The notes below the pieces were generated by a model. That model was not told where the DNA came from and made no database searches. It was given only the letters and a program-made list of their open reading frames with translations. Shown here piece after piece: positions 1 through 38,991 of a stretch of DNA of 38,991 bases (positions are counted from its first letter, which is position 1; every line of letters begins with the position of its first letter). Both the position numbers and the translations under genes were made by a program. Source of the DNA: a bacterium. Lineage in GTDB: Bacteria; Sysuimicrobiota; Sysuimicrobiia; Sysuimicrobiales; Kaftiobacteriaceae. The DNA is taken from contig DASSGA010000073.1 of NCBI GenBank assembly GCA_035693805.1, positions 1 through 38,991 on the forward strand, written 5' to 3'.

Positions 1-158
1 GGGCCGCCGCCGGGATCGTCCTGGCGGTGATGCTCGTCGCCGTGGCGGGGCTGTTCCTGTTCGCCCGCAGCCGGCTGCGGTGGAAGGGACCCAGCCTCCC
101 TCAGGACCTGAGAGCGGACTGGGAGGCCATCCGGCAGCGCCTGGAGGAGCGACGATGA
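1..158 (+). CDS. 3' end of a window-truncated CDS (C-terminal TM helix plus charged tail), function unknown
   Basis: Frame is open from the window edge to TGA 156-158. Reads ..AAAGIVLAVMLVAVAGLFLFARSRLRWKG..IRQRLEERR*. The stop overlaps the next start (ATGA). No recognisable family. Confidence 0.3.
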   Translation, partial: AAAGIVLAVMLVAVAGLFLFARSRLRWKGPSLPQDLRADWEAIRQRLEERR

Positions 159-409
159 CGGACGCGCACGACCACCCCGAGGCGGCTCGCCTGCGGGAGC
201 AGATCGCCGCCGACCTGCGGTCTCTGAGACAAACCTTCCGGCGTCCCGCCGTGAGCACGATGCAGGCCGGGGACATCCCCGATCAGGTGAGCCGGATCCT
301 GCGCACGAACCCCGGATGGGCCACGGCCGCGGCGGCGGGCGCGCTCGCCGGTCTCGTGTTCTCGGTCCGGAACCGGCTGAAGAGAGCTCCCGTGGACTCG
401 CCCCGGTAA
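155..409 (+). CDS. small hypothetical tail-anchored membrane protein
   Basis: In-frame ATG 155 inside track ORF 80..409, preceded by GGAGGAG (143-149) and overlapping the upstream stop as ATGA. C-terminal hydrophobic segment GWATAAAAGALAGLVFSV. Resembles DUF883/DUF3618-like proteins, but the family is not confirmable by eye. Confidence 0.4.
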   Translation: MTDAHDHPEAARLREQIAADLRSLRQTFRRPAVSTMQAGDIPDQVSRILRTNPGWATAAAAGALAGLVFSVRNRLKRAPVDSPR

Positions 410-433
410 CGCGTCGCCCCGCCTCGTCGGCGA

Positions 434-442
434 TGCTATAAT
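434..442 (+). promoter_or_regulatory. candidate extended -10 promoter (TGCTATAAT) for tatA
   Basis: TGCTATAAT at 434-442, 19 nt upstream of tatA ATG 461, followed by SD GGAGGTGG (450-457). No clear -35. Confidence 0.4.
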
Positions 443-460
443 CAGCTCTGGAGGTGGGGC

Positions 461-643
461 ATGCCCAACATCGGCTGGCCGGAACTGATGGTGATCCTCA
501 TCATCGCGCTGCTGATCTTCGGACCGGCGCGCCTGGCGGGGATCGGTGGAGCGATGGGGCGCGCCATCCGGGAGTTCCGGGGCGCCGTCCGCGACGCCGA
601 GAACGAGGTCGAGAAGACCACGACCCCCGAAAAGCGCACATAG
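461..643 (+). CDS. tatA: twin-arginine translocase subunit TatA/E
   Basis: 60 aa. N-terminal TM helix plus hinge and amphipathic helix: MPNIGWPELMVILIIALLIFGPARL..GRAIREFR. Strong SD. Followed by tatC. Confidence 0.9.
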   Translation: MPNIGWPELMVILIIALLIFGPARLAGIGGAMGRAIREFRGAVRDAENEVEKTTTPEKRT

Positions 644-731
644 CTCGCCGACGCATGGGGTTGGATGGCGGAGCCGGAGCCTCGGCCATCCAACTTCTTT
701 TGTGTCGGAGGGCTGAAACGACTAGAGGAGG

Positions 732-1463
732 ATGATGGAAGACCGCCCGATGACGATCATCGAGCACCTCGAGGAACTGCGCCGGCGGCTCCTCATCGCG
801 ATCGGCGCGTTCGCGATCGGCACCGTCGTGTCATTCCTCTTCGTGGAGACGATCCTGCGCGTCCTCATCCGGCCGGTCGGGTCGGTAGTCTTCCTCGCCC
901 CCACCGAGGCCTTCTTCGTCCGGGTGAAAGTGGCGGCCCTCGCCGGGGTGCTGCTCAGCCTTCCGGTCGTGCTCGTCCAGGTCTGGCGCTTCGTGTCGGT
1001 GGGCCTCACGCCGAAGGAGCGCCGGTCCACCATGTCGCTGCTGCCGTTCTCGCTCCTCCTGTTCCTCGGCGGCGCCGCGTTCGCGTTCTTCGCCATCCTG
1101 CCGGTGGGTGTGCGCTTCCTGTTGAGCTATCAAACCGAGGCCCTCGTGCCGATGATCTCCATCGGCGCCTACACGTCGTTTGCGACGGCCTTCGTGCTCG
1201 CGTTCGGGCTCGTGTTCCAGCTGCCCGTTGTTATCCTCTTTCTGGCGCGACTCGGGATCGTCACACCGGCCAGCCTCGCCCGGGGCCGCCGGTACGCGCT
1301 GCTCGGGATCGTCGTCCTCTCCGCGGTCCTCACGCCCGGCGGGGACGTGGTCTCGCAGGCCATGATGGCCGTCCCCACGTATCTGCTGTACGAGGTGAGC
1401 ATCTGGGTGGCGCGGGCCTTCGCCCCATCGCGCCCGCGGCAGGAATCGCTTCCGGCAGACTGA
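732..1463 (+). CDS. tatC: twin-arginine translocase subunit TatC
   Basis: 243 aa polytopic membrane protein with the TatC N-terminal signature IIEHLEELRRRLL and multiple TM segments. Adjacent to tatA. Confidence 0.92.
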   Translation: MMEDRPMTIIEHLEELRRRLLIAIGAFAIGTVVSFLFVETILRVLIRPVGSVVFLAPTEAFFVRVKVAALAGVLLSLPVVLVQVWRFVSVGLTPKERRSTMSLLPFSLLLFLGGAAFAFFAILPVGVRFLLSYQTEALVPMISIGAYTSFATAFVLAFGLVFQLPVVILFLARLGIVTPASLARGRRYALLGIVVLSAVLTPGGDVVSQAMMAVPTYLLYEVSIWVARAFAPSRPRQESLPAD

Positions 1464-1524
1464 AACCCCACTCCTGGCGGCGGCGGAAGGCGGCCGCAGC
1501 CCATCTCGACGCGGCGGGAAAGGG

Positions 1525-1794
1525 ATGCGGTCGGGCAGGCGGGTACGCAACCCGTGGTGGATGCTGGTCGTCGTGGTCAGCCTGGGGGCCATCCTCGGTA
1601 TCGTGATCGGGGAGGCCCTCGTCGGCTACCCCGTCCTCGCGTTTCTCTCCCGCGACCTCCACGTCGGGGTCGATCCTCCCTTCACGGTTGATCTCAAGTT
1701 CTTCACCTTCACGCTCGGGTTCACGTTCCGCCTGAACCTCGCCGTGCCGATTGGCATCGTCATCGCCATCTGGATCTTTCGGCTGCTGCAGTAG
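1525..1794 (+). CDS. DUF4321-family small membrane protein
   Basis: 89 aa. Pattern TM-(G..LG)-...DLHVGVDPPFTVDLKFFTFTLGFTFRLNLA-TM-IFRLL matches my recollection of DUF4321 proteins found next to radC/mreB in Firmicutes-like genomes. Confidence 0.65.
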   Translation: MRSGRRVRNPWWMLVVVVSLGAILGIVIGEALVGYPVLAFLSRDLHVGVDPPFTVDLKFFTFTLGFTFRLNLAVPIGIVIAIWIFRLLQ

Positions 1795-1835
1795 TCGCCT
1801 CCGGCGAATGACCCAAGCGAGGGACGCCGGCCGCA

Positions 1836-2573
1836 TTGAAGCCTCCCGCGGCCGGCCGTATACTTGTCCCGGCTGACAACAGGTCCACGCGTCCCCCCGT
1901 GAGCATCAAGCAGCTGCCAACCGAACTGCGCCCCCGCGAACGCCTCCGGGCCCGGGGGGCCGACGCGCTCTCCCCGGCCGAGCTCCTGGCGGTCATCATC
2001 GGCACGGGTACGCGGGCGGCCTCGGCCCTCGAGATCGGCACCCGCCTGCTCCGCCACTTTGGATCCCTCCCCGGTTTGGCCGCCGCCCCGCTGGAAGAGG
2101 TCACGACCGTTGCCGGGGTGGGTGAGGCGCGCGCGCTCCAGGTCCGGGCCGCCATCGAGCTGGGCCGGCGGGTCGTCGAGCCCGCGCCCGCCCGTCGTGT
2201 CGTCCGCTCGGCCGCCGATGCTGCGGCGGTGTGCGCGCCGATGCGCCGGCTCGACCGCGAGCACTTCCGGGTGCTCCTCCTCAACACCCGCCACGAGATC
2301 CTGGACGTCGTGGATGTCTCCGTGGGCGGGCTGGCCTCGGCGCCCGTCCACCCCCGCGAGGTGTTCAAGGACGCGATCCGGCGCAGCGCCGCGGCGGTGA
2401 TCCTGGTGCACAACCACCCGTCCGGCCACCCCGAGCCCAGCCGGGACGACGTCCTCATCACCGAGCAATTGCGCGCCGCGGGTCATCTGGTGGGGATCGA
2501 GGTCCTGGACCATCTGATCATCGGCGAGAGGACGTTCACGAGCCTTCGCGAACAACGGCAGGGGTTTCCTTAG
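1836..2573 (+). CDS. radC: RadC-family JAMM/MPN+ protein
   Basis: HhH N-domain (LSPAELLAVIIGTG..) and JAMM motif HNHPSGHPEPSRDD. Classic position upstream of mreB. An in-frame GTG at 1899 (VSIKQLP..) is an alternative, possibly better, start. Confidence 0.85.
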   Translation: MKPPAAGRILVPADNRSTRPPVSIKQLPTELRPRERLRARGADALSPAELLAVIIGTGTRAASALEIGTRLLRHFGSLPGLAAAPLEEVTTVAGVGEARALQVRAAIELGRRVVEPAPARRVVRSAADAAAVCAPMRRLDREHFRVLLLNTRHEILDVVDVSVGGLASAPVHPREVFKDAIRRSAAAVILVHNHPSGHPEPSRDDVLITEQLRAAGHLVGIEVLDHLIIGERTFTSLREQRQGFP

Positions 2574-2643
2574 TCGGCGCGCCCGCGATGCGGGCGCGGC
2601 CGCACGCGCTGCGGACTGGCAACGGGGGGGTAGGGTATGATGA

Positions 2644-3705
<1,062 letters not shown>

Positions 3706-3710
3706 CCGGT

Positions 3711-4535
3711 GTGAGCGAGCTCCTCCTCGCGCGGCGGCGCATCGCGATCTTCCTCGTGCTCGTGCTGTTCAGCCTGGTGCTGCTGAGCAGTCAGACCCGA
3801 ACCGCCGATCGGCGCGAGGTGGGGGCGGTCGGGAGGGCGATCCTGACCGTGCTGCTGCCCGTGCAGGCGGGGTTGGTCCGGCTCGCCGACGGGATCGGGC
3901 AGGTCTGGCAGCGTTTCACCGAGATCGGGCGGCTGCGGGTGGAGAACGCGCGGCTGCGCGCCCAGGTGGAGGCGCTCAACCGCGAGGTGGCCGCCCTGCG
4001 CGAGGCCGCCGCGGCGACGGAGCGGCTGGAGCGGCTGCTGCAACTGCGGGCGCAGGTGAGTTACCACGGCGTGGCGGCCCGCGTGATCGGCCGCGATCCG
4101 AGCCGCTGGTTCAGCACGGTGATCATCGACCGCGGCAGCCGGGATGGGCTGGCGCGCAACGCGCCGGTGGTCACCCCGGACGGCGTGGTGGGACGGGTGA
4201 TCGAGGTGACCCCGTTCGCCTCGCGTGTGCTGCTGATCGCCGACTCGCGGAGCGCCGTGGGCGTGCTGGTGCAGGACTCGCGCGACGCGGCCGTGGTCGA
4301 GGGACGGGGCATGGAACGTCTCCACCTCAAGTACCTGTCGCGCGCGGCGAGGGTGGAGACGGACGATCTGCTGGTCACCTCCGGGCTGGGCGGAGTGTTC
4401 CCCCGCGGCCTGGTCGTGGGACGGATCATCACCGTGGTACGAGAGGAGGGAGCACTGCTGCAGGAAGCCGAGGTGGAACCGGCGGCGCAGCTGGGCCGGC
4501 TCGAGGAGTTGCTGGTCCTCCTGCCGCGGCAGTGA
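3711..4535 (+). CDS. mreC: rod shape-determining protein MreC
   Basis: N-terminal TM, coiled-coil (ENARLRAQVEALNREVAALRE), C-terminal beta domains (VVTPDGVVGRV, LLVTSGLGGVFPRGL.VGRI). GTG start 5 nt after the mreB stop. Confidence 0.85.
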   Translation: MSELLLARRRIAIFLVLVLFSLVLLSSQTRTADRREVGAVGRAILTVLLPVQAGLVRLADGIGQVWQRFTEIGRLRVENARLRAQVEALNREVAALREAAAATERLERLLQLRAQVSYHGVAARVIGRDPSRWFSTVIIDRGSRDGLARNAPVVTPDGVVGRVIEVTPFASRVLLIADSRSAVGVLVQDSRDAAVVEGRGMERLHLKYLSRAARVETDDLLVTSGLGGVFPRGLVVGRIITVVREEGALLQEAEVEPAAQLGRLEELLVLLPRQ

Positions 4536-5023
4536 ACAGGGCGCTCGTCTACAGCGGCCTGCTGGTCGCAGCCGGGCTCGTGCACGGAGCGTGGCTGGCG
4601 CGTGTCGAGATTTCAGGGGCGATCCTGGATCCGTTGCTGCCGATCGCGGTGGCGGTCGGCATCCTGCGGGGGGCTGAGTCCGGTGCAGCGGTGGGGCTGG
4701 CCGGGGGGCTTCTGCAGGACCTGCTGGGCGGGGGGCCGCTCGGCGTCAACGGACTCACCAAGCTGGTGGTCGGATTCGCCTCAGGGCTGTTTGAGCGCAG
4801 CATCTACATCGAGAACCCGCTCCTGCCGGCTGTCGCCACCTTCGCAGGCACCCTGCTCAGCGAGATCCTCCTCGTGGTCGTGGGACAGGTCACGGGCCTC
4901 GGTCTGGAGAGCGCGGGGGCGCTGCCCCGCATGTTCGCCCAGGCCATCCTGAACAGCGCCGTTGCGCCGTTCCTGTTCCGCGGCATCAGACGGATCGAGG
5001 TTCGGATCGAGCGGTCACGGTAA
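4532..5023 (+). CDS. mreD: rod shape-determining protein MreD
   Basis: 163 aa polytopic hydrophobic protein. GTGA overlap with the mreC stop. Position in the mreBCD operon. Confidence 0.75.
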   Translation: MNRALVYSGLLVAAGLVHGAWLARVEISGAILDPLLPIAVAVGILRGAESGAAVGLAGGLLQDLLGGGPLGVNGLTKLVVGFASGLFERSIYIENPLLPAVATFAGTLLSEILLVVVGQVTGLGLESAGALPRMFAQAILNSAVAPFLFRGIRRIEVRIERSR

Positions 5024-5027
5024 TCAC

Positions 5028-6806
5028 ATGCGCATGGACTACATCCCGCCCACGCGGCGGCTCCGCGTGCTCAACGCGATCATTGTCGCGCTCATCGGCA
5101 TGCTGGTCGGACGGCTGTGGCAGATCCAGGTGCTGCAGGGTGCGCAATTCCTGCGCCTCTCCGAGGAGAACCGCGTCCGTGATTACACCATCACCGCGCC
5201 CCGCGGGGTGATCTACGACCGGAAAGGCCGGCCGCTGGTCAGCAACCGCCCCTCGTTCACCGTGGCCATCCTGCCGCTCGAGCTGATCGAGCCCGCGAAG
5301 GTCCTGCCGCATCTCGCCGCGCTGATCGGCGTGCCGATCGAAGAGATCCGCGGCCGGATCGAGGCGAACCGCACGCGGCCCTTCGAGCCGGTGCGCATCC
5401 GCCGGGACGTGGGCGCCGGGGTCGTCGCGAAGATCGAGGAGAACCGCCTCGACCTGCCGGGGGTGATCATCCTCGCGGAACCGGTGCGCCACTACCTCTA
5501 CGGACAGATGGGCGCGCACGTCTTCGGCCACGTGGGCGAGGTGAGCGAGGCCGAACTGGCGGAGCGCCGCGATCAGGGCTACAAGCTCGGCGATCTCATC
5601 GGCAAAGCGGGCGTCGAGCGGGTGTACGAGCCGGTCCTGCGCGGGGTGGACGGGCGGTTGCGGATGGAGGTGGATGCTTTCGGACGCCCCCTTCGTGTGC
5701 TGCAGCAGGTCGGCGCGATTCCGGGGCGTCCGATCGTCCTGGCTCTCGACCTCAGCTTGCAGAAGGCCGCATACGACGGCCTGCGCAGCAGTGGCCAGCG
5801 CTCGGGCGCCGTCGTGGCGATGGATCCCCGGACCGGCGAGATCCTGGCCTTGGAGAGCATGCCTGCTTACGATCCCAACCTGTTTGCGATCGGCATCACC
5901 GCTCAGAAGTGGCAGGCTCTGACCACGGACCCGTTGAGGCCGCTCCTGAACCGAGCCCTCGGGGCGGCGTTCGAGCCTGGTTCGGTGTTCAAGATCGTTA
6001 CCGCAACGGCGGCGCTCGAGGAAGGCATCGTCAACCGAACCAGCACCTTCTACGCGCCAGGGTACTTTCGCCTCGGCCGCTGGGTGTTCGGGGATCTGCG
6101 CGCCTGGGGGACCGTCACCTTCCTTCAGGGGATCCAGAACTCCATCAACGTCGTCTTCTACACGCTGGGCTTCCGGCTCGGCGGTGAGAAGCTCGCCGCG
6201 TACGCCAGGAAGATGGGTCTCGGGGACAAGACCGGTGTCGACCTCACCGGCGAGATCGCCGGGACCATCCCGAGCCCCTCGACCAAATTGCATTTGATCG
6301 GCGAGCCCTGGTATCCGGGCGATGCCGTGAACATGTCGATCGGGCAGGGGGCCGTGACGGTGACGCCGCTGCAGGTCGCGCGGATGATCTCCTCCGTCGC
6401 CAACGGCGGGACGCTGCTCCAGCCGCACGTCCTCCTCCAGGCGCAGGGCGCCGACCGCAAACCGCAGCCGGCGCCGGTCGTTGTTCAGGCCAGCGGCGTG
6501 TACGGCGCGAAGACGCTGGCCGTCCTCCACGAAGGGCTGCGGGCGGCGGTGGAGCGCGGCACCGGCCGGGCCACGAACCTCAAACAGGTCGCCGTGGCCG
6601 GCAAGACCGGCAGCGCCGAGAACCCGCGCGGCAAGCCGCACGCGTGGTTCGCAGGATACGCGCCGGTAGACGCACCGCGCGTGGCCGTTGTTGCGTTCGT
6701 GGAGCATGGCTTCCGCGGCGGACTGGCGGCTGCGCCTATCGTCCGCCGTGTACTTGAGGCGGCGTTCCCGGCGCCCGAGGCCAGCGCGCGGGAGACTCAG
6801 CCATGA
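5028..6806 (+). CDS. mrdA: penicillin-binding protein 2 (elongasome transpeptidase)
   Basis: In-frame ATG 5028 just after the mreD stop (the track ORF begins at 4962 inside mreD). TM anchor, then SxxK (GSVFK), SxN (NSIN) and KTG (KTGSA) motifs. Followed by rodA. Confidence 0.9.
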   Translation: MRMDYIPPTRRLRVLNAIIVALIGMLVGRLWQIQVLQGAQFLRLSEENRVRDYTITAPRGVIYDRKGRPLVSNRPSFTVAILPLELIEPAKVLPHLAALIGVPIEEIRGRIEANRTRPFEPVRIRRDVGAGVVAKIEENRLDLPGVIILAEPVRHYLYGQMGAHVFGHVGEVSEAELAERRDQGYKLGDLIGKAGVERVYEPVLRGVDGRLRMEVDAFGRPLRVLQQVGAIPGRPIVLALDLSLQKAAYDGLRSSGQRSGAVVAMDPRTGEILALESMPAYDPNLFAIGITAQKWQALTTDPLRPLLNRALGAAFEPGSVFKIVTATAALEEGIVNRTSTFYAPGYFRLGRWVFGDLRAWGTVTFLQGIQNSINVVFYTLGFRLGGEKLAAYARKMGLGDKTGVDLTGEIAGTIPSPSTKLHLIGEPWYPGDAVNMSIGQGAVTVTPLQVARMISSVANGGTLLQPHVLLQAQGADRKPQPAPVVVQASGVYGAKTLAVLHEGLRAAVERGTGRATNLKQVAVAGKTGSAENPRGKPHAWFAGYAPVDAPRVAVVAFVEHGFRGGLAAAPIVRRVLEAAFPAPEASARETQP

Positions 6807-7894
6807 GCCGCCGCATGCTGCGGTACATCGACTGGGGCCTGGTCGGGGCCACGCTCGGTCTCGTCATCGGCGGGGCCGTCGTCCTCTACTCCGCCACCCG
6901 CACGTTCCCCGATCCGTGGGGGTTCGTGAAGGCGCGGGCGATGCACGCGGCGCTGGGCCTGGCCGTCCTGGTGGTCTTCACGGCTGTGGATTACCAGGCG
7001 CTCGGGCGGCTCTGGCGGCCGCTGCTGCTCGGCACCATCGTCCTCCTCGCCGTCGTGGACGTGATCGGCCGCACGGCGCAGGGCGCCCAGCGCTGGATTC
7101 CGCTGGGTCCGTTGAGCTTCCAGCCCTCGGAGGTGGCCAAGCTCGTACTCATCATCACCTTCGCCAAGCATCTCGACGGCCACCGTGAGATCACCTCGTT
7201 GCGCCAGCTCGTGCCCATCCTGCTCCATGCCGCGCTGCCCATCGCGCTCATCGTCCAGCAGCCGGACATGGGCACGTCGATGGTGCTGCTGGCCATCTTG
7301 GCCACGATGCTCTTCGCGGCGGGGACGCCCCTGCGGGCGATGGCGGGGCTCGGCGCGGCAGCGGCGATCGCCGCGCCGGTCCTCTGGCAGGCGCTGCACG
7401 ACTACCAGCGCCGCCGGCTCCTCGTCTTCATCGACCCGGGGATGGACCCGCTCGGCGCGGGCTACGCCCTCATCCAGTCCAAGATCGCCGTGGGGTCCGG
7501 GCAGCTGTTCGGCAAAGGCTTCCTGCACGGGACGCAGAACCTGCTGCACTTCATCCCGGAGCAGCACACGGACTTCATCTTCACGGTCATCGGCGAAGAG
7601 TTCGGCTTCGCCGGCGCCGTCATCATGCTGGCGCTGTTCGGCCTGTGGCTCTGGCGGGCCATGACCGCCGCGATGCAGGCCAAGGACCGGCTCGGCATGC
7701 TCATGGCGGTGGGCGTCCTTGCCATGATCGCGTTCCACCTGTTCATCAACGTCGGCATGACGGTGGGCCTCGCCCCCGTCACCGGCATTCCCCTGCCGTT
7801 CATCAGCCACGGGGGCAGCGCGCTGCTCGCGATGCTCGCCGGCACGGGGCTGCTGCTGAACATCGGCATGCGCCGTAAGAAGATTCTCTTTTAG
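6803..7894 (+). CDS. rodA: SEDS-family peptidoglycan glycosyltransferase RodA
   Basis: 363 aa, about 10 TM. FtsW/RodA/SpoVE signatures (QPSE.AK, PE.HTDFIF, TG.PLPF.S.GGS). ATGA overlap with mrdA. Confidence 0.9.
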   Translation: MSRRMLRYIDWGLVGATLGLVIGGAVVLYSATRTFPDPWGFVKARAMHAALGLAVLVVFTAVDYQALGRLWRPLLLGTIVLLAVVDVIGRTAQGAQRWIPLGPLSFQPSEVAKLVLIITFAKHLDGHREITSLRQLVPILLHAALPIALIVQQPDMGTSMVLLAILATMLFAAGTPLRAMAGLGAAAAIAAPVLWQALHDYQRRRLLVFIDPGMDPLGAGYALIQSKIAVGSGQLFGKGFLHGTQNLLHFIPEQHTDFIFTVIGEEFGFAGAVIMLALFGLWLWRAMTAAMQAKDRLGMLMAVGVLAMIAFHLFINVGMTVGLAPVTGIPLPFISHGGSALLAMLAGTGLLLNIGMRRKKILF

Positions 7895-7902
7895 GAGTCG
7901 AC

Positions 7903-9549
7903 ATGGCCAAAGAGATCATCGCGAACATCGATCCACTCGAAACCCGTGTCGCCGTGCTCGACCAGGGCACCCTCGTCAACCTGTACATCGAGCGCGGGGA
8001 GCCGCTGGCCGGCAACATCTACAAGAGCCGCGTGGCGAACGTCCTGCCCGGGATGGAGGCGGCGTTCGTGGACATCGGCCTCGAGCGCAACGCCTTTCTC
8101 CACGTGGGCGACATCCGCTCGCAGCGTCTGGCCGGGGAGGAGGTCGAGGAGTCGTTCGGCAAGGGCGCTATCGCCCAACGCCTGCGCGTCGGTCAGGAGA
8201 TCCTGGTCCAGGTCACCAAGGAGCCGATGGGCACGAAGGGCGCGCGCGTCACGACCTACGTCGCCCTGCCCGCGTACTACGTCGTCCTCATGCCGACGGT
8301 GAACTACGTCGGCGTGAGCCGGCGCATCGAGAACGAACCGGAGCGCAAACGCCTGCGCCAGATGGCCGACCGGCTGCGGCCGAAGGGCATGGGGGTCATC
8401 GTGCGCACCGCGGCCGAGGGCGCGGAGGAAAAGGATCTCACCCAGGACATCCAGTTCCTCCTGCAGGTCTGGAACCGCGTTGAGGAGCGCTCCAAGAGCA
8501 GCCGCGCGCCGGCCCTCGTGTACCAGGACCTACACCTCATCCGCCGCGTCGTGCGGGACCTCTTCACCGACGAGGTGGAGCGTTTCCTGATCGACTCGAA
8601 GGAGGAGTTCCAGCGCGTCCAGGACCTGCTCGGGTCGTTCGCGCCGCAGCTCAAGCCGCGCGTGCATCTCTATCGCGGGGAGACCTCGGTCTTCGAGCAC
8701 ACCGGCGTGGAGCGCGAGCTCGAGAAGGCCCTCCGCCGCAAGGTCTGGCTGAAGTCGGGCGGCTACATCGTGGTGGACCGCACCGAGGCGCTCACGATCA
8801 TGGACGTGAACACCGGGAAGTACGTGGGGAAGACGGACCTGGCCAGCACGATCCTGCGCACCAACCTCGAGGCCGTGGAGGAGACCATCCGCCAGATCAT
8901 GCTCCGTGACATCGGCGGGATCATCCTCGTCGACTTCATCGATATGGAGAGCGAGTCGCACCGCAAGAAGGTCATGGCCGCACTCCACGAGGCGGTGCGG
9001 CGCGACCGCTCCAAGGTCCACATCATCGACATGACCGGCCTGGGGGTTGTCGAGATCACGCGCAAGCGCATGTACCAGGATCTCGAAGAGGTCATGCGCG
9101 AGCCCTGCCCGTACTGCGAGGGGCGGGGGCGCGTGCTCTCCGCGGAGACGATGGCCCTGCGCGTGCGCCGCGAGCTGCGCCGGCTGCTGCGGGCCGCCAA
9201 GGGCAAAGCCATGCTGCTTGAGGTGCACCCGGAGGTGCACCAGCGGCTGACCGACGGCGGCGACGGATGGCTGCGCCAGCTGGAGAGCCAGACCGGCAAG
9301 AGCGTGCGGTTGCGCGGTCGGGACGGGCTGCACGTGGAGCGGATGCGGGTCGTCGAATCGGACGCCGTTGAGGCGCTCGACCAAGCGGCGCGCGAAGGGC
9401 AGCGCGAGCAACTCTTTTGGATCGACCACGAGCCCTCCGACGCCGTGGGGCTCACCGAGCCGGACGAAGAGCAGGAGGTGGCGCTCGCCGCCCCGGGCCG
9501 GCGGGACGGTCTCCTCACGCGGCTGCGGCGATTGCTCGGTGGAACGTGA
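7903..9549 (+). CDS. rng: ribonuclease G/E-family endoribonuclease
   Basis: 548 aa. N-terminal S1 domain (GNIYKSRVANVLPGMEAAFVDIGLERNAFLH), catalytic core (DVNTGKY, IILVDFIDM) and CPYCEGRG zinc-link. Position upstream of rplU as in many Firmicutes-like genomes. Confidence 0.88.
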   Translation: MAKEIIANIDPLETRVAVLDQGTLVNLYIERGEPLAGNIYKSRVANVLPGMEAAFVDIGLERNAFLHVGDIRSQRLAGEEVEESFGKGAIAQRLRVGQEILVQVTKEPMGTKGARVTTYVALPAYYVVLMPTVNYVGVSRRIENEPERKRLRQMADRLRPKGMGVIVRTAAEGAEEKDLTQDIQFLLQVWNRVEERSKSSRAPALVYQDLHLIRRVVRDLFTDEVERFLIDSKEEFQRVQDLLGSFAPQLKPRVHLYRGETSVFEHTGVERELEKALRRKVWLKSGGYIVVDRTEALTIMDVNTGKYVGKTDLASTILRTNLEAVEETIRQIMLRDIGGIILVDFIDMESESHRKKVMAALHEAVRRDRSKVHIIDMTGLGVVEITRKRMYQDLEEVMREPCPYCEGRGRVLSAETMALRVRRELRRLLRAAKGKAMLLEVHPEVHQRLTDGGDGWLRQLESQTGKSVRLRGRDGLHVERMRVVESDAVEALDQAAREGQREQLFWIDHEPSDAVGLTEPDEEQEVALAAPGRRDGLLTRLRRLLGGT

Positions 9550-9551
9550 TG

Positions 9552-9603
9552 TGATAGAATGCCACGCGTCCGCCCCCGTGCCGCCGTGATGCGGCGCGGG
9601 GGC
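9552..9603 (+). promoter_or_regulatory. candidate extended -10 promoter (TGATAGAAT 9552-9560) plus 13-bp leader hairpin (9572-9603) upstream of rplU; possible L21-leader-type element or rng terminator
   Basis: GCCCCCGUGCCGC-CGUGAU-GCGGCGCGGGGGC pairs perfectly (one G-U). It lies between the rng stop (9549) and the rplU SD (AGGAGC 9630). Confidence 0.4.
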
Positions 9604-9642
9604 TATTGAGCCCTGGAGTGGTTGAGGTCAGGAGCGATTGTC

Positions 9643-9954
9643 ATGTACGCAGTGATCGAGAGCGGCGGGAAGCAGTACCGCGTGGAAGAAGGCGCGACGC
9701 TGCGGGTGGAGCTCCTGGAGGCGACACCTGGGGCGGAAGTGACCCTGGACCGGGTCTTGTACGTGTCTGACGGCGAGAAGGTCACCGTGGGGGCGCCCCT
9801 CGTGAAGGGCGCGGCCGTGCGGGCCACGGTGCTCGGCCACGACCGGGCGAAGAAGATCATCGTCTTCAAGTACAAGTCGAAAGCGCACTACCGCCGGAAG
9901 CAGGGGCATCGCCAGCACTTCACGGCCCTGCGCATCGACAAGATCACGCTGTAA
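9643..9954 (+). CDS. rplU: 50S ribosomal protein L21
   Basis: [17 protein letters not shown].. is the canonical L21 N-terminus. ATG 9643 is in frame within track ORF 9622..9954 and is preceded by an SD. Confidence 0.93.
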
Positions 9955-9967
9955 CCGAGGGCAGGCC

Positions 9968-10228
9968 ATGGCGCACAAGAAAGGCATGGGATCGTCCCGC
10001 AACGGGCGGGACAGCAAGAGTAAACGGCTGGGCGTGAAGGCGTACGCCGGCGCGCAGGTCACGGCCGGCAGCGTGCTCATCCGCCAGCGCGGCACGAAGG
10101 TGCAGCCGGGAACGAATGTCGGCATCGGCCGCGACTTCACCCTGTTCGCGCTGGTCGGCGGCCGGGTGGCCTTCGAGCGCCGCGGGCGCGATGGCAAGCA
10201 GGTGAGCGTCTATCCCGTGCAGGCGTAG
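9968..10228 (+). CDS. rpmA: 50S ribosomal protein L27
   Basis: [24 protein letters not shown].. is canonical L27, with no N-terminal propeptide. Confidence 0.95.
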
Positions 10229-10255
10229 CACGCGGCTTTCATAGGTCCGATGTGA

Positions 10256-11371
<1,116 letters not shown>

Positions 11372-11391
11372 TCGCAGACAAGGAGGGGGCA

Positions 11392-12021
11392 GTGGCGCGA
11401 GTCGGCATCATGGGCGGGACGTTCGATCCGGTGCACCACGGTCACCTGGTCACGGCCGAGGAGGCCCGCGTCCAGTTCACGCTGGAGCACGTGTACTTCG
11501 TGCCCAACCGGTACCCGCCCCACAAGCAGCTCGACCAGGTCACCGACCCCGAACACCGGTTCCGGATGACGAGCCTGGCTGTGCGGACCAATCCCCGCTT
11601 CTCCGTCTCGCGCCTCGAGATCGACCGGAGGGGCCCATCTTACACGATCGACACGCTGCTGGCGCTGCGCGCCGAGCACAACGCGCGCGACCTCTACTAC
11701 ATCACCGGCGCCGACGCCATCCTCCAGATCGTCCGCGGGGAATGGGAGCGGTCCCCCGAGCTGCTCACGTTGTGCCAGTTCATCGCGGCGAGCCGCCCCG
11801 GGTTTCCGATCGATGTCCATGACCTCCGGCGCTACAACGTGACCCGGCAGCATCTCGACAACCTGCACGTGATGGAGATTCCCGCGCTGTCCATCTCCTC
11901 GACGGACATCCGGCGCCGCGTCGCCGAGGGGCGCCCCATCCGCTACCTGCTGCCCGACGAAGTGGCGGCGTACATCGCCGAGCAGGGCCTGTATCGTCCG
12001 CCCGTTAGGTCCCTGCAGTGA
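11392..12021 (+). CDS. nadD: nicotinate-nucleotide adenylyltransferase
   Basis: GGTFDPVHHGH (HxGH nucleotidyltransferase motif) and ISSTDIRRR. Conserved obg-nadD-rsfS order. Confidence 0.9.
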   Translation: MARVGIMGGTFDPVHHGHLVTAEEARVQFTLEHVYFVPNRYPPHKQLDQVTDPEHRFRMTSLAVRTNPRFSVSRLEIDRRGPSYTIDTLLALRAEHNARDLYYITGADAILQIVRGEWERSPELLTLCQFIAASRPGFPIDVHDLRRYNVTRQHLDNLHVMEIPALSISSTDIRRRVAEGRPIRYLLPDEVAAYIAEQGLYRPPVRSLQ

Positions 12022-12359
12022 AATCGGCGCGCCAGCTAGCCCTGGTCGCAGCCGAGGCGATGGATGCGAAGAAAGCCGACAACGTCGTCGTGCTCGACCT
12101 GCGCCGGCACACCCCCGTTGCCGACTACTTCGTGATCGGCTCGGCGGAGACGATGGTGCAGTTGCGGGCCGTGAGCGAAGGGGTGGAAGAGGCCCTGACC
12201 GAGGAGGGGGTTCGGCTGCTCGGCCGGGAAGGCCACGCGCGCGCGCGGTGGATCCTGCTGGATTTCGGGCCCGTGGTCGTGCACGTCTTCGGCCCGGACG
12301 CCCGCCGCCTGTACAGTCTCGAGCGGCTCTGGGCCGACGCGCCGATCGTCGACTGGTGA
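12018..12359 (+). CDS. rsfS: ribosome silencing factor RsfS (IojAP family)
   Basis: 113 aa. DYFVI.S..S..Q..A....V and W.L.D.G.VVVHVF signatures. 4-nt overlap with nadD. Confidence 0.9.
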   Translation: MKSARQLALVAAEAMDAKKADNVVVLDLRRHTPVADYFVIGSAETMVQLRAVSEGVEEALTEEGVRLLGREGHARARWILLDFGPVVVHVFGPDARRLYSLERLWADAPIVDW

Positions 12360-13240
12360 TGGCCTCCCCGAAGCTGGTCTTTCGCCCCGCAGAACCCGCC
12401 GACGTCGCCGCGCTGGTCAGCCTCTACGACCGCCACTATTGCGGCGGCTACTCGGCTTGTTTCGATCGCTACGGCCCGGCGACGCCGCAGAACTTCTGGT
12501 GGGTGCAGTCCGAGAAGTCGGTGACCGTCGTCGAGCTGAACCGGCACCCGGTCGGCCTCGTCATCCTCGGGCGATCGGGCAAGCGGTTCCTTGCGGAGGA
12601 AGTACTCCTCGACGCGGTGCCGGAAGGGGGCGATCCTCCGCTTCGCCAGCTGCACGACTGGCTCACGGCGCGTTTCCAGCAGGAGCGACAGGACGTCCTC
12701 ACGATGCGATGCGCGGAGATCAACGCCGCGGCCCTCGCCATCGCACGGTCATTCGGATTCACGTTCGGGAACGCACTGCTGGTCGCCACGAGTAGGGCCC
12801 CAGGCGGTAGCGGGGCGGCGGGGGCCGGCAGTGCGCCGGAGGGTTATCACATCCGCCGGGCCGCGCAGGCTGACGGGAAGCACATCGCGCGCCTGCACGA
12901 GGAGACGATCGGGCACGCGCTGCGGAGCAGCGATTTGGACGCTCTCTGGCGCCAGCCCGACGTTCGGGTCATGCTGGCAGAGCGGGAGAAGTTTCCCGTA
13001 GGCCTGCTGATCGCGCAGGTCAGAGACGGCGCGGGCCGATGGACGGTCGGTGTTCGGGAGGGCCACCGGGGCCGGGGCATCGGACGCACGCTCGCGCATG
13101 CGGCCCATCAGTTCTTCCAGGCCAAGCGCGTCCCGTCCATGACGACGTACTGGGGCACGGATGTCGCCGCAGCGGGCTTCATCCGCGCGCTCGGGGCCCG
13201 GACCGAGCGGACGTACCTCTACTTCGAGCGGGCGCTGTAG
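12359..13240 (+). CDS. tandem-GNAT N-acetyltransferase
   Basis: ATG 12359 overlaps the rsfS stop (TGATG); the track ORF begins earlier at 12248 inside rsfS. Two GNAT-like halves. The second carries the acetyl-CoA loop REGHRGRGIGRTL. Confidence 0.7.
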   Translation: MASPKLVFRPAEPADVAALVSLYDRHYCGGYSACFDRYGPATPQNFWWVQSEKSVTVVELNRHPVGLVILGRSGKRFLAEEVLLDAVPEGGDPPLRQLHDWLTARFQQERQDVLTMRCAEINAAALAIARSFGFTFGNALLVATSRAPGGSGAAGAGSAPEGYHIRRAAQADGKHIARLHEETIGHALRSSDLDALWRQPDVRVMLAEREKFPVGLLIAQVRDGAGRWTVGVREGHRGRGIGRTLAHAAHQFFQAKRVPSMTTYWGTDVAAAGFIRALGARTERTYLYFERAL

Positions 13241-13349
13241 TCAAGTGGCGGCGCCCGGAGGTCCTGTTGGCTCGGGGCTGCCCCGGTCCGGTGGTAGTGC
13301 ACCCGGACGATCGGTCGAGACCGGCGCATCCCCGACGGGGGGCCTTCCG

Positions 13350-14134
13350 ACCGAGATACAGGTTGGCTTCATAGTTATTGTGCGCACGGCACCGGAGCTG
13401 GATGTTGCCGGCGGTGGCCTGTCCAGCAGTCGCCGCGAACTTCTGCTTCGTCAGATCCGTGAGCAGCGCCGTCAGAGCGCGCGTTCCAGGATCTTCCCCA
13501 CATCCCCATCCGGTATCTGGTGCCGCAGGAGATCCCGGGCCGCGCGCAGCCTCGCCTGCATCTCGGCACTCGCCGTGAACTGCACCCTGTAGCATTGCGG
13601 GGCCAGCGGGGTGATGGTGCTCCTGTGCGCAGCCGCAGGTCCCGCGGTGACAGGGTGGCCCGGGGCCGGCGGCGAGCCATGCGCCATGTTCGGCAGGCTG
13701 CGCATGGACGAGCGGACCGGGGGCCGGGGTCGCAGCTGCGCGACGAGTTCTTCGACCTGACGCCGGCTCTTGTGCCTGACCGCCGTGAGGAGTTCACGAT
13801 GGTTGCATGTAGTGAGCTCGGGGGCGAGCAGCGTGATCGTCGTCAGGTTGACCGCCCCCTCGCCGAGCAGATCGAGGATGACTGGATACCGCCGAGCCGC
13901 CTGGATGCGACCGTACGCGGCGTGCTCGGAGAGGTGAAGGACCTGCGTGAGGTAGGTGAAGAGGGACGAGCATCCTTCGGCGAGGTACAGCTGTCGCTCG
14001 TCCAGGACGGACAGGTGGACGATCAGCACGGCGGTGGCGCGCCGCTCGTGGTCGGCCAGCTCTCTGACACGCGCGATAAGCTCGTGATTGGAGAGCCCTC
14101 GAGCACACGACATCATCCCCCGACTCGTGGACAT
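13350..14134 (-). pseudogene. decayed HNH endonuclease gene (frameshift plus loss of HNH core)
   Basis: The N-part (track ORF 13472..14236) has the family signature LYLAEGCSSLFTYLTQVLHLSEHAAYGRI..NLTTITLLAP..AVRHKSRRQVEELVA and ends ..ILERAL*. The expected continuation LTALLTDLTKQKFAAT..NIQLRCRAHNNYEA is in another frame (track ORF 13179..13595). The switch is at a CGCGCGC run (13477-13483). Confidence 0.65.
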
Positions 14135-14252
14135 GGTCTCCGTGCTCGCAAACGCCGCTTCTGTGCTCATGACTATCCATGATGGTGATCTGGCGCCTGC
14201 GCACAATGAACCACACGGGCTGCTCGGCCCATCCACGGAGGGACCGCGTCGA

Positions 14253-14282
14253 TTGACGGATCTCGGGAGCCGTCGGTATAAT
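14253..14282 (+). promoter_or_regulatory. sigma-70-type promoter of the T-box/ilvE-leuS operon
   Basis: TTGACG (14253-14258), 18-nt spacer, TATAAT (14277-14282). T-box Stem I begins about 15 nt downstream. Confidence 0.6.
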
Positions 14283-14476
14283 GACAGGGTCTGAAACGCG
14301 ATGAGCGGAAGCAGTAGGCTGGTGCTCGGGATGGAGCGAGCCGGTGGAGAGGGTGGAACGACCGGCGCCAGGAGTCAGCCGAACTCGTCCGCGAGCAGCA
14401 GGCCCGACCGCGCAGGGGCGTCTGGCGCGCAGGGCCGCCGTCCTCACACGATACGTGAGTTGAGCGGATAGCGAAT

Positions 14477-14551
14477 GGGGCTGTAGCTCAGCGGGAGAGC
14501 GCCCGCTTGGCGTGCGGGAGGTCGAGGGTTCAATTCCCTCCAGCTCCACCA
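14477..14551 (+). tRNA. tRNA-Ala (anticodon GGC), CCA encoded
   Basis: Full cloverleaf by hand: acceptor GGGGCUG/CAGCUCC with G3-U70, D stem GCUC/GAGC, anticodon stem CCCGC/GCGGG with loop UUGGCGU, variable loop AGGUC, T arm GAGGG-UUCAAUU-CCCUC, discriminator A, CCA. Confidence 0.93.
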
Positions 14552-14582
14552 GATCGCTATCACGTTGGGTGGTACCGCGGAG

Positions 14583-14622
14583 GCCGCCTTCGTCCCAATG
14601 GCGACGGCGGCATTTGTGTTTT
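14583..14622 (+). terminator. T-box intrinsic terminator
   Basis: GCCGCC(U)UCGUC-CCAAU-GGCGA(C)GGCGGC hairpin followed by AUUUGUGUUUU. Its 5' arm overlaps the 3' half of the antiterminator. Confidence 0.8.
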
Positions 14623-14663
14623 CACCGGCGATCTGCTCGTTCATCAACGACGGGGGGATGGCG

Positions 14664-15692
14664 ATGGGGGGCGCGGCATCGATCTGGTTCAACGGGGCCT
14701 TGGTGAACGCGGCGGAGGCGCGCGTGCCGGTCACGGCGCACGCCCTGCACTATGGCAGCAGCGTCTTCGAGGGGATCCGGGCCTACGCGACGCCGAAAGG
14801 GCCGGCCGTATTCTGCCTGCCCCAGCACGTGCGGCGGTTGATGGACTCGTGCCGGATCTTCAGGATGACGCTGCCGTACACAGCCACCGAGGTAACGGAG
14901 GCGATCGTGGCCACGGTGCGCGCGAACAAGCACGAGAGCTGCTACATCCGTCCGCTCGTGTTTCGCGGGCCGGGGACGTTCAGCCTCGACCCGCGGACGG
15001 CCTCGGTTGAAGTGGCGATCATCACCTTCGAGTGGGGACGCTACCTGGGGCACGAGGCCGTGGAGCAGGGTGTCGACGTGATGGTCAGTTCCTGGCGGCG
15101 CGCCGCGCCCGATACCGCCGTGCCGATGGCGAAGATCGGCGGACAGTACGTGACCTCGCAGTTCATCGCGATGGAGGCCGCCGACCACGGTTTCAACGAG
15201 GGCATCGCCCTGGACGCGCAAGGGTTCATCAGCGAGGGCAGCGGCGAGAACGTCTTCATGGTGCGCGACGGGGTGGTGTTCACCCCGCCGCTGTCGGCGG
15301 GCGTCCTGCCCGGCGTCACGCGCGCGGCCGTGCTGACCCTGCTGCGCGATCTCGGGCTTCCGGTCCGTGAGGAGCCATTGCTGCGCGAGACATTGTACAT
15401 GGCCGACGAGGTGTTCTTCACCGGCACCGCCGCGGAGATCACACCGGTGCGGTCGGTGGACCGCATCGCGGTCGGCGAGGGCCGCCGGGGACCGGTGACG
15501 GCCAAGGTGGCCGAGCAGTTCTTCGGGATCACCGGGGGGCACCTGCCCGACCGACACGGCTGGCTCACGTACGTGAGCGCCGACCGGCCCAGCAGCGCCA
15601 CTCGCTCCGGCAGCGGGGATGACTCGGGCGACGGCCACCGTGCGGGCGACGGTCCCGCGCCGGCGCGCCGCGGCAGCGGCGAGCGGGCGTAG
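14664..15692 (+). CDS. ilvE: branched-chain amino acid aminotransferase (class IV PLP)
   Basis: IWFNGALV..A.V.V..HALHYGSSVFEGIRAY matches the IlvE N-terminus. ATG 14664 has GGGGGG 6 nt upstream; ATG 14658 is also possible. The track start 14565 lies inside the T-box. 38-aa low-complexity C-terminal tail. Confidence 0.9.
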   Translation: MGGAASIWFNGALVNAAEARVPVTAHALHYGSSVFEGIRAYATPKGPAVFCLPQHVRRLMDSCRIFRMTLPYTATEVTEAIVATVRANKHESCYIRPLVFRGPGTFSLDPRTASVEVAIITFEWGRYLGHEAVEQGVDVMVSSWRRAAPDTAVPMAKIGGQYVTSQFIAMEAADHGFNEGIALDAQGFISEGSGENVFMVRDGVVFTPPLSAGVLPGVTRAAVLTLLRDLGLPVREEPLLRETLYMADEVFFTGTAAEITPVRSVDRIAVGEGRRGPVTAKVAEQFFGITGGHLPDRHGWLTYVSADRPSSATRSGSGDDSGDGHRAGDGPAPARRGSGERA

Positions 15693-15707
15693 AGGAGTCG
15701 AACGTCC

Positions 15708-18164
15708 ATGGTCCAGCGATACGATCCGGTGTCGATCGAGGCGAAGTGGCAGGCGCGGTGGGAGGCCGACGGGCTGCACCACGCCCGCGACTTCGATCCG
15801 GCCCCGAAGTGGTACTTCCTGACGATGTACCCGTATCCATCGGGGGACCTGCACATCGGTCACTGGTACGCGATGGCGCCCTCCGACGCCGCGGCGCGCT
15901 TCAAGCGGATGCAGGGGTACAACGTGATGTTCCCGATCGGCTTCGACGCCTTCGGACTCCCGGCGGAAAACGCCGCCATCCAGCACAAGATCCATCCGTA
16001 TCGATGGACGATGGACAACATCGCCCGGATGCGAGCGCAGCTGCGCTCCATGGGGGCGATGTGGGACTGGCAGCGCGAGGTCGTCACCTGCGATCCCGAC
16101 TACTACCGCTGGAACCAGTGGTTCTTCCTGAAGATGTACGAGAAGGGGCTGGCCTACCGGGCGCTCGCGCCGGTGGACTGGTGCCCCACGGACAACACGA
16201 CCCTGGCCCGCGAGCAGGTCGTCGGCGAGGAGCGGGTCTGCGAGCGCTGCGGGACACCGGTCATCAAGAAGAACCTGGAGCAGTGGTTCCTCCGGATCAC
16301 GGCATACGCCGACGAACTGCTGGACTTCTCCGGCATCGAGTGGCCCGAGCGCGTGCGGGTGCTGCAGGAGAACTGGATCGGCAAGAGCGTCGGCGTCGAG
16401 TTCGAGCTGAAGATCGCCGGCCACGCCGGGGTAGGGTTCCGCGTCTTCACGACGCGTCCCGACACCGTGTACGGGATGACCTTTGCGGTCCTGGCGCCGG
16501 AACATCCCCTGGTTGATCGTCTCACCGCGCCGGACCGCAGAGCACAGGTTGAGGCCTACAAGTTCAAGGCGGCGCGCGAGTCCGACATCGAGCGGATGTC
16601 CACCGAGAAAGAGCGCGACGGCGTCTTCATCGGTGCGTACGCCTTGAACCCGATGAACCAGGAGCAGGTGCCGATCTTCATCGCGGACTATGTGCTGCTG
16701 ACCTATGGCACCGGCGCCATCCAGGGCGTGCCGGCCCACGACGCGCGGGACTTCGACTTCGCAAAGAAGTACCGCCTGCCGATCCCCGTCGTCATCGCCC
16801 CCCCGAGCTGGGACGGCGCCCCGCCGCGCGAGGCCTATCTGGGCGAGGGGACGATGGTGAACTCAGGTCCGTTCGACGGCATGCCGTCCGCGATGGGCTG
16901 GCAAGCCATCGCGGACTCCATGGAGCAGCATCGTCTCGGCGAGAGGAAAGTGAACTACAGGCTGCATGACTGGCTGATCAGCCGCCAGCGGTACTGGGGG
17001 ACGCCGATTCCGATCCTCTACTGCCCGCGCTGCGGAACCGTGCCGGTCCCGGAGACGGATCTGCCGGTCCGGCTCCCGATGGACGCGGAGTTCCTGCCGA
17101 CCGGCGAGTCGCCGCTCAAGCAGCACGAAGGCTTCCGGAAGGTCGCGTGTCCGACCTGCGGTGGGGAGGCCGAGCGCGAGACGGACACGATGGACACCTT
17201 CATCGACTCGTCCTGGTATCAGTACCGGTACGTCAGCCCGCACGAGCCCGACCGTCCCTTCGACCCGGCGCCGGGCGCGTACTGGCTGCCGGTCGATCAG
17301 TACACGGGCGGCGTCGAGCACGCCGTGATGCACCTGCTGTATACGCGGTTCTGGACGAAGGTGATGCGCGATCTGGGGCTGGTGACCTTTGGGGAACCGA
17401 TGACGCGGCTGTTCAACCAGGGCGTCATCCTGGGCGAAGACGGCGAGAAGATGAGCAAGTCTCGCGGCAACGTGGTGAACCCGGACGACTACGTCGCCAC
17501 GATGGGCGCGGACGTGGTGCGCGCGTACCTGATGTTCATCGGGCCGTGGGACGGCGGCGGCCCCTGGAACAGCCGGGGGATCGAAGGCGCGCAGCGCTTC
17601 CTGCAGCGGGTGTGGATGGTCGTTGCCGGCAGTGCGTCATCCGAGCGTGGAGCATCGGCGGCGCCTTCAGCCAATGGCACACGGGACCTGCGGCATTGGA
17701 CGCACAGAACGATCAAGAGAGTCACCGAAGATCTCCACGGCTTCCACTTCAATACCGCGATCGCCGCGATGATGGAGTTCGTGAACTTCCTGACCAAGGG
17801 CAAGGAGGTCATGGCCGGCACACCGGCCTGGCGCGAAGCGATCCGCACGCTCGTGCTGCTGCTCGCGCCCATCGCGCCGCACCTCGCCGAGGAGCTGTGG
17901 GAGAAGCTCGGCGGGCCGTACAGCGTGCACCGGCAGGCGTGGCCCGCGTACGATGACACGCTGGCGCGCGCGGAGCTGGTCACCCTGGTGCTGCAGGTCA
18001 ACGGCAGGGTGCGTGACCGCATCATGGTCTCGGCCGAGCTCAGCGAGGCCGAGGCTCGGCAGTTGGCGCTTCAGAATGAGAGGGTCAAGAAGTTCGTGAA
18101 TGGGAAGTCGGTCGCCGACGTCGTGGTCGTGCCCGGCCGCTTGGTGAACGTCGTTACGGGGTGA
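15708..18164 (+). CDS. leuS: leucyl-tRNA synthetase (canonical copy)
   Basis: 818 aa. HIGH (15852-15863), KMSKS (17448-17462), CP1 editing motifs TTRPDT and GTGAIQGVPAHDARD, LeuRS C-terminal domain. Confidence 0.95.
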   Translation: MVQRYDPVSIEAKWQARWEADGLHHARDFDPAPKWYFLTMYPYPSGDLHIGHWYAMAPSDAAARFKRMQGYNVMFPIGFDAFGLPAENAAIQHKIHPYRWTMDNIARMRAQLRSMGAMWDWQREVVTCDPDYYRWNQWFFLKMYEKGLAYRALAPVDWCPTDNTTLAREQVVGEERVCERCGTPVIKKNLEQWFLRITAYADELLDFSGIEWPERVRVLQENWIGKSVGVEFELKIAGHAGVGFRVFTTRPDTVYGMTFAVLAPEHPLVDRLTAPDRRAQVEAYKFKAARESDIERMSTEKERDGVFIGAYALNPMNQEQVPIFIADYVLLTYGTGAIQGVPAHDARDFDFAKKYRLPIPVVIAPPSWDGAPPREAYLGEGTMVNSGPFDGMPSAMGWQAIADSMEQHRLGERKVNYRLHDWLISRQRYWGTPIPILYCPRCGTVPVPETDLPVRLPMDAEFLPTGESPLKQHEGFRKVACPTCGGEAERETDTMDTFIDSSWYQYRYVSPHEPDRPFDPAPGAYWLPVDQYTGGVEHAVMHLLYTRFWTKVMRDLGLVTFGEPMTRLFNQGVILGEDGEKMSKSRGNVVNPDDYVATMGADVVRAYLMFIGPWDGGGPWNSRGIEGAQRFLQRVWMVVAGSASSERGASAAPSANGTRDLRHWTHRTIKRVTEDLHGFHFNTAIAAMMEFVNFLTKGKEVMAGTPAWREAIRTLVLLLAPIAPHLAEELWEKLGGPYSVHRQAWPAYDDTLARAELVTLVLQVNGRVRDRIMVSAELSEAEARQLALQNERVKKFVNGKSVADVVVVPGRLVNVVTG

Positions 18165-18195
18165 ACGCCGCGGTGACGCCGATCGAGGGGGTCGC

Positions 18196-20640
18196 GTGAG
18201 AGGCGGGCCGTACGATTTCGCCACGGTCGAAGCCCGGTGGCGGCGGGCCTGGGACGAGCAGGGCATCTACCGCACGCCCGAGCCGTCACCCCGGCCGAAG
18301 CAGTACGTCCTCGATTTCTTCCCGTACCCGTCCGGGGCGGGACTCTCCGTCGGCCACGCCAGGAACTACGTGCCGACCGACGTGCTCGCCCGGTACTTGC
18401 GCATGCGTGGGAATGCGGTGCTGCACCCCATGGGCTGGGATGCCTTCGGCCTGCCGGCTGAGAACGAAGCGCTGCTGCGCGGCCGGCATCCCGGGGAGAC
18501 GACGCGCGAGTACGCCGCGAACTACCGGGCTCAGCTCAGCCTGCTCGGGTGTTCGTACGACTGGTCGCGGGAGATCGCGACGAGCGATCCGGCCTTCTAC
18601 CGCTGGACCCAGTGGGGCTTCCTCCTGCTGCACCGGAGAGGACTGGCCTACCGTGCGGTGGGGTGGCAGTGGTGGTGCCCGAAGTGCCAGACCATCCTGG
18701 CCAACGAGCAGGTCGAAGCCGGGCGGTGCTGGCGCCACGGCGACACACCTGTGGAACGCCGGTCGCTCGAGCAATGGTACGTCCGCACGACTACCCTTGC
18801 TGACCGGCTGCTGCGAGACCTCGACGACCTGGACTGGCCCGAGCACGTCAAGACCATGCAGCGAAACTGGATCGGGCGCGCCGCGGGGGCCGAGATCCGC
18901 TTCCCCCTGCCGTGGGGCGGAGGGGAGATCGCCATCTTCACGACGCGTCCGGAGACGCTGCCGGCCGCGACCTTCATCGCACTCGCGCCCGAGCATCCCC
19001 GTGCGGTCGAGCTGGCCTCCTCCGATCGGCGAGCCGACGTGGAGCGCTTCGTCATGGGCGCCCTGCGCCGGACGGAGATCGAGCGGATGGTGGGCGCTGG
19101 GATCGCCCGCAGGGCGAATGGCGGGATGGCCGACGGCGGCGGCGCGGGCGGGATCTTCACCGGGGCATTCGCCGCCCACCCCACGAGCGGCGACCTCGTG
19201 CCGGTGTACGTAGCGGATTACGTGCTGGCCCACTACGGGACGGGCGCCGTGATGGGGGTTCCGGCCTGCGACGAGCGGGACGCGGTCTTTGCGCGCCGCT
19301 TCGGCCTGCCGGTGGGGACCGGCCGTCCCATCGGTGACCCTGACGGGGTGCTGGCCGACGTCGCGCGGCGCGGTGCCGGCGGTCCGGCCGTCCGCTACCG
19401 GATGCGGGACTGGCTGATCAGCCGCCAGCGGTACTGGGGCGCCCCGATCCCGATCGTGTACTGCGAGCGCTGCGGGACGGTGCGCGTCCCGGAGGATCAA
19501 CTCCCGGTTCGACTGCCAGAGGTTGCACGCTACGAGCCATCAGGCGACGGCCGCTCCCCTCTGGCAACCATTCCGGAGTTCGTCCACACCACGTGCCCTC
19601 AGTGCGCCGGTCCTGCCGAACGCGAGACGGACACGCTCGACGGCTTCGCGGATTCGAACTGGTATTTTCTTCGCTTTGCGGACGTCCGGTATGACACCGG
19701 TCCGTGGCATCCGGAGGCCACGGGCTACTGGCTGCCGGTGGACTGGTACATCGGCGGCGTCGAGCACGCCGTGATGCACCTGCTCTACGCCCGGTTCTTC
19801 ACCAAGGTCTTGCAGGACGCGGGACTCATCGCCTTCGGGGAGCCCTTCGTCCGGCTGCGCAACCAGGGCAGCATGCTCTCGCCGTCCGACGGCGCCAGGA
19901 TGAGCAAGTCCCGCGGCAACGTCGTGACCCCGGACGAGGTGGTCGCCCAGCACGGAGCGGATGCCTTGCGGCTGGCCGTGATGTTCATCGGCCCATTCGA
20001 TCAGGACGTCACCTGGGACCCGGACGCGGCGAGGGGGGCCGCGCGTTTCGTCCGCCGCCTTCACCTGCTGATCGCCCGGGCCGCGGAGGCCGCAGCCCGC
20101 CCCGCTCCGCCGGCCACAGGAGAGCCTCCGGGGGCTGAGGCGCCGCGCCGGCGGCTCCACCACGCGATCAGGACGGTAGGGGAGTTGATCGAAGGATTCC
20201 GGTTCAACGTGCTCGTCGCGGAGTTGATGACTCTGCTCAACGATCTCGAGCCCCTCGAGTCAGGCTGGGCGGGCACGCCCCAGTGGCGCGAGGCGATGCT
20301 GATGCTTGTCCGGATCATCGCGCCGGTCACCCCATTCCTTGCGGAGGAGGCCTGGGCCATGCTCGGTGGGGAGGGAAGTGTTCACCAGAGCAGTTGGCCC
20401 AAGGGTGACCCGGCGCTCACGGCGGAGGGGGACGCGGAAGCGACCATCGTCGTCCAGGTGGACGGGCGCGTGCGCGATCGCATCGTGGTGAAGGGGATCC
20501 CGGACCGGGACGTCCTCATCGAGGCCGCCCGGGGGCGGGAGAGGATCGCCTCGGTGCTCGCGGGGCGTGACGTGGTGGATGTCGTGGTGATCCCCGGCCG
20601 CGTGGTCAACTTCGTCACAGCGAGACGGGGGGAGAGGTAA
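18196..20640 (+). CDS. leucyl-tRNA synthetase paralog with variant signature motifs
   Basis: 814 aa intact ORF, collinear with bacterial LeuRS (WDAFGLPAEN, CPKCQTILANEQV, TTRPET, RDWLISRQRYWG, GGVEHAVMHLLYARFF). HIGH reads SVGH (18346-18357), KMSKS reads RMSKS (19897-19911), the editing-site motif reads GVPACDERD. Confidence 0.88.
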   Translation: MRGGPYDFATVEARWRRAWDEQGIYRTPEPSPRPKQYVLDFFPYPSGAGLSVGHARNYVPTDVLARYLRMRGNAVLHPMGWDAFGLPAENEALLRGRHPGETTREYAANYRAQLSLLGCSYDWSREIATSDPAFYRWTQWGFLLLHRRGLAYRAVGWQWWCPKCQTILANEQVEAGRCWRHGDTPVERRSLEQWYVRTTTLADRLLRDLDDLDWPEHVKTMQRNWIGRAAGAEIRFPLPWGGGEIAIFTTRPETLPAATFIALAPEHPRAVELASSDRRADVERFVMGALRRTEIERMVGAGIARRANGGMADGGGAGGIFTGAFAAHPTSGDLVPVYVADYVLAHYGTGAVMGVPACDERDAVFARRFGLPVGTGRPIGDPDGVLADVARRGAGGPAVRYRMRDWLISRQRYWGAPIPIVYCERCGTVRVPEDQLPVRLPEVARYEPSGDGRSPLATIPEFVHTTCPQCAGPAERETDTLDGFADSNWYFLRFADVRYDTGPWHPEATGYWLPVDWYIGGVEHAVMHLLYARFFTKVLQDAGLIAFGEPFVRLRNQGSMLSPSDGARMSKSRGNVVTPDEVVAQHGADALRLAVMFIGPFDQDVTWDPDAARGAARFVRRLHLLIARAAEAAARPAPPATGEPPGAEAPRRRLHHAIRTVGELIEGFRFNVLVAELMTLLNDLEPLESGWAGTPQWREAMLMLVRIIAPVTPFLAEEAWAMLGGEGSVHQSSWPKGDPALTAEGDAEATIVVQVDGRVRDRIVVKGIPDRDVLIEAARGRERIASVLAGRDVVDVVVIPGRVVNFVTARRGER

Positions 20641-20651
20641 CCTCTCCCCCC
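20627..20651. terminator. 11-bp perfect GC-rich palindrome between convergent genes (possible bidirectional terminator)
   Basis: GGGGGGAGAGG-TAA-CCTCTCCCCCC, with the leuS-paralog stop codon in the loop. No U-tract on either side. Confidence 0.4.
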
Positions 20652-20674
20652 GCGCGTGCGACGTGCGATACAGG

Positions 20675-21940
20675 TCAGCGGCCGGCTTCAGGTCCGACCA
20701 GTACCGTGAACTGGCGCTGGGCCTGGCCCAGCCGGCTGTGCGTCGACGTCACCGTGATCAGGTAGGGTGAGTTGGGCGCGATGACGTTGATCGGGACCTG
20801 CATGCTGAACCGGCCGCGCGGTCCGGCCGTGGCGGTCCCCCGTCCGACCGGGACGCCGAGGAACCAGCTCACGGCCACCTCGACGCGGGACCCGGCCGCC
20901 GTGGTACCGCTCACGCGGATCGGGCTGCCCACGGTCTGGCCTTCACGAGGCTCGGTGACCGTGAGCGTTATGTCGCTCGTCGGGATCTGGGCGGCGCCGG
21001 TGATGATGTTCGCCTCCCAGGCTTCCTTCGTGCTCGGATTCAGGCGGAGTTCCACGACCTGACCCGCCCGCAGAGCCGCGACGCCCCCGGCCTGGACCTG
21101 GCCGTTGGCCAGGACCACCAGATTCGGGACGAACCGGATGGCCCGGCCGTCGGTCAGCACGATGGTGCGGCTGGTCGAGGCGATGGCCTCGATGCGTCCG
21201 CTCGTCTCTGTGGTCGTGGCCCGAATGCGCGTGGCCACCTCACCAGACAGGGTCACCTCGACCTCATCGCCGGGGCGCAGGGCCGCGACGCCCACCGCGC
21301 CGCCCCTCCCCGACGCGCTGTCGATGCGGGTGATCGCGGTGTCGGTGTTGATCCGGAGCGTGTAGGCGACAGTGCCGGATTCGACGACGATCCGCGGCTG
21401 ATCCTGAGCCGACTGAGCCAGGATCACGTTCGTGATCGTGCCGCGGATACTGCTCGTCTGGGGCGGGGCCGGCGGCTGGGTCACGGGCGGCTGCTGGGCC
21501 GGCTGACCGCCCGTTCCGCTCGTGATCAGGACCGTGCGGGTCTCGGGCTGCCACGTGACGGTGGCCCCCAGCGACTCGCTGATGAAGCGCAGCGGCACCA
21601 GGGTCCGGGCGCCGATGATCGCGGCCGGGACGTCGAGCGTCACGGGCCGCCCGTCTACGCGGGCGATGCGGCTGCCGATCTGGAGCTCAACGAGGGTGCT
21701 CGCACGGGCGGCGAGCACCGTCCGGGTCTGGGGACGCCACTCGACGGTGGCCCCCATCTGCTCGAAGATGCCGCGCAGCGGCACGAGCACGCGGCTGCCC
21801 TGGATGACGGGCGGCTGGTCGAACGCGACGGGCGAGCCGTCGACGAAGACCCGGACCGCCCCCTGGGCGATGACAGGAAGGCTGATCGCGGCGACAGCTA
21901 CGATCGCCGCCAGTACCACGGTGGAGCCTCGGAGTCGCAT
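20675..21940 (-). CDS. secreted protein with copper-amine-oxidase N-terminal (stalk) domains, Pro-rich linker and Ig-like C-terminal region
   Basis: Signal peptide, then two repeats of the V.V.G......P.I..GR.LVPLR.I.E.LGA.V.W...T.TV motif, then linker QPPVTQPPAPPQ. AGGAGGA SD spacing favours the 4th-codon ATG (21940) over 21949. Confidence 0.7.
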   Translation of the reverse strand: MRLRGSTVVLAAIVAVAAISLPVIAQGAVRVFVDGSPVAFDQPPVIQGSRVLVPLRGIFEQMGATVEWRPQTRTVLAARASTLVELQIGSRIARVDGRPVTLDVPAAIIGARTLVPLRFISESLGATVTWQPETRTVLITSGTGGQPAQQPPVTQPPAPPQTSSIRGTITNVILAQSAQDQPRIVVESGTVAYTLRINTDTAITRIDSASGRGGAVGVAALRPGDEVEVTLSGEVATRIRATTTETSGRIEAIASTSRTIVLTDGRAIRFVPNLVVLANGQVQAGGVAALRAGQVVELRLNPSTKEAWEANIITGAAQIPTSDITLTVTEPREGQTVGSPIRVSGTTAAGSRVEVAVSWFLGVPVGRGTATAGPRGRFSMQVPINVIAPNSPYLITVTSTHSRLGQAQRQFTVLVGPEAGR

Positions 21941-22020
21941 ACAGATCATTCCTCCTATTCGAGCATGGTCTGGTGCGGGCGACCCGTGCGCCGCGCCGCC
22001 TCGCTTGCTGCTGACAAGAC

Positions 22021-22052
22021 GACAGCCCGGCAGCCAGAGGCCCCGGGCTGTC
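22021..22052 (-). terminator. hairpin downstream of the small secreted-protein gene
   Basis: GACAGCCCGG / CCGGGCTGTC 10-bp stem with a 12-nt loop. Only a weak U-rich tail on the minus strand. Confidence 0.35.
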
Positions 22053-22073
22053 GATGCTGTCGCGCGGGGCGAC

Positions 22074-22319
22074 CTAGGGCGGCCCCGCGGCCGCGAGCTG
22101 CTCGTTCACCAGTCGAACGGCCTCGGCCCGCGTGATCCAGTTCCCGGACTGCTGGAACGTCAGCCAGCGCAGGTACTCGGGGAGCGACATGTAGTTCGCT
22201 TCGGCCGAGAATGGGTCAAGGTTCGCGACGTTGGGAACCTGCTGCGCGAACGCCGGAGCGATCGCGCCGGTCAGGAGCAACAGGGTCAGCACCAGCACGA
22301 TGATGCCTCGATGGCTCAT
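22074..22319 (-). CDS. small secreted hypothetical protein
   Basis: 81 aa. Strong SD (AGGAGGAGGG) upstream. Signal peptide IIVLVLTLLLLTGAIAPAFA|QQ. No family recognised. Confidence 0.55.
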   Translation of the reverse strand: MSHRGIIVLVLTLLLLTGAIAPAFAQQVPNVANLDPFSAEANYMSLPEYLRWLTFQQSGNWITRAEAVRLVNEQLAAAGPP

Positions 22320-22411
22320 GTGTCTCTTCCCTCCTCCTACAGTGTGTGACGCGGTCCTTCGCAGTCCGCGCGGTTGGATTTATCCCCCGGCCCGGCGGCC
22401 ATCAAACTTCG

Positions 22412-22435
22412 TGAATCACGCGCTGAATCACGCGC
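22412..22435. repeat. perfect 12-nt tandem direct repeat (TGAATCACGCGC x2) in a divergent intergenic region
   Basis: Read directly: TGAATCACGCGC at 22412-22423 and again at 22424-22435, between the minus-strand small gene and the plus-strand anti-sigma/sigma operon. Confidence 0.9.
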
Positions 22436-22608
22436 CGGGAAACCGTGCGGTTCGAGCCATCGTCTTGGGGGAAAAAGCATTTGGTTAGGGGAAGAGATGG
22501 TAGCTGATACGTCGCCCCCCGTTCCAGGTGTTGCCGCGGCGGCTGTGGGGGGAAATTCCCCGGCGGTGATCCCCCCGTGCGCCAACGCCGCCTCAAGCGA
22601 GAGGACAG

Positions 22609-23001
22609 GTGAACCTCGTGGACCAGCACCCAGCGACCGAGCACATCGAGCTCACTGTGCCCGGCCGTCCGGAGTACGTCGTCGTCGTCCGGCTGGCCGC
22701 GGCGGCCATCGCCGGGCGCATGGCCTTTTCCTTCGACGACATCGAGGATCTCAAGGTGGCCGTGGGCGAGGTCTGCACCGCGGCCATCCTCGAGGGCGGG
22801 CCGAGCGTGCGCATCACGTTCGAGGTGGCGACCGAAGCGCTCAGCGTGACGGTCCGCCACCACGCCGCGCGCCCCCGCCGGCATGCGGCGGAGGAGGAGC
22901 TCGACAAGCTGCTCGTGCGTGTGCTGATGGACGAGGTTGCCACCGACGCCGACGGAGGGGAGCGAATCACCCGGCTCGTCAAGCGCACCACAGCCACATA
23001 A
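22609..23001 (+). CDS. RsbW/SpoIIAB-like anti-sigma factor with degenerate ATP-binding motifs
   Basis: 130 aa immediately upstream of a SigB/F-type sigma gene (3-nt gap). HATPase-like N-region (IELTVPGRPEYVVVVRLAAAAIA, VAVGEVCTAAILEG), but the N-box Asn/His and the DxGxG G-boxes are not evident. The GTG start is uncertain (22609 or 22618). Confidence 0.6.
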   Translation: MNLVDQHPATEHIELTVPGRPEYVVVVRLAAAAIAGRMAFSFDDIEDLKVAVGEVCTAAILEGGPSVRITFEVATEALSVTVRHHAARPRRHAAEEELDKLLVRVLMDEVATDADGGERITRLVKRTTAT

Positions 23002-23003
23002 GC

Positions 23004-23771
23004 ATGGCCACCCGATCGAGCAAGCACCGCCAGGACAAAGAGGCGCTCCGCGCGCAGTTCGTCAAGTTCGCGGAGACCCGCGATGCAGCGATCCGCGAGT
23101 CGCTCGTCCTGGCGTACAGCAGCCTGGCCGCCTACATGGCGCGCAAGTTCGCGAACCGCGGGGAGCCCCTGGACGATCTCACCCAGGTGGCGAGCATCGG
23201 CCTGCTCAAAGCGATCGACCGCTTCGACCCGACGCGCGGCATCGAATTCACCACATATGCCACGGTGACGATTGTCGGCGAGATCAAGCGCCACTTCCGC
23301 GACAAGTTCTGGACGGTCCGCGTGCCGCGGCGGCTGCGCGAGCTGAACAACTCGCTGATGAAATCCATGGAGTCCCTGTCGCAGCGCCTGGGCCGCTCGC
23401 CGACACTGCAGGAGATCGCGGAGGAGTCGCGGGTCCCCTTCGAGGAAGTCGTCGAGGCCTTCGAGCTCGGCCGCGCCTACAACCCGGCCTCACTCGATGC
23501 GGAGCTGGCCGAGGGCGACGAGGACCACGGCACCTCGCTCATGGACTACCTCGGCGGAGATGATCCCGAGCTCGCCCGGCTGGAGGACCGCCACACGCTG
23601 GAAGGCGCCCTGCGCACGCTGCCGGAGCGGCAGCACGAGATTCTGCGGCTGCGCTACTACGAGGGGCTCTCGCAGGCGGAGATCGCACGCCAGCTCGGCA
23701 TCTCGCAGATGCACGTCTCGCGCATCCAGCGTGACGCGCTGAAGCGCCTCAAGGAGCTCATCGAGGCTTAG
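23004..23771 (+). CDS. group-3 sigma factor (SigB/SigF/SigG family)
   Basis: ATG 23004 within the long track ORF 22374..23771. Region 2 DDLTQVASIGLLKAIDRFDP..FTTYA, region 3, and region 4 LSQAEIARQLGISQMHVSRIQ. Confidence 0.9.
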   Translation: MATRSSKHRQDKEALRAQFVKFAETRDAAIRESLVLAYSSLAAYMARKFANRGEPLDDLTQVASIGLLKAIDRFDPTRGIEFTTYATVTIVGEIKRHFRDKFWTVRVPRRLRELNNSLMKSMESLSQRLGRSPTLQEIAEESRVPFEEVVEAFELGRAYNPASLDAELAEGDEDHGTSLMDYLGGDDPELARLEDRHTLEGALRTLPERQHEILRLRYYEGLSQAEIARQLGISQMHVSRIQRDALKRLKELIEA

Positions 23772-26433
23772 CGCCGAGCCAGACGAGCTCCACCGAGGTT
23801 CCCTCAGCGCCCGTCTCGACGTTCACCTCGTCGGCGAACTGCCGCATGATGCGCAGGCCGCGCCCGCGGCCGCGCTCGACGGGTTCGCGCCACTCCCCCA
23901 CATCACGCACCGTGACGACGAGAGCGTCTCCGCGCCGCTCTCCCCTGACGTGCAGCTGCCCCCCCGCGGCCCGGTAGGCGTGCTCGACCGTGTTCAGCGC
24001 CGCCTCGCCCACAGCGAAGACGATCTCCTCTGCCCGCTCGGGCCGGATCCCGCAGCGCTCCGCGAAGGCTCGCACGGCGCGGCGAACCCGGTGCAGCGAT
24101 TCCGGGGTGGCTGGGACGCTGAACGACAGCGGGGCGTCGGCGGGGAGGAGGTCCACCACGACAATGGCCGTGTCGTCTTCGTGCCGATGGCTGCCGAGCA
24201 CGAGGTCGGCGAGCCGCTGCGCCGTGCGGGTCGGGGGCTCGGCGCGGGTCTCCTCGGACGCCTCGATGAGCCGCCGCTCGCTCCCCGCGATGTCGCGGGT
24301 GGCTTCCAGCAACCCATCCGTGCAGGCGATCAGCCGCGTGCCTGGCGGGAGCTGCAGGCGCCGTTCAGGATAGGCCAGCGTGGTCATCAGCCCGACCGGC
24401 GGGGCGGCGCAGGACACAGGGTCGGGTGGGTCTTCCGGGCGCAGGATGAGCACCGGAGGGTGGCCACCGCCGGCGTGTGTGAACGCGCCGGTATAGGGGT
24501 CGAGCGTGGCGATCCACACCGACAGCTGGGGGCCGTCCGGGAGGCGGCAGAGGAAGCGGTTGAGCGTCGAGACGATCTCTCCCGGACCGCGTCCCTCGAG
24601 CGCGTAGGCGCGGACGATGTGCCGCACCTGGCCCATCGCGGCGGCGGCCTGCACCCCGTGCCCGGCGATGTCACCCATGCTGAGGAGGATGGTGTCATCC
24701 GGCAGGATGAGCGCGTCGTACCAATCGCCGCCGATGCCCGCCTCAGGATCGGCCGGGAGGTAGAACGCGCCGATCGCCGTGAATGGCGGCTCGGGCAGCC
24801 CGGCCGGCAGGAGGGCGCGCTGCAGCGTCTCGGAGAGCTCTCCGGCCCTTCGCTGCACCTGGTCGAACAACTGAAAGCGAGAGACCGTGAGCGCGAGTTG
24901 ATCGGCGATGGGCTGGGCAAGTCGCGCGTCGGACTCGGTGTACGCTCCGGGGCGCTCATGGCCGAAGTTCAGCGTTCCGATGACACGGCCGCCGACGCGC
25001 ATCGGGACGACCAGGTAGGACCGGATTCCGGTTTCGCCGAGGAGAGTGTCCTCGGAGAACTCGTCCACCGCGGCGGTGTCGGTACGGATGTGGGGGCGAC
25101 CGTGATCGATCACCCAGCCGCGGGCCGTCCCCTCTTTGGGCCCCTCCAACCGCTGGGATGGGCCCGTCAGGGGCGATCCCTTGACATATGGCACCGTCAG
25201 GATGCCCTTGTCGGGGACGTGCAGCGACACGGAGACACGCACGAACGAAATCAGCATCCGCAGCGCGTCGGCGAATTCGTCGAAGACGTCGCCCAGGTCG
25301 ACCGCCGACGCGGCGAGGCCGATTAACGTGTTAATCGCGTTCACGCGGCGCGCGGACTCCTCGGCTTCGGCCCGCGCCTGCTGCTCCGCGGCGTACAGAT
25401 GCGCGGTATCGATCGCCCGCGCGGCACGGCGCGCGATCTCCTCGGCGAGGGACAGGTCATCTGCAGTGAACCGGCGGCCGGACGGGCCCGAGACGAAGGA
25501 CATCACCCCGAAGACCCGGCCCCGTAAGGCCACTGGCACGATCATGTGCGCGCGGATGTCCAGCGCGCGCAGCAGCGCCAGGTGGTCGGCATCGTGTGCG
25601 CGCGCGCGCAGGTCGTCGTCCGTGATCGTTTCCTGCAGGATCGACCCACCACTACGGATGACCTGGAACAGCGGGTGCGGCGGTTGGGTATCCGGGGAAG
25701 GGGGGTAGCGGCGGCGCAGCTCCCGGGCCAGCTCTTCCCGGGCCGGGGCGACGTGGGCGAGCGCCACCTGCCGCAGCGTCCCATCGTCGCCGAGCACATC
25801 CACCAGGCACCAGTCCGCGACCGCGGGCACGATCAGTCGCACGACGTTCGCGAGCGTGGTCTCGTAGTCGAGGGACGTGGCCAGGATGCGACTGGCCTCC
25901 GCAACGATCCCCAGGCGGCGCCTCGCCCGCTCCGCCTCGGCCAGCGCCTCGGCATCGACCTCGGCGCGCCGGGCGAGCTGGATGGGACCGCTGAGGAGCG
26001 AGCCCGCCCGCTGTAACAGGGTGAGGTCCGCTGCGGAGAAGGCGTCCGGTTCAGTGGAATCCACCTCGAGCAGCCCGAAGGGTTTCCCCCGCCAGGCCAG
26101 AGGGACGGCGAGGTAGGAGCGGATCGGCGTCGTGCGGCGGAGCCCTTCGGCCACGACGTCCCCTGAGAGGAATGGCTCCCCGGTTTCGATGACCTGCCAC
26201 GACCGGCCGCTGCCGCGGTTCACACGCTGTCCCTGGGCGTCGGCGGCGAAGGGACCGACCGCGGCCTGGACGACCAGCGCGTCGCCATCCACAAGGGCGA
26301 TGGATCCGCCGGTGAACGGGATAGCCCGGGCGAGGTGCTCGAGCGCCGCGTCGAGGATGCGGTCGAGGTCCGATTCACCCGAGGCGGCGAGGGCGATGGC
26401 GTTGAGCAGCTCGATCTCGCGAGGGTCCGCCAT
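23758..26433 (-). CDS. 3xGAF - PP2C (SpoIIE/RsbU-type) phosphatase - RsbW-like HATPase fusion protein
   Basis: 891 aa. Three GAF-like blocks. PP2C core (GGDWYDAL, MGDIAGHG, ACTDGLLEA). C-terminal kinase-like domain with N-box EAALNTVEHA and G-box GRGRGL. 14-nt convergent overlap with the sigma gene. Confidence 0.88.
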   Translation of the reverse strand: MADPREIELLNAIALAASGESDLDRILDAALEHLARAIPFTGGSIALVDGDALVVQAAVGPFAADAQGQRVNRGSGRSWQVIETGEPFLSGDVVAEGLRRTTPIRSYLAVPLAWRGKPFGLLEVDSTEPDAFSAADLTLLQRAGSLLSGPIQLARRAEVDAEALAEAERARRRLGIVAEASRILATSLDYETTLANVVRLIVPAVADWCLVDVLGDDGTLRQVALAHVAPAREELARELRRRYPPSPDTQPPHPLFQVIRSGGSILQETITDDDLRARAHDADHLALLRALDIRAHMIVPVALRGRVFGVMSFVSGPSGRRFTADDLSLAEEIARRAARAIDTAHLYAAEQQARAEAEESARRVNAINTLIGLAASAVDLGDVFDEFADALRMLISFVRVSVSLHVPDKGILTVPYVKGSPLTGPSQRLEGPKEGTARGWVIDHGRPHIRTDTAAVDEFSEDTLLGETGIRSYLVVPMRVGGRVIGTLNFGHERPGAYTESDARLAQPIADQLALTVSRFQLFDQVQRRAGELSETLQRALLPAGLPEPPFTAIGAFYLPADPEAGIGGDWYDALILPDDTILLSMGDIAGHGVQAAAAMGQVRHIVRAYALEGRGPGEIVSTLNRFLCRLPDGPQLSVWIATLDPYTGAFTHAGGGHPPVLILRPEDPPDPVSCAAPPVGLMTTLAYPERRLQLPPGTRLIACTDGLLEATRDIAGSERRLIEASEETRAEPPTRTAQRLADLVLGSHRHEDDTAIVVVDLLPADAPLSFSVPATPESLHRVRRAVRAFAERCGIRPERAEEIVFAVGEAALNTVEHAYRAAGGQLHVRGERRGDALVVTVRDVGEWREPVERGRGRGLRIMRQFADEVNVETGAEGTSVELVWLGAKPR

Positions 26434-26468
26434 GGCCCCCTGGTTCAGGGGGTGAGGCCCGGCGGGGA

Positions 26469-26834
26469 TCAGGACCGCGCGTCCGCGGACCAGGAGCGAG
26501 CAGCGCTGATGGCCTCAGGCTCGCCACGGAACACGGGGAACACTTCGTGGAGTCCTGTGATCGTGAAGATCTTCTCGATCTGGGGCTGATTGTACACGAG
26601 CGCGACGGTGCCCCCGGCGTCCCGGGCCTGCTTGAGCGCCGAGGTCAGGACGGATAGGGCCGTGCTGTCGAGATAGGTCGTGTTGAGCAGGTTGATCACC
26701 AGCCGGGCACGGCCCCCGGCCAGCACCTCCTGGATGGCCGCACGGAGCTTGGGGGAGGTGTAGATGTCGAGCTCACCGCGAACGTCGAGGATCTCCACGC
26801 CGGACTCTGACCGCCGGTGCAGCTGCACTTCCAC
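26469..26834 (-). CDS. STAS-domain anti-sigma-factor antagonist (RsbV/SpoIIAA family)
   Basis: GTG 26834 preceded by GGGAGGG. ILDVRGELDIYTSPKLR, phosphorylatable-loop YLDSTALSVL, and ITGL..VFPVF. 35 nt upstream of the PP2C fusion gene. Confidence 0.85.
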   Translation of the reverse strand: MEVQLHRRSESGVEILDVRGELDIYTSPKLRAAIQEVLAGGRARLVINLLNTTYLDSTALSVLTSALKQARDAGGTVALVYNQPQIEKIFTITGLHEVFPVFRGEPEAISAARSWSADARS

Positions 26835-27038
26835 GAGGTGGCCCTCCCTTCGAGCGCCTGGTAGAGCGCCTGGCTGAATCACGTGCCTTCCTGGCCGCGG
26901 GAGATGGATTCGCTGCCACGCCGGGCGGACCCCTCCTTTTCCCCACACGCCGGGGGCCGAATCGCCTGGAGGCGTTCGTTTGACCAGAGAGCGATGCGGG
27001 AAAAGACTCGCCGAGAACTGGCTGAAAGGAGGACGCGG

Positions 27039-27329
27039 ATGATGAGGAAAGGCGCAGCGTGGTTCTTCTTCGGGCTGCTGCTCGTGCTGTTCGCCGCCCA
27101 GGGGGTTGTTCTGGCGCAGGCGGAGCCTCCCGCACCCGGCGTGCCCGGGCCGCCGGGACCGCCGGGGCCGCCCGGACCGCCGGGATTGCCCGGTCCTGAG
27201 GGATCCACGATCTTCGGCATGGACCAGACCACGGCAGTCATTGTTGGTGTTGTTCTGGTCCTCGTCGTGATCCTGGCGATCGTTGCCGTGTCACGCGGAG
27301 GGTCCAGCACTGAGGCACGTGCCGACTAG
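27039..27329 (+). CDS. small membrane-anchored collagen-like (Gly-X-Y) protein
   Basis: ATG 27039 after AAAGGAGGA. Signal peptide ..VLAQA|EPP. Eight consecutive G-X-Y triplets, GVP(GPP)4GLPGPEGST, at 27138-27209. C-terminal TM AVIVGVVLVLVVILAIVAV. Confidence 0.6.
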   Translation: MMRKGAAWFFFGLLLVLFAAQGVVLAQAEPPAPGVPGPPGPPGPPGPPGLPGPEGSTIFGMDQTTAVIVGVVLVLVVILAIVAVSRGGSSTEARAD

Positions 27330-27347
27330 GGTTGATGGCTCATCGCG

Positions 27348-27385
27348 GATGAGGGCCGGGACGTGCCCGGCCCTCATCATTTCAT
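27348..27385 (+). terminator. intrinsic terminator after the collagen-like gene
   Basis: 13-bp perfect stem GATGAGGGCCGGG-ACGTG-CCCGGCCCTCATC, followed by ATTTCAT. Confidence 0.65.
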
Positions 27386-27453
27386 CTCAGGAGGGAAGCA
27401 TAGGCCCGCGGCGTTCGCCCCGGCGCGGTATCGCAAGCGCGGTAATGCAGCTG

Positions 27454-27462
27454 TGCTATAGT
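27454..27462 (+). promoter_or_regulatory. candidate extended -10 promoter (TGCTATAGT) for comEA
   Basis: TGCTATAGT lies 32 nt upstream of the comEA GTG 27495. GGAGGG-rich SD region in between. Confidence 0.35.
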
Positions 27463-27494
27463 GGAGGGCGTCGGCGGAGGGCGGAGGCTTCGGC

Positions 27495-28022
27495 GTGCGG
27501 TGGACGCGCCCCGAGCAGCTGCTCGTTCTCCTTACGGCCACCGCAGTGATCACTGGGGCGGCCGCCCTCGTCACCGCCCGGCGCCCCACGCCCTCCATCC
27601 GCGTCTTCGAGTCGCCCCCATTCACAGAGCTCATCGTTCAGGTTGACGGCGCCGTGGCGCGCCCGGGCCTGTATCGTCTCGTGCCAGGGGCTCGCGCGGC
27701 CGACGCCATTGTCGCAGCGGGCGGTGTCACGCCCGCCGCGGATCTGGGTCTTCTGAATCAAGCGAGGCTCCTTCGTGACGGTGAACGCCTCACCATTCCC
27801 CGACGCGCCGCCCCACAGCCGGCTCAGCCGGCCGTCGACCTCAACGCCGCCGATACGTCGGCGTTGGAACAGGTCCCCGGGATCGGACCCGTACTGGCCC
27901 GCCGCATCGTCGCCCACCGCGATCGCCACGGTCCTTTCTACCGGCTCGAGGATCTACTGGCGGTTGAAGGGATCGGCCCCCGGCTGCTCGCCCGATTGCG
28001 CGAACACGTTGTGATACGATGA
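27495..28022 (+). CDS. comEA: competence protein ComEA (SLBB + helix-hairpin-helix DNA receptor)
   Basis: TM anchor, SLBB-like V.V.GAV..PG.Y.L..G.R..DAI..AGG, and C-terminal HhH pair DLNAADTSALEQVPGIGPVLARRIVAHR...LEDLLAVEGIGPRLLARL. Confidence 0.85.
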   Translation: MRWTRPEQLLVLLTATAVITGAAALVTARRPTPSIRVFESPPFTELIVQVDGAVARPGLYRLVPGARAADAIVAAGGVTPAADLGLLNQARLLRDGERLTIPRRAAPQPAQPAVDLNAADTSALEQVPGIGPVLARRIVAHRDRHGPFYRLEDLLAVEGIGPRLLARLREHVVIR

Positions 28023-28038
28023 AACGGTGCCCATTGCC

Positions 28039-28065
28039 GGAACTTCGGCGCCCGTCACGCGCGTA
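28039..28065 (+). promoter_or_regulatory. possible ECF-type autoregulated promoter (GGAAC-N18-CGTA)
   Basis: GGAAC 28039-28043 and CGTA 28062-28065 upstream of the ECF sigma gene. Spacing is at the long end of what I recall for ECF promoters. Confidence 0.3.
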
Positions 28066-28080
28066 CCCTAGAGTGTAAGC

Positions 28081-28686
28081 GTGCGGGTGCTGGCTGGAGC
28101 GTCCGTGGTCCCATCCAACCCGCCCCACGAGATCGAGGCGTTCGAAGCGCTGCTGGAACGGTACGGCCGCCGGATCTACCAACTGGCGTACCGTATGGCC
28201 GGCAACGACGCCGACGCCAAGGATCTGACCCAGGAGGCATTCATCCGTGTCTACCGGGCGTTCGCGCGGATCGATCCGCAGGCGAACCTCGAGAGCTGGC
28301 TGTACCGCATCGTCACCAACCTCTACATCGACATGCTCCGGCGGCGGCCCAAGGCGCGGATCGAGTCGCTGGACGCACCGCTGGTTACGGCGAAGGGCGA
28401 CGCGGTCGCGCGTGAGGTGCCGGATGTGAGCGCCGACCCCGAAGGGACCGTGCTGAACGCCCAGCTCGACGCGGACATCCAGCGGGCGCTGGGGGCGCTC
28501 AGCGTGGACCTGCGAATGGTGGTGGTATTGAGCGACGTCGAGGGGCAGTCCTACGAGGAGATCAGCGAAGCGCTGCGCATCCCTGTGGGGACCGTGAAAT
28601 CACGGCTGCACCGGGCGCGCCGGCTGCTGCAGACCCGGTTGCGGCACTTGATGCCGCGGGGTGAGAAAGGAAGGGTCGACGGATGA
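28081..28686 (+). CDS. ECF (group 4) sigma-70 factor
   Basis: Region 2 DAKDLTQEAFIRVYRAF..WLYRIVTNLYIDMLRRR and region 4 SYEEISEALRIPVGTVKSRLHRAR. In-frame GTG 28105, preceded by GGAG, is an alternative start. Confidence 0.88.
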   Translation: MRVLAGASVVPSNPPHEIEAFEALLERYGRRIYQLAYRMAGNDADAKDLTQEAFIRVYRAFARIDPQANLESWLYRIVTNLYIDMLRRRPKARIESLDAPLVTAKGDAVAREVPDVSADPEGTVLNAQLDADIQRALGALSVDLRMVVVLSDVEGQSYEEISEALRIPVGTVKSRLHRARRLLQTRLRHLMPRGEKGRVDG

Positions 28687-29189
28687 TTCACGCCCGTATC
28701 GTGCGCCAACTCTCCGCCTACCTGGACGGGGAACTGGATCCATCGGTATCGCGCGCGGTTGCGGCGCATCTGGCGGAGTGCGATGCCTGCCGACATGAAC
28801 TGGCGGCGCTGCGCCAGGTGAAAGGGCTGCTGGAGCGTCTCCCGGAGGTGGAGCCTCCTCAAGCCGTCTGGCACGGTCTGCGGGCTCGCCTGGCCGCGGA
28901 GGATCGGCCCGCCGTGACGATCCTGGACACGGTGCGCGCCGCGTTCCGGCGTCCCGCCGTTGCCGCCGCGGCGGCGATGGTGGTCCTCCTGCTGGTCGCG
29001 ATCCCGCTGGTGAAGGGGCGCATCGACCGGCTGCAGGCTGCGGACATCGGCGTTGATCTCTACGTCCGCGAGCACGCCTTGCAGTCCGCGGCGGATCCCT
29101 TCGTCGACCGTGCGTACCTCGGTCTTCTGATCGGCGACGCGAACCTGGCTCTTGCCGGGGCCCGGCGCGCGCCCGGGGAGGAACCATGA
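28683..29189 (+). CDS. zf-HC2 transmembrane anti-sigma factor
   Basis: ATGA overlap with the ECF sigma gene. N-terminal YLDGELD...HLAECDACRHE (HxxxCxxC). Single TM AVAAAAAMVVLLLVAIPLV. Confidence 0.8.
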   Translation: MIHARIVRQLSAYLDGELDPSVSRAVAAHLAECDACRHELAALRQVKGLLERLPEVEPPQAVWHGLRARLAAEDRPAVTILDTVRAAFRRPAVAAAAAMVVLLLVAIPLVKGRIDRLQAADIGVDLYVREHALQSAADPFVDRAYLGLLIGDANLALAGARRAPGEEP

Positions 29190-30262
29190 TCGCAGTCGCC
29201 GAGGCGCGCGAGCGCCGAGGCCCGTCTTTCGTGGTTCGGGCCGCGGTTGCTTGTGCTCTTACGGTCGCCGCTGCCGCTCCCGGCGCGGTCGTGTCCGCGC
29301 AGAGCCCGAAGCCGCTGCCTTCCGCCGCGGACATCCTTCGCACGATGTTCGCCGCCCCGGCCCTGATCGACTACGAGGGCACCAAGGTCATCTCCACCGT
29401 GCGGGGGGCTGGCGCCGAGACGGTGACGATCCTCGAAGCCTACAAGCGCCTGGGCCGCCTCCGGCTGGAGTTCCTGTCCCCGGAGTCGGTCAGCGGCCGG
29501 CTCATCGTGGACGACGGACTCAGCGCGTGGCAATACGAGCCCTCGCTACACCTGGTCATCCGCGGCCCCTCCTTCGTGCAGGGCACGGCGCATCCGGAGC
29601 GCGCCGCCGAGGTCTTGCGCCGCTATCGCGTATCCGTCCTGGGACGAGAAGCCGTCATCGGCCGCGACACCGTCGTCGTCGCGCTCGACCCCGGCGACGC
29701 CGGGAGCAACCGGCGCCTGTGGATCGACGAGGCGACCGGGGTGGCGCTCCGCACCGAGGAGCGTGATGCCGGCGGCGAGATCGTCTACGTCAGCTACTTC
29801 AGCCGCGTCAGCTACAGCCTGAACCTGCCCCCGGCCCTGTTCCGGTTCCGGCAGCCGGCAGGGGCGAAGGTGCTCAACTTCTACGTGTCGGGCGACGCGG
29901 TGACGTCCGTCAACGCCCTGCAGGCGCGGGCAGGCCAGGACATCATCCTGCCTGCGCGGCTTGTGAGTCGCTTCGCCTTCCGCGACGGACGCGTGGCGCG
30001 CCACGGCGCCTTCACCGCCGCTGCGGCGGTCTACACGGACGGCGTCAGCGTCGTCACCGTCTTCCAGACGCCGACCTCCCGGATGGCGTTCCCGAACGTC
30101 GGCGAGCCGGTGGCCACCCGCACGGGCGGCGCCCGCTTCCTCGACGTAGGCTACTTCCGCGTCCTGGTCTGGCAGTCGCGCGGGATGAACTATGCCGTGC
30201 TTGGCAACGTGCCGCAGGCGGTGCTCATCGCGATCGCCGATGAGTTGGCCGCATCCCGGTAG
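29186..30262 (+). CDS. MucB/RseB- or LolA-like extracytoplasmic regulatory protein
   Basis: ATGA overlap with the anti-sigma gene. Signal peptide. N-domain pattern (ILR.M......DYEGT.V......G...T....Y.....LRLEFL.PE...G...V.DG...W.Y.P) resembles RseB/LolA-fold proteins. Family call is from context and memory. Confidence 0.55.
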   Translation: MIAVAEARERRGPSFVVRAAVACALTVAAAAPGAVVSAQSPKPLPSAADILRTMFAAPALIDYEGTKVISTVRGAGAETVTILEAYKRLGRLRLEFLSPESVSGRLIVDDGLSAWQYEPSLHLVIRGPSFVQGTAHPERAAEVLRRYRVSVLGREAVIGRDTVVVALDPGDAGSNRRLWIDEATGVALRTEERDAGGEIVYVSYFSRVSYSLNLPPALFRFRQPAGAKVLNFYVSGDAVTSVNALQARAGQDIILPARLVSRFAFRDGRVARHGAFTAAAAVYTDGVSVVTVFQTPTSRMAFPNVGEPVATRTGGARFLDVGYFRVLVWQSRGMNYAVLGNVPQAVLIAIADELAASR

Positions 30263-30316
30263 GGCTCGCCGGCGAGGCAGGGTTCTCCTCCCCCGGACAG
30301 AAAATCTAAGCCTGCC

Positions 30317-30613
30317 ATGCGCCTCCGCGAGTTCCAGGAAATCATCCAGGCCACCTATGGCGAGCGTGACCGCTCGCGCGGGCGGGACGGCACGTTCCGT
30401 TGGCTGGCCGAGGAGGTCGGTGAGTTGGCCCGCGCCGTGCGCACGGGCGACGCCCACTCGCTGGACATGGAGTTTTCGGACGTCTTGGCCTGGACGGTGA
30501 GCCTCGCCTCGCTGTGCGGCGTCGACGCCGAGAGCGCCGCTTCCCGCTACGCCCTCGGGTGCCCGAAGTGCCACGCCATCCCGTGCGTCTGCCCCGGCGA
30601 GCCGCGGGGCTGA
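30317..30613 (+). CDS. MazG-like nucleotide pyrophosphohydrolase-domain protein with Cys-rich tail
   Basis: 98 aa. F.WL.EEVGELA.A.R.......EF.DVLAW..SLA (EExxE..D metal motif) and C-terminal GCPKCHAIPCVC. Confidence 0.7.
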   Translation: MRLREFQEIIQATYGERDRSRGRDGTFRWLAEEVGELARAVRTGDAHSLDMEFSDVLAWTVSLASLCGVDAESAASRYALGCPKCHAIPCVCPGEPRG

Positions 30614-30639
30614 TCGCCGCCGTCGCGCTGCTTGCGCCG

Positions 30640-31593
30640 ATGAGCGACGCCGTGCACCGCGAGGCCACCGTCGTCGACCTCCACAGCGATACCATCCTCG
30701 AGATCGCCTCCGGCAAACGGGACATCACGGCGCGCAGCACCGCCGGGCACGTCGACCTGCCCCGGCTGCGCGAGGGCGGGGTGGACGTCCAGGTCTTCGC
30801 CCTCTTCGTCGATCCGCGGTTCGCCGGCCAGGGGTACGCCCGGGTCACCGCGCTGCTGGACGCGTTCGACCGCCTCGACGCGCAGCAGGGTGCCCTGGTC
30901 CGCGTCACGTCGGTCGCGGAGATCGAGGAGGCGGTGCGCGCGGGGCGGATCGCGGTCGTGCTCGCCGTGGAGAACGGCACGGCGATCGACGGCAGGCTCG
31001 AGCACCTCGGCCAACTCCACGCCCGCGGCGTGCGGATGATGAGCCTCACCTGGAACAACAGCAATGACCTGGCCGATGGGGCCTCGGAAGAGGTCGCCGG
31101 CGGGCTCACGCCGCTCGGGCGGCGCGTGCTCGCGCGCATGCAGGAGCTCCGCCTCGTGATCGACGTCTCCCATCTTTCCGAGCGCAGTTTCTGGGACGTG
31201 CTCGCCGCGACCACCGGGCCGCTCGTCGCCACGCATTCCAACGCGGCCGGCCTCACCCCGCACCGGCGCAATCTCTCCGACGACCAGCTGCGGGCCATCG
31301 TCCGGCGCGGCGGGATCGTCGGCGTGAACTTCTACCCCACGTTCACCGGCGGCGCCACGCTGGCGCACGTCCTCGACCACATCGACTACCTCGTCCGCGT
31401 CATGGGCGCAGATCACGTTGCGCTCGGGTCGGATTTCGACGGCTTCAGCCAGACGGTGAAGGACCTCGAGGATGTGTCGCACCTGCCGAACCTCACCGCG
31501 GGGTTGGTCGCCCGGGGCTACACGCCGGCGGCCATCAGGAAGATCCTGGGTGGGAACGCGCTGCGGGTGTTCAGGCAGGTCTGGGGCCGGTGA
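30640..31593 (+). CDS. membrane dipeptidase (peptidase family M19)
   Basis: VVDLHSDT, GGVDVQVFA, AVENG, MSLTWNNSN, IDVSHLS, ATHSNA, LGSDFDG. In-frame GTGs at 30568/30583 would add an RR-containing signal-like peptide (VRLPRRAAGLIAAVALLAP) overlapping the MazG-like gene. Confidence 0.85.
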   Translation: MSDAVHREATVVDLHSDTILEIASGKRDITARSTAGHVDLPRLREGGVDVQVFALFVDPRFAGQGYARVTALLDAFDRLDAQQGALVRVTSVAEIEEAVRAGRIAVVLAVENGTAIDGRLEHLGQLHARGVRMMSLTWNNSNDLADGASEEVAGGLTPLGRRVLARMQELRLVIDVSHLSERSFWDVLAATTGPLVATHSNAAGLTPHRRNLSDDQLRAIVRRGGIVGVNFYPTFTGGATLAHVLDHIDYLVRVMGADHVALGSDFDGFSQTVKDLEDVSHLPNLTAGLVARGYTPAAIRKILGGNALRVFRQVWGR

Positions 31594-32422
31594 GGGCGAG
31601 GATCGCCTCACGGGCGATCGCTGCCGCCAGAACGGCCGTCCGGCCCGACGGATCGTAGGGCGGGGAGACCTCGACCAGGTCCACCCCCACGACGCGAAGG
31701 TCGCCCAGCCGGCGCACGAAGGCCAGCACGTCGCCCGTCCCGAGGCCCTCCGGCTCGGGGTTGCCCGTCCCAGGCGCCTCGGATGGATCGACCGCATCGA
31801 TGTCGATCGTCACGTAGACGGCGCGGCCCTGGAGCCACGTCCAGACACCGGACGGGATGGCCAGCGATCGGGCGCTGTGGCGCATCGTGCCCGCCAGCGC
31901 GAACTCCTCCCGGGTCCCGGCGCGGATCCCGGCACTGACCACGGCCCCCGCGCCGATGACCTCCACGATGCGCTTCATGACCGTGGCATGTGAGATCGAT
32001 CGGCCCTCGTACTCCTCCCGGAGATCGGTGTGGGCGTCCAGCTGGATGACCGCGAGGTCACGGTGCGCGGGCGCCAGGCCTCGCACGGCGCCCAGCGTAA
32101 GGGTGTGCTCCCCCCCGATGAGGAACGGCACCGCCATGTCCGCAGCCGGCGTCCCGGCGACGGCGGCGATCCGTGCGGCCACGGCGTCCACGGCGGCCTC
32201 GGGCGGAAGATGCTCCAGGTCGAGGTCGCCCGCATCGGTAAGCGCCGCATCCTCGAGGTCGCGCCGGAGCACGGGGCTGTACGTCTCGATGCTCTGCGAC
32301 GCCCAGCGGATCGCCCCCGGCGCGTGGCGGCTCCCCGGGCGGAAGCTCGCCGTGCCGTCGTAGGGGGCGCCGATGAGGATGACCTGCGGGTGCACGTGCG
32401 TGCCCGCGCCGAGGAACGTCAC
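31571..32422 (-). CDS. speB: agmatinase / ureohydrolase-family enzyme
   Basis: GAPYDGT.SFRPG.R..P..IR, GGEHT, QLDAHTDL, and TIDIDAVDPSEAPGTGNPEPEG Mn-binding motifs. GTGA overlap with the speE stop. Confidence 0.85.
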   Translation of the reverse strand: MTFLGAGTHVHPQVILIGAPYDGTASFRPGSRHAPGAIRWASQSIETYSPVLRRDLEDAALTDAGDLDLEHLPPEAAVDAVAARIAAVAGTPAADMAVPFLIGGEHTLTLGAVRGLAPAHRDLAVIQLDAHTDLREEYEGRSISHATVMKRIVEVIGAGAVVSAGIRAGTREEFALAGTMRHSARSLAIPSGVWTWLQGRAVYVTIDIDAVDPSEAPGTGNPEPEGLGTGDVLAFVRRLGDLRVVGVDLVEVSPPYDPSGRTAVLAAAIAREAILALTGPRPA

Positions 32423-33225
32423 GGAAGCGGCGGTAGGCGCAGCGCAGCCTGGTGGACCGCAGGCGAATAGTAGCGGAGCCCAGGGATCGCAAGCTGCCTG
32501 GGGCGGTCCGGGTCGCCCTGTGCGGCGGCAAGGGTGAAGCTCCACAGTGTGCCCGGGTAGGCGGGGATCGCCGCCCAGTACGGCGCGACGACCGGGAAGA
32601 CCGCACGGAGATGGCGGGCCACGAGGTCCATGAGGTCGCGTTGGTAGAGAAGGGATCCGCTCTGAACCGAGATCACGCCCGACGGCGTGAGGATCCGACG
32701 GCAGCCCCGATAGAACTCCTCGGAGAACAGCGCCACCCCCGGTCCCTTCGGATCGGTCGAGTCCACGAGGATCACGTCGAACTGCTCGTCGGTCCCCCGG
32801 ACGAAGGCGATGCCGTCGTCGATGAGGAGCCGGCCGCGTGGATCGTCGAAGGCGCGCCCCGCAATGGAGGGCAGGAACGCCCGGCTGACCTCGACCACCT
32901 CACGGTCGATCTCCACCATCGTCGTCGCGGCCACGGGATGCTTGAGCACTTCGTCCAGGGTGCCGCCGTCGCCGCCGCCGATGATGAGAACCCGCCGCGG
33001 AGCGGGGTGGACCGCCATCGGGAGGTGGACGAGCATCTCATGGTAAACGTGCTCATCCCGTTCCGTGGTCTGCACCGCGTCGTCGAGCACGAGCATCCGG
33101 CCGAAGACGGGCGAAGTCGCGACCTGGACGCGCTGGAAGGCGGAACGGTGATCGTAGAGGATGTCGCCGACCTGCAGGGCCTGCCCGTACCCCCCACCCA
33201 CCACATCCACGATCCACTGCGTCAC
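32419..33225 (-). CDS. speE: spermidine synthase-family aminopropyltransferase
   Basis: S.FQ.V.V......G..LVLD...Q....DE..YHEML.H, IIGGGDGG, VDSTDP. GTGA overlap with the pdaD stop. The track ORF extends much further upstream (artefact). Confidence 0.88.
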   Translation of the reverse strand: MTQWIVDVVGGGYGQALQVGDILYDHRSAFQRVQVATSPVFGRMLVLDDAVQTTERDEHVYHEMLVHLPMAVHPAPRRVLIIGGGDGGTLDEVLKHPVAATTMVEIDREVVEVSRAFLPSIAGRAFDDPRGRLLIDDGIAFVRGTDEQFDVILVDSTDPKGPGVALFSEEFYRGCRRILTPSGVISVQSGSLLYQRDLMDLVARHLRAVFPVVAPYWAAIPAYPGTLWSFTLAAAQGDPDRPRQLAIPGLRYYSPAVHQAALRLPPLP

Positions 33226-33695
33226 GGGGCAGAGGCCTCCGGCCAGAAGACCACAGCGGCGACGGCGCAGCCGATGCGCTCGACCATGTGCTCCTTCACG
33301 GCCACGCGGATCTCTGCCACGGGCAGGTCCCGCAGGGCCATCGCTTCCTCGACCATACCCCGCACGATCGCTTCGGCGTTCTCGGCGGTGCCGCGGTGGC
33401 TGAACTCCATGATCACGCCGTAGTCGGCGCGGGAGACCCCCACGCCGACCGCGGCCGCGATCCGCTCCCCCGGAGTGTGGCCGGCGATGCGCGCGTACAC
33501 CGCTGGAGTGAGGATGCCCGGGGTGAACGGCGGCACCCTGATGAACGCCGTCCCGCGCGGGAGGATGCTGGTGACGCGGAGGAAGTTCAGGTTCGCGATC
33601 CCGGCGTCGAGCAGCGCTCGGTCGAACGCGGTGAGTTCGGTGCGGCCTTCGCCGCTGCCCGCCACCACCGAGGCCGCCCTCGGAAACTGCCACAT
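33222..33695 (-). CDS. pdaD: pyruvoyl-dependent arginine decarboxylase
   Basis: ATG 33695 within track ORF 33222..34355. AGSGEG.TELTAFDRALLDAGIANLNFLRVTSILP.. and VGVG......YGVIMEF match the PdaD family as I recall it. Confidence 0.8.
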   Translation of the reverse strand: MWQFPRAASVVAGSGEGRTELTAFDRALLDAGIANLNFLRVTSILPRGTAFIRVPPFTPGILTPAVYARIAGHTPGERIAAAVGVGVSRADYGVIMEFSHRGTAENAEAIVRGMVEEAMALRDLPVAEIRVAVKEHMVERIGCAVAAVVFWPEASAP

Positions 33696-33776
33696 GCACT
33701 GTTGTATTCCGAGCACGCGCCACACGGTCCTCCCCCTCGTACTACACCTCGACATCGCGGGGTAATGCGCTAGTAT

Positions 33777-35456
33777 ATGGTCGTGCGTGGCGCCGTGATC
33801 CCTGTCATCTCGCTGCTGCTGGCCTCGATGCTGCTGACGGTGCCACCGCACCCGGCCGCGGGGGCGCCGGTCGTCGCGCTCCCCGTGCTCACCGGCTTCG
33901 TGGCTGGAAGCGGCGCCGACTTCCCGGCGATGCGCCGCAGCGGCGCTCGCGCGGTAAAGTTGGTGGCCGACTGGTCGGCCATCGAACCCGATCGGGGAAC
34001 CTTCCACTGGCAGGAACTCGATGCCGCCGTCAGCGCCGCCGCACGGGCCGGTCTCGCCGTGACGTTGGTGCTCGCTTACACCCCCAAATGGGCATCGCTC
34101 GCCACCGGCGTCGAGCTGCGCGAGCCCGCGATCTGGTCGCGCCAGCCTCCCAAGCGGCCGGCGGACTGGGAGCACTTCGTTGAGGCCATCGCGGGCCGGT
34201 ACAAAGGGCGCGTGCGGGACTGGCAGGTCTGGACCGTCCTCAGCCTGCCCATCTGGCGGGGCACGGCGCGCGAGTACTTCGCGCTGGTGACCGCGGCGAA
34301 GGCCGCAACGAAGGCAGCGGACCCCGGCAGCCGCGTCATCCTGGCCACGCCCCACGGTGCGGACCTCATCTCAGTCCGCCGGGCGCTCCTGGAGATCCCG
34401 GATGCGTTCGATGCCATCTCCCTGAACCCACGCGGTCTCGCTCCCGAAGCGCTACTGCGGCCGCTCGGCACCCTGCGTGAGCGCGTGCTGGCGCGGAGCC
34501 CGAAGCCCCTCCGCATCGAGTGGGATCCGCGCGCCTCCGGGGAACGACCGTCCTGGTCGGCGCAGATCATCAAGGTCCTGGCGATCGCCGCCGCTTTCAA
34601 TGTGGAGCGCGTCGACCTGGCCGTGGATCCCGCCATCGCCTCCGGTGCCCTCGAGACGGTGTCCTCCGCCGTGGGCGGGCAGCCCTTCGCGGGCTACCTG
34701 CAGCAGGGCCGAGCCCTGGCGTTCGTGTTCGGGGAGGGCGCGCCCAGCGCGATCGCCTGGAGCGGGGCGGGAGAGACGCTGCTGGCGTTGGAGGGAGAGG
34801 GACTGACCGCGATCACCCCTGCCGGGGACACCCGCGCCGTCACCGCCGAGGGCGGCAGAAGCACCGTGACGGTCGGGACGCAGCCCGTGCTCATCAAGGG
34901 GCTGGCGGCGTCGGCCGCCTCCGCGGCCCGCGATGCGATGGCGGCGGACGCCTCACCGGCGTTCGCCGGGACGAGGGAGTTCAGCCGGGTTACCGAGGTG
35001 AGCGCGAGACTGGGCAAGGCGAACGTGGAAGAGGGGCTGTACAACATGCTCTTCCGCGAGCGCCGCAACGGCGCGGTCCGGGCCGTGCAGGTCGACGGAT
35101 CCGAGGCGGTGCGCACGGACGTCGGGAAGGACGTCGTCTACGTGTACTTCGACGTCGACGACAGTTTCATGTACTACGTCGATGGGCGCTACGCCGTGGA
35201 GGTCAGCGTCGAGGTGTACGGCGCGTCCACCCCGGACCAGCTGGGCTTCAACCTCTTCTACGACTCGATGACCGACCTGCGCTTCACGCGCTGGCAGGTC
35301 GTAGAGGCCAAAGATGGCTGGGTGACGCAGTCCATCCGGCTGCTGGACGCGGCCTTCGCCAACACCTGGGGCTGGGACTTCGCGATCAACGCCGCCGGGA
35401 ACCGCAGCGAGGACCTCACCGTCCGGTCGGTCACCGTCCGCAAGATCACCCGCTAG
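33777..35456 (+). CDS. secreted clan GH-A-like (TIM-barrel glycoside hydrolase-like) protein with C-terminal beta-rich domain
   Basis: Signal peptide. W..IEPDRGTFHW.ELD..V..A...GL.V.LVLAYTPKWA and W..FV.AIA.RYKGRVRDWQVW resemble GH5/39/42-type barrels. The expected NEP acid/base motif after WQVW reads TVLS. Confidence 0.55.
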   Translation: MVVRGAVIPVISLLLASMLLTVPPHPAAGAPVVALPVLTGFVAGSGADFPAMRRSGARAVKLVADWSAIEPDRGTFHWQELDAAVSAAARAGLAVTLVLAYTPKWASLATGVELREPAIWSRQPPKRPADWEHFVEAIAGRYKGRVRDWQVWTVLSLPIWRGTAREYFALVTAAKAATKAADPGSRVILATPHGADLISVRRALLEIPDAFDAISLNPRGLAPEALLRPLGTLRERVLARSPKPLRIEWDPRASGERPSWSAQIIKVLAIAAAFNVERVDLAVDPAIASGALETVSSAVGGQPFAGYLQQGRALAFVFGEGAPSAIAWSGAGETLLALEGEGLTAITPAGDTRAVTAEGGRSTVTVGTQPVLIKGLAASAASAARDAMAADASPAFAGTREFSRVTEVSARLGKANVEEGLYNMLFRERRNGAVRAVQVDGSEAVRTDVGKDVVYVYFDVDDSFMYYVDGRYAVEVSVEVYGASTPDQLGFNLFYDSMTDLRFTRWQVVEAKDGWVTQSIRLLDAAFANTWGWDFAINAAGNRSEDLTVRSVTVRKITR

Positions 35457-35571
35457 CGCCGGTCGAGAGGGAAGCCTCTCCCCGTCCCGAATCCCCTCCG
35501 CAACAGCGATGCCTCGCGTGGCGTGCTTCGGCGTGGCGATACTATTCCGTCGTTTCCGGGAGGGGATAGCG

Positions 35572-36828
35572 ATGAGAACGTGGGCCGTCTTACTCCTGGC
35601 CATGCTGCTCGGGGTTGGTTTCACCCCGGCGGCGGCGCAGCAGCCGATTCCCGCGACCATCAAGGTCGGAGCCCTGTTCGACACGACCGGGCCGACCTCC
35701 GACGTCGGCGTCGACTACCACAAGGGGGTCCTCGACCACGTCCGCTACATCAACGAGATCGAGGGTGGTATCCGCGGACGGGTGAAGATCGACCTGGTGT
35801 GGTCCGACTACGGCTACCGCATCCCCGACGCCCTGTCCCTCTATCGGAAGTACCGCGACGTGGACAAGGTGAACGCGATCGTGGGCTGGGGCACGGGCGA
35901 CACGGAGGCGTTGAAGGATCAGATCAGCGAGGATCAGATCCCGTACATCTCGGCGTCCTACTCCTCGCACCTGGACGATCCCGCGAAGACGCCGTACAAC
36001 TTCTATCCGGTGAGCAGCTACTCCGATCAGTTGCGCGCCGTGCTGAAGTTCGCGAAGGAGCTCGCGGACGCGGAGCGGATCGCGAGGCCGAAGTTCGTGT
36101 TCATCTATCCCGACCATCCCTATGGCCGGGCGCCGATCGCCGCCGGGAAGGCCTACGCTCAGGAGCTGGGGTTCGATGTCGGCTCCGACCAGATCGTCGC
36201 CCTCACGGCGCTCGAGGCCCGTTCCCAGGTCGGCGCCGTGAAGACATTCGGGGCGCAGTTCGCGTGGATCGGCGGGACGACCAATTCCGCCTCGGTGATT
36301 GTGCGCGACGCGAAGGCCGCCGGGCTGACCACGCGGTTCTTCGTCAACGTCTGGGGCTACGACGAGAGTATGATCAAGCTCATCGGCGCGAACGCGGAGG
36401 GCGTGTACGGCAGCACGCCGCACACCTACTTCGGCGAGCCTGCGGCGGGTCTGCGGAAGATGACCGATGCCTACACCCGGTTCCGCGGCACCGTCCCGGC
36501 GTTCCAGTGGGGCACGACGCAGTCCCCGGTCATCGCCTCGTACGTGCGCGGCTGGCTCAACGTCATGCTGCTGAAGAAGAGCCTGGAGATTATCGTCGAC
36601 AACTGGGCGACATACTCTCGCCTGGGTGGATTCAGCGGACCCTCGGTCCGCTCCGCGCTGGAGACGCTGAAGGACTGGGACCCGGAGGGGCTCGCCCCCG
36701 CGGTCACCCTCGCGCGCACGGACCACCGGCCGTCGACGACGACGCGCATCATGCAGATCCGCAACGGGCGCATCACGCTCGTGAAACAAGTGACGGTGGA
36801 GCGACGGAAGGACTGGCTTGGTTTCTAA
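35572..36828 (+). CDS. ABC transporter substrate-binding protein (LivJ/LivK-like type-1 PBP)
   Basis: ATG 35572 after GGGAGGGGA. Signal peptide ..TPAAA|QQ. IKVGALFDTTGPTS..G and GWGTGDT patterns of the branched-chain amino acid/amide binding family. Confidence 0.85.
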   Translation: MRTWAVLLLAMLLGVGFTPAAAQQPIPATIKVGALFDTTGPTSDVGVDYHKGVLDHVRYINEIEGGIRGRVKIDLVWSDYGYRIPDALSLYRKYRDVDKVNAIVGWGTGDTEALKDQISEDQIPYISASYSSHLDDPAKTPYNFYPVSSYSDQLRAVLKFAKELADAERIARPKFVFIYPDHPYGRAPIAAGKAYAQELGFDVGSDQIVALTALEARSQVGAVKTFGAQFAWIGGTTNSASVIVRDAKAAGLTTRFFVNVWGYDESMIKLIGANAEGVYGSTPHTYFGEPAAGLRKMTDAYTRFRGTVPAFQWGTTQSPVIASYVRGWLNVMLLKKSLEIIVDNWATYSRLGGFSGPSVRSALETLKDWDPEGLAPAVTLARTDHRPSTTTRIMQIRNGRITLVKQVTVERRKDWLGF

Positions 36829-37702
36829 GCTGGCCGCCGGGGGAGGCGGGGCCTCCCCCGGCACGATCACCGTCAACAACATCGAGGTGGTCTACTGGGG
36901 CACCATCCTTGTGCTCAAGGGGGTGTCCCTCATCGTTCCCGAAGGCAAGATTACCGCCCTGATCGGGGCCAACGGCGCGGGCAAGACCACGACGCTGAAG
37001 GCGATCACCGGCCTCGTGCGCCTGGAGCGCGGCGATGTCACGCGAGGGAGCATCGAGTTCGCCGGAGCGGCCATCGAGAACCGGCTGCCGGAAGAGACCG
37101 CGCGGATGGGGATCGTCATGGTCCGCGAGGGACGGCGGCTGTTCGAGGAGTTGACGGCGGAGGAGAACCTCCTGGTCGGTGCGGCGCTGGGGCGCTACCG
37201 GCGGGGACAGGACGCGGCGGCCCCGGCTGTCACCAGACGCCAGTTCGGAGGCGCGACCACATACTCGCTGGACGGTGTCTACCAATACTTCCCGCGGCTG
37301 CGGGAGCGGCGCCGGGTTCGGGCGGGTTATCTCTCCGGCGGCGAGCAGCAGATGCTGGCCATCGGGTGCGCGATGATGGCCTCCCCGCGCGTGCTGCTGC
37401 TGGACGAGCCCTCCCTGGGGCTGGCGCCGCTGGTCGCCCGCGAGATCTTCGGGCTCATCCAGCGCCTGAACACCGAGGCCGGGATGACGATCTTCCTCGT
37501 CGAGCAGAACGCGAAGATGGCGCTGGACCTGGCCTCCTACGGCTACATCATGGAGAACGGGAAAGTCGTCCTCGACGGCCCGACGACCACGCTGCGGGAG
37601 GACGCCGACGTGGAGGAGTTCTACCTCGGGGTGCGTGGGGCGGAGCGGCGCCGCTTCACCGAGGTGAAGAGCTACAAGCGGCGCAAGCGGTGGCTGGCGT
37701 AG
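36818..37702 (+). CDS. livF: ABC transporter ATP-binding protein, LivF-like
   Basis: Walker A GANGAGKTT, signature LSGGEQQML, Walker B LLLDEPS, H-loop region, and C-terminal EEFYLG typical of LivF. TTG start overlaps the SBP stop. About 20-aa insertion before the Q-loop/signature region. Confidence 0.85.
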   Translation: MVSKLAAGGGGASPGTITVNNIEVVYWGTILVLKGVSLIVPEGKITALIGANGAGKTTTLKAITGLVRLERGDVTRGSIEFAGAAIENRLPEETARMGIVMVREGRRLFEELTAEENLLVGAALGRYRRGQDAAAPAVTRRQFGGATTYSLDGVYQYFPRLRERRRVRAGYLSGGEQQMLAIGCAMMASPRVLLLDEPSLGLAPLVAREIFGLIQRLNTEAGMTIFLVEQNAKMALDLASYGYIMENGKVVLDGPTTTLREDADVEEFYLGVRGAERRRFTEVKSYKRRKRWLA

Positions 37703-38310
37703 GCACCACGCTGGTCTTTCTGTACGGCCCACCCGCCTCCGGGAAGCTCACGGTGGCCCAGGCGCTCGCGAAGCTCACCGGGTACCGGGTCTTCCACAAT
37801 CACCTGACGATCGATCTCGTCCGCTCCCTCTTCGACTGGGGAGAGGGGCCCTTCTGGTCGCTGGTGGACCGTTATCGCCTGGAGCTCATCGATGCGGCGG
37901 CCGAAGCCGGGCTCCCCGGCCTCATCTTCACCTTCGTCTATGCCAGGGGCGCCGACGACGCCTTCGTGGCGCGGATCGTGGACGCCGTCGCGCGCCACCG
38001 CGGCCGGGTCGTCTTCGTGCGCCTGACGTGTGAGCCGAAGGAGCTTGCGCGCCGTGTCCGGCTGCCCTCGCGCCGGGCCTATCATAAGATGAGTCGCGTG
38101 ACGGCGCTGCGCGACCTGCTCGCCCGCCACGACCTGTTCTTCGACGTTCCGTATCCTGACAACCTCGTGATCGATACGACCAGGATCCGTCCCGGCCGTG
38201 CCGCCCGTATGATCGCGGAACGCTTCCGGCTGCCCGCGTTCGTCCCCCCGGGCAGTCACCGCTCGTTCCGTGTCCAGGGCTCGATGACGAGGTCGAGCGA
38301 GCCCACGTAG
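37690..38310 (+). CDS. P-loop kinase-like (AAA_33/shikimate-kinase-fold) protein, function unknown
   Basis: GTG 37690 in frame in track ORF 37366..38310, overlapping the livF end by 13 nt. Walker A LYGPPASGKLT. About 200 aa, typical of small-molecule/nucleotide kinases. Confidence 0.55.
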   Translation: MAGVGTTLVFLYGPPASGKLTVAQALAKLTGYRVFHNHLTIDLVRSLFDWGEGPFWSLVDRYRLELIDAAAEAGLPGLIFTFVYARGADDAFVARIVDAVARHRGRVVFVRLTCEPKELARRVRLPSRRAYHKMSRVTALRDLLARHDLFFDVPYPDNLVIDTTRIRPGRAARMIAERFRLPAFVPPGSHRSFRVQGSMTRSSEPT

Positions 38311-38313
38311 CCG

Positions 38314-38991
38314 TCAGTAGCTGAACGGCCAGAGGTCGATCTTGCGTTTGAGCTTGCGCAGCAGCATCGCGAGACCGCCGGGCTCCCAGATCAACAGCCC
38401 GATCAGGATCGCCCCGAAGACGATCTCCCGGAGCGGCGTGGCGATCTTGGCGAACCCCGGGAGGACCGTGACCAGCGCCGGCGTGATGATCTTCAGCCCC
38501 TGGGACAATGCGGTGACGAATGCCGCGCCCAGGTGCGGCCCCCAGACGCTCCCCAGCCCGCCCATGACGATCATCGCCACGTAGTCGATCGAGGTCACGA
38601 TCGTGAAGTGCTCGGGGGAGATCACCCGGCTGTAGTGCGCCCACAGGCTGCCCGCGATCCCCGCGTAGAACGCCGCCAATCCGAAGGCCAGCGCCTTGTA
38701 GGCGAGCAGGTTGATCCCCATCACCTGCGCCGCGTAGTCGCGGTCGCGCACGGCCATGAGCGCCAGGCCGATGCGCGAGCGGACGAGGTTCGTAGCGAAG
38801 ACCCCCGCGAGCAGCCAGACGACCAGCAGCAGATAGTAGAACTGCACCTCGCTGCGCAGGATCCACGGCCCGATGCGCGGGGCGCGCAGGGAGATTGCGC
38901 CGAGTCCCTGCCCCGCGGCGTGGATGATCGTGTATTCGGTGAGGAACTGAAAGGCCAGCGTGGCGATGGCCAGGTACAGACCCTTGATGCG
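38314..38991 (-). CDS. livM: branched-chain amino acid ABC transporter permease (LivM-like), 5' end outside window
   Basis: The frame stays open from 38847 to the window edge (..RIKGLYLAIATLAFQFLTEY..), then continues with GINLLAYKALAFGLAAFYAGIAGSL, SIDYVAMIVMGGLGSVWGP. Confidence 0.85.
   Translation of the reverse strand, partial: RIKGLYLAIATLAFQFLTEYTIIHAAGQGLGAISLRAPRIGPWILRSEVQFYYLLLVVWLLAGVFATNLVRSRIGLALMAVRDRDYAAQVMGINLLAYKALAFGLAAFYAGIAGSLWAHYSRVISPEHFTIVTSIDYVAMIVMGGLGSVWGPHLGAAFVTALSQGLKIITPALVTVLPGFAKIATPLREIVFGAILIGLLIWEPGGLAMLLRKLKRKIDLWPFSY

Follow-up and report, generated by a model that had tools for sequence, protein, structure and literature searches.

The leader upstream of ilvE and leuS in the window (the whole 38,991-nucleotide stretch of DNA analyzed here; all features given coordinates below lie on the forward, +, strand) raises the question of how a complete tRNA-Ala gene can stand between the two halves of a leucine-specific T-box riboswitch, and what this implies for both elements. 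The reading that we consider likely is that a working Leu (CUC) T-box controls ilvE-leuS-leuS2 and that its Stem III loop has been replaced by a functional passenger tRNA-Ala(GGC) gene. Because the 5' and 3' ends of a tRNA meet in the acceptor stem, the tRNA can cap the Stem III helix with the riboswitch core undisturbed, and Stem I with its specifier, the purine strings, the T-box bulge, the antiterminator, and the terminator would all be left intact.

Anatomy of the leader and its nested tRNA

The Rfam T-box model RF00230 gives a single full-length alignment (model positions 1-219) at 14292-14600 with a score of 65.9 bits (E = 3.5e-14, 501 bases searched). The alignment joins Stem I to the antiterminator in one T-box and assigns the tRNA to a 79-nt insertion in the loop of Stem III, which is where the first-pass annotation had put it; that annotation had also argued against a dead leader split by an insertion, and the joined alignment, together with the comparative conservation described below, bears this out. 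The score lies below the RF00230 gathering score of 93, and at the gathering threshold Rfam returns the tRNA alone from the window, with the T-box showing up under E-value reporting. More likely than the tRNA insertion as the main source of the low score is the divergent G+C-rich sequence, since a tRNA-free leader from the same clade (L009) scores 57.2 bits and tRNA-carrying relatives reach 100.7-130.7 bits. Given that the window leader falls below the gathering threshold, threshold-based pipelines could miss or split similar leaders.

Stem I (14298-14396, model positions 7-103) has all the elements for which it had been called textbook, with a K-turn (GAUGA), the AGUA motif, the AG bulge AGCGA, the distal loop GGUGGAA, and a specifier loop reading GAA-CUC-G in which the Leu codon CUC occupies 14384-14386. 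The Stem I side of the alignment covers model positions 1-103. Two GC-rich hairpins had been noted downstream as separate features; both are present, but they are the Stem II and Stem IIA/B region of the T-box itself (14399-14459), and the latter carries an F-box-like sequence, CGAUA where CGUUA is expected.

The Stem III arms GAUAGCGA (14467-14474) and UCGCUAUC (14554-14561) form 8 bp with every position paired, as had been proposed. The purine-string motif defined for Stem III is 5'-RRRxG ... AA-3' (PMC7583486); in the window the helix is bordered by GAGCG on the 5' side (14462-14466) and by AC on the 3' side, one A short of AA. The 3' arm is followed by the linker ACGUU, where most relatives have AA. 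A further claim was that four more pairs (AGCG/CGUU) extend the helix after a bulge; they occur in the minimum-free-energy fold but would draw on bases of helix A1 and of GAGCG, the conserved purine string, and by eye are not kept in relatives, and they are rejected as part of the helix. The spacers between the tRNA and Stem III are 2 nt long, and the predicted RNase P site therefore adjoins the 8-bp helix, which might slow cleavage.

The T-box box UUGGGUGGUACCGCGG (14565-14580) opens the antiterminator, the two together spanning 14565-14598. The Rfam alignment and pair list agree with the first-pass assignment of helix A1 (14565-69/14594-98), the bulge UGGUACC (14570-76), and helix A2 (14577-82/14588-93).

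ARAGORN run on the whole window finds one tRNA, the 75-nt tRNA-Ala(GGC) at 14477-14551, and the Rfam tRNA model (RF00005) gives the same segment 69.5 bits, where the gathering score is 29, in agreement with the original identification. The anticodon GGC lies at 14509-14511; G3:U70, A73, and an encoded CCA are all read directly from the sequence, and position -1 (14476) is U. Over its full length the gene is ~80% identical to annotated E. coli tRNA-Ala genes.

The first gene after the leader is ilvE (14658-15692), a branched-chain amino-acid aminotransferase (Pfam Aminotran_4, E = 1e-53) whose product is 94% identical to an annotated branched-chain aminotransferase. It is followed by leuS (15708-18164), a leucyl-tRNA synthetase matching Pfam tRNA-synt_1, the LeuRS editing domain, and Anticodon_1, with the HIGH motif intact, and by a second, divergent leuS paralogue (leuS2, 18196-20640), which is 45% identical to the first and has a truncated Pfam editing-domain match. 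The CUC specifier agrees with all three genes.

Occurrence and covariation in relatives

A DNA-pattern scan of species-representative genomes, with the tRNA-to-T-box-box distance allowed to range from 7 to 67 nt, yields at least 119 loci, and among the matches listed the tRNA just upstream of the T-box box is tRNA-Ala(GGC) in 113 of 119. Record labels place the carriers in Bacillota, Chloroflexota, Atribacteria, Coprothermobacterota, and Sysuimicrobiota. The 119 loci among the matches listed, the window, and loci found earlier make up 128 analyzed regions, and among these matches the first downstream gene is leuS in 98 and ilvE in 23 (121/128 together). Among the matches listed, 110 of 123 related loci also have the specifier context GAACTC no more than 260 nt ahead of the tRNA. 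Nesting is also found in five of six IlvE-homologue lineages chosen without regard to the tRNA (IlvE identity 94%, 82%, 69%, 69%, and 67% in the five). Cultured carriers are Desulfotruncus alcoholivorax, Desulfitispora alkaliphila, Thermosyntropha lipolytica, and Tengunoibacter tsumagoiensis; RF00230 aligns across the nested tRNA above its gathering score in three cultured species, with 130.7 bits in D. alcoholivorax, 115.9 in D. alkaliphila, and 100.7 in T. tsumagoiensis. Judged from these sequences, the nesting is old and widespread among leuS leaders, with the present genome as one example of many.

The window comes from an uncultured lineage and a metagenome-derived contig, and this is the one point that would favor a chance juxtaposition or an assembly chimera. 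The comparative data refute this explanation, whose probability we regard as negligible: isolate genomes and other independently made assemblies share the architecture; tRNA T-loop, CCA, and T-box box in combination have a single match in the window and none in 100 shuffles of it; and covariation is strong.

Covariation was counted by a MAFFT-based procedure over 82 distinct sequences drawn from the matches listed. Pairing is 100% in the acceptor, anticodon, and T stems of the nested tRNA and 97.3% in its D stem, with both partners changed in many cases; G3:U70 (82/82), the anticodon GGC, and ACCA are invariant. Each of the five basal Stem III pairs changes on both sides (for example AU in 23 and GC in 21 sequences), and the covariation score given alongside them is 0.385, compared with 0.153 in shuffles (0/500 reach the observed value) and at most 0.122 for slid partners. 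The tRNA and its flanking helix thus both covary in orthologous leaders, the comparison that the first-pass annotation had suggested. Antiterminator pairing holds in 88.9% (A1) and 95.2% (A2) over the 82 relatives, and the antiterminator also covaries. The commonest 5-mers before the Stem III 5' arm are GAGTG, GAGCG, AAGCG, and AAGTG, and AA directly follows Stem III in 85 of 95 relatives. Relatives have retained the specifier, the purine string, and Stem III as well as the T-box box and the antiterminator, the opposite of what a dead leader would look like. An earlier fixed-register test of Stem III pairing (4.03 versus 3.10 pairs) was noisy from register errors and was replaced by the MAFFT-based count and by a longest-helix test, which gives 6.28 versus 5.02.

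Position -1 of the tRNA is U in 86 of 111 loci (77%), compared with 21% T in the leaders, and U(-1) is a preference of bacterial RNase P. From the invariant decoding and identity elements, the frequency of U(-1), and the standing of GCC as the top codon across six window genes, we infer that the nested tRNA-Ala is matured, aminoacylated, and used in translation.

Among the matches listed, the general pattern finds non-Ala tRNAs only as a tRNA-Val (L036) and a Slackia tRNA-Arg (L091), and no Rfam T-box was found at either. A scan of the whole metagenome collection for nested tRNAs lacking G3:U70 gave 20 matches, most of which on inspection resemble chance juxtapositions. One case recurs in that scan, a tRNA-Val upstream of thrS with a T-box-box-like sequence and no Rfam T-box match.

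Promoter, terminator and a proposed order of events

The sigma-70-type promoter TTGACG-N18-TATAAT, already recognized in the first reading of the sequence, lies at 14253-14282 with 11/12 matches and is the sole promoter-like site in 13500-15500; the scan finds none just upstream of 14477, where a separate start for the tRNA would be sought. It is presumed to be the promoter for leader, tRNA, and operon. Of 108 related loci, 66 have a site with at least 10/12 matches whose end lies 160-240 nt before the tRNA, the same relative position as in the window, and over 107 non-redundant loci the promoter-like hits peak 175-225 nt upstream, with 6/92 within 75 nt. Across relatives such sites cluster upstream of Stem I and not of the tRNA.

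This distribution, and the empty interval in the window, speak against a decoupling of the two halves, in which the tRNA would have its own promoter in the leader, Stem I would be a relic or belong to a separate transcript, and the T-box box and terminator would merely end the tRNA gene. A hint of such an internal promoter comes from a Ktedonobacteria-type (Chloroflexota) subgroup, in which the end of a TTGYCG-N17-TATAAT-like motif lies 34-64 nt before the tRNA. However, in L055, taken to represent that subgroup, a similar and weaker TTGTCG ... CATAAT falls on Stem II/IIA-B and an A/U-rich linker, and it may look like a promoter by coincidence. The observed conservation of Stem I, the CUC specifier, and the purine string would moreover not be expected of a relic, and we hold decoupling to be very unlikely.

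The terminator hairpin and its U-rich tract occupy 14583-14623. In the hairpin (14583-14611) a 1x1 internal loop separates runs of 6 and 5 pairs, and the interrupted U-tract AUUUGUGUUUUC comes next. The hairpin shares sequence with the 3' strands of both A1 and A2, and in minimum-free-energy folds it is mutually exclusive with the antiterminator, as originally described. A simple terminator scan of 13500-15500 does not call it, a miss attributed to the 1x1 internal loop. A textbook terminator is present in one relative (L029); a survey of U-tracts after the terminators across relatives was crude and too imprecise for use.

With these elements in place, the following order of events can be proposed for the working T-box with its passenger tRNA. 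Transcription would begin at the 14253-14282 promoter, and the tRNA would be made in every round, whether or not the terminator fires, because it lies upstream of the terminator. With charged tRNA-Leu the terminator would stop most transcripts, and alternatively uncharged tRNA-Leu would stabilize the antiterminator and let polymerase enter ilvE-leuS. RNase P cleavage at 14476/14477 and 3' maturation would then free the tRNA, and its release would sever Stem I-II from the expression platform once the decision has been made. The leader would in this way be a tRNA transcription unit and a conditional terminator at once. A neutral passenger should move away more often than is seen, so the nesting may carry some benefit beyond those contained in this reading.

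On another reading, the tRNA belongs to the working machinery of the switch and is not a passenger, a role compatible with its also serving translation. Three versions can be envisaged: (a) the time taken to transcribe the 75 nt delays the passage from capture of tRNA-Leu by Stem I to its sensing at the discriminator; (b) RNase P and 3' processing remove the tRNA in a programmed step that frees Stem I with its tRNA-Leu and leaves a protective 5' hairpin that sets the mRNA half-life; or (c) the halves, held together by Stem III, work as a two-piece riboswitch after cleavage. Retention of the nesting in at least 113 species-level genomes, from several phyla by label, exceeds what a neutral passenger predicts, and Stem III, the helix presumed to keep the halves together, is conserved and covaries. 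Control of mRNA stability by T-box leader cleavage is also known elsewhere, the S. aureus met leader being cut by RNase III with an effect on mRNA stability (PMC7913692). One argument against an integral role is L009 (LeuRS 77% identical), where the same Leu T-box ahead of ilvE and leuS has a plain hairpin as its Stem III, which shows that the switch can do without the tRNA. The distance from tRNA to T-box box is likewise unconstrained, ranging over 11-66 nt in the scan and reaching ~108 nt in one relative (L005), with extra hairpins in the interval in several lineages. Finally, the aminoacylation and decoding features G3:U70, A73, and GGC are invariant, and a timer or cleavage signal alone needs none of them. 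An integral role is on this evidence rather improbable.

A more specific proposal along these lines, which we put forward tentatively and consider unlikely, is that excision of the tRNA is part of the switch. After the read-through decision it would split the riboswitch, discard Stem I with the bound tRNA-Leu, and leave the terminator hairpin at the new 5' end of the ilvE-leuS mRNA, where it would set the lifetime of the message, and terminated leaders would be recycled into a heavily used tRNA. Were this so, the riboswitch, the tRNA gene, and the mRNA-stability determinant would be one co-evolved unit, which could account for the persistence of the nesting across phyla.

The first-pass annotation had also drawn attention to the complementarity of the embedded ACCA (14548-14551) to the UGGU bulge (14570-14573). 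The complementarity is read from the sequence as described, and it invites the idea of a cis effect in which the nested tRNA, as decoy or inducer, pairs its ACCA with the bulge and biases the terminator decision. The same match is, however, common to every tRNA with A73, tRNA-Leu included, and a GGC anticodon is unable to pair with the CUC specifier. A76 has no free 3' end before processing, and T-box discriminators reject tRNAs with a 3' extension by steric sensing (PMC7583486). The spacing between ACCA and UGGU is highly variable, and eight relatives have UGGC or UGGA bulges with the nested tRNA still ending in ACCA, which makes a cis interaction unlikely; taking all these points together, we rate it as highly improbable.

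Comparison with known leaders and tRNA operons

The leader shares the organization of canonical transcriptional T-boxes (RF00230; B. subtilis tyrS, glyQS, and leuS), with a Stem I composed of K-turn, specifier loop, AG bulge, and distal loop, followed by Stem II, Stem IIA/B, a Stem III with purine strings (in the window with AC in place of the 3' AA), a UGGN bulge, an exclusive antiterminator/terminator pair, and the cognate synthetase downstream. It differs in that the Stem III loop of canonical T-boxes has a few nucleotides, whereas here it holds a whole 75-76-nt tRNA gene for another amino acid, with extra hairpins in some lineages. Unlike a canonical T-box, the leader would also be a tRNA precursor, and maturation of the tRNA must cut it in two.

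Release of tRNAs from longer transcripts by RNase P and 3' processing is familiar from the E. coli tRNA-tufB operon and from the tRNA-Ile/Ala genes in 16S-23S rRNA spacers; in the rRNA operons, segments with long-range pairing flank the tRNA. These tRNAs are not inside a ligand-sensing fold that needs both flanks, as the nested tRNA-Ala is. Processing of the T-box leader of B. subtilis thrS affects mRNA stability. The cleavage predicted here would resemble that of the met and thrS leaders in following or accompanying the decision; in those leaders decay or maturation nucleases act at leader-specific sites, whereas here RNase P is the predicted enzyme, its substrate would be a true tRNA, and the product released would be useful in itself.

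Insertions in T-boxes have been described as the lineage-specific stem Sa of S. aureus glyS (PMC9177973) and as Stem III and helix A2 insertions of translational T-boxes (PMC7583486). As in these cases, structured RNA is added peripherally in the discriminator domain and the core is preserved. Those inserts are, however, riboswitch-specific hairpins, and the present one is an independently recognizable gene with processing signals and identity elements; lineage-specific T-box inserts are kept within one genus, whereas this one is conserved across phyla.

The first-pass annotation knew of no T-box with a tRNA gene in its leader, and full-text literature searches found no published account of a T-box that contains a tRNA gene; nor is there one in TBDB, a 2020 T-box review, Wels 2008, or a 2024 glycyl T-box paper, although an earlier mention is possible. 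As read from the genomes alone, what appears to be new is a complete tRNA-Ala gene in the Stem III loop of a predicted Leu T-box, kept in at least 113 species-level genomes. Riboswitch leaders are usually seen as dedicated regulatory RNAs whose terminated products are discarded, and this leader would also be the precursor of a tRNA that reads the locally most used codon. Making that tRNA would necessarily break the covalent continuity of the riboswitch. The locus therefore offers a natural system in which the speed of T-box commitment is set against RNA processing and in which a T-box may work as two pieces held by Stem III, and it allows one to ask whether leader processing sets the stability of a synthetase mRNA. 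Because cultured carriers exist, these questions are directly testable. The Stem III loop tolerates structured inserts of 75-175 nt, a property of use in engineering.

Organization of the leader and its genes

The region between 14253 and 14623 reads as the first-pass annotation had described it, a Leu T-box leader with a CUC specifier and a tRNA-Ala(GGC) gene nested in the loop of Stem III. The tRNA (14477–14551) is called by ARAGORN as the single tRNA in the 39-kb window and scores 69.5 bits with the Rfam tRNA model (gathering score 29). At gathering thresholds Rfam does not report a T-box in the window, and with E-value reporting over 14200–14700 the Rfam T-box model RF00230 matches 14292–14600 with 65.9 bits (E = 3.5e-14). 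As the proposed Rfam check had anticipated, this is one full-length alignment (model positions 1–219) running from Stem I through the antiterminator, with a 79-nt insertion at the Stem III loop. Membership in both RNA families is supported feature by feature with the exception of the window's Rfam T-box score, a low value common to the window and its tRNA-free relative L009. The two GC-rich hairpins noted earlier are present and correspond in the Rfam alignment to Stem II and the Stem IIA/B region. The 8-bp Stem III helix enclosing the tRNA (14467–14474/14554–14561) is borne out by folding and by explicit pair lists, as are both antiterminator helices (A1 and A2) and a terminator (14583–14611) followed by AUUUGUGUUUUC; the T-box is intact. 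The promoter-like site TTGACG-N18-TATAAT (14253–14282) is the sole such site within 2 kb. In the T-box discriminator domain the stem and loop of Stem III form the variable part, and Stem III insertions are known (PMC7583486); because the ends of a tRNA meet in the acceptor stem, a tRNA can stand in for a hairpin loop.

The T-box and the tRNA are each textbook, and the novelty is the nesting. The closest precedents are T-box insertions confined to particular lineages (stem Sa, and those in Stem III and A2), tRNAs that share a transcript with an mRNA or lie within rRNA spacers, and the processing of T-box leaders by nucleases. The literature searched yielded no account of a tRNA gene within a T-box, and an earlier passing mention elsewhere is possible.

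Downstream of the leader lie ilvE (branched-chain amino-acid aminotransferase; 14658–15692) and two tandem leucyl-tRNA synthetase (leuS) paralogues (15708–18164 and 18196–20640), 45% identical to one another. In the second, SVGH replaces HIGH and RMSKS replaces KMSKS, and its Pfam match to the editing domain is truncated; gene calls place a second LeuRS-like gene after leuS also in the related loci L001, L002 and L005. Upstream, 10295–13240 carries obg, a nadD-like gene, rsfS and a GNAT acetyltransferase gene, and the rsfS/GNAT neighborhood recurs upstream of the leader in L002, L005 and L014.

Nesting in relatives and across genomes

Homologues of IlvE provide a route to relatives that is independent of the tRNA. 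They assign the window to a lineage that is uncultured. The best match bearing a name is "Armatimonadetes bacterium RBG_19FT_COMBO_69_19", and relatives go by the names Bacillati bacterium ANGP1 and Candidatus Fervidifonticultor (phylum Candidatus Sysuimicrobiota). Genomic context was examined for six homologues, and in five the tRNA is nested as in the window. The nested tRNA is present in L001 (IlvE identity 94%), L002–L004 (82%) and L012 (67%), is accompanied by a short extra hairpin in L014 and L015 (69%), and in L005–L007 (69%) forms part of a 175-nt Stem III insert composed of the tRNA and ~100 nt of extra hairpins. A close relative in the same clade, L009 (IlvE 71% and LeuRS 77% identical to the window), has the switch without the tRNA, a 220-nt Leu T-box (2216–2435) whose Stem III is an ordinary hairpin and which precedes ilvE and leuS. 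This locus is a natural control for the nesting, and its tRNA-free state is probably a secondary loss.

A pattern scan of one genome per GTDB species, combining a tRNA T-loop, an encoded CCA and the T-box box within ~7–67 nt, returned at least 119 loci. ARAGORN finds tRNA-Ala(GGC) at 113 of the 119 matches listed; of the remaining listed matches four are cut by the locus edge and two are other tRNAs, which are chance matches where Rfam finds no T-box. Record titles among the matches listed assign about 43 loci to Chloroflexota, 29 to Syntrophomonadaceae, 25 to other Bacillota (Peptococcaceae, Thermoanaerobacteraceae, Desulfotruncus, Desulfitispora, Desulfallas, Pelotomaculum, Gelria and others), three to Candidatus Fervidifonticultor, three to Proteobacteria-labelled MAGs that are possibly mislabelled, two each to Atribacteria, Coprothermobacterota and Armatimonadota-labelled records, and one to an Actinomycetota MAG. 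For 128 analyzed regions (the 119 scan loci listed, the window and earlier loci), GAACTC, the context of the Leu CUC specifier, lies upstream in 110 of 123, and the first downstream gene is leuS in 98 and ilvE in 23. In Desulfotomaculia-type loci (L029 6364–8000, L082, L127 and L130) an AMP-dependent synthetase/ligase-like gene of ~1.7–2 kb separates the tRNA-bearing T-box from leuS.

The Rfam T-box match spans the nested tRNA above the gathering score in three cultured species, Desulfotruncus alcoholivorax (130.7 bits, with a textbook promoter and terminator), Desulfitispora alkaliphila (115.9 bits) and Tengunoibacter tsumagoiensis (100.7 bits). The nesting is robust, widespread and directly testable in cultured species. 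A second scan over the whole metagenome collection, excluding G3:U70 tRNAs, gave 20 matches and no convincing nested T-box, and within reach of these patterns the nesting is specific to tRNA-Ala(GGC) in Leu T-boxes. At three loci, L036 (5396–5484, minus strand), L135 (3730–3818, minus) and L141 (1636–1724, plus), a T-box-box-like GGGTGGGACCGCGGGG comes ~60 nt after a tRNA-Val(GAC), together with a hairpin. These lack an Rfam T-box match and space for Stem I between the two elements, and may be a truncated or unusual T-box adjoining a tRNA; the downstream ORFs we take, by eye, to be ThrRS and IF3 (thrS-infC).

Covariation and conservation

The alignment of 82 distinct sequences, made with MAFFT without structural guidance, begins 26 nt before the tRNA and ends 34 nt into the T-box box; covariation was counted on the window's structure. 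Pairing reaches 100% in the acceptor, anticodon and T stems and 97.3% in the D stem, and many of the changes are double-sided, as in an anticodon-stem pair (CG 48, GC 34) and a T-stem pair (GC 32, CG 27, UA 17, AU 6). G3:U70 occurs in 82/82 and the GGC, T-loop and ACCA columns are invariant; the tRNA is intact and conserved with all alanine identity and decoding elements. The T-box is likewise conserved, A1 being 88.9% and A2 95.2% paired. The helix linking the two covaries: its five basal pairs are 76–80% paired despite register noise, each with both-sided changes. The overall covariation score is 0.385; shuffles give 0.153 (0/500 reach 0.385) and slid partners no more than 0.122. Two independent checks are in agreement. 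The longest helix between the tRNA flanks averages 6.28 bp in native sequences versus 5.02 (sd 0.11) with permuted partners. Stem III is followed by AA in 85/95, and the 5-mers most often found before it are GAGTG, GAGCG, AAGCG and AAGTG, matching the published RRRxG ... AA flank motif (PMC7583486).

Several lineages have extra hairpins of ~25–100 nt on the 3' side of the nested tRNA, before the 3' arm of Stem III: L005 (2698–2796), L014 (2377–2402), L035, L058, L087, L099, L106, L116 and L132. In a Chloroflexota subgroup (L035, L087, L099, L116 and L132) a strong G+C-rich hairpin precedes a U-rich stretch overlapping that arm. Stem III in L055 (4179–4535) is seemingly in two parts (GATC..GCGGT / ACCGC..GATC); Rfam pairs it wrongly with the tRNA T arm.

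Pairing in cis of the nested ACCA with the UGGU bulge of the T-box, a complementarity raised in the first-pass annotation, is unlikely: the match is a generic one, A76 becomes a free end only on processing, the distance between the two elements is variable, and ACCA is unchanged in eight relatives whose bulge reads UGGC or UGGA.

Promoter sites and the proposed processing and role of the nested tRNA

Promoter-like sites (at least 10/12 matches) in 107 non-redundant loci peak 175–225 nt upstream of the tRNA, immediately ahead of Stem I, and this position is conserved: 66/108 loci have a site ending 160–240 nt upstream, and 6/92 sites fall within 75 nt. The window gives no support for decoupled transcription of the tRNA from an internal promoter, which is suggested only in one Chloroflexota subgroup, where Ktedonobacteria-type leaders (L018, L021, L037, L073, L104 and L113) contain a TTGYCG-N17-TATAAT-like motif 34–64 nt upstream of the nested tRNA. 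A weaker similar sequence in the related locus L055 (TTGTCG ... CATAAT) coincides with conserved T-box elements, Stem II/IIA-B and the A/U-rich linker, and the motif may either serve as an internal promoter or arise as a by-product of T-box motifs.

Leader and tRNA would be co-transcribed, the tRNA being made in each round of transcription because it precedes the terminator, and the T-box would choose between termination and read-through into ilvE-leuS by the charging of tRNA-Leu. RNase P and 3' maturation would afterwards free tRNA-Ala, parting Stem I-II from the expression platform. U, a known preference of RNase P, directly precedes the tRNA in 86/111 loci (T makes up 21% of the leaders). 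GCC, read by tRNA-Ala(GGC), is the commonest codon in six window genes. The long retention of the nesting argues that the tRNA may also be a working part of the switch, acting as a timer, through programmed cleavage setting mRNA stability, or in a two-piece switch. Three observations speak against this as its primary role: the tRNA-free L009, spacer lengths that are unconstrained, and the invariance of the identity elements.

Co-transcription may extend to a second tRNA in L012 (708–1217; IlvE identity 67%), where the order is promoter, tRNA-Ala(CGC), T-box with nested tRNA-Ala(GGC) and ilvE. The sole promoter-like site, TTGACA-N17-TACAAT (708–736), precedes the tRNA-Ala(CGC), and the T-box appears to be flanked on both sides by tRNA-Ala genes within a single transcript. 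Among the pattern matches listed, 17 loci in all have a tRNA-Ala(CGC) directly upstream of Stem I.

Follow-up and report, generated by a model that had tools for sequence, protein, structure and literature searches.

A second leucyl-tRNA synthetase with a degenerate editing domain, probably an accessory enzyme, encoded beside the housekeeping leuS behind a leucine T-box leader in Sysuimicrobiota

The window analysed here, a 38,991-nt stretch of DNA (contig DASSGA010000073.1), contains two intact bacterial-type leuS genes that lie head to tail, 31 nt apart (Table 1). Both open reading frames, first reported in a prediction from the sequence alone (hereafter the original prediction), were confirmed, and both products score above the 548-bit cutoff of TIGR00396, the NCBIfam leuS_bact equivalog. 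Copy 1 starts at an ATG and encodes 818 aa; copy 2 starts at a GTG, 4 nt downstream of the Shine-Dalgarno-like sequence in the spacer, and encodes 814 aa. The two proteins share 45% identity over their full length, and the differing blocks that had been quoted to illustrate their divergence, WCPTDNTTLAREQV and WWCPKCQTILANEQV, were both found in the sequence. The host is an uncultured bacterium from soil and groundwater, in the phylum Sysuimicrobiota (CSP1-3).

Table 1. Features of the leuS locus, with positions in the window.
Feature	Position	Strand	Basis
Promoter-like site TTGACG-18 nt-TATAAT, 11/12 matches, just 5' of leader	14253..14282	+	sequence
T-box leader, specifier loop GAA-CUC-G (leucine)	14292..14600	+	RF00230
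Complete tRNA-Ala(GGC) gene, G3:U70, encoded CCA, in Stem III loop	14477..14551	+	ARAGORN; Rfam tRNA 69.5 bits
T-box intrinsic terminator, hairpin GCCGCC.UCGUC / GGCGA.GGCGGC then AUUUGUGUUUU	14578..14624	+	fold
ilvE-like branched-chain aminotransferase (class IV), heading the unit	14658..15692	+	PF01063, E = 1e-53
leuS copy 1, housekeeping LeuRS	15708..18164	+	TIGR00396 978 bits; ortholog in all related loci
Spacer leuS1/leuS2, 31 nt, Shine-Dalgarno-like GAGGGGG	18165..18195	+	sequence
leuS copy 2, probable accessory LeuRS, SVGH subfamily	18196..20640	+	TIGR00396 828 bits
SVGH, HIGH-equivalent (tcc gtc ggc cac), subfamily-typical	18346..18357	+	homologue comparison
Degenerate CP1 editing domain, ~residues 228-402	18877..19401	+	alignment, Pfam, dN/dS
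Gly-rich low-complexity loop insertion RRANGGMADGGGAGG, residues 305-319	19108..19152	+	alignment, AF2
RMSKS, KMSKS-equivalent, residues 568-572, catalytic second Lys kept	19897..19911	+	homologue comparison

The upstream T-box leader, a feature absent from the original prediction, matched the full RF00230 model (positions 1-219) with 65.9 bits and E = 1e-13; a 79-nt insertion in the leader keeps it under the gathering threshold of 93. It carries the discriminator motif GAGCG-Stem III-AC and the T-box sequence UGGGUGGUACCGCG. Each of 11 loci has the same CUC specifier, and compensatory changes are seen in Stem III. The folded antiterminator contains a 7-nt bulge, and its 3' half is overlapped by the terminator (-21.1 kcal/mol, z = -2.7), which is conserved in relatives. 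The promoter hexamers are kept in seven aligned loci (the window, L086, L001, L087, L005, L089 and L093). The nested tRNA-Ala(GGC) was found in all ten related loci scanned, and in seven of the eight also scanned with Rfam it lies within the reported T-box match. Although the ilvE frame opens at 14565, the likely start is the ATG in Table 1, which follows GGGGGG 3' of the terminator and was chosen on sequence and on ortholog lengths of 307-326 aa.

Behind this conserved leucine leader the gene order is ilvE-leuS1-leuS2; in basal lineages without copy 2, T-box and leuS1 are arranged in the same way. A search of the leuS1-leuS2 spacer detected neither a terminator nor a promoter, which implies co-transcription, and the corresponding spacers in L002, L005 and L087 measure 7-25 nt. 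The same synteny in L001, L002, L005 and L087/L088 shows that the tandem is not an assembly artefact.

Copy 1 has the canonical motifs HIGH, KMSKS and GVPAHDARD that had been predicted for it, a complete CP1 domain with TTRPDT, and no mismatch in 182 universally conserved columns assigned to a region. The variants described for copy 2, namely SVGH, RMSKS, GVPACDERD and a Gly-rich insertion in CP1, were likewise all located. Outside CP1, the sequence of copy 2 is that of a complete synthetase. It aligns end to end with Thermus thermophilus LeuRS (1H3N), keeping D80, F501, S504, Y507, E540, H541, H545, Q574 and MSK, and differs at only six of 148 universally conserved positions outside CP1. Of the catalytic, zinc-binding and tRNA-binding residues that are universally conserved, nearly all are retained; the aminoacylation core and Zn motifs are intact, as are the anticodon-binding and C-terminal domains. 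The M, S, K and S of RMSKS are each invariant in 38 of 38 members of the copy 2 clade. An AF2 model (pLDDT 88.9) superposes on solved LeuRS structures with TM 0.73-0.84. At three or four universally conserved positions the clade has substitutions of its own (I196T, S505N, and Ala to Leu in the FNTAIA helix). S505N adjoins the leucine pocket and the FNTAIA helix belongs to the anticodon-binding domain, in which other conserved residues also vary; these substitutions could reflect altered substrate or tRNA handling.

The original prediction had treated SVGH and RMSKS as alterations peculiar to copy 2, while allowing that this argument would fail if both proved common in ordinary single-copy LeuRS. 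The comparison largely points that way: SVGH, and often RMSKS, is standard in a LeuRS subfamily of Chloroflexota/Anaerolineae and Armatimonadota whose members may be the only LeuRS of their genomes. SVGH occurs in all of the best 120 homologues of copy 2 with a readable N-terminus, among them enzymes named at source as leucine--tRNA ligases of Chloroflexota/Anaerolineae. In a survey of 80 LeuRS from species-representative genomes, made with search patterns that did not include the motif, ten carry SVGH (Anaerolineae, other Chloroflexota, a Thermoleophilia MAG, Chthonomonas and bacterium HR15). Of the 119 representatives nearest copy 1 with a readable motif, three have it. Serine occupies the position of T. 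thermophilus H49 in 100% of sampled Chloroflexota-like relatives. RMSKS is common among SVGH-type enzymes and is also present in the copy 1 ortholog of L090, which has no second leuS adjacent; the T. thermophilus motif is VMSKS. Given this spread, copy 2 inherited both motifs from its ancestor. No paper pairing SVGH with 'tRNA synthetase' was found in the literature library searched.

Neighbour-joining analysis (60 bootstrap trees) recovered a copy 1 clade and a copy 2 clade with 100% bootstrap each, and as sisters in none of the 60 trees. This bears out the prediction that the pair diverged deeply and is not a recent duplication. Copy 2 is nested among SVGH-type Chloroflexota-like LeuRS, with which it has Ser49, Phe40 and Asp39 in common. 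The placement of the copies in separate subfamilies agrees with horizontal acquisition of copy 2, which had been raised as a point to check. Most likely, copy 2 joined a pre-existing T-box/ilvE/leuS1 operon at its 3' end by horizontal transfer, in the ancestor of a large Sysuimicrobiota subclade, and was inherited vertically thereafter. Because SVGH-type LeuRS are also found in the neighbouring phylum Armatimonadota (L014, L016), copy 2 could instead be the ancestral enzyme, now being displaced. The subclades of copy 2 reappear in the copy 1 tree, and pairwise distances within the two sets are correlated (r = 0.75). A copy 1 ortholog is present in every related locus or genome examined; copy 2 is missing beside it in five lineages (L089, L090/L091, L092, L093 and L094). 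P0151, nested within a CP1-less lineage, and P0134 are secondary losses of the whole gene.

The CP1 editing domain of copy 2, whose altered editing site the original prediction had noted, is degenerate. TTRPDT has become TTRPET; in GVPACDERD (residues 354-362) Cys358 (nt 19267-19269) replaces the universal His; and about 27 C-terminal residues of the domain are gone, with ~9 residues standing against ~40 in T. thermophilus (361-400). The Pfam editing-domain match ends at profile position 136 of 185, and seven of 34 universally conserved positions are lost. TTRPET and the C-terminal deletion were absent from the original prediction. The RRANGGMADGGGAGG loop is part of a 13-residue insertion relative to T. 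thermophilus LeuRS; it is missing in more distant clade members, indel-polymorphic inside a 90% cluster, and predicted to be disordered (AF2 pLDDT < 50 at residues 306-314).

Across the clade, CP1 states track the copy 2 tree, and the domain is being lost step by step. Basal subclades have it intact; in the window's subclade it is truncated and mutated; and it has been wholly excised in two sister subclades, whose genes are complete and bridge the gap with linkers of 1 or 5 residues. Among close relatives (at least 92% identity), P0251 and P0247 have an in-frame 19-residue deletion that removes the catalytic aspartates (T. thermophilus D344 and D347), seven members of the cluster carry G333R (YGTG, G to R), and one has Cys changed to Ser. 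CP1 diverges 1.5-1.56 times as much as the core in the copy 2 clade, against 0.80 times in the copy 1 clade. The window's copy 2 still has T249, T250, R251, T254, D359 and D362, and might retain some residual editing.

Selection estimates separate the two parts of the protein. With dS ~1, near saturation, and values therefore approximate, dN/dS for copy 2 is 0.17-0.29 overall, 0.14-0.19 outside CP1 and 0.28-0.40 within CP1; for copy 1 it is 0.08-0.22 overall and 0.08-0.25 within CP1. Outside CP1, copy 2 is as constrained as copy 1, and constraint on its CP1 is relaxed. In line with the original prediction, these values show that copy 2 is not a pseudogene. Its evolution is 1.36-1.7 times faster than that of copy 1.

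We conclude, at a probability of roughly 0.55, that copy 2 is a functional but editing-impaired accessory leucyl-tRNA synthetase of a different subfamily from housekeeping copy 1. The LeuRS of Mycoplasma mobile, in which CP1 is naturally replaced by a short linker, is active in aminoacylation and mischarges isoleucine (PDB 3ZIU; PMC3643597), which by analogy makes charging without CP1 plausible for the copy 2 clade. Sister subclades of copy 2 (e.g., P0031 in L005) share this architecture, with linkers of 1-5 residues, and like M. mobile LeuRS have no leucine-specific domain. The M. mobile enzyme is, however, the only LeuRS of a reduced-genome parasite, whereas here the CP1-poor enzyme stands beside an editing-competent LeuRS in a free-living, high-GC bacterium, and the window's copy 2 keeps a truncated CP1.

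It is unlikely, though precedented, that copy 2 has a non-canonical role comparable to that of Sulfolobaceae LeuRS-I or haloarchaeal LeuRS2, binding tRNA-Leu and/or forming leucyl-adenylate in a regulatory or tRNA-dependent capacity with little part in translation. In both characterised second LeuRS editing is impaired and aminoacylation poor or absent, and both are thought to act outside protein synthesis (PMC9437257; PMC4005665). In the haloarchaeon Natrialba magadii, which has a duplicated bacterial-type LeuRS, two enzymes on separate branches and ~46% identical (compare 45% for copies 1 and 2) occupy one cytoplasm, as here; NmLeuRS2 has lost or greatly reduced post-transfer editing, and NmLeuRS1 carries the load (Fang et al. 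2014, PMC4005665). NmLeuRS2 differs from copy 2 in a Lys to Ser change in KMSKS, a 38-residue Rossmann-fold insertion and ~100-fold weaker leucine activation; the copy 2 clade keeps the catalytic motifs and pocket, and its CP1 is physically truncated or deleted. The N. magadii pair also has an archaeal-type C-terminal domain, and neither a tandem nor T-box control is described for it. Sulfolobaceae LeuRS-I (Weitzel et al. 2020), in the account given in PMC9437257, resembles copy 2 as an extra paralog with a disrupted CP1, conserved in its lineage beside a canonical LeuRS. In that account it is archaeal-type, with a highly divergent acidic C-terminal domain and no aminoacylation; in copy 2 the synthetic site is intact and the C-terminal domain is bacterial and conserved. 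S505N beside the leucine pocket and the clade-specific change in the FNTAIA helix would suit such a role, but essentially all 38 members keep MSKS, the final His of HIGH and every pocket residue, the C-terminal tRNA-binding domain is conserved, the catalytic body has the same dN/dS as the housekeeping enzyme, and a T-box sensing tRNA-Leu fits a charging function.

Also unlikely is that copy 2 was acquired horizontally as an inhibitor-insensitive backup, protective against some LeuRS inhibitor in the environment. On this view, compounds that act by trapping tRNA-Leu in the editing site would be specifically defeated once the editing pocket is lost, and leucyl-adenylate mimics could fail because the synthetic site differs between subfamilies. 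To our knowledge, no natural inhibitor aimed at the LeuRS editing site has been described. Copy 2 does come from another subfamily, acquired second aaRS copies being a classic resistance route (PMC5388404; PMC9437257; AgnB2 in PMC5059758); its body is conserved while the editing site has been repeatedly eliminated; and its patchy distribution is expected of a conditionally useful gene. AgnB2, which provides agrocin-84 self-immunity in Agrobacterium radiobacter K84, is a second bacterial LeuRS without a leucine-specific domain beside the genomic enzyme (PDB 5AH5; PMC5059758), and the predicted structure of copy 2 is similar to it (TM 0.80-0.82). However, AgnB2 is linked to toxin biosynthesis and needs KQSKS, Thr42 and Ala102 (PMC5059758), whereas copy 2 has RMSKS and FPYPSG and differs mainly in CP1. 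Self-resistance, one of the options first put forward, finds no footing in the window, which consists of core genome and offers neither a biosynthetic cluster nor a resistance context; the AgnB2 determinants KQSKS and Thr42 are absent from copy 2. The intact CP1 of basal subclades indicates that editing loss was not the initial reason for retaining the gene, and leucine T-box control points to leucine-limitation physiology.

Slow decay of a redundant gene, whether a displaced ancestral LeuRS or an unneeded transferred one, with CP1 loss as the first stage of pseudogenisation, is quite improbable. The series from intact through truncated and deleted CP1 to loss of the whole gene (P0151, P0134), the faster evolution of copy 2 and the SVGH-type LeuRS of neighbouring Armatimonadota are all compatible with it. 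Against it stand dN/dS of ~0.15-0.19 outside CP1 across lineages ~30% diverged in protein sequence, catalytic motifs intact in 38 of 38 sampled members, CP1 deletions that are precise, in frame and at domain hinges, no frameshifted or stop-containing copy among those seen, and the T-box and leuS1 arrangement shared by basal lineages without copy 2. In class I synthetases the first His of HIGH helps to stabilise the transition state, and SVGH is a minority variant among the representatives nearest copy 1, but it is highly improbable that SVGH and RMSKS signal altered or specialised catalysis in copy 2, since SVGH is universal in apparently ordinary, full-length, editing-competent Chloroflexota/Anaerolineae LeuRS and present in Armatimonadota, and RMSKS is frequent there and found in a copy 1 ortholog, with VMSKS in T. 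thermophilus.

As an accessory, editing-impaired LeuRS, copy 2 would be transcribed with ilvE and leuS1 as one unit, as gene spacing and the absence of detected signals suggest, and induced by a build-up of uncharged tRNA-Leu(GAG). Alternative aaRS genes under T-box control are known in Bacillus subtilis, thrZ being one. Another is tyrZ (cited in review). Such genes resemble copy 2 in giving the cell a second synthetase for one amino acid, with expression governed by the sensing of uncharged tRNA. The B. subtilis genes have leaders and regulators of their own and lie apart from the main gene, whereas here one leucine T-box, with a tRNA-Ala nested in the leader, apparently drives ilvE and both leuS copies. 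Copy 2 would still activate leucine and charge tRNA-Leu, with weak or no post-transfer editing. Free Ile-tRNA-Leu is deacylated in trans by LeuRS in standard assays (PMC3643597), and fidelity may likewise come from copy 1 acting on released mischarged tRNA-Leu, or alternatively from the intrinsic specificity of the copy 2 synthetic site. Under leucine limitation the cell would gain additional charging capacity. Copy 2 would thus be useful yet dispensable, which would account for its loss in several lineages.

The locus is noteworthy because it carries a conserved bacterial LeuRS paralog, found at successive stages of proofreading-domain loss, in a leucine T-box operon. The housekeeping gene leuS1 (copy 1) and the second gene leuS2 (copy 2) are separated by 31 nt, with GAGGGGG just 5' of the copy 2 GTG. 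Both proteins score above the curated cutoff (548.4 bits) of the NCBIfam leuS_bact equivalog TIGR00396, copy 1 at 978.2 bits and copy 2 at 828.5 bits. The original prediction described a tandem pair of full-length leuS genes, and each motif that it quoted is present where it was placed: HIGH and KMSKS in copy 1, their counterparts SVGH and RMSKS in copy 2, and the altered peptides of the copy 2 editing domain (CP1). Two differences can be added to that list, namely TTRPDT replaced by TTRPET and the missing C-terminal part of CP1 in copy 2. A recent tandem duplication, already dismissed in the prediction, is rejected, since the two proteins share 45% identity from end to end and their clades are not sisters. 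An assembly artefact is likewise rejected, as the same synteny occurs in independent assemblies.

Coordinates of features in the window and in related loci (L, numbered genome loci of relatives or outgroups)
Feature	Locus	Position	Strand	Remark
254-aa ORF	window	13472-14236	-	
Promoter-like TTGACG-18 nt-TATAAT	window	14253-14282	+	directly 5' of T-box leader
T-box leader (RF00230)	window	14292-14600	+	full-length match, 65.9 bits, E = 1e-13
tRNA-Ala(GGC) gene	window	14477-14551	+	complete; G3:U70, encoded CCA; 79-nt insertion in the Stem III loop
Leader with nested tRNA	window	14292-14624		
Leader with nested tRNA	L001	4015-4333		
Leader with nested tRNA	L005	4202-4497		
Leader with nested tRNA	L087	4707-4993		
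Leader with nested tRNA	L089	4677-4974		
Leader with nested tRNA	L090	4681-5020		
Leader with nested tRNA	L093	2689-3005		
leuS copy 1	window	15708..18164	+	818 aa, ATG start
leuS copy 2	window	18196..20640	+	814 aa, GTG start
SVGH (copy 2)	window	18346-18357	+	HIGH equivalent
RMSKS (copy 2)	window	19897-19911	+	KMSKS equivalent
Gly-rich loop (copy 2, CP1)	window	residues 305-319		
GVPACDERD (copy 2, CP1)	window	residues 354-362		
CP1-less leuS copy 2	L005	8001-10022		673 aa, between leuS1 and next gene
SigB/F-like sigma factor	window	22374-23771	+	
890-aa GAF/phosphatase/kinase-like protein	window	23758-26433	-	
STAS protein	window	26469-26948	-	
Peripla_BP_6 protein	window	35509-36828	+	

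SVGH and RMSKS had been taken to mark copy 2 as an altered enzyme, a view that does not hold, as both are ordinary in a Chloroflexota-type subfamily of LeuRS. A word-indexed, potentially biased database search returned SVGH in all those of the best 120 copy 2 homologues whose N-terminus is intact, with RMSKS frequent among them. These homologues include full-length proteins with canonical editing motifs, named leucine--tRNA ligase at source, from Chloroflexota, Anaerolineae or Anaerolineales. SVGH also occurs in 10 members of an independent panel of 80 LeuRS genes, collected from species-representative genomes with peptide patterns that leave out the motif and at most 52% identical to copy 2. 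These comprise four Anaerolineae (L006, L009, L010, L012), a Chloroflexota member (L013), a Thermoleophilia MAG (L011), Chthonomonas (L014), bacterium HR15 (L016) and two more, and a search confined to the locus surroundings found no second leuS within 6 kb of any of them. Among the sequences nearest to copy 1, taken from an index-free search that covered 1.84 billion representatives, SVGH is a minority variant, present in 3 of the 119 in which the motif could be read. RMSKS is found in the copy 1 ortholog of L090, beside which there is no second leuS, and the motif of Thermus thermophilus LeuRS itself is VMSKS. The copy 1 orthologs of this basal lineage without copy 2 (L090/L091, 6001-8454) combine RMSKS with a one-residue insertion before HIGH (PYPSGDYLHIGH), so both motif regions are variable even inside the housekeeping clade.

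Neighbour-joining trees of 166 aligned LeuRS (590 non-CP1 columns) gave 100% bootstrap support to each of the copy 1 and copy 2 clades, united them as sisters in none of 60 replicates, and placed copy 2 inside SVGH-type Chloroflexota-like sequences. Copy 2 and the SVGH-type enzymes have in common Ser at T. thermophilus H49, Phe at M40, Asp at V39 and a PYPSGxGL loop one residue longer. Taken together, the nesting and the common residues indicate that SVGH was inherited from the ancestor of copy 2. The M40 to Phe replacement was considered as a paralog-specific change of specificity and rejected, since ordinary SVGH-type LeuRS have it too. The GC3 of copy 2 (0.87) is close to that of neighbouring genes (0.90-0.95), and any transfer must thus be old. 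To read SVGH or RMSKS as aberrant is an easy annotation trap, corrected here, both motifs being normal for Chloroflexota-type LeuRS. Labels of the copy 2 clade are inconsistent across databases, ranging over "hypothetical protein", "class I tRNA ligase family protein" and "leucine--tRNA ligase" (proteins P0001 cluster/OFX12619.1, P0006, P0008 and P0031).

Residues of the leucine/adenylate pocket are retained in copy 2, including D80, F501, S504, Y507, E540, H541, H545 and Q574 (HMMER alignment to T. thermophilus LeuRS 1H3N, from which all numbering beyond residue 360 is taken). Copy 2 has also kept MSKS, its two zinc motifs and the C-terminal domain, and is alignable to T. thermophilus residue 876, the bacterial C-terminal tRNA-binding domain included. 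Throughout the copy 2 clade the G, H, M, S, K and S of the class I motifs are each invariant; H541 is Gln in 8 of 38 members and His in the window's protein. The AlphaFold2 model of copy 2 (mean pLDDT 88.9, pTM 0.87) matches solved LeuRS structures from T. thermophilus, E. coli and N. gonorrhoeae with TM scores of 0.73-0.84. Universal columns were defined as the 186 positions with at least 93% conservation in 128 canonical LeuRS, 182 of which are spanned by the per-region counts. Copy 1 deviates at none of them, and canonical groups average 0.1-1.0 CP1 losses. The window's copy 2 deviates at 6 of 148 universal positions outside CP1 and at 7 of 34 inside it, among them H343C and D251E (T. thermophilus numbering). 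Clade-specific changes affect only three or four universal positions: I196T, S505N (adjoining the leucine pocket), M498L, and Ala to Leu in the FNTAIA helix.

Selection was estimated as dN/dS by the Nei-Gojobori method; dS is about 1 and the values are approximate, with contrasts consistent in all pairs. For copy 1 the ratio is 0.08-0.22 over the whole gene, 0.12-0.22 outside CP1 and 0.08-0.25 in CP1, and for copy 2 it is 0.17-0.29, 0.14-0.19 and 0.28-0.40, respectively. Locus L086 was left out of the copy 2 comparison, as its contig is chimeric from about 35 nt into copy 2. The contig (copy 1 96% identical; region of about 5250-5634) tracks the window through leuS1 and those first nucleotides of leuS2, then switches abruptly to lower-GC sequence that by eye resembles the C-terminus of ribosomal protein L4, probably the chimeric end of a metagenome contig. 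The dN/dS values and the kept motifs agree with the earlier judgement that copy 2 is unlikely to be a pseudogene, and that possibility is rejected.

The CP1 domain of the window's copy 2 is incomplete. It matches only profile positions 1-136 of the 185 in PF13603, and about 40 T. thermophilus residues (361-400) are reduced to about 9. The C-terminal part of CP1 counts 18 residues versus about 45 in canonical enzymes. With 164 CP1-region residues kept, there is no short-linker replacement, and in the AlphaFold2 model the domain is still compact, with only the Gly-rich insertion disordered. T247, T248, T252, D344 and D347 (T. thermophilus) are all present, in TTRPET and CDERD; judging from these T-rich threonines and both aspartates, residual editing by this enzyme is possible. 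Close relatives, at least 92% identical to it, have gone further. An in-frame 19-residue deletion takes DERD out of P0251 and P0247, and with it the equivalents of D344 and D347, the anchors of the substrate amino group. Seven of these relatives carry G333R in the otherwise invariant YGTG, and one has Ser for Cys together with an 11-residue gap in the Gly-rich loop.

The copy 2 subclades differ in the same domain. Two basal subclades have a full CP1 with TTRVDT and HD.RD, and P0008 is among the members with a full domain. The window's subclade has 18-20 residues in the C-terminal part of CP1 instead of about 45, C, G, S or A in place of the universal His, and TTRPET or TTRPQT in place of TTRPDT. 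CP1 is wholly absent from two further subclades, whose genes are complete, as in L005 and in paralogs of about 608-680 aa (P0023, P0025-P0028, P0030-P0032, P0035, P0037, P0043, P0071 and P0076). Excision is exact at the domain hinges, and the linkers are of 1 residue (WIGRSEE, linker, GTVRY) or 5 residues (WIGRTE, linker, xVRY); the differing junctions suggest two separate excisions, that is, two independent CP1 deletions. Relative to the core, CP1 diverges at a ratio of 0.80 among copy 1 proteins, 1.20 among ordinary SVGH-type LeuRS and 1.5-1.56 among members of the copy 2 clade.

The neighbourhood of the tandem pair is constant (obg, nadD, rsfS, a GNAT gene, ilvE, leuS1, leuS2), and the same arrangement is present in GCA_031459765.1 (L001), GCA_005882335.1 (L002), GCA_036505015.1 (L005) and two more assemblies (L087/L088). 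L002 is Candidatus Segetimicrobium genomatis of the phylum Candidatus Sysuimicrobiota (formerly CSP1-3), with which the GC content of the window, about 69%, is in keeping (PMC11962464). The 90% cluster of the window's copy 2 contains OFX12619.1, a "hypothetical protein" of Armatimonadetes bacterium RBG_19FT_COMBO_69_19. Orthologs of copy 1 are abundant and 72-96% identical; copy 2, where context is available, always lies immediately 3' of copy 1, and it was not found beside copy 1 at the inspected loci L089, L090/L091, L092, L093 and L094. The copy 1 tree, standing in for a species tree, matches the copy 2 subclades in topology, with three genomes without copy 2 at its base and two secondary losses among carriers (P0151, P0134). 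Pairwise distances for the two copies are correlated (r = 0.75, 13 paired genomes). Inheritance of the pair has therefore been vertical, with copy 1 as the constant member and copy 2 as the dispensable one. Copy 2 evolves 1.36 times faster than copy 1, even on non-CP1 columns, and slow decay or displacement of the gene is a possible alternative to a maintained function.

Acquisition of copy 2 as the newcomer is favoured by the basal lineages without it and by their common T-box-leuS1 architecture. The reverse order, with copy 1 as the newcomer, is possible, given that SVGH-type LeuRS are also characteristic of the neighbouring phylum Armatimonadota. A search of 1.84 billion representatives did not reveal the origin of copy 1, the nearest clusters outside the phylum carrying no names.

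A T-box leader precedes ilvE, leuS1 and leuS2. At gathering thresholds Rfam reported only a tRNA, and the T-box became visible in an E-value search; its score is below the RF00230 gathering score of 93 bits because of the tRNA insertion, and relatives score 36.8-84.9 bits. In the specifier loop, GAA-CUC-G, a purine follows the leucine codon CUC, which is invariant in all 11 aligned loci. Stem I has the GA motif, AG bulge and distal loop, and the T-box sequence UGGGUGGUACCGCG includes the UGGN of the bulge. The discriminator is GAGCG-Stem III-AC in the window and ends in AA in most relatives, matching a published signature of RRRxG-Stem III-AA (PMC7583486). A predicted antiterminator with a 7-nt bulge (-15.5 kcal/mol) and a terminator hairpin (14578-14624, -21.1 kcal/mol) followed by the U-tract AUUUGUGUUUU are mutually exclusive. 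A consensus scan found no terminator or promoter between ilvE, leuS1 and leuS2 (and no terminator on the + strand in 14000-22400); the same scan also missed the T-box terminator, whose U-tract is interrupted. With no signals between the genes, ilvE-leuS1-leuS2 is most simply read from sequence as one attenuation unit that would sense tRNA-Leu. The leader lies 5' of (ilvE-)leuS1 in 8 of 9 related loci scanned with Rfam (L086 and L094 left out), the exception being L002, with no match at E <= 0.001. Genomes without copy 2 have it too, which suggests that copy 2 joined an operon already in place.

The tRNA-Ala(GGC) gene is present in all 10 related Sysuimicrobiota loci and lies inside the reported T-box match in seven of the eight tRNA-bearing loci that were also scanned with Rfam. 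The Stem III strands around it show compensatory pairs (GGAUAGCG / CGCUAUC; GGACAGGUGCGC / GCGCCUGUC; GGAUGGACGC / GCGUCCGUC). Being 5' of the terminator, the nested tRNA would be transcribed even with the switch off. Literature searches turned up no account of a tRNA gene within a T-box leader, and a conserved leader with a complete tRNA gene in Stem III is apparently an undescribed arrangement. Around the nested tRNA, L002 (about 4127-4300) and L092 (about 2255-2900) have extra repeat- and hairpin-rich insertions of about 100-250 nt, through which the Rfam score is weakened or lost.

The 254-aa ORF, situated between the GNAT gene and the promoter of the T-box, has no significant Pfam match; at the counterpart position L001 encodes a protein of 409 aa that gives a weak HNH match, and the ORF may be what is left of a mobile HNH-type gene. 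The GNAT-ilvE interval is variable in relatives and holds SPOR, BNR and toxin-antitoxin genes. The window is otherwise core genome: mreBCD, PBP2, rodA, RNase E/G, obg, nadD, the GNAT gene, a partner-switching sigma module, an ECF sigma/anti-sigma pair, arginase, spermidine synthase and a solute-binding protein. In the sigma module, the 890-aa protein joins three GAF domains, a SpoIIE/PP2C phosphatase and an anti-sigma-kinase-like HATPase_c_2, and adjoins the STAS protein and the SigB/F-like sigma factor, whose long N-terminal extension is probably spurious. By its predicted domains this is a partner-switching module with phosphatase and kinase-like domain in one polypeptide. The Peripla_BP_6 periplasmic binding protein lies about 15 kb downstream, its orthologs being similarly distant in L001; the family includes branched-chain amino-acid binders, and a link to leucine supply is possible.

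To our knowledge, second LeuRS copies have been characterised in few cases, all of them archaeal or plasmid-borne; here the pair is bacterial, chromosomal and vertically inherited in a widespread uncultured phylum. LeuRS has been described as among the most evolutionarily stable synthetases (PMC5388404). Haloarchaeal LeuRS1 and LeuRS2 are 46% identical, the second copy lacking editing and having a damaged KMSKS (PMC4005665). Copy 2 would likewise be an editing-impaired second copy, with MSKS kept. Sulfolobaceae LeuRS-I (PMC9437257) and AgnB2, whose resistance determinants are KQSKS, Thr for Pro on the N-terminal side of HIGH, and Ala102 (PMC5059758), are also among the closest known systems. 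The sister subclades of copy 2 without CP1 have the same short-linker architecture as Mycoplasma mobile LeuRS, but belong to free-living bacteria and are second copies that follow a canonical leuS. Unlike the M. mobile type, the window's copy 2 retains the CP1 region and is not the sole LeuRS at its locus. Literature searches for a second bacterial LeuRS with editing loss, and for SVGH with tRNA synthetase, found nothing relevant.

We propose, at slightly better than even odds (about 0.55), that copy 2 is an accessory LeuRS, catalytically competent but editing-impaired, and induced with the housekeeping enzyme. Accumulation of uncharged tRNA-Leu would induce copy 2 together with copy 1, and fidelity would depend on copy 1 or on synthetic-site specificity. 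There are precedents for aminoacylation and mischarging by a LeuRS without CP1, and for deacylation of free mischarged tRNA by LeuRS (PMC3643597). A non-canonical tRNA-dependent role of copy 2 is possible. An inhibitor-resistant backup LeuRS is also possible, although the window is core genome without a biosynthetic cluster, and copy 2 has RMSKS and FPYPSG instead of the KQSKS and Thr42 of AgnB2. AgnB2-type self-immunity, a form of the self-resistance raised in the original prediction, is rejected on the absence of these determinants and of any linkage to LeuRS-toxin biosynthesis in the window.

That copy 2 is kept precisely because it is editing-free seems improbable. Copy 2 would then act as a regulated-fidelity device: on accumulation of uncharged tRNA-Leu the T-box would co-induce a proofreading and an editing-free LeuRS, and charging, possibly with near-cognates (norvaline, isoleucine, methionine), would continue without the ATP-consuming editing cycle. 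If this were true, the repeated exact elimination of CP1 in independent lineages, with a constrained body, would be adaptive, and natural selection would have acted against proofreading in a free-living bacterium.

For the proposed accessory, editing-impaired LeuRS, the sister lineages form a graded series of editing loss, in which the domain is intact, truncated, deprived of its active site or excised, and the gene finally lost, with the synthetic core constrained at every stage. The series is a natural experiment on when proofreading by an aminoacyl-tRNA synthetase is dispensable, and on how CP1 can be removed without losing aminoacylation.
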